Source: Ruditapes philippinarum
Taxonomy: Eukaryota
Assembly (NCBI RefSeq): GCF_026571515.1
Contig: NW_026861047.1
Coordinates: 310,001-374,000 of the forward strand
Length of the DNA: 64,000 nucleotides
Reading direction: 5' to 3'
Shown: positions 1-64,000 of the stretch, in pieces
Layout of the letters: every line of letters begins with the position of its first letter
Numbering within the stretch: the stretch's first letter is position 1
Translations under genes and position numbers: made by a program
Notes under the pieces: model-generated
Databases searched by the model: none
Told to the model about the DNA's origin: nothing
What the model saw: the letters and a program-made list of their open reading frames with translations, nothing else

Positions 1-140
1 TCAACAAGATCTTTGATTTAATTATGAATGTAAAGTTATTATTTTTCAATTAATTACTGTGTTAAAAACAATGTGATAGATATATCTGTGATAAATTGTC
101 TTAATTTGTTTTGTAATATGACATAAATATCTACACAAAT

Positions 141-172
141 AAATCAATCAATAATCAATCAATCAATCAATC
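141..172. repeat. (AATC)n microsatellite, slightly interrupted
   Basis: aaatcaatcaataatcaatcaatcaatcaatc read directly. Confidence 0.8.
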
Positions 173-3100
173 TGGTTCTGATAGAAATTTCGGGAAAATT
201 GAAGCCAAATATAAAGCGTGATTTGTTGGGTGTATGATAGACGGTTGGTTAATTCATTGAGGGTACAATGTATGCATTCAAGCTGAAACAGTCGTTACTC
301 GGTGGTTTGATGGGGGTTTGGAATGAAATTCGGTGTATTCCGGTTAAAATAACGTGTACTTCTCCTGATAAATCGGCTGCAACCTTGTGATTACTTCAGA
401 CAATGGCGGCTTTATAATTATTAAAGACATAAATAATGACTGAATACTTTCCTTAAAACCAATGTGTTATTCCTAAGATATATTTCATTATTAAGTTCAA
501 AGTACAGATTTTTTCTTTGTACAATTTCTACAGCGATAGTGCTAATAAACATTAGTACAAGAAATTAAACTTAATATATGCAACTTATATCGTCATAGAC
601 ATTTTACCCATTAGAATAATCTAAGTTCCATGTATGAAAAAGGATAAAGAAGAATAACATACTGTTAATTACCATATTTGCCCTCAAGTCCACAGCTTGA
701 AATTCAAGCTCAACTCGGCTTTTTCCAGGCTGAAACAGATTTAAGAAAGTTATTATTTTTCTACTCAACATATATTCTTAGGGCATGGTGTATTTAATTA
801 TTATGTTGTCAATGAACGCTCTTATAAAAATGAAGCACTGATTGCTGAGATGTACTTATGCTATGAAATAGAACTTCATTAAAGTACATGCATTTGTTTA
901 AATCAATCTTATACTTTGATATTGAAGACATATATCTATAAACTAACAATTCCGTAACCATCTCTGTCGAGTTCAGTCTTGGTAATTACTTGCACAAATA
1001 TATCATTTCCTCGAGTTTGGTTAACAAACACTATGTTAGCTGTATCTGGCCCATAAGTATGAATTACAATTTCTTCATCAAGAACTGCTACAGTTGCATT
1101 AAAAGTAAACAATATGCTGCCTGGAAAAAAATTAAAAACATATTCAGTGAACCACTTACTAAAAATGTTTTATTTATTGGTTAACAATAAATAAAACTTT
1201 ACTTTTCAGATGGTCTGACTGGATAGTTAAAGACATTGAAGTTTAATACAATATGCATTTCTATAAATGTGTTACTAAAAGAGAAGGGACTTTCTTTCGC
1301 TTACTTTCGCAGTCGTCGATTATGTATCAATTGTTTACAGGTGGCTAGGGTTCATACGTGGGCATGAAAGTTTGACTGAGTTAACTGTAAGCAGTTGGAC
1401 ATGTGGCAACGTGCATCCGACAAGGTCGTTAAACTGACAAATTAACAAACCACATACATTTTACCTAATTCTTCTAGACCTGAAACTAATTTGGTGAACT
1501 AGTTATAGCGTAAATGTTTGCTTTGTTCATTCTGATATGAAAAAATATTATTAAGTACTAAAACGTATATCTATAAAGAAATATTTTGTTCCATCCTTTT
1601 ACCAATAGAGATATTTTCCGACGCTGTAACGTAACTAGGTAATCCAATTATACTAGGAACTTCACAATCACATTCACCTTAAAAAAAAAGAAACAACAAC
1701 ATTAAGTCGCTTGATGTCAGAAGATAAACAAAGTTAGCAAATGAAAGTCAGAAAAATCTTTTTTCTTCTGCTTTAATCATTTTTTTCGTTGTTGCGTCAT
1801 TGGCGTCCGCGCTGAAGCGCGGCGCCCCTTTATGGAATGAAATCAGATTTTGTGAAAGGGCGACAGCAACTTCTCGAGCCTTTAAGTCGGTCATAATAAA
1901 AGCCGATCATTCCGAACGGTATGAAGGTGCTTGATTATTAATTAATCCGTGGTACAATGAATAGCGAACTTGCAAAAATTTTCAAATGAAATAACCTTTT
2001 CCGTCAATAAATCGCGCTCTTCGGTTTTTTTTATTTACACAGTGGGTTATTATGGAATGTTATTGTTGAACATTTATCCGAAAGCTGTAAATACAATGAT
2101 GAGTTGATGACCTAAATATTCCGAAAATCTATTTATAGAGGGATGTGCTCCTATCGGTAATTCCCGGTCTCTCCCGGTCTATTTTGACCGGGATTTACTA
2201 GTGACCGTTTATTGTCCGGTCTCTCCCGGTTTTGGAGTAGATGTTTGATATAGTTACAGAACAAAACAAATATTTTACAGATAAATAAGCTTTTTTCCAA
2301 AATGAATGTTTGTCAGTTAATTTGGTTACAATAATTCATGAACACAGATCAACTCTCAAATTTATTGATTTTTTTATACATAAACATACAATTCGAAAAA
2401 AACAACAAGAACAACAACAATACATGTTTCATTTTATCTATATGAGATAAAAACAATAAATATGTACAATAATTGAGAAAAGGGTACATTTTTATGGTAA
2501 TAATACGACACTATCAACTTTGAAACATTTTATTTAATTTGTTATTCGTGGTTAGTAAAGATGCCGAGGAATTATTCAAAGTTACAAATTAGATTTTATG
2601 AATTATTCAATTGGTTGATAATTAAAATATGATAAAGAAAAAAACAAATGTACATGGTTTAAGAATATAAGAATAAACAATATTATATATTGAAAGATTA
2701 ACCATTATTTACTGACTTTTTCCAGTTAATTTTTGACTTATAATCGTCGGTCAATATGACAATTGAATTCTTAAAATTTATTTTACAATTTAAATTAAAA
2801 AAGTAAGTAAACATAAAAAAGCGCATAAAACACAAAAAAGAAAAGAAAACAATATTCATAAAATCTGTAATTTTTTATCAAAATTAATATATATTACATT
2901 TATTGTATAATAAACAATTATGCTTAACATGATCAACATGGTAATATAACCAGTGTCATATTTTTACTAAGTGTGAATAGATACTTTAAGTGGGGGTCTT
3001 CGCTAATAGCGATAACATAATAAGGGACAATTACACAAGTGTGGTGTTGATCATGCGTTACACATATGGATTGTAAATGATTGTTTACATGTATATCCGT

Positions 3101-3725
3101 TGCTCGCCCATATGGTCTCTTTCCAGTGGCGAGGGTAAACAAACGCAAACACACAAAATCCGTTGCTATTAATAACCACGGTCATATTCACAAGAAATAA
3201 CAAGTAATATTCTAATCTCTAGCATGCCAATCAAAGTTCATAATGAACAATGTCTTTCGTCCGCTCATTCATAAGTGATATACAATTCTGGTAAAAACCA
3301 TTGAAAAGATTATAAGAATATCTTGTCATCATATGTCTACTAGTTCATCTTCACTTGCTGCATTTCTTGCTTGGACGCCCTTTGATGCTTTGCATCAATG
3401 CTTTTCTTGTTTCTATTGATGAGAGGTCAAACATAGTTTGATCGTTAACCTAATTGAAAGTATAGAGTATACCTAATTCTTTAAAGTATAACATGTCACA
3501 TGTATTCTATTAATTTTAAGATTTAGTTCCTTAAAATAATTAAAGTAACCTTTAAATAAATCAACTTACCAAGTACCTGTACAAATAGTATAAAACCGAA
3601 TATGATCTTCACATTCGTTTTTTCCATTTTCTGAAAGCAGAATTGAAAGAATTGAACGTTTAATTTTTGTAGCATGTTAAATAAATGCTTTCGTTAGCGA
3701 GTGATTAGGGAAATGTGCATTAAAA

Positions 3726-3962
3726 TGAGCCGCATCACGACAAAACCAACGTAATGCGTTTGCGACCAGCATGGATCCAGACCAGCCTGCGCATCCGCGC
3801 AGTCTGATCAGGATCCATATTGTTCGCTTACAAACCTTATTACAAGTAGAGAAACTGATAGCGAACAACATGGATCCTGATCAGACTGCGCGGATGCTCA
3901 GACTGGTCTTGATCCATGCTGGTCGCAAACGCATTACGTTGGTTTTGTCGTGACGCAGCTCA
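3726..3962. mobile_element. Palindromic MITE (~237 bp), family A copy 1
   Basis: ~100-bp inverted arms (tgagccgc..acgacaaaaccaac..gcgaccagcatggatccagaccagcctgcgcatccgcgcagtctgatcaggatcca and reverse complement) around a ~30-bp spacer; near-identical copies at 32027-32262 and 34337-34571. Confidence 0.9.
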
Positions 3963-6144
3963 AATAGTTTGACCTCGCTGTTGTGGGTTCAAGTCTCTCG
4001 ACAAACGTCTGATTAATTTACTAGCTAGTTTCACCAAACACTTGCTTGTTCCAAATCCTGAAAGCGTCAGGATGTTTTCAAATGCACTAACAAACATGCA
4101 AGCGCTGCCAAATTTAAGATATATAACAAAGTATTTTCAGTTATACAGGAAGTCGTATAGCTTCAAAGGTGGCAGAATAGTCCCTTTATTGAAATACTCA
4201 TGTTTTTATAAAAGAAGGACGCACTTATCTGAAAGGCATATAATATGACAACAGATGTATGATTAAATAAAACTGTTACATTTCTTAACATTGATATCAG
4301 TGTACAGCATTTTGAAGCAGTGAAAATATACATGTATTTCATTTTGTACCGGGTTATTCCATAAAACTTTCATTCAACAATAGACAACTTAAACTTGGAA
4401 TAGTCATTGGCTGTTACGTATAGTAGTTAACCATGTGTATGAAAAGATAGAATATTACCTCACTGGCGATATAAAACTTAATTTGTTTTAGTCATATATA
4501 TGTAATTTTAAATTTGAAAATTATTGTCAATGATGAAATCAATTTTAATTTTATTTATACCTGTATGTTCTTGAATGAAATTAAGTCAATTGAAATAATA
4601 CATAAATTGATTTTTCCATATCCCCCACTGTGTATTTCTCGATTTGTAACAATGAAAATTAACACTGACGATTTATTCATATATATATTCCTTAGTCAAA
4701 CTAATTTCTTCGGTTTCGTTCACATTTTCTTTACACATTTTGCAAGATGTATAAAATTAAAGGCGATTTCGAAAATGTGCTATTCTTGCAGATTAGGATT
4801 ATCGTAGCTTTGCGACATCATTTGTTTAAAATAAAAGTTTGTACGACACAGATCTTTGCACGACACAACCCATCAGAACTATGTTCCCTATTATGTTCTC
4901 AAGTTCAGTGCTCAACTAAATTAATCATTTTTTACCAGTAGGAATCAATTAAAAGATGTAAATTACAAAAAAGCGATATAATATTATTGAGAAAATTTAT
5001 GCTTGTAAAATATTAGGTCAGTAAAACTTTAAGCTCCATCAGGCAGTATGAATACATGTACGTTTGATGCAATTCTAACTTTATTTCAAAGGTTCACCGC
5101 CTGTTACTGATCCGTTTCTAAATTAATATAAACTTTATAATTTGCAGTACATGTAATTTTACCTTCTATGTATCTCTCTTGTTATATTATCATTGTTACA
5201 TGTTCTATAAAGTTATCTGTGTCGTGTGCTTCAATCTATGCACTTTAAAGTATTAACTTGTATCATATATGTTTACTGTTTAGGCACAAGAAGTCGATGT
5301 TGATCCAAGTAAACAGTATGGTTCTACAAAGACTGAGACTACTGTTCGTATGGTTTTGGAAAGCAAGGGTAGCTATTTAGTTATGCCAGAAAAATATAGT
5401 TTACATACCTGCCAAATGCTTTTGTCACATAGATAAAATTATGTTGTTGTTCTTGTTTGATATCTAGTACTGTGGTATTTAACTGTAGTTGAAAACTTAT
5501 TCTAAGATAAATCCAAAGCGTTAAACGTACAAACCTTTGTTTGATGATCGTATATAAATATGACATATTTATTTCAAACACTTAATAGTTTAACACAATT
5601 TATTTCTAACATAAAACAGGTGTATATCATGGATACATATAAACCTATATAGACAATAAAAACGATTCTTTGGTACCTATAAATATTTTAAGTACCGCTG
5701 TTTATTCAAAACACACATTATAAGTGGTGTGTTATCTAATATTCTAGTACTACTTGTGATTTTGTCACTAAATACTCAAATAAATAAACCGATGTTAAAC
5801 TGCCATTACGGACTACATGTATATGTGACTGTTTTTTTCTCCCTCGATAAAATAGTTTACAAAGCCTTTGTAAAGCAACAATAATAACGCATTTTATTGA
5901 TATTTTCTATTCTTATAATGTTTTCTTTTTTTATGCTAAAATAACATCTAAGGTAGACTGACGCCAAAGATTTGATCCACATTAGTCGATATATCTTTTA
6001 TAAATCGGCGCCAATTCATAAGCAACGTACTGACGTCATCCTAAGTATATAACTCATTCATAAAGGCGCCATAATTACGTAATTTTAAACTGACATGGGC
6101 GGAGTTTGAAGAATGATTAATCGAGAAAAATATAAACAAAATAC

Positions 6145-6310
6145 ATAGAGGATATTTGTTTGTTTGTGTGTCAGATGAAATTTTATTTCAACGAGTAGGC
6201 TTTAAAAACAGTATTCTTACGAGTGGCGTAGCCACGGGTGAGATTACTGTTCTTAAAGTTCACGAGATGAAATAAAATTACATCTTACACAACAAACAAA
6301 CAAATTTTCT
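6145..6310. repeat. Hairpin-forming repeat, probable non-autonomous DNA transposon fragment
   Basis: tttgtttgtttgtgtgtcagatgaaattttatttc (~6155-6190) is inversely matched by gaaataaaattacatcttacacaacaaacaaacaaa (~6269-6304), with central acgagtggcgtagccacgggtga. A weakly related atagaggatatt start occurs at ~26210. Confidence 0.45.
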
Positions 6311-8639
6311 TTTTATTTTTATGCAAGTTAAAACGAAATTTCCTTAATATTAACGTTAATATTAAAATCTGTTTTCCCAATTTCGAGCGCTTGTTTTAAT
6401 ATGAAAAAGGCAAAGCCTCGAAGCGAGCTCGATTTTCTTTTACCGTAAGAAAGGTTAAAATAATCGTTCATTTTTATTTTAAATTTTCCGTTTTAAAATT
6501 GTCATTCGGTATTTTATACACTGCTTCCGTTTATTCTGGTTCTCCCTTTCTATTATGGTTCCTATATAAGTGCGCAGGACACCAGTCTACGCTTCCGTTT
6601 TCAATCAGAGTACATCAGCTTTTATCGTTATCTTGTAATTCGAAAAGTTGCGATGTGTCCAATTCGGTACTTTAAACCATCACTTAGCAGGTACTCGCGT
6701 TACCGTAAAGCTCGCTTTGCGAGCAGGCTCTTCGGGCCAGCTCGTCGAGCTCACTAATAATAAAAACAAACAATTCTAGTAGGAGAAAAAGTCCAACCAT
6801 CCATCCATATTTCTGTTACTTACTGCGAATTTATATTAGACCTGACTTTGTTAAATGTAAGCGGCCGCCATTTTTAAAAGTTGTGTATTTCACGGGAAGA
6901 AAATATTTGTGTTTGATTCAGAGGGATATCATTTGGATTTATTAGCCATACACCTTTTTAAAAGAAAGAAAACGTATTTGAGGATTGTAACAGACAATAA
7001 ATAAGTGTTGACAGAAGTGTAAACATTCAAAAAGCGGCTAGGAAATTGGAAAACTTGGAAAGTTGAAAGGCTGTCTAACGAACGCTGGGTTGTTTACTTA
7101 TTCTTCGGGCTGATGGCTGTCATTGCTTTTCAAGTTTTCATAAAACATACTGCAGTTATTGACCGTAGGATACTTAAATATGCCCATATGTCATCAAAAG
7201 CAGTGGAAGGAATGTCTTTTTCAGACTGTAAAAATGTTTTCTTCTTTTCATTACCTTTGACATTAAAGATATTCATCAATTTCAGCTTTGCTTATATCTG
7301 AACAGCCTGACATTATCAGAATTGTCAGCAAAAATAAAATTGAGGTACCACACGGGAAAAATCTTAAGAAAGTCGTAAACTGTAAAATTATCAAATATAA
7401 TTTTCATGGATAAATCAGTAATCCACTAAAAAGCATAAAATAAAATTCAGTATCATAATTCATGAGTTTAAATTGTTGAAAACTTGCTAAAATAATACTG
7501 GATTAATAGGTGAAATATTTCTTCTTATTTTATTTCTTTTGTTTAATATTTTTTACACTACAGCGACAGTACTGAAGGGTGCGAAACAAAACAACGTTAT
7601 ATACGAAAATTAACAGTGGCAGTAATTTCCCTTATTTTGTCTTGTCAAAATAATATAGATTTCAATATTTAACACCGGTTAGATGTTGTTTTGATGCGAA
7701 AAAATTAACCACTCAGGCCTCTTTGTGTGTTTTTTATATATATGCAAGTTGATGTATGTGATACTATTGTATGTGTTTATGTATATTCCCTGAATAAATC
7801 GATTCGATGGTCTTCGTGGTCAATTCCTTCGCATCAAAACTCCAAACGGGGTTTTAACAGTCGATAAAGACCGTTAATATCAATACTGTTTCTTAATAAA
7901 GATACCCCATATATTATTAATCTGTAACTTTCCATTTTATATCTTCGCAAAAGTTTACCACCACCGACTAACAAGGTAAACAGATCATTAAAGAATTGAA
8001 TAATATTGCAGTAAGCTTGCAAATTAATGGTCTGGATGATGAACTTGTACAATATGAAAACGCTTAATTAACATCGTAGTAGAGGACATGTACCACCTCG
8101 TCATTACATAAGCATCCTAATTTAGCAGTAACTTGAGCATATTTGTGGTTAATAACAATATAGTAAATTATAAAATAATGTAAAAAATAAACAAAAATAC
8201 TACTAATATGCTTACCAGACTAGATTGAAAACATGAGTACATTTTTGGGAGAAAGAAGAATGCTATGCAACAAAACGAACATTTAATTCATTTATTTTTT
8301 ATTGATTTATTTATCATTCTGTCACAACACTTCCAGAAGTGTATTAAGCTTATCTGAACAAAGGTACAATATGGGTGAATAAATGAACATTACAGCAAAT
8401 TGTGAAATCAGTTATTTCAAGAAACAACTGAAGTTTCCAGATAGTTAATCAATCACAAAACGTGACAAAGGGTTTCATGACAAAATTTAAATTTTCAGAT
8501 AGTTCATGAATCATAAAAAATTGGCAAAGGGTTTCATACCTGGAATACAGATATTATTACATTATGGATGAAATGCAAAAGATCATAGAAAGTCTATCAA
8601 GTCACTATTGGTAAACGTAATACATACTACAATATCATT

Positions 8640-9024
8640 TTGCATTGGACATAATCTTAGCTTTGAATCGCTGGTTTAAAAGCACTTCTGGTTACAGCAA
8701 TTTCTTATAGTGAAACATTGTCTCCTGACTGAGATTCATACTTACTGGCCACAACCTTGCGCAAGGCGGTCAACTTTTCTGTTTACACGCCATTCTATTG
8801 AAGTAGCCATTGAGGGCATCTATCAAACCATTTTTTTGTTTACCTGCCCTCAGTATCTACTATTTAATATTGCAATGGTATACATGTCATTCAATATGTC
8901 CCTGTCAGTATCAACTCCAATGGTGCTTTTTGGACTTTTACGACTAACATCTACCATTGTGTTTACCGGCTTTATTGATATCTGACTACTTTGTACCATG
9001 TGGTCAGCCTGTGCCTGTTGACTA
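8640..9024 (-). mobile_element. Decayed integrase/transposase C-terminal fragment (KRBA2/SCAND3-like, Ginger/GIN type)
   Basis: Minus-strand translation with stops/frameshifts gives SQQAQADHMVQSS..VDVSRKSPKSTIGVDTDRD..DMYTIA.. and later LRKVVA.. followed by a Cys-rich end. From recall this resembles the QAERMV..VDRGRGDPRNILGV..DRD..DLY.IA.. region of Ginger-type integrases; not verified by search. Confidence 0.35.
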
Positions 9025-10951
9025 CCCTTTGTTTCTCATAGTATGTTGTGTTATTTTATTTTCAGTATTATCAATATCTGTCACAAGCTGCTAAAGCCCT
9101 TTGTTTCTCATAGTATGTTGTGTTATTTCATTACATGTATTATTAATATCTGTCACTAGCTGCTGAAGCCCTATCTTTTTCAGATGCGTGTTGTGTTATT
9201 CCATTTTCAGTACATATATTATCAATATCTGTCACAAGCTGCTGAAGCCCTATCTTTTTCAGATGTGTGTTGTGTTATTTCATTTTCAGTATTATCAATA
9301 TATGTCACAAGCTACTGAAGCCTTTTGTTTCTCATAGTATGTTGTGTTATTTCATTTTCAGTACATATATTATCAATATCTGTTACAAGCTGCTGAAGCC
9401 CTTTGTTTCTCATAGTATGTTGTGTTATTTCATTTTCAGTACATATATTATCAATATCTGTTACAAGCTGCTGAAGCCCTTTGTTTCTCATAGTATGATT
9501 TGTTATTTCATTTTCAGTATTATCAATATATGTCACAAGCTGTTGAAGCCTTTTGTTTCTCATAGTGTGTTGTGTTATTTCATTTTCAGTACATATATAA
9601 TCAATATCTGTTACAAGCTGCTGAAGCCATATCGTTCTCATAGTATGTTGTGTTATTTCATTTTCAGTATTATCAATATCTGTCACAAGCTGCTGAAGCC
9701 TTTTGTTTCTCATAGTATGTTGTGTTATTTCATTTTCAGTACATATATTATCAATATCTGTTACAAGCTTCTTAAGCCCTATCGTTCTAATAGTACTAGT
9801 ATGTTGTGTTATTTCATTTTCAGTATTATCAATATCTGATACAAGCTGCTGAAGCCTTTTGTTTCTCATAGTATGTTGTGTTATTTCATTTTCAGTATTA
9901 TCAATATATGTCAAAAGCTGCTGAAGCCTTTTGTTTCTCATAGTATGTTGTGTTATTTCATTTTCAGTACATATATTATCAATATCTGTTACAAGCCGCT
10001 GAAGCCTTTTGTTTCTCATAGTATGTTGTGTTATTTAATTTTCAGTACATATATTATCAATATCTGTCACAAGCTGCTTAAGCCCTTTGTTTCTCATAGT
10101 ATGTTTTGTTATTTCATTTTCAGTATTATCAATATCTGTCACAAGCTACTGAGGCCTTTTGTTTCTCATAGTATGTTGTGTTATTTCATTTTCAGTATTA
10201 TCAATATCTGTCACAAGCTGCTGAAGCCCTTTGTTTCTCATAGTATGTTGTGTTATTTCATTTTCAGTACATATATTATCAATATCTGTTACAAGCTGCT
10301 GAAGCCTTTTGTTTCTCATATTTCATTTTCAGTACATATATTATCAATATCTGTCACAAGCTGCTTAAGCCCTATCGTTCTCATAGTATGTTGTGTTATT
10401 TCATTTTCAGTATTATCAATATCTGTCACAAGCTGCTGAAGCCTTTTGTTTCTCATAGTATGTTGTGTTATTTCATTTTCAGTATTATCAATATCTGTTA
10501 CAAGCTGCTGAAGCCTTTTGTTTCTCATAGTATGTTGTGTTATTTCATTTTCAGTATTATCAATTTCTGTCACAAGCTGCTGTTCAAAGCCCTTTGTTTC
10601 TCATAGTATGTTGTGTTATTTCATTTTCAGTATTATCAATATCTGTCACAAGCTGTTGAAGCCTTTTGTTTCTCATAGTATGTTGTGTTATTTCATTTTC
10701 AGTACATATATTATCAATATCTGTTACAAGCTGCTTAAGCCCTATTGTTCTCATAGTATGTTGTGTTATTTCATTTTCAGTATTATCAATATCTGTCACA
10801 AGCTACTGAAGCCTTTTGTTTCTCATAGTATGTTGTGTTATTTCATTTTCAGTACATATATTATCAATATCTGTTACAAGCTGCTGGAGCCCTTTGTTTC
10901 TCATAGTATGTTTTGTTATTTCATTTTCAGTATTATCAATATCTGTCACAA
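9025..10951. repeat. Minisatellite, ~26 copies of interspersed 72-bp and 78-bp units
   Basis: Unit ccttttgtttctcatagtatgttgtgttatttcattttcagta[catata]ttatcaatatctgtcacaagctgctgaag. The ORF track shows 24/26-aa periodicity on both strands. Confidence 0.95.
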
Positions 10952-11880
10952 TCTGGGTAATACTATTAAGCAATATAGCCGCTCTTTCCTAGTAATTTTT
11001 CTTTAGGCTTTTATAAGAAATACATATAAGTTAGTTTGTCATTCTAATTATACAGTGTTTCCGGTTTTCATAATGGGTAATTTCTACACTCTTCTATCAA
11101 TTTGAATGTGTTGTTATTTAATTAAACTACTAGAAATATGCCTAAAAGTACTTCAAACAGAATATCATATTTTGAACATTTTCAGGTTCATTATTATAGT
11201 TATGTTATTGGATCATATCAGATTCGAACGATTGTTATTTAATATGTTTCTATATTAATGCATATGTTTAATTGTTTACATATGGAATGTCATAGAAATA
11301 AAAGCAATACTACATATGTGTTTGTGTTTTATTTTCTTAGTTTTGTAGACAAAAGGATAAATTAATGATTTATTTCGATTTGAGCAAAACGAATAAGGAA
11401 ATAAATGCGGTTCTTTCAAGCAAGCAAATATATATGAACTTGATAATAAAATAAAAAGGGGGAATAATTAATATTATTTATCATTAACACCATATACATA
11501 TTTAACCCGCATTTACTCCGAGCCAATAATTCAAAAGTATGAAAGTCAAAACAAATAGATTATACTGAAGTAAGTTTTGGTAAATGTTATAATTTTAAGT
11601 ATATAACCTAAAACGTGTGTATAAATATCCAAATATTACTCGATATAAGTTATATTTGATTGTACCCCCACTTTAACCACATAAAGTCATGCTTGAAAGC
11701 AAACGTAAAACATATCTTTTTATCAAGGAAGTTGTAAAATGCAAATAATCTTTTAACTTTCAGGTCATAAAATGAACAAACAGATACGGCATGCGTAAAA
11801 TGATTAAAGGCAAAACGAAATTAAAATATTTTTTTTATCAAAACTCGTGTTATTTTTGTTCTAAAATGTGTTCCTCATTA

Positions 11881-12703
11881 ATGGCTAGGTCACGAATAAA
11901 ACGGGCACCGCCCTGTTAAACGATTTTTAAAGCATCGGCGATCTCGCGAACGCCGGGCGATTACCTTGCGTGGTCATGAGGGCGTTTTTTGCCGAATTGA
12001 TTTTACAGCTAGAAAGCATTCATAGGATCGGGCGATTGCCGCCCGATGTTCGAAAGGCGCCTGTGCAATTATTAAATGCATCGAGCGCTCGCTGCGCGGG
12101 CACCAGGCGGCAAAAGCTTGACATCTTATGATATTCTTTTCCGCGGCCATGGCGTCATCAACACGACCACCTCTGCGGTGACTATTGTCATATAATGTTG
12201 CTGCAACAATTTTATTTTTCCTTTGCCTTTAGACGGATTTGCACGACGAATGAGTTTATGTTAAATCCAAAGGAATTCACGAATGCATTTTCGATTCAAG
12301 CCGCAATTACAACAAACTCAAGCCTCCCCGTTCCCTTGACGGCATAACGATGACCGCCCGGTGCCTGCTCATGAATCGTCCGGGTACCTGGCCTACGTGT
12401 GTCTATTCTGGCGCCGGGCGGGACTGGGTGCCTTTAAAATCGGACGGTGTTTTTTGTATCAAAACAATCGCCCAGCCCGAGCACCGCCTTTGACCGGGCG
12501 GTATCTGCCCGATGATTTTTTAACTCGCTGACCACAAAAATTATTGTCCAGACGCTGTTACCTTTTAAGTTTTACTTTTAACTCGACGGCACCTGCCCAA
12601 TGAGCAAAATGTTCAGCTGCTGCCATCCGGTTGTCACTGCCGCCGGACGAAGCCAGGGCGATATTGCGATTTTTTTTTTTTATTTCTTTTTTTTTTTTTT
12701 TTT
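11881..12703. mobile_element. GC-rich degenerate repeat, probable non-autonomous DNA transposon, followed by a poly-T tract
   Basis: Abrupt GC/CpG-rich island with recurring cgggcg/cgcccg motifs in both orientations (gggcgattg ~12030 vs caatcgccc ~12465); no ORF; T-run 12669-12703. Confidence 0.4.
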
Positions 12704-13098
12704 GTTAGGGATAAGTTAGGATGCCTGTTTTTCAACGATTAGGACTTTATCTAACACAATCATACTTAATCAGGAATTTACAATTAATAACATAAATCCC
12801 TGACTCAATACACTTCCATTATCATATTAAATGGTACTGGATATTTTTAAATAAGAATGGATTCAAACTTATGCACGGAAACATTTGACTTGACAACTGA
12901 ATTTCAAGCAGTCTAAATAAATGTCGATCTCTACAACTTAGTCAGCTGTCCTGTTCATCTAGTTCACAGTCAACGAATTTCCTTGCACACTTACGAAAGC
13001 ATGAAGTTCATTATTCAAACAAACTCTTTTTTTCGACAATTTATATTGTAGAATGACTGCATTCTCCGTGTATCTATTAATAATCATCTACTGTAAAA

Positions 13099-13441
13099 TT
13101 AAAGGCCCAGTATACCATGCAAAGGCGTTTATCTTATTTTTCAAACACTTTTTTGGTGTACTTTCATAGTCTACAAAACATTATTTATTGGCCCATTACT
13201 TGATCCAGATTTTTTCTGTTGCTTTTTTGGAAATAAGTTAATTTAGTAATTTAGTAAAATACTACTTTGTCAACATTTTACTACTTCTATGACAAACTAT
13301 TTCACATACATTTAGTGCTACTTTTTTAAGTAACAAGCATCTTAAATGCTCTGACTTATTATTCAAACATTATAGAATTCATGTTTTCCCTTTCTAAACA
13401 AGTGAAAATTTATTCGTTTCTTAGGCATAATGTGCCTTTAA
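13099..13441. mobile_element. TTAA-flanked MITE (Kolobok-like ends), family B copy 1
   Basis: Ends ttaaaggcccagtatacc / ggcataatgtgcctttaa; interior aligns with 23071-23443. Confidence 0.65.
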
Positions 13442-13899
13442 TATAAAACATAAGAATAGAAAGACTTTATAATCATTGGATATCCAAACTATTTTCATCC
13501 GTTCAATATTAAATTGTAAATATTAGGTAAAATATGATAAAATACTTTTATTTCACAGCTAAATGTTGTTGCATGCATGAAATGATGTGAACACTTACAC
13601 GAGATGTTTTGCCAGCTTCCTTTCATAAAGTGCACTGTTTATGTAGTATAATTTACTTTACTTACTCGCAGTATCTATCATATGTATCAAAAACCATAAA
13701 TAAAAATGGGAGTATTCACATTAAAATATCAACTTCCTTCTTAATGCTGATGCTATTTATGATAAATAATCAAATCATATCTGGCTTACTTTACAAGTAT
13801 AGCAAAGTTTCTTATGGCTTTTAATATATATTTTTAGAAGTATTACAAGTTTGTTCTTGTTAGCAATAACAATCATCGTGTGCGGAAATACTTATAAAA

Positions 13900-15988
13900 A
13901 TGGAATACTTTAATCTACACGATATTAATATTGGTCTTAAAGATAAAGATGACGAAAGTCATCCGTATGCAAATAAACTAGATATCGATTGTTATGAAAC
14001 TTTAAAAGGAAAGAATATCGTTGAGACAAGTTTAGACGAACATATTTACGATGACGCTGAGAAACAAGATACTGTGTATGAAAATACAGGAAACGTTACA
14101 TCAGATCCTACAATGAGATTGAATACAATGACTAGGCAAAGTGTGGAAAATGAATATACATCATTTGAACCTAGATCTGAGTCTACATATGATACAATTG
14201 ATAGGCAAGTAAAGGAGAGAGAATCGGAAATATATAGTACTATTCCTAGAGAAGATGAAATTCTACGTCCTGAAAGCACTATTGGTATCTATAGAAACCT
14301 GAAATATGTTCGGACTAAGAGGACATCGTGTCTCAGAAGGCGGTGGAAATTGCTGTTACTGTTAGCTATTGTGTTGCTAGTCGCTATAACAGGAGTAATA
14401 ATAGCCGTGGTTCTTGTTACCAACGAAGAAGAAACAGGTGTGTTGCTTTTGAAACTTTTTAAGCTCCGCTTTGAAAATTTAGAGCTTTTGTTATGCCTTG
14501 GCGTTGTCGTCGGTTAATATCTTTAGTTAAGTTTTCGTTTGTGGTTCAAATCATAAATATCACCCAAACTTTCAATCTATATGTAAATTTTGGAGATGAA
14601 CATTGATGCGTTTACCTGCCACACCTATTTTCAGGTCAAAGGTCAAGGTCAATGTGTCAATGTCAATAATGAAAACTAAAAACTGTCCTTTGGCCTATTA
14701 TCTTTAAATTTTGTGTTTAGACGCATCGTGATAATTAACTCTTCGTTTTAATTTTGGGTCCAAAGGACACGATACGAAATAACGTTTGTTAACTTTTTTA
14801 TTAAGTCATCAGCATCAATTGTGACATTATTTGCAGATGCATGTAGAAGAGTTTTGCCTGTCATATCCATGTTTTAGTAAAAAGGTCAAATGTCAATGTT
14901 GCCATTTATCTAAGTTTTCTCTTTTATCTGGAAACTGCAATTTACTATCCGGCATTGAGATCAAAAGAGCGCGCTGCCTTCCAGGCAGTTGAAGAATATA
15001 AACACCGATTTGTTTCTATTTTTTTCTGTGCTGAAAAATACATAAGTATAACGGCAGATATTTAAATAGGTTGCTAAGTTTGGTCACAGAATAATGATGC
15101 TATTGAATTAAACAAGTTTTCAACAATAAAATCATGGTCAGATTATATGAAACCGACAATTCTTAGTATTGTGTTTTTCAAAGTGTTATATGTATATCTA
15201 TTTGAAACACGTGTACTTTAATTATTATTTTAAATCATTAAAAATATCTTTCTGTTTTTCATTACAGTTGAATTTACTGAAAATTTCGATTCTCCAATGG
15301 ACACAATAGATGGTTCAGGATCGGGAGAAGGGCCGGGTAAATTCACTTAAACCACGCACAAAATTTGCCATCGTCGGATACCCTAGGTTGATTAACATGT
15401 AATCAGATAAATGTTAACGGTTCGGTCGTGGGTATCCGACGATGAAAATTTGCAAAACATAATGCATTTGATTCATCCAAATATTAAGAAAAAAACATTG
15501 TTTTTCAGAAGTGTATCTTTCCGCAAGGTATATACCTAGTTTCATCTTGTCCTACGATATGCACGGGACTTTTGTGTCAGCTTTCTAGCCAGTGCTTTCA
15601 TTATTAAATGATTCCGATATACGAGTTTACATCTTATACCTATACCTCGCAAGTAATTGCTTTCTAAAAAATGGTACGTATCTCTAGCAGAGACATTTTT
15701 AAACTAAACTTAAGAATTTAGCTGGAATACGATTTGAAGTGTTCTTGAAAGGAGTTCTTGATTTGTTTCTTTCCATATACATCATTTAATAAAACATGTT
15801 TTGGCAAATTTTTCAAAACAAAAATATCGGCGGGGAGGTAAAAAATATTTTAGCACGTGTCAATGTTTACAAGACGTGCAATAAATTGCAAATAATGTAT
15901 GCCTTGCTGCAAGTTTATGGATACTTATATATTTTTCTTTATATTTACAGATGGTACAGATGCTGTATTGACACCATTTGATGATTAA
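13900..15988 (+). CDS. Uncharacterised type II single-pass membrane protein (~214 aa) with Tyr-motif-rich cytoplasmic N-terminus and short acidic Ser-Gly ectodomain
   Basis: Exons 13900-14437, 15268-15336, 15951-15988 (GT-AG, phase 1/1, 645 nt, ends TAA). In-frame TAA at 13867 upstream of aaaATG; acceptor at ~13837. Basic RTKRTSCLRRRWK precedes a 23-aa hydrophobic TM; C-terminus ..EEETVEFTENFDSPMDTIDGSGSGEGPDGTDAVLTPFDD*. Confidence 0.75.
15369..15444. mobile_element. 76-bp mini-MITE with 15-bp TIR and 9-bp TSD
   Basis: Perfect IR catcgtcggataccc (15369-15383) / gggtatccgacgatg (15430-15444); direct repeat aaaatttgc at 15360-15368 and 15445-15453. Confidence 0.8.
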
Positions 15989-17217
15989 TCACAACATATC
16001 AGAAGTCAGTGCCGACAACATGTTAAACGACTGAGGTGAAAAAGCCTTAAAACTTAAAAATTTGAATTGATCAAGTGAATTACTTAAAATGGAAAAAATT
16101 GCAAAGGATAATTATGAATATACTCAGTTTATAGTTGATGCGAATTTTAGCCCAATTTGAATGAAAAGCGTTGACACCATTTTCATTTTTTGGCCATTTT
16201 GCACATTAATGCTTATTTTGGAAAAACGGTGTGCGGGACTGATCTGGAAATTTGTACACAAATTCAGACCTACATCAAATAGTACACAAATCTCAGAAGT
16301 ATACATTATTGACCGCTGCGGAAAGGGAGTTAGCTGTCCTTCAAACTGCCTTGTTCAATTTTAAAAAATGTCAACCAGTACTCCTGAAATGTTCGAAGCA
16401 CCTTTTTCAAAATTTAAAGGAGAACATGAAGATTTTATCGAAAGTTACACTGGACCAGTTCTTTCACTCGTTGTAGTCCCTTTAATATACATAAATATGC
16501 AACTATATGCGACTGTGATATAACAAGAATGACTATAATAAAAGTATATTAATCCAAGTAAAAATGTAAAATGTATCAAATATATGACTTGCTGCAAATA
16601 CGATATACAATTGCGTCAGACACAAAAAGTACGAATTTAGTTACACATACAACACTATTTTATGAACCCCACGAAGCAATATACTTGCTAACAAAGTTTT
16701 TTTTCTTTTTAAAATGTGTTTTTGGGATTACTCTTATGAACATTTAGCAACAAATTTGGAGCATGCATTCCAAAATCATGCCAGCATCACATCTTAATTG
16801 CTACATATTATTCTTGATAACGGTTGATGGTCACTAGCTTGTTTAAGACGTATTCTTAATGAACATTAAACCACACTTGAGCACTTCCCAAAGAACATAA
16901 AATCACGCATTGTACATTCAATGAAAGAATATTATGACAGAACTAATGTTCTTCGTTCATACTATGTGTTTCCAAGAAGAAAATAAACAAAGCCTATCAA
17001 TACTTTTTTGAGGCACCTTGCATGTTGACAGCAAGTAACTTTGCAACAACTTTGATAACAAATAATATTTCAATCAGAAATAGTATTTAAGTTTTCAATT
17101 AACATCTGCATCCTTGTTTTAGACGGAATCCCAATAAAACAAAACTAGCTGAAGATTTCAAAATCCCTACATTACTTCAACTAAAGTGATATGGGATAAT
17201 TTATACTGTAACATAAA

Positions 17218-17428
17218 TAACCATTAATCTGCTCAATTTGTTTAATGGTTTTGTCCTGCACTGAATTTGGAACAGTTTTATCAAAGTTTAAATGTTTTCA
17301 ATCTCAAATTACAAAATTAAAGCTATCAAGAGTATAGAGCCTGGTCAGAATGTATGGATGTATACGCTGGCCTGGCTGTATACTGATGGAAAAGGATATT
17401 CACACGGTTTCAGCAAGATCAAGGTTAA
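17218..17428 (+). mobile_element. Degenerate TTAA-ended MITE, family C
   Basis: taaccattaatctgctcaattt ... cagcaagatcaaggttaa; homologous to 31030-31372 and 38503-38751; shares the agcctg.tcag..tg..ggatg...gctgg.ctgg motif with family A. Confidence 0.55.
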
Positions 17429-18688
17429 TTACTTTTAGAGTATTCTATAAATATAGTACAGGCTTCTTAAATACAAACAAACATGTAGTGATGATAATCA
17501 ATCCGAACTTTTGTAAAAAAATCCAAAACAGAGTTTGCTGAAAATATTTATATCTTTTTATTCAATTTTCATAAATACATAATTACAAAACAATATATTT
17601 GTAAATATTTCATTACAAAACAACAAGTGTATTCAAATATCTGATACTTATAAACAACAAAGAGCACTGAGTTATATCAATGCCACATTTTGACTTCTTA
17701 TAATCTCAGAATAAGACTATATATAATAGTTTAACATAATATATACATGTACATGATAATCAATTCACAATTGCACTGGTCCCTCAATCATAGCACTATA
17801 TCATAATCAATTTTGCAATCTTTTCTATAATGTTTCAAAAAAGCCATTAAACTGAATGTATCAAAACACAATAAAACTTGGTATATACAAATAAAAGCAC
17901 AGTAAGAGTGGGACAAGATAGACAGAAAGCTAGAAATAAATCTTTCAAAGGGGGAGAACTATTATTTAAATTTAACAATAATACTATATGGCCATGTGAC
18001 CACAGATTTTTTAGAGACTTACTAAGTATAAAAAGAATCTAAATTTATTTTCCTAAATAATTATAGCATATATAAATTATCTGACTTTTGGCTGAGCCAG
18101 TTTTGACCCAAGACTTACATAATTATTAACCTTTGTAGAGGACATGGACATGCTACAAGCAGAAGAGTAATTTGCACTTGGAACTGCAGTAATCACAAGA
18201 TTTTTATGACATCTGATCTATTTAAGGCTATATAAACTTAAGGAAGCCCCCAACAACACCCGTCCCCATTTTTGCCTTCCAATTCCCAGGGTACTTTTAC
18301 AAAAAAAAAGACTTATTTAAAAAAAAAATTGTTTTCTGATAGTCTATTTAAGCATAATGACCCCATCAGCAAGACTCTTTTTTGTATAAATCAAAGAGAG
18401 AAGAAGTTTAATTTATTTAACTATGATAATAATGAATAGGAATTGATGTTTTATACTTAGAATATAATCAATATTTATTTTCAAATGTTATTTATCTGAA
18501 GTTGAAAAGTTTAAGCATCACAATGTCTAAAATTAGAAATTTCTTTTGGCTTTACACAATATCTCACAACATTAATCAAATGAAAATTACACTATGAAAA
18601 TACTGCCCATCTATTCCTCCAAACACATTTTGAACACAAGTTCAAGCCTTATACAAATTATGCACAGTTCTTCAAGTAGAATAAAAAA

Positions 18689-18996
18689 AACAAGAGCTGT
18701 CGTTAGGACAGCATGCTGGACTATTCTCAGTGTTTGAGAGTTGAACAAAAGCCTAGAAAGATAATGTAGAATATTCTAAGTTCAAAAAGGCCATAATTCT
18801 GTCAAAATATATGTTAAGAGTTATGGCTCTTAGAAAGTAACATCCTATCAATCTCTCAAATAAGTCTGTTAAGTTTCAATCCATTTCTGTCAGTAGTTTT
18901 GAAAATACCAACTTACATGCAAAAACTTAGCCAAAGTGTGACTCTGACACCTAAGTGAGTACAATAGCTCACCCTATTCTTCGAATAGTCGAGCTT
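18689..18996 (+). mobile_element. Helentron-type non-autonomous element (HINE/pearl-like), short copy
   Basis: 5' aacaagagctgtc..gacagc..gactattc; 3' hairpin ctattcttcgaatag followed by tcgagct; same termini as 53709-54014 and 55215-56180. Confidence 0.65.
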
Positions 18997-19134
18997 ATAA
19001 AATAATTTCATATAATGAAACACTTTTAAAACTGGCACATTTCTCAATATACATTGTACATGTATTAAGAATTTACGAGTTAAAAAGTTGCACCATAACC
19101 ATTGCTTGAGTGATTACACTCTAAAACATTAATA

Positions 19135-20999
19135 AACTAGAACTATCACTAAATGTGATTAATACCCCCACAAGTCTGCTTCGGAAATGAGGATGTTACT
19201 AGTAACAGAATACCTTGTAAAAGAATTGAAACATAGAGTTATGGTTGTGGGCAATTAAAAATAATTGTGGTTCATGTATGTTGCATTTCCTTTCAATGTG
19301 GTTGGCCATTGATGAAGTTTAATTGAATTACTCTGTAATAAGTCCAGAAAGACAAAGACAAAGAACAAAGGGCAAACACTCTATAAATACTGAAGATAGA
19401 GTTATAGTTCTTGTGCACTGCACTTCCTCTTATTGTGCTTGACCATTGTATGAAGTTGTTTTGAATTCCAACCAGTACGTTTTAAGTTATGCTCCTGACA
19501 AGGAAAAGTATCAAAGGGAAGTAACTCTGTATTTTGTCAAAATGGAGTTATGGCTCTTGTGCACTGCACTTCCTTTGAATGTCCTTGACAACTGTATGAA
19601 GTTGTACTGAATTCCAAACAGTAGTTTTCAAGTTATGCTCTGGACAAGGAAAAGTAACAAAGGGCAGTAACTCTGTAATTAGTCAAGATGGAGTTATGGT
19701 TCTTATGCACTGCACTTCCTCTCAATGTGCTTGACCATTGTATGAAGTTATAATGAATTCCAACAATAAGTCTTCAAGTTATGGTCCGGACAAAAGAAAG
19801 CAATGGAAAAGTAACAAAGGGCAATAACTCTGTAATTAGTCAAGATGGAGTTATGGTTCTTGTGCACTGCACTTCCCCTTATTGTGCTTGACCATTGTAT
19901 GAAGTTGTTTTGAATTCCAACCAGTAGTTTTAAAGTCATGCTCTGGACAAGGAAAATAAACAAAGGGCAGTAACTCTGTAATAAGTCAAAATGGAGTTAT
20001 GGTTCTTGTGCACTGCACTTCCTCTCAATGTGCTGGACCATTGTATGAAGTTATAATGAATTCCAACAATTAGTCTTCAAGTTTAATGATGGTCCGGACA
20101 ATAGAAAGCAATGGAAAAGTAATAAAGGGCAAAAACTCTGTAATTACTTTAGATAGAGTTATGGTTCTTATGCACTGCACTTCCTCTCAATGTGCTTGAC
20201 CATTGTATGTAGTTATATTGAATTCCAACCATTAGTCTTCAAGTTATGCTCCGGACAAAAAAAAGAAGGCAATTGAAAAGCAACAAAGGGCAATAACTCT
20301 GTAATTACTTTAGATAGAGTTATGGTTCTTGTGCACTGCACTTCCCCTTTTTGTGTTTGACAACTGTATGAAGTTGTTTTGAATTCCAACCAGTAGTTTT
20401 CAAGTTATGCCACGGACAAGGAAAAGTAACAAAGGGCAATAACTCTGTAATTAGTCAAGATAGAGTTATGTTTCTTACGCACTGCACTTCCTCTCAATGT
20501 GCTTGACCATTGTATGTAGTTATATTGAATTCCAACCATTAGTCTTCAAGTTATGCTCCGGACAAGGAAAATGCAACGGACAAAAAAAAAAGCAATGGAA
20601 AAGCAACAAAGGGCAATAACTCTGTAATTACTTTAGATAGAGTTATGGTTCTTGTGCACTGCACTTCCCCTTATTGTGTTTGACAATTGTATGAAGTTGT
20701 TTTGAATTCCAACCAGTAGTTTTCAAGTTATGCCCCGGACAAGGAAAATTAACAAAGGGCAATAACTCTGTAATTAGTCAAGATAGAGTTATGGTTATTG
20801 TGCACTGCACTTCCTCTCAATGTGCTTGACCATTGTATGTAATTATATTGAATTCCAACCATTAGTTTTCAAGTTATGCTCCGGACAAGGAAAATGCAAC
20901 GGACGTCTGGACCGACCGACCGACCGACCGACCGACCAACCGACCGACCACCAGGTGACTCCTATATACCCCCCCAAACTTTGTTTTTGGGGGTATAAT
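19135..20999 (+). mobile_element. HINE/pearl-like element with internal satellite array (~10-11 units of ~146-178 bp)
   Basis: 5' aactagaactatcac..gtgattaataccccc; unit gagttatggttcttgtgcactgcacttcc..gaattccaacc..ggacaaggaaaagtaacaaagggcaataactctgtaatt; (GACC)n at ~20910-20949; 3' palindrome tacccccccaaactttgtttttgggggtata. Lies just downstream of the SNX29 stop codon. Confidence 0.8.
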
Positions 21000-21095
21000 T
21001 ACTTTCAAACTAAAAGAACAATGTTGTTTTTCATGTGTTATTGACAGTTTCTTTATAATTAACAAACATATTACACAGAATTTCTGTAATTAAGG

Positions 21096-24000
21096 TTATA
21101 AACCAGAGTATTGTTCAGGTATGGGAGCTGCTTGCCTTGGACTAGAAGACAAAGGTGTCCTTTGACCATCTGACTTCTTTTTCTTCTTGTCCTTTTCTGC
21201 TATTTTGTCACTGAAAAGAACATGCTTCTGATAAATATATAAAAAAATCAGAGCTGGATGATATGATATAAGCAAAGAAAGGAAGATAACTCTGTAAAAA
21301 TGCATGGCAGAATTGCATGCCTTTAATAATGAACAAGTAGTTTAACTTAAAAGTCCATATCTGAGACACTTCATGAGAAAATTAAGAAAGTATTCTAATA
21401 TTCTAAATCTAATAAGACAAATAATTAGGTGAAAATGACCTTAAGAATTATCTTCCCTTTCTAATTTTGATAGTGAACAAGTATTCCAAGTTTAGTTTAA
21501 AAATATAACATTATGTTGATAGTGAACAAGTATTCCAAGTTTAGTTTAAAAATATAACATTATGTTGATAGTGAACAAGTATTCCAAGTTTAGTTTAAAA
21601 ATATAACATTATGTTGATAGTGAACAAGTATTCCAAGTTTTGTTTAAAAATATAACATTATGTTGATAGTGAACAAGTATTCAAAGTTTAGTTTAAAAAT
21701 AAAACATTATGTTGAGATACGAACCTGAACAAAAAGGTTAACCAAAACATTCTAAAAGAAAATTGGGCTAACCAAACCTTACAATAAATAATATGTTAAC
21801 ATAATGGATTTTTTATGCTGTGTTTGGGTCGATTTGAGTGAACTGAGTTGCACCACTTTTCAATTTGGGGTCAATTTGTGCATTATAATTGATTTTTGAC
21901 TGTAAGAAGCGGAGTGCGTGGATGATCTGAAATTTTGTACACAAGATATTGGTACAGACCTTCATCAAGTTGTTCAGACATTTAAAAAAAAATATTTTCA
22001 GTTCCTACATGTCAAAAAACCTCAGTGGAGTCCCTTTAAATCATTACATCAAGATATAAGACAACCAATCTGTCCATTTTTGCATGTTCATTTTCAATCC
22101 AAGGGAGATAAATACTGCAAGGAGGATACTATTGAGTGAACATACAGTATATTGACCTTTTCAATTGGATATAAAAATTTAAGGGGAGATAAATATGCAA
22201 AACTTGCAAGGTTTTCTTAAAATAATTACTCATTTTGCATAGTTTGTTTATAATTGTGAGATTATACAATGGTAAATATTTATTTTCAACTTGATAAAAA
22301 CTTACCTGAAGAAATCTAGAACATCTAACAAAGTTTGTTTACAGGGATTGGTGGACAACCTTGAATCTTTTTCTAGAATATGATTGATTAAACATCTAAG
22401 GTATGTCTGAAATTGAACTCGTCTTCCCTCAACTACTTTACTGTCCTGAAATATATAGACATTCATAATATCTTCATAAAGTAAGCATATAATTAATTTT
22501 TACAGAGAATAAATGAACAATAGACTTACAAAAGGAATGGAGAACACTATAACGGCTGCCTAAAAGTAGAGATACCCCTTTTTTTAAAGTATTATTCCTT
22601 TTGGCTTACAAATTAAAAACCTTTAAATTAACAGGCCATCAGGTACAAATCAAACAGTCTATTTGAGTCAAACTATAGAGTTTTTTTACCTTTTACCTGC
22701 TATGAAAAAAGTTTTAAAATCTTAATATATTACTTGAATTATTTCATATTATTCCCTAAAACAGACTTTTCAATCAACAAGAACTTTTGAAGCATATAAA
22801 AACACTTTGCAATTCTATATATCTGATATTAGATAATACCGGTGTCTACAAAGGTGTATGAAGTTTATTTTTGTTAACAAAGAAACAATATAAAACTCTT
22901 TGTTACCTTTTTACCAAATGTTTTCTTTTGCGGAAATTCAAATTTTCCAGTAAGCGGATGTTTCTTTTTCATTGCAGCATGTAACTCATTAAACTGCTTG
23001 TAGCGTTTATAAACATTCCATTCTTCATCTTTTATTCTTACATATACCTACAGTACAAGACATATAGTAATTAAAGGCCCATTATGTTCCAGAAATGATT
23101 TTATTTTAGTTACTCAAAAAAATAAATAAAATATTTTTGGTGTCTTGATAAAGTTTCAAAAAGGGTTACACATTAGCCAATTATCTGAAACATCTTTCTT
23201 TTCTGTTGTGTTCTGGCAATTAATACAGTTACTGTGATTTAGTAGTTTGTATGGAAGTCAAAATACTACTTTGTTTACATTTTGCTACTTTAGTGACCAA
23301 TATTTTCATATTCAGCTCTTATTTATTAAGATAATAAGTATCTAACATGCTCTTAAACCATTATTTAAATGTTATAAAACTAATGTTTGCCCTTTTTCAA
23401 GAAGGAAACTTTTATTTGTTTCTGAAGCATATTGGGCCTTTAAAGTAAATTTTCAGAGTCTTTCTTTGATGAAAATGTCAAGCTTTATTTCCTGCTATGC
23501 AGTTTTCCTAGTGTTAAAATTTCCTCTGGTATAAACTTATAAATGAATGGCAGGAAATACAACTTGAATGTTAAAAGATATAATGAATAAGGATGTCAAA
23601 AGAGCTTAATTATTTGACAGACAACCTGTTCTAAGAAATTAAAATTATTATCACACTACATTCAAAGAAAATATAATTGACTTGATTTTCATGTGTTTAA
23701 ATTGCATCATTTTTTATTTATATAATAATAATATCATTTTTGATTTCCTAACCAAGAACTTAAATATTGTACAAAATATATCCCAATTTGTTACTTTGTT
23801 CTAGTAAGACAAACAAATGTTTTATGTTACAATAAAATATTGAATTATCTGAATATACCTGATAAACATGATAGGTGTCAGCACCAGATCCTCTGAGAAA
23901 AGCTGATGGTATCCATACATTAATCAGACTGGTTTGCTGTATACTCAAACTGTAAGGTAATAAAAAATACATATATTACAATAAAAATTTCTTGAAATTC

Positions 24001-27000
24001 AAGCCTTGATAGAATAGCCTTAATAAAACAGCTTAAATAAAGATACTGATCAAATGAAGGAATGTTCTTTGTAGACATGAAATCTTAAAGGCAGATATAC
24101 ATTGTATGTTTCACTCAAATACAAAAGAGTTTTTTAATATTTGGTCTTCATTCTCAAGTGTCCTTTAGCATTGGATTTAACTTCATATATAGTCATATAG
24201 ATTTTGAAGTAAATGATGCAGATTGAACCTACAAAAATACATGTTTTAAACTAGCCTGAACTTTCTATAGATTTATCATATACCTAGAAGTGGTAATGAA
24301 ATGTACATGTTAATACTACGTCTAGATATTGTTACATCTCTAAGATTTTATTTCCAGATGACGCATAATGGCAATAAAATGCTTACATTATATAGCGTGA
24401 CTTATTAACAAAGTAAAATTTACCTTTCTGCACCCATGGCCAATAAATCATCTGTAAAGTTAATGTCATGTGGTAACTGAAAAAGTAATATATGAAACAA
24501 CATATAAAACAATAAGAAACTTTTTTTTTAATCAATAAAATTAGACAAAATCTTCTTTTAACAAACTTTTCACAAATTGAACTCACTTAGTTTCTATCTA
24601 TCAGGAAAAAAGTAAGGAAAACTCCTATTAGACATTATATTCTGCCTTTTAAGATATCAAGTATGAAAACAGGACTTACTGGTCCTCTAAGGTCAACAAG
24701 TTCATTCTGTAGTCGTTTGAGCATATTTTCTCTGAGGTTCAGCTGACGATGTAACAACTCGTTGAATTCCATTAGTTCTCCGTGCATTTCAGCAACCTAT
24801 GTAAGAAATTTGAAAATGAAAAGAAATGTGTTATCAATAATTGATTCTACTTTTAATCATAACTTATGATCAAAGACTAAAACAGGCTGTAAATATCTGA
24901 AGTGTAACAATGATCTTTAATATTGGCTGGTTTATTTTTCCATTTGATACTAAACTCCCTTAAATCAATTCAATTCAACACTTTTATTATACAAAAGGCC
25001 TCCTGCCCATACACAGTGCATAAAATATACAATATAAAATCTTATTGCTGGAGATATACATTGTAGTAATGGTCAAATTTTTAACAATTATACAGTACAA
25101 TCTGAATATACATTATTCAAAACATTTAAGGACATTATCTCTTTTCTTTCATTGCATAATAAATATACATAGCAACACTACGTATCAATAACTCGTTTTC
25201 AGTTACCATCAAAGAGTAGAACTTTTCAACAGTCGGATATTGATTGTAATACAATGGTATATATAATGAACGTAAAATTACATGTAAAGAACAAATGATA
25301 AGAAAGTGATACTCGTCCTCTAACACTGATTCACAATACATACAATCAAGATGTTCTCTATCAATATTAAAATCAACAATTTATAATTCTAATTTTGATT
25401 TGAAGAAGAGTAAGTTCAATACACAAATTAATCAGTGAAAGATTAAATAAATACAATGCAATGCATTTGATGCCTTTAATCCTATTTACATACAAAGCAT
25501 GAATTTAAAAGGCTAGCTTGAAATGCATTTATATTATATGGAAAATGATGTCAAGAGAAGCAGAACAATCATCAAAATACTCACCTGTATAAGTTTTTTC
25601 TCGTATTCCTCCGCCTCATGACTATAATCTGTCTTTGGTTTCTCAGGTGGAATAGTGGGTTGTGGTTCTTCTACGTGAATCCCCAAACTCACTATAATTA
25701 TAGTATTATATTATGTAAGTAACATTTAATGAAAGGTTAATAGCAGATGTATAAAAAGGTATGTTCATAAAAATTATATATTTGTATATAATATTTAATT
25801 TGAAATTATTCTTATTGAAAACATAATGCTTTTTGCGGCAGCTTAACATATCAATGTCTCAGAATTTCAGTATTACCCTGCAGACCATGGTCATATATGG
25901 ACCATGTTCAATTCCATACTGTCACAAATGTCACTTAAATTTATTGCCATTGACAAATTTTATCACTTACATCTAAAAACGTATAATATGAAATGCTCCA
26001 AAGTTTATAAATGATTGATTCTATTTGTAATTATGATAAGCATAATGAAGAAAGCAAAATGCTTATTTCAAAATGATAGAAAGTTTAAAATCAAAACAAT
26101 ATATATTTACCATCAACAGTAGTTCCCTCAGTTCGTAACATCTGTACAGCATTCACATATTTCCTTAGCTGATGTTTTAACAACTCATTTTCTCTAAAAT
26201 ATACAAATATATAGAGGATATTGAATGAGTGTAAGTTTAATACTAACACCAATTTAAAATTCTATTTATCACATACCAAAAATAAAGACCATTTAGAAGT
26301 AAAAAAGAAACATATTTCATTGACACACCTAATAGTAAAAAGCTAACATTCAGAGTGTCTCAATGCTATGTTTATATAAGCAAATGAGATCATGTCAAAA
26401 TATATGCATGGCCTTACTATTCCTTTTAAACGGAGTCACAAATGCAGCATGGGTATGTGATAATATGTAGTTTAACTGTTAATCTGCTGGCTGCCATCTG
26501 TTGCATTAATGCTGTGACCAGTGCACCCATTTATGCATTTAGGCTATGTAGGTGTAGTAAGTAAAGTATATCAGATTTATAAATGACATCAATTATCTCT
26601 ACAAAAGTATCTCAGTCATGTACTTCAAAGACTTAATTAGAGCATGCTCTTGAATACTACATCATGTCTTTTCTGTCTTTTATAAGTAACTTCTAACTTC
26701 TCATCAAATCTTTATCAGTACAAATAATTAGAATATCTTTGTCACGAAATACTGTTGTCACTAAATATTTTCTCAATAAGTAATTTTGCATGTACATGAT
26801 ATTACATCTATAATTTGCATTTCTTAATACTGGATGTTAGTATAAGACTTTAAGTCATATATATGATCATATTTGATTTCACATACTTCTGTAATGCCTG
26901 TAGTTTAGCCTGTTCCTTCTCATGTCTGGTAGTTTCTGTATGCTTCATATCCTCAATCTCCGCCCTCAGTATAGACGACGCCTCCATTTCCTGTTCCAAC

Positions 27001-30000
27001 ATCTGCTTCAATGATCTGTGTACAAGTATACAAAACTTAGTTCACTGTTGACTATGTTCAAATGAATAGAATTTAGTTTGTTCAAGACGTATGGCAATTT
27101 TATATTGCTAATATAGTAAAAAACTTATTTTGTGAGAAGAAAGCAATGAACCCGTGTACAAGTATTTAAAACTTAATTCAGTGTTAAAGTAGTCTTATTG
27201 TAATACTTTCCCGCCCCAAAAAATCTAACATCGGTCAATATCGTAGCAAATTTGTTATTTCCAGAATGTTATTTTTTCAAAATCTTGGGCATTAGATTAT
27301 TTACAATCACTCATCCTTATCGCTTTGTACTAAATCCCGGTTATAAACGTTAAAAATTATCGAATAAGAAACGTTCTGGAAATGACTGATTCATTATGAT
27401 ATTGGCCTATGTTAGAAATGTTTTGACAGGCAAGCATTGCAGTAAGACTACCTTAAATAACTACTGTTGAACATTAATCAAAAGGACAATTTTCTGCAGC
27501 TATTTTTTTTTAAGTGATTTAGTAAGAAATATCCACATAAAAGTATTGAAATTATAAGACTCACTTATTTTGTTCTTCTACTTCATCTTTTCTTAACATC
27601 ATTGACACAACAGCTTTCTTCAGCTCATCTATAACAATTGTAAATTATAATATAACATATCATTTTTATAAAAGATGAAATCATACTTAAAAGCACACAT
27701 GGAACATTAGTTGACTAAAAACATTTAAATAATAGTGTACATTGTTGACCATTCTCACTAAATACATTATCACTTTAGTCTATGCCCTTCTTTTTCATTC
27801 AATGAGGGGGCCTACATTTTGAAATTCAACAGTCTATTTGGCATAAACTGTTGACAGCAGCATTTATTTAACCATTCATTTACAGTCAAACCTGTGTTAA
27901 AGTCCATCTCTGAATAATGATAACCCTTCAATTAAAGGTCAGTTTTTGATAACTCTTCATTGATAAATTGGAATGAAGTACCCTCCAAATAAAGAACACT
28001 TGTCTATAAAGACAATTTCTTATCTTTCCCATGGACAGCCTTTGATCACAGGTTTGACTGTATTGGGTCTATCTTGATATACAAAACCACTTGCATCTCC
28101 TTTATGCAAGTCCTACAGCCTTCCTTTTCAGCTGCTTAAATCATTTATTACACTCAGTACAAAAAGAAACGCAAACTGTATATATACCTGGTCATCTCCC
28201 ATAGTGAATGTGGTGCAGAAAAAACTTCAATACCTTTTCAATATTTCATCCATGCTTTATTCAATAACACAACAATTTCATTGATACCTGCAAAATTACG
28301 AAAGTTCCAGCAGTTTAAACACAGCGCTATTGATCACGAAATTTTCAGTTTCAATACCTTGTGTGTCCACCCCTAGCATTGATAAGCGCCTGGCAGCGGC
28401 GACGCATAGAGGTCACTAACATAGCAATGGATGCCTGGGGAATGTTATTCCACTCCTGCACTGCGACACGACGAAGTTCCTGCACCGTCTGGGGCTGTGG
28501 CTGATGCTGATAAATGCGACGTTTTAGCTCGTCCCATAAGTGTTCAATAGGCGCCATATCTGGTGACATTGCAGGCCAGTCTAGCACATTGATGTGGTTC
28601 CGAGCAAGAAAGTTTTGAGTCAAACGTGCTGTGTGCGGGCGAGCGTTATCCTGTTGAAGTGTCCCATGTCCCTGAAAATGACGGTTCATGTACGGTACGA
28701 CAACAGGTGCTAGAACATCATTGACATAGGTCTGAGCATTGACATTACGGTCGAACACTACAAGATCTGTTCTTCCAAACTGTGACATCCCTGCCCATAT
28801 GTGAATGGAGCCACCACCCGAACGATTAAAAGTCTGAATACAGGCTTCGGCATAACGCTCGTTCCTGCGCCTCCAAACACGTGCACGACCATCGGCTCTG
28901 CTCAGCACTATTTTAGTTTCGTCAGAGAAAAGTACCCTGCTCCAGAATCTACGGATCATTCTTATGTGCACTCTAGTCCACCGTAGTCGATCCCGTTTGT
29001 GACGTGCAGTGAGGCGTGATGCCTTGAGGGGTCTCCTACACCTCAAACCAACTTCCTTAAGCCGATTTCGAACTGTGTTTGCATGTATACTGCGCCTGAA
29101 AAGTAACGCAACGTCTCAAAAAGGGTAAACCTCATCAAAACGTGAACAGCTCAAAATTTGATAAGAGGAAGAATTTCGGAAAGATAGCAATATTTTCACC
29201 TACCCCTGAGTACCTATTGTTCGTCTAGCTGTAGAGGACGCCGCTTCGAATCGATTACGTAGGTGCCCCACTCGAATATTCACATCCTGTCTCCTAGTGG
29301 TTATTCGTGGTCGACCGGATTTTGGTAAGTCTTTGACACTGCCAGAGGCATTGTACCTATTCTGTAGACGAGTGATAGTGCTAACATGACAATTAAATCG
29401 CCGTGCAACGTCAATCTTCAAAACACCAGCTTCAAGTAAACCAATTGCTTGATTCCGCAAATGTTCAGCAAGGTGCGGCATGGTTATAAAGTACTGACAG
29501 TTCAAATAAACTTGTTTTTCATGTGTACCGATTCATCACTACACGGCTACATGTATAGAAACTATCGGTAAACTATAGAGCACGGTGTGCACGTGGAAAT
29601 GTGGTTTGTACAGTTTGCCGTTAAACTGCATTGAGGGAGTTTAAAAATAATGCCGTTTTGAACTCAAGTTAACAATAAAATGTCATTGAGAATATTAAAG
29701 GGAAAATTGTTTGTCCAAATTTAGTATAAACCTAAAAAAATGAAAAATGAAAAAGTTGCGTTTCTTTTTGTACTGAGTGTATTTTCTTATTAATGTCTTT
29801 TACGTAATCAAATCAATATCTTGACTGATCTTGTATGACTTGTTTTAAGTATATTCTGGTACAAAACAAAGCAGTCACTACCATAATTTATTTATAATTC
29901 ATTAACTAACATGACATGCTGTATTTTTTATTAAGAGAAACACACACTTTTTCATCTCATTCCATGCTATTTGAAGACAATTGAAATATACAACTTGTGT

Positions 30001-33000
30001 GTGAAAAAGATTCAGTCTCACTAATACAACCTCATAATTCATTTATTATATAACAAACTAGTGCATTGTTTTCACATGCAAATGTATATATTTGTGATCA
30101 TAAATTAACCTCATTAGACTTACCTGTAGACATCCTGTCACTATGTATGTCTTCAGACACGTTACCTCCATCTCCTTGTGTCCTATGACTGTAACACAAA
30201 TAATAGCATATTGATTTAGTTTATACAAATTTATTTATTTTCGATTGTGTTGGAAGCTATAAGCTTATTGAAACAGTCTCAAGTCCGTTCCTGTGACCAA
30301 CCAGTACTAAGCAATGAATGTAAAGTTTCTAGCTCAGTGAAAGCACAGCTTGCCCCTGACAGGGTTTTAACCCACGTGGTCAGCAATCCTTAGATTACTA
30401 GTCTGACATATTAACCACTCAGCCATGCCACCACTAGCATATTTATTTATTTGTCTTTCTCAGAATTAAGCAATTTTTTTGTTGTTGATAAATTCATTAA
30501 GTCTTGTATTCATTTTAATAAACGCCCATATTAATAGACAATTCTGTAAAATGCAATGAACTACAAATATACATCATCACTTATATATCTTGAATGATGT
30601 TACTTCATGATTCTCAATTAGAACAATACACATGCCCCGGTTTAAATTTAGAACAGCTCTTTCTTCTGTTAGAGTTTCGATATTAAAAAGTTAAAACTGA
30701 GCACCCAAAATATGAAGTCTGAGTAATTTGTTAATATGTGTACTAAGGCCTGGCTCTATACCAGTGACAGTCACTCAAATCAGATACTGAAATATTAATT
30801 TCATTACTTAAACTTACAACTATTACATAAACCTCAACATGTTTGTTTTTAATATCAAAAATACAATCCAAAATTCAGGAAAAGTAAACTATATTAAAGT
30901 ATACCTTTCATTATAACTGATCTGAGCTTGTTGTAGAGCAAATGTTGCAGATTGTATATCTTCACCATTGTATGCTGATAGTGTGTTGGAATCATCTAAA
31001 AATTACACAAATGAGAATTAACTTCTTTCTTAAACCCTTAATCTGCTCAATTTCTAAACTGCACTTGTCCAGCTTCCAATTTGGAACTGTACATTGTCAA
31101 TTTAGGGTGATATCAAGATGAAAATGTTATGTTAGTCAGCCAACAGTATATTCCCTTTACTCCTAATCCTGCTGAATTTGTTATATAGACTTGTCCAGCT
31201 CTCAATTTTTTAACCGTCCAAATTCAATTTTAGGTATATCGAGATAAAAATATCGCATTAGATTGCAAGCAGTATAGAGCCTGATCAGACTGCATGGATG
31301 TGTAGGCTGGCCTGGCTCTACACTGATGGCTAAGGCTGGTTGATCACTCAGTTCCAACAAGTCAAGTGTTAAATCCATAAGACATAATGTCATCTTAAAA
31401 TATGATGTGTTCAGAGAAAGATGCAGCATATACTTATGGAATATTTGAATACATGCTGGTTCTAGAACTTTCTTGTCCTTATGTCATTGAGGCTTAAGAA
31501 AGTATATTTGCACTTAACGGTTGGTTAAAATAAACGATTAACATTACCAACTTTCCAAGATCTTTAACAGTTTTTTTTTTAAAGAATTTGATTTTCAGCA
31601 CTAATTAAAAAGCTACTTTAATTGATAGTTCTCCCCTATAAGCAAAATAATGAAAGTTAACATTTTCTTGATGTTTAGATTTTCAACACAAGAGAGTTAG
31701 TGCTATACTCAAAAAAGAATTTTTAAAAAGTCATTCAGAGTGTAATAAGATGGGTTTTTACAGTAATCTAAGTTAACAGTTAATCTATAAGTTATGAGTT
31801 ACTATCTTTTCATACTTACTGCATGGTATATACAATATTATTGTCAACCAATCAAATTGTTGCAGTGAATATTGAATGGTATAAATAAGCTGACTTTGGC
31901 AATGTTAGCTAGGTTAGGTACTGTACCTACTCTGGTCAGTACTACAAGGCTAAGCCTTGAAACATTAAACTGGACTTAGTCCTTAATACAAATATTTACG
32001 TTTATTGTAATCGACCACATATAAAATGAGCCTAGTCACGACAAAACCAACATAGTGGGTTTGCGACCAGGATGGATGCTGACCAGCCTGCGCATCCGCC
32101 AATCTGATCAGGATCCATGCTATTCGCTATCAGTTTCTCTACTTGTAATAGGGTTTGTAAGCCAACAGCATGGATCCTGATCAGACTGCGCGAATGCGCA
32201 GGCTGGTCTGGATCCATGCTGGTCATAAATGCATTATGTTGGTTTTGTCATGGCGCGGCTCAAATATATCATAATCATCATCTTAATTAAAATAATAATT
32301 AGAGTTATTCTTAATATAAAACTAAATATAATTTGATAAGTAAACTAATCAAATTTGTTAGGGCTTTTCATATAATAAAAAGCATTGATTGAAATTGTAT
32401 TTCTTAGTTGTTGTTGTTTAATCCATCATCATAATATAGTGACACTTATTTATAAATCTACTGAGCCCTGAGAATTTACTCCAGTTATAATTTGTGATCG
32501 TTCGGTCTCGGTGTAAAGCATTGATTCTCATTAGAACCTGACCACTATTACGATAGTAATCTCCCCTACTTTAATTTTGACAGGTGGTCACAATTTTTTT
32601 GAAAAGTAATAAGCCATTTTTAAAACTTTGGAGAGTCTTAAAAAAGCATGAATATAGTTAAAATAAACACCACAAATCAATCCCCCCCCCCTCCTATAAA
32701 GTACATGTATTACAATACTAACAAGATCGTCCTAGTCCAGTATCATCATCATCTATGGCATTGCGACCTCCAGGGGTCACAGGGGTCATTACAGTTCCAC
32801 TCATCTCCATACTGAAAGGTATAAAACTTTGTATTATATTATATTAAGATACCTGGATTCAGTGTGTCTTGTAAAATCCATTAACATAAGTTATAAGACA
32901 CTTTAAGGCATGCTATAATTAAAATCTGATGAATGTTCATAAATCCAAACAATGGTTCTTCAAAAGAAAATAAGTACAGGATTTGAAATAGTCTACATTA

Positions 33001-36000
33001 AAATACCAGGTACCTTACAAAGTACAGATGCTTTTTTGTAATTAAAGAGCCTAGGAATATCCATACTTATATTTTCCAAATATCTTTAAAAGTAGTCACT
33101 CTAACCATTTCACATTTCAATAAACTACTTTTCATACATACCACTAGATGTATAAGGAAATAAAACTTAATGTTGAACATAATTATTAACTAAGCATGAC
33201 TACCTTAATTCAAAGTCTGCTGAACTGAATGACCCCTGACTCCTCCTGTTATCTGATCGTCCTGAAGCTATACTGGGATCTCTACTCGCAGATCTGAGAA
33301 TACTTTCAGAAGACAAAGTGGCACCATTTTGAAACACATCATCTGATTGGCTAAACATTGCACCGGATTGGCTATTCTGTGAAGAATTATTTAATTGACT
33401 ATCTTTTGTCATAGCACCTGCACTGTGGTCTATAGTTTTAAATCCAGAACTTACAACATTAACACTAATTTTTGAGCTTGATGTCACAGATTCCTGTGGA
33501 ATTGTCTGAAATTGTTGCGCTGATTTATCGAAGGTATCAGAAGGTGAACCGTAGGTAAAACTTCCAGTCTTTCCAGTCACATTTACTCTGGAGAATGTTC
33601 CTACCCCAGTGTCATCCTCATCAAAACTCACTATATGACTTACTTTTTTCTTCTTCTTTTTCTCTTTCTTCTTCTCTCGCTCTGATAAATATATATTCAA
33701 ATATATATCAAAAGGCAGTTGTAAATATCTTTATGATGAATATCAATTAGTTCATCAGTTATGCTGAGAAGCATTAGAAGTAGCTAAGAAAAACCAAAAC
33801 TTCAAGTAAACAAGGCCCGTGTTACTTGGACAGATAAAGCATTTACATTGTTATCACATGATACAGAAAGTCCTAACTTCTTTAAAATATTATTTCCTTT
33901 TTACTAATATTACATCCTCATGTATGTTTCAGACTCTCACTATAATAATAAAAATCTATTTTTGTTATCTATACACACAAAAAAAATCTACAATTTTATT
34001 TTAAAGTAGAGCTTAAAAGTGGAAGTAAAATTGAAATTTTCTACACCAGGTAGATAAAATTAAATATTCAGTTGACCTGGCAGTTTGGTTAATTCATTTA
34101 TCAAAAGTTACATACATTATCAAGTTTTGTCAGCTATCTATTCACAATCAACTGTATAAATATCACACTATCAGTCTGGCCTAATTTTATACATCTGATA
34201 TCATATATAAATGCATGCATTTATTTGTAGCTATATCCCTTATAAATATATCCTAAATATATCCTACTTTATCATTATCTTCAAGGTAATTTTCTATCAG
34301 CCAAGTTATTAGAAACAGACACACATCATTCTAACTTGAGCCGGGTCACGACAAAACCAACAGTGCTTTTGCGACCAGCATGGATCCAGACCAGCCTGCG
34401 CATCCGCGCAGTCTGATCAGGATCCATGCTGTTCGCTTACAAACCCTATAACAAGTAGAGAAGCTAATAGCGAACAGCATGGATCCTGATCAGACTGCGC
34501 GGATGCGCAGGCTGGTCTGGATCCATGCTGGTCGCAAACACACTATGTTGGTTTTGTCGTGACGCGGCTCATTTGTTTTGTGATATAAAAAATATAGAAG
34601 TGCCAGTTACATGAAATTGTTTTAAAAGAAATTGCAGAACTAGCACATGAATAGAAGAAAATACAACAATACATCAACAGTAACTTAGAATTTTCATCAT
34701 ATAAAGTAAAAACTATATCTTTTTTTCAAGATTCTAAGAACTAACAAAGAAATGAAGCTATTACATAGTACCACAATGTTGTGGTGACTTTTTTTAAATG
34801 AAACTCTTCCAAATGATATAATGAATCTTCATGTAAGTAAAAAAGCAAGAAGTAAATCAAATATATACATGTATATTACTAGTATTTAAAAGAGGACAAG
34901 TATTTATTGACATATGTTAATGCTTGTCAACTTGTTATACTTTCGTTGTTTTCTTTTTTTCATCTCTCATGATAATTATTAGTTTTTGCTTTTATAAATA
35001 CCTAAAATAATATTGTATGTAGAAATATTTAACCATGTCATGTGTTTATTTACAAAGATATACCACTGGCGTTTATGTATATACTCATGTGTTGCTTATG
35101 TAACTTGAGTTAATACAGATATGGTCTGTTCTGTTCAGTCAAATTGGTATACTAAAATAATTTTAGCTTAATGCTTAAATTTCAATTTCACTACTGAACA
35201 CTAGTATTTGTCTCAGCAAAAAAAAATCTTTTCTTTTCTTTTCTTTATAATTTATCTTACAGAGGATCACATCTGTATGAAGAGAATTAATAACAATGCT
35301 TAGTGTAAATCTTAAAGTAGCCAGTAAAGGTACAAGAGTTACTAGCAGTACCCTCTTCAGTAGGTTTTCACAGTGGTGTTGAATATTATAATCTTTGAGC
35401 AGAGAGCACTCCTGAGTGATTTTAATGAATATCATTCATCATAATTTGGAAAAAATAGCAAGAAGTAATTTCTGCAATGGCCAAAGATTTTGCTGGCATC
35501 AAGGGCTTATGGACAGCACTGTCCAGATATCTTCAAAGGCTCCAAAAGCAACATGATGAAGACTTCTTGTTGGCATGTATTCACAATTAAACACATACTC
35601 ATAAAAGTAGGAAGGGGAGCAGTTGCCTAGTGGTTAAGGTGTCTGCCTCTCAACCCAGGGATCATGGGTTTGAGCCCTAATCGAGTCACGACCATGTTTC
35701 TTCATATGACAACAGTACTGGTTGGTTCCAGGAAGCTGACTCTAAAGTGATTAATATAAGTTGCAAAAACTTGTTTCGCAATCGAGCTTAAAAATAAATA
35801 TGTTTAAACCAAACTTAGGAACACTTATCTAATGTGCATTCTATTATATTTTTGTAAGAATCAGTCACTTTATACACTAGTAAAAATATTTGCCTTACCA
35901 TGAGGTCCTTCACCAGCTATTACAGGTCGAAGTTCCTCTTCCGGTTTCAGGACAGGTGCTGTGATGTTACCGACATTCACCACCACCTGTTTAGGTGTTT

Positions 36001-39000
36001 GCATAACAGCATTTAACTCAGCATTATCAACAGTGATGGCAAACAAAATGGAGTCCAGTCCTACAATTCCAAAATATAAAAATATTTAATTGTACTAAAA
36101 CTATTATTATCATTATTAAAGATACACGCCTTCAGATAAGACAAACTATTTTAGGAAAAATCAAGCTTGAGAACAACGGTCTAAGATTATAAGAAAAGAA
36201 AAAAAGATTAACGATTCAAGAATGTCCATGTTATGTGCAATTAATGACTGATTTTGAACTATTTAAAACCATATTTCTACTGCGTAAATAACGCACTAAG
36301 GGCTATAACAGAATTTTTGCGTACTTCTGACAAATAGAAAATATGGAGATTTTTTTACCTCTAGCCATCATTGGGAGCATGCTGTTTTTCTCTTGGTCTT
36401 TCAGAAATGCCCAGCTGTGGTAAAATTGACTGAAATCATAATAAATCTTATTTGGAAACATTTCTGAATAATAAGACATTGAACCACACATGTGAAATAT
36501 GTATCATCATTGAACAACCTACCGATCAGCACTACACTTTTCTGCTTGTGCCCAATTTTGGCTATTTACAAGCAAGATAACATACAAAAATTTGAATCTT
36601 AATAGAATTTAAAGACTTGCTGCAAAAACTTTCATATAAAAAAAGACACAACTTTCAAACAATCCTTAAGCAAATACTTACCGGTATTATTTTTAGTGTG
36701 TGGTTTTTTTTACATACAAAATACTAACAGTATTTTGGACATATTTTGGGCACACAATCAACAGGGGTTCTGAAATCTTATGCTAAACTAGTCAGACTCC
36801 AGGCTTTAAGCTGGGGGACAAGTAGATCTTCATGTAAAACTTGTGTGAGGACAAGTGAATTTGTGAGGTAGAAAAAAATACCAAAATACTGTCAATGTAC
36901 CAGTAAATCAATTGTGAGGGAAAAAAAAAAAGATGTCCATGGTTATGAACACTCCATTTACCTTAATAATGAATCACTTTCCACTAACATGTGCATGTAT
37001 CTTTCTAGTGAATGTTCATTAAATGATGCCCTCAACCAGGATCTTCCTCTACCAGAGTCTGTATTAATATTTTTCAGGTTCATGAATCTATCTGCCTCAT
37101 GTCTTGTCAACACTTCCTTTACATAGTTCCAGAACACTGAATACAAAATGAACAACTTGATTTTATTAAGGGGATATGTTATTACTAAAAAATTACAACT
37201 TGCATAAAAATATTTTATAGAATAAAAACAGAAAATTGAATAAATCATTTAAAATGCTACCAAGTGTAGAGGGGTTAAAGAAATACAATAATGGTAGTTT
37301 TAATAAGGCAGAAGAAAACCATAATACAGTAACCTCCAATTGTAACGATATACCACTTATTTCAATGCTACTACCAAGGTCACAGTCCAGACTTGTTTAC
37401 AAATTGGTTGCTGCTCGAATATAGCATTATCTAGATGTTACAATATATAAAATCAGTGGTCCCCTGAATATCGGTGTATACTGTTATGTGTATAGTAATA
37501 GGTTTATAAAGCGTTTAAATCTTATATCCGATTCATTAAATGTACTGACCTAGATCTTTTTCAATGGGTTTGTCTGCAAACATTTCTGCAACCTTTGTGA
37601 GACCAGTCATTTCGGAAACTTGTCTGATGCAAAATAAAAATAAGATTTATTATATCTTTTGATACCCATACAAGACAAGAAAGCGTGTGATAATATTAAC
37701 TCTTAACAAAATATCCTGATTCCTCTTGTAATTGTTGTTGACATTGTTGTTGCTGTTAGTTTTTTGGGGTTTTTTTGTTGTTGTTTTTTTTTGGGGGGGG
37801 GGGGTGTAAATAAGAAACAAACAAAAAATGTATGTATATAGAGCATTTGCTATGACAAAAAGTACATTTATGTTTTTTTTAGTAACATCAAAATGTTATT
37901 GAATAAAACTTTTAGGAAAATGCTAAAATAATGGATAATTGTTTACTTAACAAATAGATCATGAAACTTTTATGAGTTTTATCCTAAAAATATAATAATG
38001 TCTCTGAAAGATACACATGCAGTTATGTTATCCATTGTCTCATTCATAACATATCTTTTGTCTGTTCTTAAAGAAATATATTTTACAATTAAACAGAGAC
38101 TGTATAGTAATTATCAGAATTTTCAAAGATCAAGTTTGGGCATAATATATCTTTAACAAAAGAGGTTAGAAGACCAGCAGTCTATATTTTTTCACAATTT
38201 TCACATGAACTCTTTACCTAACATCTCAAGTTCTCAGCATAAATTCTTATCCCTTAACATCACATAATCTACATGTCTATTATCATATGAATATTTGTAC
38301 TCACTTGAGAGCTGCAATAGCTTTTGTTTCACCTTTCATACCATGTTGCAGTACACTCTCCCAGGCTGCACACAGACATGATACTCTGTAATTAACAAAT
38401 ATGATGATGCTGTTATTAAAGTGGTACCCCTCAATATAAGTAAAATATCTTTTCGAGAAAAAAAAATCAAACTAAAGAAATGTACATTTGTATATTGATA
38501 TTTTAACCCTTACCCAGCTAAGTTGCTTTCTTGAATGGTATTTTCCGGTATTTTCCTTCTTACAAGCTGGACATAACCATCCATCATTTTTAAGGGAAAA
38601 ATATCAAATTCAACATGACAGAATATCAAATAGTGGAGACCATGAACAGACAGGATTGTATGATATTCATTCAATACATATTTTGCATGGATGTGCCCAC
38701 TCATCATGGTTGACACTGGTCACCTGTCTTTTAAGCAGGAAAAAGGTTTAAATGGTTATAGTACATTTGAGAGAATGATTGAAAAGTAATAAATAAAATA
38801 ACACCTGGCATCACTGTCTGTAGCAAGCTCTGTTCTCCCACCAAATCGTACCTGGCACTGTAAATCAACAAATTACATCATAAAATGTTAGGCAGTTAAC
38901 TAAACTTGCACTGCATAGTTTTGTTTAATTATAAATATAATAATGTTAAATTAATTGGCTAGGTTCAATAATCACAAATTTCTTCAAGGATTTTTTTTTG

Positions 39001-40438
39001 CCTTATTTCATAGCCAATATTTGGTCATATTCCCAATTTAAAAATAGTATATTATTTTCCCAATCCACAGGAAAAAATTCCCAATTAAAAGTTACAAAAT
39101 AAAAGTATTGAATTACAAATTCTAAAATCTCTGGAGAAAAAAGGGCTTCTTCTTCACTGTTATGGTGCTAAAATGTTTGCAGGCTCAATTCTAGACAGTG
39201 ATTCTTTGCATTCATTTAATCATTGCAAACTTTAAGTCATGCAATTTTTCTCAATTTTTAACAAAACATCGCTGAAATTCCCAATTCTATGGGCATGGGT
39301 CATGTTCACAAAATCCTGGGGGAAAACACCTGTTCTTTTATTAGTAAACAACCTGTTCTGTTAAATCTATGTGAAACTTACTAAAACTCTTCCATTCATG
39401 AAACTACTAAAATTTAACCCATCTAAAAAAATGCTGACTTTACAGTACAGTTGCACATTCAGAACATCTTGAACCTATTATCTTCATTTACTGCTATTTA
39501 TAGGAACTTTGTTAATATTGTTAGTAGGCACATATCCTCCAGTTAGATACCTGCTTCACAGCATCCAGTAATCTGGTTTGTAAGCTCTGTTTCTCCTGGG
39601 CATGTGGATCATCCCCTAAAATCATAATATAAATTTTAAAATAAGACAATCTTTATTTATAGTTGGTTACAATAAACATTATGACACTAGCTATAAAAGC
39701 TATGTTATGAAATAACAGATTAAATCTGCTTGATAGATGTACATTGTACTTGATTTTAACAGTGTATTTTTAAAGGTTTCAATGTCTCACAGTAAAGTTG
39801 ACCAAAGTGTTTCTGTAACTAATTTATCATTATCAGTATTGGGCTTCCATTGTTCAATTACTACTCTCTTCTTTTACTATGGTTTAACCATCTGTACCAA
39901 GGTGGACAGTGGATTTGAAACAAGGTGGACCATAATTTTAAAGAAAACTAATTCAGGAATAGGTAGTCCTTCATTAAAAGACTTTGCATTTTCTTTTCTT
40001 TTCTTGATATTTTACAGTTTTACATTTATTGTAAAATGTGAATTACGGCAAATTTGAAATTGACCAATGTAAAAAATACATCTAATTATTTTGGACTAAG
40101 GAATGTGGAGAAGAAGACTACAGACAATATGATAATATAATATAATATATATAATAATTTCTATGCCTATGTAGTTTTTACTTAACAAGATTTTGTAACA
40201 TTGAGTTACCAACGTCATTCGCATAAGGGGAAGTTTGAATTATATATAGAGTAGAGCATAAATTAATCAAGCATTTAATTATTATCATCATAAAATAATA
40301 TGAAATGCTAATTTTATGGCCGGAATTTCAACAAATGCAGCTTTATCCGAAATTTACAATATCCGAAATGTGGAAAGTCATTCAAAACTGCTTGGTAGAA
40401 AAATATGCTCTATAAAAGATCAAATACATGCCATTCAT
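21096..40438 (-). CDS. SNX29: Sorting nexin-29 (RUN domain, coiled coil, PX domain), ~816 aa, 22 coding exons
   Basis: Phase-consistent exons in transcript order: [40438-40432 or 40736-40730], 39615-39551, 38857-38805, 38385-38305, 37623-37550, 37136-36962, 36429-36359, 36060-35899, 33681-33204, 32811-32723, 30995-30905, 30188-30124, 27628-27565, 27015-26887, 26193-26111, 25691-25585, 24796-24680, 24476-24424, 23949-23859, 23047-22907, 22445-22306, 21210-21096 (2451 nt). Motifs: RLLDAVKQCQVRFGGRTELAT, GRGRSWLRASFNEHSLERY, ENELLKHQLRKYV, QVAEMHGELMEFNE, LINVWIPSAFLRG..YHVYQVYVRIKDEEWNVYKRY..F. The first exon is uncertain. Confidence 0.93.
21469..21713. repeat. Tandem repeat, 5 x 49 bp, in the last SNX29 intron
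   Basis: Unit gatagtgaacaagtattccaagtttagtttaaaaatataacattatgtt, nearly identical copies. Confidence 0.95.
23071..23443. mobile_element. TTAA-flanked MITE (Kolobok-like ends), family B copy 2
   Basis: TIR ttaaaggcccattatgttccagaaa / tttctgaagcatattgggcctttaa. Confidence 0.75.
24963..25360 (-). mobile_element. 3' end fragment of a LINE (ORF2 C-terminal Cys/His region, 3' UTR, short repeat tail)
   Basis: C..C..LEDEYHFLIIC..LRSLYIP.YY..P..KF..LM is typical of invertebrate LINE ORF2 C-termini; aataaa and a (ttgaa)n-like tail at ~24963-24990 on the minus strand. Confidence 0.7.
27883..28060. mobile_element. Tc1/mariner(pogo)-type MITE, 178 bp
   Basis: TA flanks; 14-bp TIR cagtcaaacctgtg / cacaggtttgactg. 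Confidence 0.8.
28151..29779 (-). mobile_element. Full-length Tc1-family DNA transposon (1629 bp)
   Basis: TA TSD (28149-50, 29780-81); perfect 24-bp TIR cactcagtacaaaaagaaacgcaa; encodes the transposase below. Confidence 0.97.
28351..29481 (-). CDS. Tc1 DD34E transposase, 340 aa, two exons
   Basis: Exon 29481-29204 (MPHLAEHLRNQAIGLLEAG..HTH..GRPR), GT-AG intron 29203-29096 (108 nt), exon 29095-28351. Catalytic FSDET, QQDNARPH, SPDMAPIE with 34 residues between the second D and E. No stops or frameshifts after splicing. Confidence 0.93.
30219..30434 (-). mobile_element. tRNA-derived SINE (Meta/MESC-like core)
   Basis: Minus strand: A box tggctgagtgg, B-box-like gggttaaaaccc, core tgcttagtactggttggtcacaggaacggact; 15-bp TSD tagcatatt(g/t)attta at 30204-30218 and 30435-30449. 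Core name from recall. Confidence 0.8.
31030..31372 (+). mobile_element. TTAA-ended MITE family C with partial internal duplication
   Basis: ttaaacccttaatctgctcaatttc..acttgtccagct appears twice; ends caagtcaagtgttaa. Confidence 0.55.
32027..32262. mobile_element. Palindromic MITE family A copy 2 (spacer inverted relative to copy 1)
   Basis: Same arms as 3726-3962 with a small deletion in one arm. Confidence 0.88.
34337..34571. mobile_element. Palindromic MITE family A copy 3
   Basis: Near-perfect arms and the same spacer as 3726-3962. Confidence 0.9.
35614..35815 (+). mobile_element. tRNA-derived SINE (Meta/MESC-like core)
   Basis: A box tgcctagtgg, B box gggtttgagccc, core agtactggttggttccaggaa shared with the 30219-30434 SINE; taggaa on both flanks. 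Confidence 0.75.
36116..36330 (+). mobile_element. Truncated TTAA MITE, family D
   Basis: ttaaagatacacgcc..attaatgactgatttt..tatttctactgcgt..taacgca aligns to the reverse complement of ~46890-47081. Confidence 0.6.
38503..38751 (+). mobile_element. TTAA-ended MITE family C
   Basis: ttaacccttacccagct ... agcaggaaaaaggtttaa; interior similar to the 17218 and 31030 copies. Confidence 0.5.
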
Positions 40439-40544
40439 TTTGATGTTTCATAGCACAGACTGCAAATGAACAGACTTGTTGTTAATGACAAATTAATGAG
40501 AATAAACTGCAAAAAATTGATGTTTTTGTTGGTACTTCCCACAG

Positions 40545-40554
40545 GTCACGTGAT
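40545..40554. promoter_or_regulatory. E-box/CLEAR-like motif upstream of the probable SNX29 start
   Basis: gTCACGTGAt ~110 bp upstream of candidate ATG 40438; motif match only. Confidence 0.3.
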
Positions 40555-40976
40555 TTAAAGTACGAAATGGTATAATTTGGCGAAATTTCCAACCTGCCTC
40601 GCATTCTTCCTCTGACCATTCAACTTTATTTAAACTTGCATTATTCTGCAAAATTATTATTTCAAAATTTAAATAACTCATACTCCTGTAAGTCATGATT
40701 TTCTCAACTTTATGAATTTACAAATTTACTTGCCATAGAAACAATTTTTAAATAAATTTGTATAAGACAATTGTTGTCAAGAGAAAGTTTAGGTCAAATG
40801 ATATGGTTTAGTCAAATTGATTTTTCCCTTATTATATATAATTTTATGTATATATGTTTTGTTTAATTCACTTTTTGTATAACTGTTCATTATATTGTTG
40901 ATATATCATAACCTTATGCATATTATATGCCTTGGTTTTGAATAAAATCTTGAAATCTTGAAGTTTGGGAAAAAGT

Positions 40977-41259
40977 NNNNNNNNNNNNNNNNNNNNNNNN
41001 NNNNNNNNNNNNNNNNNNNNNNNNNNNNNNNNNNNNNNNNNNNNNNNNNNNNNNNNNNNNNNNNNNNNNNNNNNNNNNNNNNNNNNNNNNNNNNNNNNNN
41101 NNNNNNNNNNNNNNNNNNNNNNNNNNNNNNNNNNNNNNNNNNNNNNNNNNNNNNNNNNNNNNNNNNNNNNNNNNNNNNNNNNNNNNNNNNNNNNNNNNNN
41201 NNNNNNNNNNNNNNNNNNNNNNNNNNNNNNNNNNNNNNNNNNNNNNNNNNNNNNNNNNN
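40977..41259. other. Assembly gap (283 N)
   Basis: Run of N. Confidence 1.
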
Positions 41260-41399
41260 TAGTAAAAGGTGTGAGAGAAAGTAAAAACCTGAAAATGAAC
41301 AGATCAGGACAGTGAGAGACTTTGAAAGCTCTAGTCATTGGTTAAAAATGTTTTTAATTAGTAAGGGTGAAAGAAAGATTTAAAAGTAAAACACAACAA

Positions 41400-42330
41400 G
41401 TCAAAACTAATACTGTATCTTAACCCGTGCCATGTTTGTATTGATCTAGATCAGGCAGGGTGACAATGTTCCTGGGGAGCTGATTCCAAAGTGTGATACA
41501 GTGGGGGAAGAAGGAGTAACGCTTATTGGTAATCTGATGTAACCTGTTTTTCCTCAGAGAGAGGGGATGCATATGTCTAGTAAGCCTCCGATGGAGTTTT
41601 TAAATGTAGGTGGGAAGGCTAATGGCTACTAGATTATGGTAGATTTTAAAAACATAATAAGTCTAAAGTCTAGTCTGCGATGCTCGAGAGAAACGCCAGC
41701 CAAGATCTTTCTGCATGGCTGTAACTGATGACAAAGGGAGTAATCCTGCTTTTTATCCCAGCGTATCGCTCGTCCTTTGGACCATCTCTATTTTTTGGAT
41801 GTTTGATTGTGTGTAGGGGCTCCAAACAGTTGATGCGTATCTCCTAACTGGGGTCTTACTAGGGATTTATAAGCTAGTTGTTTTACTTTTTCATTTTTTG
41901 TATTTGTATTGATATTTCGTTTTATGAATCCTAGGTTTTTTTGATTGTAATTCTTGAGATATGTGTGTTATAGTTTAGGTCTTGGACAAGTCAAGGCCAA
42001 GGTATTTTGAGCTAGGAACTGATGTTAAAGCTTGGCCATGAACGGGAAGTACTTGTTGTTGATGACTTTTTTTGTTTTTAGTGATGTGAAGGACTTGACA
42101 TTTTGAGGGGTTGAATTCCATGTCCCACTCCCTTTCCCAGATTTGCATCTTATTAAGATCCTCCTGAAGGGATTGTGAGTCTGAGGACGAGTTTATAGAA
42201 ATGTAAACCACAGTGTCATCAGCAAAGAGGCGAATTTGAGACTTGGAGACAGAAGATGGAAGTTCATTAATGTAGATCAGAAAGCAGAGTGGGCTGAGGA
42301 CTGAGCCTTGGGGACACCAGAGTTTACAGG
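41400..42330 (-). mobile_element. 5'-truncated, frameshifted LINE (CR1/L2-group reverse transcriptase, 3' part)
   Basis: GVPQGSVLSP..FLIYINELP..IRLFADDTV..LQEDL..W..EWDMEFNPSKCQVLHIT..KYLG.. and downstream YASTVWSP and WN.LP-like motifs. Confidence 0.9.
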
Positions 42331-43999
42331 GACTTCTTACAGGGACTATCCTCGAACGATACTACCCCCTACTAAATACCACAATGGTCCAGTCTTTTTT
42401 TGTGTGAACATATTAAAGTTTTTTTTTTACTGAATATCGTAAATTAACGTCTCTGATTTATATCCTTGTTTGTAGATATGTGCTTACTAATTACTCAGCC
42501 AACAAGCCCCTTTGATTTGGTGATGCTAATGGATTATCGATTATAAGTAAAATTAGATCTCTTTTTTTAAATTCAAATAATATCTCTAGGTAAAATAGAT
42601 AACCAAAATGTCAAAATTTAATTTTAAAAATATCTATTACATGATGGAAATTAACTGTATCCCACTGTTACCTTGTGTAACCCTTGTATCCCTGTATCCC
42701 TTGTCATGTTGGGGTAAAAATAATTGTGATTCTGTGCCATATATACTTGTTTGACCACAACTCAAATATGCATTCAGTCTGGTTCCCCGTGTAGTCAAAC
42801 CTATAGTGATCAGATAGAATATGACTAAAGAAATCTGACCCTTGGTCAGATCCGACTTTGGACGCACATCAAGCTTTACTCAGATGTCACAATCATTTAA
42901 ATTGAACCTATTAGATCTTCGTCGTTTTGTTATTGTAGGCTCGCCATGAAACATTAGTGATTGGCCGGCCATCCCTACATGTATACAGAAAATATGGATA
43001 GACGGATAATCGCATAATTAAATCAAGGTGGCTGGAAAACTGTTCAATGGTAGATTTGGCTACACGGACTACTCTGAGGTAGCTTGAAGAATAATTGCTT
43101 TGGGTAAAATAATCAGTCCTGGAAAACAAAAGAACTTATTATTGTCTTAAGTTGTTGTTACTGTTCGTGGGAGAAGGGATGGGGTGGCTGAAGGGGGAGT
43201 ATCAAGTGGTTTTTTGGGGGGGATAGCAACAAAGCCCAAGGGAAAATCTTCCCCAAAAAGGGGAAAAACAAAAGCATATTTTACGTATGGGGGGCCCTAA
43301 ATTTGTGCCATTTGTTTTTTTCTTTCCCTGTACCCCCCCCAACCCAAAAAGCCCAAAAATTTAAAAAATTTTAAAATTTGAGGGGGCCCGGGGAAACCCA
43401 AAAACCCACGCTAATTGGGCCCGGGCTTAGGGGGAAATTTTTATATAAAAAAATTTCTGCTGCCCCCATGCTAATAAGCGTGTATTCGCTCCACGCCCCC
43501 GCCATTTTATTTCTTAAATCTCACCCTGCGCCCCCGCTAATTAGCGTGTTTTCGCTATGCGCCCAGCCATTTTAACTTGTTAATTTTCGACTTTTTGCTT
43601 GCTTGGGGTTGTGGGCGAAAACACGAATGACACAAATCAGCCACCATATATACGTTTTAGTCTGAAGAAATTTAAGGAGTGGGGCATGTCTGTAACGTAA
43701 GAAATCTGATCATAATCTAGTTTGATTAATCGTGCTGCTTTTCTTTGGACATTTTCAAACTGATCGAGCCTACAACATTTTTGAGAATAGTATATTCCCA
43801 TTTTTAGTTTTGTACTGTACTGTAGAGTTTTTTTTCTCTTATTCCAAATTTTATATTCTTTATGTAGATCTTTATATCTCAGTCAAAAACTTTATGAATT
43901 AAAAAAATTGGCCTTAAATATTATTGAGCTGAAACGACTATTAGAGGAAAAAGTAGTTGTTCGGTAAAAATGTCATTTCGCACAACAATATTTAACAAT

Positions 44000-44036
44000 T
44001 TCCGGTTTCTACCGGAAGTCGATCTTTTCATTTTAG
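44000..44036 (+). promoter_or_regulatory. RPL10 core promoter: paired ETS/GABP sites, TCT initiator and 13-nt non-coding exon 1 with 5'TOP
   Basis: ttccggt..accggaagt (44000-44019), then tC(44024)ttttcattttag|gtaag; classical ribosomal protein promoter layout; next acceptor at 44196. Confidence 0.7.
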
Positions 44037-44204
44037 GTAAGGTAGAAAATGCCCGTAAATAAACAGGGCGAATGAAAATCTACTGACATCTGAGCCATTG
44101 TAGTTGTTTTCATAAATATTTTCAACTGAAACTTATGTTTATCATTTCATGTTTTGTATCCATTTCATTCAATTATATTTCACTGTTTATTTTCAGATAT
44201 AACC

Positions 44205-47945
<3,741 letters not shown>

Positions 47946-47966
47946 TTTATTGTTAACAGACTTCAA

Positions 47967-47972
47967 AATAAA
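47967..47972 (+). terminator. RPL10 polyadenylation signal
   Basis: AATAAA 22 nt after the stop, followed by GT/T-rich tgtgttggtttatt. Confidence 0.75.
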
Positions 47973-48161
47973 TGTGGTTATGAAGAGAAAAATTGAAATG
48001 TGTTGGTTTATTGCTTTATAATACTAAAAATGTGCAAATGTTTTAAAGGTAATGATTCCGTGTAAATAATACAACCTAATTTTATTTACTGGAGCCTAAT
48101 TTTATTTACTGAATACATGTATAAGTAAAATAAAAGTGAAATTAAGTTTTTCTTAACGTCA

Positions 48162-48251
48162 AGCCAGTCTAGTGATGCCACTATTTAGTATTTACCTACA
48201 TTGTCAGAGAGTTGTCAGTGAAGATAAAACAACAGATACTGAAGATTGGCT
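48162..48251 (+). ncRNA. SNORD34: Box C/D snoRNA, SNORD34/snR62-type, copy 3 (downstream of RPL10 poly(A) signal)
   Basis: Stem agccagtct/agattggct; C GTGATGC 48172; guide 48192-48204; D' CAGA; D CTGA 48239. Paralog of copy 2 with a 7-nt insertion. Confidence 0.75.
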
Positions 48252-48483
48252 GTGAAAATAAATACTACAGATAAACATCATACTTTAGATATATGCTCAA
48301 GATACAGACCAAATTTTACACCAACCCTAAAAAAAAACGCGTGACCAATTTTATTAGACCAATTAAAAAAAAAGAAAGCTCACAGTTAATCAAATTGAAA
48401 ATACATTGTGTAATTATACCTGAAAAAGACTAATAAAAACATATAATTATAAGTGCAGTATCAGAGTACAATTCTAAATAATT

Positions 48484-49412
48484 GTGCCGGGCATTTAGAT
48501 TTACCATTGTCCGTCCGTCCATTCTCTTGTGTCACACATAACTCAAAAAGTATTTGACCTAGAGTCGTGAAACTTTACAGGAATGTTGATCAGCATGTGT
48601 AGTTGTGAACCTGGGTATTATAGTTATTGCCCTTGACTTAGTAAAATTTGCAATTTTCAACTTGTGTCGCACGTAACTCAAAAAGGATTTGACATAGAGT
48701 CCTGAAACTTCACAGGAATATTGATCAGCATGTGTACTTGTTCACCTGGGTATTTTCGTCTGGATATTTTTAGAGTTATTGCCCTTGACTTAGAAAATTT
48801 TTGCAATTTTCAACTTGTGTCGAATGTAACTCAAAAAGGATTTGACAGAGTCATTAAACCTTACGGGAATGTTGCTCAGCATATTTAGTTTTGCACCTGG
48901 GGTTTCGATTGTGGATTTATCCAGTATTTGTAGAGTTATTTCCCTTGACTTAGTAAAAACTGTTTCATTATGTTGTTATTTGTTTCTTGAGTGCTTGAGT
49001 TAGAATCAACCAACTTTACAGGAATAATGACCAACATCACTAAATTACAGGAATAATGATTCACATCACTGTGAAGCTATGCACCTGGGACTTTGCATGT
49101 GGATTTTTTTCAGTTTTGTTAGAGTTATTGCCCTTGACTTACAGTAGTATAAATTTGCAATTTTCAACTTGTTTATGCATAGCTCAAAAAGTATTTCACT
49201 TGTTGGCCTGAAAGTTTACAAGAATGTTGGTCAGCATGTGTACTTCTGCACCTTGGGGTTTGCTTGTTGATTTATTCAGTATTTGTAAAGTTCTTGCACT
49301 TTACTTAGTAAAAGATTTTTAGTTTTCAAAAAATATTTGACCTAGAGTCATAAGATTGACAGAACAGTGGCGCGGTGGGGGCACCCGTGTCCTATGGACA
49401 CATTTCTAGTTT
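48484..49412 (-). mobile_element. HINE/pearl-like element with internal tandem repeats
   Basis: Minus-strand 5' aactagaaatgtgtccataggacacgggtgcccc; repeated units ..taactcaaaaag..tttgac.tagagtc..gagttattgcccttgactta..; (GTCC)n at ~48508. Confidence 0.7.
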
Positions 49413-51229
49413 CAATTGACTCATTCAAAAGCTTGTTCAGGGTGTAACTAGACAAATGAAAAGATTTAGAAGGAAATGTATACAGGAATAGAAACCGAAG
49501 AGGAATTGCTGTGTTCAAGAACTGTAATGCTATCTTGCTAGTCTTCATAATACTAAAATAATGCTTTATAGAGCCTTTATTTATAGGCTGATGACATATT
49601 TCGCACCAAGGGTTGTTGCAAAACTCATGAGTATAGGGTAGCTTGGTTTAAGGCCATTTGTTCTAAAAATAGATTTTCATACTTGTGTATGAACCGATTG
49701 CTGTCTTTCATGTTTGGTAGCTGTACCAAGAAGATGCCTTTGGTTTCCCTTGTAATGGGTCACTTGCTAAAAAATATGTGCTAGTAAGGGGTCACTTGCT
49801 AAAAAATATGTGCAGGTTTCGCTGTTTGGGAAGCATCCATACATGCCTTTAAAATGAATATTAAGCTAATGAATTGCTGAACAAAAGACTGCAAGCCCAG
49901 CTTATATTCTGAAGCTCATTAAAAAGCATTGTGCAACATTTAATTCATCATTGTTATCAGCAAAATTGGTGAGGTGCAAATCATTAAATGTATAAAACTA
50001 CCGTTTTCCTGAATGTTAGGAAATATGAGAATTTTTAGAACTATCACTGTTATATGAGAATTTTTAGAACTATCACTGTTAGAAGGGAACATGTAGCATG
50101 ATGTATATTCCATTTCTATTAGAGAAGCAGCAATTGACACCGATGAATTAGGCATGTAACATGTCTGCAATAAAATATTATATACCATTTGGTATGACTA
50201 CATCGGCATATAGGTACTATAGCCAACTGCAGCTGGGCAAGATGGAGAATTTACATATGTATTGTAAATACTGCTAGGTATAATATATTGACTGACCTAA
50301 CCAATGTTATCAGTTTTACTGCAAATAAGCTATCCAAATGCTTTTTGGGGATAATAGTAACTGATTTATGCAAAGAACATCTGGCTTTGTGAGTAGTTGA
50401 ACTAACAATGAATAGAAAAGGTGAGGTTAAAAACTGAAACGGTCCATTATAACAGATTAATATTTCACTTCAGCCTTGGTACCTATTATGTTAAAATCTC
50501 TACCTAGCATATTCTCAAAACATTAATACAGATGTACCAGACCTTTTGGCAATTGGTTGTCTCTGTCAGCAAAACTAGTATGACATAAAATCATACATCA
50601 CCGGTTATTTTATTAGGGGTCCAGACCTGATTTAACTATTTTGTCTCCTGCTTTACAGCATACAGGCTAACATACAAGGAGTCATTCTCATGTTGCTTAA
50701 TGTTGTCTTGTAAATAAAGAGAGCTGATATACTTGTCCAAGAAAGAAAAAGGTTCCATGGGTTTTCGCATCTACTGAATACTAGAGAAAGGTAAGTTGCT
50801 GATCCATTATTCATGCATGGCTAACATACCAGCAAGTCTGAATAGTAACATATTACATCTATAAGAAGTTCTAAACATGGCTGTCATTTCAGTTAATATA
50901 AACATATGTAGTAAGACTTTCATATCTTTATTTTTTAAAGCAGTAAAAATAGTAACTTTTCTCCTCGAATATAAATTATTCAATAACAATTACATCAAAC
51001 TCTTGCAATCTTAGCATACTCGTATATTCATATTCTGTGCTGAAATTCTTTCCTCCATCAATATGTCAATATTTTCTCTTACTTCTGCATTCACAACTTG
51101 CCTGGTGACAATTTTTTTATCAACAACTTTGATCCAGATAAAGTAATCAAACTTGTAAATAAAAGATTGAAACATAACTGACTAAAACATTAACTTTTAA
51201 CAAATTTGAGTTTAGATTCACAGAAACAT

Positions 51230-54200
51230 TCAGCTTGGTTTCATGTTTACTACTCCACTCTCGTCCATTGAAAACTTGGAGGGATCAAATGGTTGGCCTT
51301 TAAATGGAGAACCTTCAGCATCCCATGCATTCTTTAACATGTCCTGCATCTTCTGTAAAGATAAATACATATACTTACATAACTGTTCAGCCAATATACG
51401 TGCATATACAGTAAAATGTGCAAATGCAATTAGGAACTTTAATAAAATAGACACTAACAAAGGTAAAAACATTCCTTTCCTATTATTTCTAGATGGAAAA
51501 TCCATGAATAAGGAGCCAGGCACTAGTAATATATAAATGTATCTTCTATTTGACAGATGATTACCACATTTTCAAGTTTTTTTAGGTCCAAAAGCAATCC
51601 CAACTGAGGTCTTCATGTAAGTTTGCTATATACCAAATTGGATTACAATATTTCATTCCTTACTCTTTGTCATTGTCTGGAAACCATTGTTCTTTTTTAG
51701 TAACAGTGACCTTGACCCATATAAGGTTGCTATATACAAAGTTTGATAACAACAACTCATTCCAAACTGTATGTATTGTACGGAAAACATGAACTCCACC
51801 AACCGACAGACAGACCTACCAACAACTTTAGCGGACTCCTATATAATATACCCCTATAAACTTCATTTGTGCAGGTTAAAAAAATTAATTAGATTACTTT
51901 AAATCTTAATTTGCAATTAGAAAAAGATTATAGAGCATACAGTTAACCGAGGTCTGTCTTAATAGCATGTAATATGTCAAAAATAAATAGTATCACATAA
52001 CAATATCTGGTAGAAAAGTGATCCCTCGGAAGCATTAAAAACAGCAAAATTACATGAAAATTGCAGACTCCGTTTTATTGAGTCTGTACTCAATTCTCAA
52101 CACTTAAAAGTGCTGGACTAAATGATTCCAAAGGACCAGAAAATATAACAACACTGAAGTGTAGTACCTGTTCATTTGCTGTAGGTAAAAAAAGGGGTTT
52201 TTTGTCATATTATACATCACCTCATTGCCGGGCTTTTTATCAAGTCTGTAAAGGTTTGGCATTATCTTAGAATAACTTGGCCCGTTTTAACCCGCCCCCA
52301 CCATCCTCCCCCCCAAAATTATCTAAAAACCATTTTTTCCTTGAAAACTGTTAAAAAAAAAAAATTAAATCTACAAGAAATCAAGGTATAGAAAATTTGT
52401 TGTTTAGATGGTTTTAAGATTCAGATGTAAATCATCAGAATTTCAACTCCAACACTACTGAATTTGATGTCGAACTACTTAAAGTACCTTTAGTACAAGT
52501 TTGTTCAGTAATTTGATGTTCCATCAAGTCAATTACCTCGGAAATACTTACATGAACATTTTCTCCAGGATTAAGTGTCCACATGCTTTCATCCTTTTGT
52601 ACTTCCCATGTAAGATCTCCATCAATTACAACTTTGAACTGACCATTCTCATCTTTGTGGGCCACTTTCACATGTTTCTTACTGATATCTACCTTTACAT
52701 CTCGACCTTTACGAATATATGATGGTACCTTAAATAAAACAAAGAAATGTGTGAATCTTCAATAAAATTAAAGGGGGGGGGGGAAATTTTGAAAACTCCT
52801 TATTTTGAAAAAAACCTTTGTCCATTTTTTTTTTATGTTTTCATTGCAATTTAAAAGAGTCAGTTTTTGTCTTTTAAAAATTTTATAATCATGGGTTTAA
52901 TTTAATTCCCCGGCGGGCCAATTGGTCCAAAACTTTAAAATTTAAAAACTAGTCCCTGCGTTTTTAAAATTAGCAAATTCAAAAATTTTTGTTTCTGAAA
53001 AAAGAAATGACTGATTTTCATATGGAACATTAATTTATCAGTTTATTTAGTTATTCAGGGAACAGAATTACAAATAATGCACAGGTCATTATCCACTTTC
53101 AAAGTTTTAACATTATTAGGCTTATGAAAGACCTTATGAGGCTATTAGATATTGCTGACCAATAGCCAAAATGGCTTGTGGTTTTCTTGGCATAACATGA
53201 ACTTCAACAGAATAAAAGTTATATCAAACACTGTCAGTATGTTTCAAGCTTACTGTAACTCTGAGATCAAGATCTGTTATGGATTGTGCCCATCTGTAAT
53301 TGTCTCTCACTGCCCCATTATAACTTTCTGGATTGTTCTGAAACATCTGTTGTTGTCTATAGAATAAAAATATTAACACCTACAAGTTTTCTCCCCCCAA
53401 AAAAAACACTGGCACTGTATCATATACCCATGCAAAATAAGCAGTTTATCAATAAAGCTTTATATGGATTAGTTACCAGTTATCATATTGGTTAAAGATA
53501 TAAATTTAAAACCATAACATTATACATATGATAAAAATGTAACTTCACATTTATAAAAATCTTTCAAATATCATGGTTATTCAATACAAGTACAACAAGA
53601 AATTGAAAACTGTTTGATGATGTTTCCAACAGCAAACTTTTGGACTTAAAATAGATATTGGCACTGTCTTTTTTATCATTAAGAAGTTAGAAATTAAATA
53701 TTCATCAGAACAAGAGCTTTCAGTAAGACAGCGTGCTCAACTATTTTTGGTGCTTGAAAGTAAAATAAGAGCCTGGATAATGTGGAATTTTCAAACTTCA
53801 ATATGGGCTATAATTCTATCAAACTCCATGTTAGAGTTATGGACCATGAACAGTGACCTTCTATTATGCTCTCAAATAAGCGGGAAGTTTCAACCTATTC
53901 CCTTTAGAATTTTAGATACCATCTTGCCTGAAAAAACTTAACCAAAGTGGGACACCGATTCGAATGCGAGGGTGAGTACAATAGCCTTTCTAACTTTTTA
54001 AATAGTCAGGCTAACATGTTATGTAAACATATGTAATGCAAATTGATAAAAGCAGCAAGTAAATTTACCTTGTTAATTCAGGATCATCGTCTTCCTCAGA
54101 TTTTGATTTAGACTGGTTAGGATCTGATTTTAAATTGTCTATTTTATTTGCTTCCCTTTTTTGTTCATTGTTTATAGAATCACTATTTGCACCATTGCTG

Positions 54201-57200
54201 TTATTCTGTTTAGCAACACTTTCAGCCTGTTGTGTGGCAGAATCTCCCTGTGACTGATCAGTAGGTGGTTGTGTTGTCAATCTTTCTGTATTAGACGCTT
54301 GTTGATTGCCAGTGTTTGCTCTCTGTTGCTCTACTGTAAAAACAGGCAAAAAACTTAATACATTATTTATTACAATTCAGATTGAATAGTAATGGGATAC
54401 ATGAAAGCTTTCTTTACAGATCATAAATACTAAAGGAAAAAGGTACCATAATCAAACATATACAACATACAAAGGAAATATTCAAGAAAAGAGATAAACT
54501 TAGTCTATGAATAAAAGAGAATTGGAAGTGGTACAAACAATCAACACAAGCTTAGTTATGGTTTGTTCACAGAATATACAATACAACTTAGGTTCAACTC
54601 TCATAAATCTTCTTTACTTGTTAAACTGCTGAATTTAACGCCAAATAAATTTGTAATACTGTATCTCCTAATTGTTAAATAAGTCATTTTGAACACCAGT
54701 AATACAGCATTTCGGTGTGATTAAAAAATCAAATGTACATTTACATATATATTGATGATATTTTCGTTGGCTACAATACCTAGAGGTTTAATCTGTGAAG
54801 GGATATTTCTTTTCTGTTCCACTTTCTTAGCATCCCGTACCTCATCATCACGCCTGGTTGCTGCATCATACTGTTCAAATATCTGCAACCCAAAATGTTT
54901 TTCAGTATTGAAGTTACACATTTATTTAAATATATAATATATCAGACCAATTCTTATTCCTTATTCACATAAGGACACCTTGTCTTGTAACAAAATATGC
55001 CTAAAAAAATGTTATATAAACATTGCAACACCATTCTATGATGAATAAAAATTTCTATAAATTTATAAATGGTCATGATACATCATACAAATCTTAGAAT
55101 TACCCATTATCAGAACAGTAGAGATATAACAAAATGTTTCATATTATATATAAGTAACATTTCATGATTCAACTTTTACCAACTCAACATTGTTCTATAT
55201 GGCTGTATAAACAAAACAAGAGCTGTCCGTAAGACAGCGCGCTCGACTTTTTTATTGCTTGCCAATAAAAAAAGTTTTTGCAGTAAAAAGCAATACAAGA
55301 ATCTCTGTATTTTTAAAGTGAACTAGTTGTTTGATACCCTTGAATATTACAGCAATGTTTATATGACATAATTTATGGTAAAGTGAACAAGTGGATAGGA
55401 ATGAATTTTTTTAGATTTTTTAAGTTTTTTAGTGCTTGCCTATAATACAAAACATTGACAGTTAAGGGCCATAATTCAAATAAAATCTTTGACAGAATTA
55501 CCTTCTCCTGGACATGTTTGGGAATCATGATTGTAAACAAGTATTCCAACTTTCAAATTAATGTCTCAAACAGTTCAGTCAAAAAGTGGACTGGTACTAA
55601 AAACTTAACCAAGATTCTAAGTCGATAAAAGGCCTTAATTTTTAAAACAAATCCTTGACAGAGTTACCTTCTCTTGCGTACAGATGGGGGTAATGATGTG
55701 AAATAGCATTAAAAGTTTCAAAGCAATATCTCAAAGGGTTAAGGCAATAAGTGGATTTTTACCCATATTCAATGTATTTTCTAAGTCAAAAAGGGGGGCA
55801 TAATTCTGTCTAAAAACCTTGTTGACAGAGTTATGTCCTCTTGTCTGTTGATAAGGTCGTGATGGTAAACAAGTATGGTCAGTTTCAAAGCAATACCTCA
55901 ATGGTTTTGAAATAAAGTTGAGGTGGTACAAAAAAATAACCAGCTCCAATACACTTTCTAAGTCAAAAAAAGGGCCATAAATTCTGTTCAAAAACCTTGA
56001 CAGAATGTACTCTTGTCTGTAGATGGAGGTTATGATGGTGAACAAGTATGGTAAGTTTCAAAGCCATACTTGTAATACTTCTGAAATAAAGTGGGGTGGT
56101 ACGAAAAACTTAACCAAGGTGTGACGCCGACGCCGGGGCGAGTAGGATAGCTCCCCTTTTCATAGAAAAGTCGAGCTAAAAAGTCATCACATAGAATGTA
56201 AATGAAATACTTACACTTGTTAGCATTTTCAAGGCAATGCCAGGGGGGAAGCCTAGTCTGTCCTCTTTACTTTTCATTAATCTATAGAAGTCAGTTCTGC
56301 AGGAAGAAAGTGTATTTAATTTAAGTCACTCAATGACATGTACATTATTAAAATACACATATCATACATAGAGTAACTCAATGATTTAAATTAGAAACAT
56401 CTTTGGTCAGTCAGCCATGTTTTGAATGGGAGCTTAACAGAGCGGTATGTCTAAATACCGGATATGAATTCATATTCGTGAATATGAATGGGAGTACCGA
56501 ATATGAATATTATTTTCATAAAATCAGCTCTTATGGGATTTATTTTGTCAACAGAGACTATTATTTATTTGTATCAAATGTATTTTAATGAAAGAAAATG
56601 AATTTCTGATCTTTTTGTTGTAAACTAATTACTATGACCAGAAAATACCTGAATATGAAGTTATGAACGAGAATGACACACATGAACCGTCATTATTGTT
56701 TATACAGTATAAAAAAATAGCTCACAAAAGTATAGAAATAGATATTTCAAACTATAATTTACATTCATGATGGTAAATATTTGCTGGGTAAAATTTAACA
56801 TTAGATGTTTTGTATATAATTTAGCCATCATGGCCAGAATACTGTATAAGAATACAAAACTTTTTTTCTTTTATTTATAATTTTTTATAATGATTTAAAA
56901 AAAAATACCCCTATTATTAATATTTAGGTCACTAATAAAAGCCTGTCAAAGAAACCTAGATGACAGTTTAAATTTGCTAAGTAATTAAGTTACTGTGACT
57001 TGCTATATACTGTAAAGATTTAATTCATATTCGTGAATAAGAACGAGGATACCGATTATAAATATTAAATAGATATGTAAATAAACTTTGTCTGAAATAG
57101 TTTCGTAAACAAAGACTATAATTATTTTCTTGCATCATGTCATTTAATGAAATTAATTTAAATGAATTTAATGCCTTGATTGAAAATTATTGTGACCAGA

Positions 57201-57988
57201 AAGATACCAGAATGACAAGAATACCAAATATGAACATTATTTTTATACTGTATACATGTATATAAAAACAATGCTTATAAAATACTATTTATACTTTATT
57301 TTTTCAAGTAACAATTATTTACCAAGGTATATGTTAATTATAGTGTAAATATTTGACCCTATGCCAAAATTTTATGAAAATAACATTCATATTCGGTTTT
57401 CTCTTCATATTTGCGAATATGAATTCATATTCAGTATTTAGTCATACCATAAACGGAGAGCACTATAGTCCCGTGGTTAGTCCTATAAATATGACGTCGC
57501 TTTGAGATAATTTTGCTTCTGGGTCAGGCTTGACTGACAAAAACTATAACAAGCCTGTAAAGTCTAATATATTGGACTAGGGCAAGGGCGTGGTACATGT
57601 ACCTGCAGGGAGAACTATACAATATCATCTACCATGTACAATAAATCATAATGTATAGTGATGTAGTGGAGAAACTTTGTCAGAAAATTGGGGCTAAGCC
57701 ATTCCACCAGAGCACAGCATCATCCTACAGTTATCATTCTACAGGTAAAGGCGTATAGTTCTAAATGAAGCAAATACTACATTATCCGAATTTAATTATA
57801 TCCGAATATACCCGCAGTTTGTGAGGCTGACATAAGTTATGCTTTTTGCTGTATTAAATAATTTTGTTTAATTATGTTTTCTATACCAACCTCCGATAAA
57901 GAAAGCCTAAAATCACATTAAGAAACTTTTCCACTTTTCCTTCATTCTGTAGAATGCCAAGAAGCGCTGTGTCGTATTTCTCTTCCAT
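51230..57988 (-). CDS. NUDCD3: NudC domain-containing protein 3 (NudCL), 8 coding exons, exon 7 corrupted in this assembly
   Basis: Exons 57988-57891, 56296-56215, 54882-54780, 54333-54069, 53356-53254, 52728-52552, ~52370-52168 (unreadable), 51352-51230. MEEKYDTALLGILQ..GFLYRRTDFYRLM..LGFPPG, SYNGAVRDNYRWAQSITDLD, ESMWTL.PG, MLKNAWDAEGSPFKGQPFDPS. Confidence 0.93.
51560..51880 (+). mobile_element. Degenerate HINE-like fragment
   Basis: gtgaccttgacc motif, (GACA)n-like tract, 3' tatacccctataaacttcatttgtgcagg hairpin remnant. Confidence 0.4.
53709..54014 (+). mobile_element. HINE/pearl-like short copy
   Basis: Colinear with 18689-18996 (aacaagagct..gacagc; gggtgagtacaatagc..aatagtc..gctaa). 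Confidence 0.65.
55215..56180 (+). mobile_element. HINE/pearl-like element with ~4-5 internal ~170-bp repeats
   Basis: 5' aacaagagctgtccgtaagacagcgcgctcgacttt; units ..gggccataatt..cttgacagagtta..aaacaagtat..agtttcaaagc..; 3' gacgccgacgcc..gagtaggatagctc..aaaagtcgagctaaaa. Confidence 0.75.
56443..57449. mobile_element. ~1-kb non-autonomous TIR element (Mutator-like?) in NUDCD3 intron 1
   Basis: ~80-bp imperfect TIR ggtatg(t/a)ctaaatac.gaatatgaattcatattcg..ttattttcataaaat; internal direct duplication (~56465-56710 vs ~57020-57250); possible 9-bp TSD ttaacagag/taaacggag. Confidence 0.65.
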
Positions 57989-58075
57989 TTTCCAACGACA
58001 AAATCCGTTCTTTCCGATTGAAATCTACGTCAAATAAGCGACTGCAGCGGCTCTTTGAAAGCGTTTGCAGGAAAG
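57989..58075. promoter_or_regulatory. Compact bidirectional promoter/5'UTR region between NUDCD3 and PGAP1
   Basis: Only 87 bp between the divergent ATGs (57988 and 58076); locally CpG-enriched. Confidence 0.7.
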
Positions 58076-58569
58076 ATGGCAGGAAGGAAAGCTCTTGCAT
58101 TTTCAGTGATTGTTGTGTTTCTTCTTGTTGTCGGTATTTTAAATGTGATTTTACAGTATGAGGAAAACAAATGTGAAATGACATGGATGTTTGAACAACC
58201 TCAGTATTTGGTAAATATTTTTAGAATGACTAAATAACATAATTTGAGTCAGGTTAAAATTGGGGCCTGCATTTTCAACAGTTCATAAATTTTGCACATC
58301 TACATGTACATTGTATGCAGGAAAGATGGCAGGAAGTAAAGCTCTTGCATTTTCAGTGTTTGTTGTGTTTCTTCTTGTTGTCGGTATTTTAAATGTGATT
58401 TTACAGTATGAGAAAAACAAATGTGAAATGACATGGATGTTTGAACAACCTCAGTATTTGGTAAATATTTTTAGAATGACTAAATAACATAATTTGAGTC
58501 ACGTTAAAATTTGGGCCTGCATTTTCAAAAGTTCATAAATTTTGCACATCTACATGTACATTGTATGCA
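58066..58569 (+). repeat. 250-bp tandem duplication containing PGAP1 coding exon 1 and its splice donor
   Basis: 58066-58319 vs 58316-58569, a handful of substitutions, tgca microhomology at the junction. Confidence 0.95.
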
Positions 58570-61500
58570 CATATCTTGAGACTAAGTGAGCTCTGCTCCT
58601 GTATTCTTAATGGCTGCACAGCCTACTTTAAAATTATTTGACCTGGTCACATGTTTTGAACATTAAACCTCCTTCCATGCTAAATGTTTAAAAAAAAATT
58701 GCTAAAATATAAATATAGATGTTTGATGAATTCAGTATTTTTCAGCAAAGATTGAGTTACAATGAAACATGACATGTGCGATTTGTTAATTTAATGAAAC
58801 TTAACATCCTGGAAAACGTCAAAAATTATCAGAAAGTTAAAAGTTGTTTTAAAGAGGATAAAAGAATATTAAAAAAAAATGTTAAAAACATGGGGGCTGG
58901 AAAACTAGGGTGAGACCTTTCAATGCAATATACGACAGCATTGAATTGCGAGTAGGGCAACTGCTGGGGTGGTAACAATGAACAGCTATTTGAATATTAG
59001 AGGGGCAATCCTATTCCTACTCACAGGCAGCTGATGCATGGCTTGGATAGTATACATGTACATGACCATGCCCAGTTATTTTTATAAATAATTTTTATTT
59101 CACTAATAAAATATTTCTTTCACTCAAAATGTTTTTAAAATATATTATGTTCAATAAAACAACAAAGGAAAACTGTTTTTAATTTTTTTTTTTCCATATT
59201 TACTATAAATATAGTAAAGGTAGAAAGGTTCGCTCGCAGACCTACCAGCAGGCCTTATGTTACCTCTCAGATCTTTGTTAATTGTCAACCAATTTTCACC
59301 AAATAAAGTGCAAACTATGCAGAAATGATCTTTTTTCGAACATGTACAATATTAAATTTTGAGCAGTTGGTACAACAAAAGATGGAGTTTTAAACCGAAA
59401 ATGCACTTTTCGTCTAGGTCGGACATTGCTTGACCGAGCCGAAAGTAGATGATTTTGAACATAAATTGATCTTTTTCTTAATAAAAAACTAATGTCAGTG
59501 CATGCAAACACTTGAAACAGAAAAGGCACCTATAATACTATCGCTTACCTGTCCAAGTTAATCCAAAACGTCTGCAGGTAAGCATTTTCGGTAATTATTA
59601 TACCCCCGCACAACGAAGTTGTAAGGGGGGTATACTGGAATCAGCTTGTCCGTCTGGACGTCTCCCCGTCCGTCCGTCTGTCGGTTTTTCTTTGTCCGCC
59701 CAATTACTTGAGATTCCTTTGGCCCACAGTCTTCATATTTGGCATGGAGGTTAGTCATGATTAGTAGATGACCCCTATTGATTTTGAGGTCACTGGGTCA
59801 AAGGTCAAGGTCACAGGGTCCTTGACTTAAAAAAAAAGCTTGTCAGCCCAATAACTTGAGATTCTTTGACCCACAGTCTTCATATTTGGCATGGAGGTTA
59901 GTCATGATTAGTAGATGACCCCTATTGATTTTGGGGTCACTGGGTCAAAGGTCAAGGTCACAGGGGCCTTGACTTGCAGGTAAGCATTTCAGTAGTTATT
60001 TGCACTAACTTTTTAAATTTCCTGACATTACATGTATACAAATGCTGACCCGGATATACCTGATGCGTACCCCTTTTTGCATAGTAAAGATTGAGCGAAG
60101 CTGGATACCAGCGGGTACCGAGCATGCGTACTTTGAATATCCGGATCAGGATTTGTATACATGTACAATGTCGGGAAATTTAAAAAGTTAGTGCAAATAA
60201 CTACTGAAATGCTTACCTGCAGACGTTTTGGATTAACTTTGGACCGGTAAGCGATAGTATTATAGCTGCCTTTTCTGTTTCAAGTGTTTGCATGCACTGA
60301 CATTAGTTTTTTATTAAGAAAAAGATCGATTTATGTTCAAAATCATCTACTTTCGGCTCGGTCAAGCGATGTCCGACCTAGACAAAAAGTGCATTTTCGG
60401 TTTAAAACTCCATCTTTTGTTGTACCAACTGCTCAAATATTGTACATTTTCGAAAAAAGATCATTTCTGCGTAGATTGCACTTTATTTGGTGATAATTGG
60501 TTGACAATTAACAAAGATCTGAGAGGTAACATAAGGCCTGGTGGTAGGTCTGCAGGCGAACCTTTCTACCTTTACTATATTTATAGTATATATGGAAGAA
60601 ATTTTTAAAAACAACTTTCCTTTGTTGATTTATTGAAAAAAAGATATTTTAAAAGCAAGTTGAGTAAAAAAAAAATTGATGAGTGAAAAAAAATTATTTA
60701 TCAAAATAAGTGGGCTTGGTCATGTATACTATCCAAGCCATGCACCGACTGCCTTTGTTCCTACTTACCTGGGCATCTTCGTGACACTGTGGTTGAAGTA
60801 TTGTATGCCACATCTTGTGCAATATTAAATCTCATAAACAACTAAAGATATTTGCTTGTTAATTCACTTCAAATTCATACATTTACTTTAGATCATTATA
60901 CAGATGACACTATGTCGTTATCCAAGGCTCATTAGTCTAGCATAGATTTTGACAGAAGTATGGACATTTTCGAAAATTCATTGTTAATGAAGTGCATATA
61001 GTTACAAGTGATGGCAGTTGGACTACACTGCTGACTTATGTGGCCAGTGGGTGTCTTTTTTATTTGTTTTCATAATTGTGTCAGAAGAACAGGGAAAATT
61101 TTGTCTTCCATTTTTATGCTTCCCAAAGGGAGAGCATATAGTCACTGCTGTCTCTCCGTTCCCTTTTCTTGTCCGGGACAAAACTCTGAAACTACAAGAT
61201 GTATCAACAAGAAACTTTGTAGGTAGATAGATCTTATTGAGTAGAATTGCAGTGCAAAAGAACTGTAACTCTGCCTTGCCTAATTTTGGAGTTATTGCCC
61301 TTTGTTCAATTTTACACTTTGATTTTTGTCCAGGATATAACTTGAAACTATAAGAAATATCAACAAGAAACATTGTAGGTAGATAGATCTCATTGGGTAG
61401 ATATGCAGTGCAAAAGAAATGTAACTCTGCCTTGCCTAATTTTGAATTATTACCCTTTGCTTATTTTTACACTGTGATCTTTGTCCGGGACATAACTCTG

Positions 61501-63775
61501 GAACTACAAGACGTATCAAAAGAATCTTTGTACGTAAATAGATCTCATAGAGTAGAAGTGCAGGCAAAAGAACCATAACCTGCCATGCCTAATTTTGGAG
61601 TTATTGCCTTTTGTTCATTTTTACACGACATAACTCTGGAACTACAAGAGGTATCAACAGAAACTTTATATGTAATTAGATCTAATAAAGTAGAAGTGTA
61701 ATGCATAAAAACCGTAACTCTGCCTGCCTTATATAAGAGTTATTGCCCTTTTTATATTTTTACACTGGGAACTTTGTCCAGGACATAAGTCTGAAACTAC
61801 AAGAGATATCAACAAGAAGTAGATTCTGTTTGTCAAAAACCCGTATGGGTTTGTATGATGAATAATATATTTCCAATAAAAATGTCGTAAACAAAATGAA
61901 ATGATATAATTTCATAAAAAGATGAACATGGGGTTTATATGAAACATGTATTTGATATAATGTAAGATGTTTAATATATATGGCAAATTTTATCTCGAAT
62001 ACATGTGTAATTTTCAGCGTGTTCCTTTGCCGAAGGCTGTGAACAAGAAGTTTCCAAACTATGGATTATACGTCTATGGAGAAGGGTAAGATTTTATCTT
62101 TAAAGAAAATTATATTATTCAATCAGTGAATTATAATGATGAATTGATTAACTCCAAATTAAAGTGTAAACTGCTAAGATATCACATCTGATATGAATCA
62201 AGTTGGCTGTTGATCAAATTTTTGTTAAGTGTTTTGATTTAATAATATAAGGGTAGAATTACATGTATTGACAAGCTACAAGCTGAATGACTCCCTGACA
62301 CTTTTAATAATTTTACTTTCTTAGTAGGAATCAATAGTAAAGAGGTGTGAGAGATTGAAAGTTAATGTTCAATCTAAATGACACTGTCAATGAGGCCTGA
62401 ACATTTTTAGTGCTACATAATACAGTTATGCATAATGAATAATCTTTAACATTCAGTCAAGAACTAGAACTTGACAGACCTTATGATCTACTTTTGAATT
62501 TTTATGTTAAGGCCACAAACTTTAGAATTTATCTGTTACAGTTGATTTCAGGTGTGCTCCGTTAAGGAACACATGGCCCTTGTAAATACATGTAGTTATT
62601 AGTTATTGTCTTATTGATATTTTGTATTTGTTTCTTTTTTCTTTCAGGCATTATGCAAACATTGTGGCGTATGTATCCTTATTATTATTGCTTTCATGAC
62701 ATTGTAAATGTGCCTTGATAGATAATGCTTTTAAGGTTAAATGATACTTTTATCTTGAAAAGTTTGATTTTGGTATAAGAAAAGAATTCTGCTTTTGCTA
62801 CATTTGAACATAGTTTAATTTCATTGTATGAGATATTTATAAGATATGATTTTACAATAACTCAAGAATCTTCAGCTTTGCCATTCTACTATTCCAGGCC
62901 TCAAGGTTATAAATTTTTTTGTCTGTGATCTGTCTTGGATCTCAGGATTTTCATTAGTCAGTGGTGTATATTCTGTGCCAGTTTCTGACCAATCAAATAC
63001 CTTAGATCTGAGTTTGAGTTTAGATAATTTCTTACCTCTGATCCAGATTACCATATCAGTTTGGGGCCTGAAAAGGCAGATAAACCTTCATTAAGCCTAG
63101 AATACATACTGTATACACCTTAACAGTCCTGATCTAATTACTGTATGTTTCATTTTACAAATTTTTAACATATCACTGGTATAAAATGTCAAATGAGACA
63201 ATGAATGGGCAAATGTGCAATGTCTTTAATACTTAACATTAGATGAAATTAATTATTTAGAATTAACTTTATTTGTTTAATCTATTAAAGCACCATGAAG
63301 CTGACTGGAGTACCTGTTTTATTTATACCTGGAAATGCAGGCAGTTATAAACAAGGTAAAAATTATATTTTATAAGTGCAAGTGTCTTCTCTTGCTACAA
63401 AACTCTTCTTTGCTATTCAAACACATTAATTCAATTCAATTCAATTATCAAACAACAAAAAGAAATACTGAAGTCAAGTCAATGATATTTTATTTAGTTA
63501 TGATATTGGTGGTTTTAAATATGTAACAGATGATTTATAAAGGCTTTGAAAACCGTTATCAGTGTATTTGCTTTATATATATTCAAACATGTATGCAGGT
63601 ATGAAGATGGGCTAGTATATTTTTTGTATGTTGACATTTTCAGCAAGATCTATGGCATCAGTAGCTTTTAGAAGAGTTATAGATAAAGACAAGAGATTTC
63701 ACTTTAACTTCTTTACAGTGGACCTTAATGAGGAGTTCACTGGACTTTATGGAGCATTCCTATGGCAACAAACTG
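58076..63775 (+). CDS. PGAP1: GPI inositol-deacylase (PGAP1/Bst1), 5' part; continues beyond the window
   Basis: Exons 58076-58210 (or duplicate 58326-58460), 62018-62085, 62648-62668, 63291-63355, 63644-63775: TM..[86 protein letters not shown].QQT. Confidence 0.93.
59025..60754. mobile_element. Foldback element with ~620-bp inverted arms and a 79-bp spacer (PGAP1 intron 1)
   Basis: Left arm 59025-59599 + 59975-60057; right arm 60137-60754. ORF track entries 59296-59529(-) and 60284-60493(+) give nearly the same peptide. Flanking direct repeat ctattcctactcac / ttgttcctacttac. Confidence 0.85.
59598..59974 (-). mobile_element. Truncated HINE-like element nested in the foldback left arm
   Basis: Hairpin tacccccgcacaacgaagttgtaaggggggta, (CCGT)n, two ~150-bp units with ggtcaaaggtcaaggtcac. 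Confidence 0.75.
61110..61820 (-). mobile_element. HINE-like fragment with ~4-5 internal tandem units
   Basis: Repeated ..tttgtccgggacataactctggaactacaag..tatcaacaagaaactttgt..gtaactctgccttgcctaattttggagttattgccc.. Confidence 0.6.
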
Positions 63776-64000
63776 GTAACTACGAATTCCTCTGTGCAAT
63801 GAATAATGTTGTCAGTCAGTTTGTAATTACTGCAAAACATAAATTACCCTATTTATGCCTTGATAGTCTTATAAGAAAGAGTTACATTTGTATATTATTA
63901 CTTATAAAAAATTTTGACAGATTTTATGGTTAAGTATAAACAGTTATAAGTTTATATAGACCAAGCTGCTTTGCAATGAACATGGCCTAGCAAAGTATAC

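Follow-up and report, generated by a model that had tools for sequence, protein, structure and literature searches.

What kind of protein is encoded by a clam gene that combines ten tyrosines on one side of a single transmembrane helix with a short Ser-Gly-bearing tail on the other? LAT-type transmembrane adaptors have been described from vertebrate immune cells and have little sequence in common, so homology searches would miss any invertebrate counterpart. A locus of this kind was noticed by a first-pass annotation in Ruditapes philippinarum, within a stretch of 64,000 nucleotides (hereafter the window) of AT-rich, eukaryotic DNA with spliceosomal genes. We find that the gene is conserved in other bivalve sequences, and we assign a probability of roughly 0.5 to the reading that its product is a type II membrane protein which serves as a phosphotyrosine scaffold and bears glycosaminoglycans on its ectodomain, working in a LAT/NTAL-plus-syndecan-like mode.

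Results

The gene model comprises three exons on the plus strand, which together encode 214 amino acids (Table 1). The two junctions proposed by the first-pass annotation (14437/15268 and 15336/15951) are borne out: both introns are GT..AG, both junctions are in phase, and the reading frame ends with a TAA at 15988. By a splice matrix whose training set was small (10 acceptors and 9 donors, all from the neighboring SNX29 gene), the two donors rank first (14437) and fifth (15336) among 397 GT sites, and the two acceptors rank first (15268) and third (15951) among 351 AG sites. Exon 3 is placed by its splice score alone. An acceptor at 16135 outscores the one at 15951, with a reading that stops after 8 codons, and all alternatives for this exon (acceptors 15960 and 16135, or intron retention) stop within 4–9 codons; homology of exon 3 to the C-terminus of the homologue from Mercenaria is not supported by shuffling (p = 0.52 and 0.81). 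The candidate polyadenylation signals at 16537 and 16982 lie in AT-rich DNA that holds 14 such hexamers on the plus strand between 15989 and 21100. At the 5' end, a TAA stands in frame at 13867 and there is no AG in 13870–13899; an in-frame extension upstream is therefore excluded, and with it a signal-peptide exon. A second copy of the gene was sought in the window and none was found, and an Rfam search of the whole window gave no matches. We are nearly certain that the locus is a real gene.

Table 1. Features of the locus and of its downstream neighbor, in window coordinates
Feature	Position	Strand	Remarks
Coding exon 1	13900..14437	+	538 nt; ATG, cytoplasmic domain, transmembrane helix, first ectodomain residues; phase-1 donor
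Cytoplasmic N-terminal domain	13900..14349	+	150 aa, acidic, predicted disordered, ten Tyr
Polybasic juxtamembrane patch with Cys144 (14329-14331)	14305..14349	+	net +7
Single transmembrane helix L151-T174, signal-anchor type	14350..14421	+	uncharged, Kyte-Doolittle 19-mer 3.3
Coding exon 2	15268..15336	+	69 nt, phase 1-1; acidic ectodomain
DGSGSG, with Ser196 and Ser198 as candidate sites for glycosaminoglycan attachment	15309..15326	+	fits E/D-G/A-S-G
Probable terminal coding exon 3	15951..15988	+	38 nt, 12 residues, TAA; least certain part of the model
Candidate polyadenylation signals AATAAA at 16537 and 16982	16537..16987	+	pattern matches only
SNX29-like neighbor, ten 3' exons, coiled coil and PX-type region	21096..27628	-	one reading frame throughout

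The protein had been labeled an orphan, a label that falls because three homologues exist. A word-index search found two of them among 158 candidates, and all three came up, at E up to 0.001, when 1.84 billion representatives were searched exhaustively, with identities to exon 1 of 95% (P0001), 65–70% (P0002) and 38% (P0003, E = 1e-17). P0001 and P0002 are exon-1 frames that break at the same point after the transmembrane helix; because they are unspliced and continue into intron-like sequence, they are silent on the ectodomain, which is known from two species only. P0003 is a database model, a 309-aa protein of Mercenaria mercenaria annotated as 'keratin, type I cytoskeletal 9-like'. Both P0002 and P0003 share the starting Met of the clam protein. 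The similarity to the Mercenaria protein persists without the transmembrane helix (cytoplasmic part alone, pairwise E = 2e-16). Three YxN motifs, the Cys and the asymmetry of charge are retained in this protein, and it ends without a folded domain. It is a true homologue, with the same architecture and a longer, repetitive ectodomain. We reject its keratin identity: it has a transmembrane helix and no filament domain, and no intermediate-filament family is found among its Pfam matches at E up to 1. The keratin name presumably reflects Gly/Ser composition.

Broader searches placed the family nowhere else. Started from the Mercenaria protein, the search returned that protein alone among 253 candidates. 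Pfam (exon 1 and homologues) and NCBIfam gave nothing at cut-off, a PDB profile search gave no matches at E up to 1, and a query of the ESM Atlas with the Mercenaria protein gave no feature match (best TM score 0.32; pTM 0.21). An AlphaFold model of the Mercenaria protein has a mean pLDDT of 44.9, with only the transmembrane region above 70; this is weakly consistent with disorder, as a model built from a three-row alignment is expected to be of low confidence with or without a true fold. In the titles and abstract openings of the literature searched, a scope that leaves most subscription papers outside, we found neither a description of the family nor papers on the 'keratin 9-like' database label in clams. 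Expression tables for clams could list the gene under this keratin label. Occurrence as found here is confined to bivalves, and the gene appears to be a lineage-restricted, uncharacterized bivalve gene.

All ten tyrosine tetrapeptides listed in the first-pass annotation (YFNL, YANK, YETL, YDDA, YENT, YTSF, YDTI, YSTI, YRNL and YVRT) are present, with their tyrosines at residues 3, 23, 32, 50, 60, 86, 97, 112, 131 and 136, and eight of the ten have D/E within four residues upstream. As a bare number, ten tyrosines in 150 residues are a modest excess (binomial p = 0.016–0.08 for an assumed background of 3–4%; the 3' part of SNX29, for comparison, has 10 in 345), and it is their sequence context that departs from chance. 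YxN occurs at Y3 (13906), Y23 (13966), Y60 (14077) and Y131 (14290), and when the cytoplasmic part is shuffled 20,000 times, at least four YxN are reached in 0.125% of cases (p = 0.00125). Six of the ten tyrosines are YxxPhi; at least six Yxx[LIMFV] arise in 0.6% of 20,000 shuffles (p = 0.006). YxN is the Grb2 motif in the passages of PMC3342071 that also define the transmembrane adaptors (TRAPs). No enzyme domain or Pfam family was found in the tail at cut-off.

The ITIM and ITAM labels given earlier to two of these sites found little support. At least one ITIM-like hexamer is present in 35% of shuffles, which is chance level, and we attach no significance to that label (shuffle p = 0.35). 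The ITAM-like pair (pattern D/ExxYxxL/I-x(6-12)-YxxL/I) has a spacing of 11 in the clam protein, which fits the definition of 6–12 and misses that of 6–8, and in P0002 a Val closes its second half. In Mercenaria an ITAM-like pattern lies elsewhere (Y56/Y66, spacing 6), with none at the position of the clam pair, and the pattern is not positionally conserved. A spacing of 6–12 is quoted in the passages of PMC6994640 that describe ITAM-Syk-ERK signaling in oyster hemocytes.

The tyrosines are conserved beyond the rest of the cytoplasmic domain. P0002 keeps 10/10 tyrosines and 87/139 other residues (Fisher p = 0.012), and Mercenaria keeps 7/10 and 43/139 (Fisher p = 0.017); these tests overstate the conservation because tyrosine is in general better conserved than polar residues. 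Y3-x-N, Y23-x-N, Y32-E-x-L, Y50-x-D and Y60-E-N are invariant in three sequences, and the remaining YxN, at Y131, is retained in P0002 alone. The columns from Y to Y+3 are invariant in 18/40 cases, as compared with 18/98 elsewhere; the first five tyrosines align unambiguously to Mercenaria, while the placement of the last five varies between alignment runs. The cytoplasmic tail is rather likely to be an SH2 scaffold. Phosphorylation and SH2 binding are read from motifs, as is all function proposed here, and the motifs are short and come from three informative sequences.

The membrane-proximal elements described by the first-pass annotation, a basic patch with a Cys, then a transmembrane helix, then an acidic tail with DGSGSGE, are all present. 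Cys144 is the single cysteine, is invariant in 3/3 aligned sequences and is a candidate palmitoylation site. The helix is the sole hydrophobic segment (no other segment exceeds 0 on a Kyte-Doolittle 19-mer scan), has no charged residue in 3/3 sequences, and carries an invariant T164-G165-V166-x-x-A169, which forms a small-residue face. Over the 15 residues on either side of the helix, net charge is +7/−6 here and +8/−2 in Mercenaria, and the N-side charge in the three sequences is +7, +6 and +8. No signal peptide or N-terminal hydrophobic segment is found in any of the three. By the positive-inside rule, this charge distribution makes an N-in orientation very probable, and the type II topology proposed earlier agrees with it.

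The predicted ectodomain of the clam protein is short (40 aa) and acidic, with a net charge of −13. Its Ser-Gly sites, with DGSG at residue 194, match the glycosaminoglycan attachment motif E/D-G/A-S-G given in PMC8418075, in passages that also caution that such motifs are ambiguous and that proteoglycans are not identifiable from motifs alone. A six-frame reading of the window (127,996 codons) contains the pattern [DE][GA]SG twice, one of the two being in exon 2, and the presence of this pattern in the ectodomain has a shuffle p of 0.017. In Mercenaria the ectodomain is 137 aa long, has a net charge of −20 and is built of Gly/Ser units of 6–7 residues with ten Ser-Gly; eight of its motifs are [DE]GSG, a number reached in 0/20,000 shuffles, and an N-glycan sequon (N216) also lies on the C side of the helix. 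Similarity to the Mercenaria tail is seen for the clam tail as spliced (shuffle p = 0.015) and not for the intron read-through (p = 0.99). The first-pass annotation had named loss of the tyrosine and Ser-Gly motifs in homologues as the outcome that would count against it; both are conserved, and the Ser-Gly sites are more numerous in the Mercenaria homologue. Glycan attachment to the candidate Ser-Gly sites seems moderately likely.

Could the ectodomain continue beyond exon 3 into a folded domain? The downstream neighbor, which we take to be SNX29 from its name in the first-pass annotation and from the RUN-plus-PX architecture, is convergent, with its stop at 21096–21098 and a RUN domain further 5' at 36961–37248. 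It had been argued that this gene leaves little room for a larger ectodomain; in fact 5.1 kb lie free between the two stop codons, and space does not exclude more exons. We scanned 127 of 144 plus-strand frames (at least 28 aa up to 21.1 kb, at least 45 aa up to 44 kb) against Pfam, leaving out two that overlap exon 1 and 15 in a 146-bp satellite: none reached the cut-off and one had E below 0.01 (E = 0.0056), in a scan that a folded domain split into exons of fewer than 28 codons could escape. Past the exon-2 donor, 7/310 AG sites leave at least 50 open codons, all of them inside frames that had been scanned. Exons for a lectin, a protease or GH16 were not seen downstream, and the protein differs in this from type II receptors that end in a folded domain (C-type lectin, GH16, trypsin or fibrinogen). 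A longer homologue was found neither among 1,110 candidates of 381–2000 aa, which is weak evidence, nor among the three matches of the exhaustive search. Together with the end of the Mercenaria protein, the lack of a downstream domain exon supports the earlier claim that there is no folded ectodomain.

Discussion

TRAPs are oriented N-out with a C-terminal cytoplasmic tail, whereas the tyrosine tail of the clam protein is N-terminal. A CxxC motif is present in LAT, NTAL and PAG and absent in LAX, and the clam protein has the single Cys144 in its place. No sequence similarity to TRAPs was detected. Set beside LAT, NTAL/LAB, LAX and PAG as described in passages of PMC3342071, the clam protein nevertheless has the same parts: one transmembrane helix, a tail without enzyme activity that holds some ten tyrosines and several Grb2 motifs of the YxN type, a juxtamembrane cysteine and a length in the range of about 200–300 aa. 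The same passages give TRAPs few extracellular residues, in contrast to the 40–137 aa with Ser-Gly of the clam and Mercenaria proteins. On this outer side the likeness is to syndecans, which in passages of PMC4859157 are single-pass proteins with an unfolded acidic ectodomain bearing Ser-Gly and with a small-residue face on the helix. The clam protein differs from them in its inverted topology, in G165xxxA169 with one transmembrane Gly instead of the syndecan GxxxG, in its acidic C-terminus without C1/C2 regions or an EFYA end, and in its long tyrosine-rich tail. There was no Pfam match to syndecan.

Serglycin is a soluble granule core protein with a signal peptide and Ser-Gly repeats. The Mercenaria protein shares with it an unfolded core in which Ser-Gly units stand in tandem; the clam protein differs from it in being anchored by an internal transmembrane helix, in its signaling-type tail and in having two Ser-Gly only. 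DAP12 and FcR-gamma carry an acidic residue inside the transmembrane helix, and we reject the analogy with DAP12, as the helix is uncharged in 3/3 sequences. The one ITAM-like pattern here and the one in Mercenaria recall these proteins and the oyster receptor CgIgR (passages of PMC6994640), but the patterns differ in position, P0002 has none, and there are no Ig domains. Transmembrane agrin likewise is type II with Ser-Gly clusters outside (passages of PMC4859157), but it is large and multidomain, whereas the clam protein has no folded module and is cytoplasmic in its bulk. Of the analogies first drawn for the locus, the one that compares its inside with LAT/PAG and its outside with syndecan, in inverted topology, holds in part; the one with DAP12 fails for want of a charged transmembrane residue. 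The clam protein appears to be a member of neither the LAT/NTAL nor the syndecan family, and to represent an unnamed one.

Different uses of the same parts have to be weighed against a signaling scaffold. YxxPhi is a sorting consensus, and we consider it unlikely, though worth weighing, that the protein is an endocytic or sorting proteoglycan whose ectodomain bears glycans and whose tyrosines act mainly as YxxPhi adaptor-complex signals, with cargo internalized rather than SH2 signaling. The excess of YxxPhi in the tail fits this, and phagocytosis in oyster implicates heparan sulfate proteoglycans, though of a different, Ig-domain architecture (passages of PMC7103635). Conservation points the other way: at the five reliably aligned tyrosines, Asn at +2 is invariant at three and a hydrophobic +3 at one, and over all ten tyrosines the +2 position is invariant in seven and the +3 in one. 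Endocytic and SH2-signaling roles are not exclusive and can coexist. The net charge and the Gly/Ser/Tyr repeats of the ectodomains would equally suit a polyanion of shell or mucus, unmodified or shed by mantle or mucus epithelium, with a tail that regulates traffic. The ectodomain may resemble Gly-rich shell proteins in this respect. We hold this reading to be distinctly unlikely, given that the [DE]-G-S-G register goes far beyond composition, that the cytoplasmic part, with the conserved motifs, makes up three-quarters of the protein, and that the literature search on the keratin label in clams found nothing. The consensus for tyrosine sulfation likewise calls for acidic surroundings, and the 8/10 tyrosines that have them would suit an N-terminus that is outside and sulfated, with the short acidic tail cytoplasmic. 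This opposite topology is highly improbable: the N-side charge is +6 to +8 in 3/3 sequences, there is no signal peptide, an in-frame upstream extension is impossible, and the Ser-Gly sites and the Mercenaria sequon lie on the C side.

Two further explanations concern the gene models. If these were incomplete, the Ser-Gly region could be the stalk of a receptor and lead to a folded recognition domain; with a GH16 domain that binds beta-glucan, for instance, the product would be a type II receptor of the Dectin-1 kind. At the C-terminus of the Mercenaria protein, the final 16 residues align with the beginning of the beta-glycosidase 6T2R, which we take to be GH16; no other PDB match appeared at an E of 10 or less, and this one is non-significant (E = 7.7). 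A pattern devised after viewing the two ectodomains, [WFY]x[DE][DEN]F[DEN], occurs in both, and the 5.1-kb gap and the lack of homology support for exon 3 also leave room for a continuation. Against this, the six frames of the window contain no GH16 catalytic/WPAxW motif, the downstream frames and the frames behind the open acceptors are Pfam-negative, and no longer homologue was found; with one non-significant PDB match and no catalytic motif, we judge a GH16 continuation quite unlikely and retain it as a rival. That the locus is a relic or a mis-predicted, non-expressed gene is very improbable. An annotated protein from the same species is absent from both homologue searches, but the open 179-codon exon is conserved at all three levels of identity, with a shared start and a shared break after the transmembrane helix, its splice sites are top-ranked, and the Mercenaria protein is annotated.

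If the protein is a type II scaffold with a glycan-bearing exterior, how might it work? The anatomy and its conservation are observed in the sequences; every biochemical step that follows is one we infer. The helix would insert N-in, with Cys144 palmitoylated, and a xylosyltransferase would prime Ser196/Ser198, or as many as ten Ser-Gly in Mercenaria, for heparan or chondroitin chains. These chains could bind heparin-binding ligands or partner receptors and so cluster the protein, whereupon a Src/Syk-family or receptor kinase would phosphorylate the tail. The three invariant YxN sites may then recruit Grb2-type SH2 adaptors multivalently, leading to Ras/ERK or actin, while YExL and the other YxxPhi sites may recruit other SH2 proteins or drive endocytosis. 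A role in immunity, such as that of the hemocyte adaptor raised in the first-pass annotation, is plausible by analogy, its basis being the oyster pathways only, namely ITAM-Syk-ERK signaling and the part of heparan sulfate proteoglycans in hemocyte phagocytosis.

A more specific possibility concerns clam heparin, which occurs, in Mercenaria among others, in mast-like cells, according to passages of PMC5487770 that also treat the role of serglycin and that name no core protein for clam heparin. It is conceivable, as a long shot, that the family provides a membrane-anchored signaling core protein for heparin or heparan sulfate in these cells, combining in inverted topology a LAT-type Grb2 scaffold with a serglycin/syndecan-type carrier, and that the number of Ser-Gly repeats (two here, ten in Mercenaria) would tune the number of chains. 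The gene is in this sense a specific candidate core protein for clam sulfated glycans. It is likewise a concrete candidate for an invertebrate LAT-type counterpart, with its tail at the opposite end and a candidate glycan-carrying exterior. At the minimum, a hard clam protein filed in databases as a 'keratin' belongs to an unnamed family of membrane proteins.

Comparison with homologues

Between exon 1 of the gene under study and the database homologue P0001 (95% identical) there are 5 amino-acid differences in 120 residues. All five leave the tyrosines untouched; one of them puts a Cys at position +1 after Y112, one of the ten cytoplasmic tyrosines. The Mercenaria mercenaria homologue P0003 is named 'keratin, type I cytoskeletal 9-like' in the database. 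This name appears to be a mislabel driven by composition; P0003 contains a TM helix but lacks a filament domain. The ectodomains of P0003 and of the window protein have in common an aromatic-x-acidic-x-Phe-Asp motif, a pattern that we set post hoc (see table), and the P0003 copy bears a weak likeness to the strand with which a beta-glycosidase begins (E 7.7).

Features of the surrounding sequence

Features in the window and in P0003
Feature	Position	Strand	Remarks
72/150-bp tandem array	9025-10955		~26 short units
GC-rich block, then T run	11900-12700		~1.2 kb upstream of gene under study
Aromatic-acidic motif	15273-15290	+	ectodomain part of gene under study
52-codon open frame	16365-16520	+	starts near a Met; presumed 3' UTR of gene under study
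146-bp satellite-like array	19351-20900		shortly downstream of SNX29 stop
Tc1/mariner-type transposase	28354-29532	-	within SNX29 intron
Assembly gap (N bases)	~40980-41260		between SNX29 and L10e gene
Ribosomal protein L10e exon	44886-45251	+	
CS-domain exons	52438-54376	-	
Two 250-bp copies	58066-58569	+	97% alike
Aromatic-acidic motif	P0003 residues 294-309		Mercenaria ectodomain

The GC-rich block may be a regulatory region or the remnant of a mobile element. The 52-codon frame is protein-like in composition, and a Pfam search with it gave no match. Long open frames are produced on both strands by the 72/150-bp array. The transposase, which matches DDE_3 and HTH_Tnp_Tc3_2 above cut-off, consists of two long open frames, probably separated by a short intron. 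One of the 250-bp copies looks as if it contains the first coding exon of a gene that we take to be PGAP1-like; the other is frame-shifted.

The window contains 283 N in all. The L10e gene and the CS-domain gene, the latter presumably NudC-like, are housekeeping neighbours that could serve as synteny markers.
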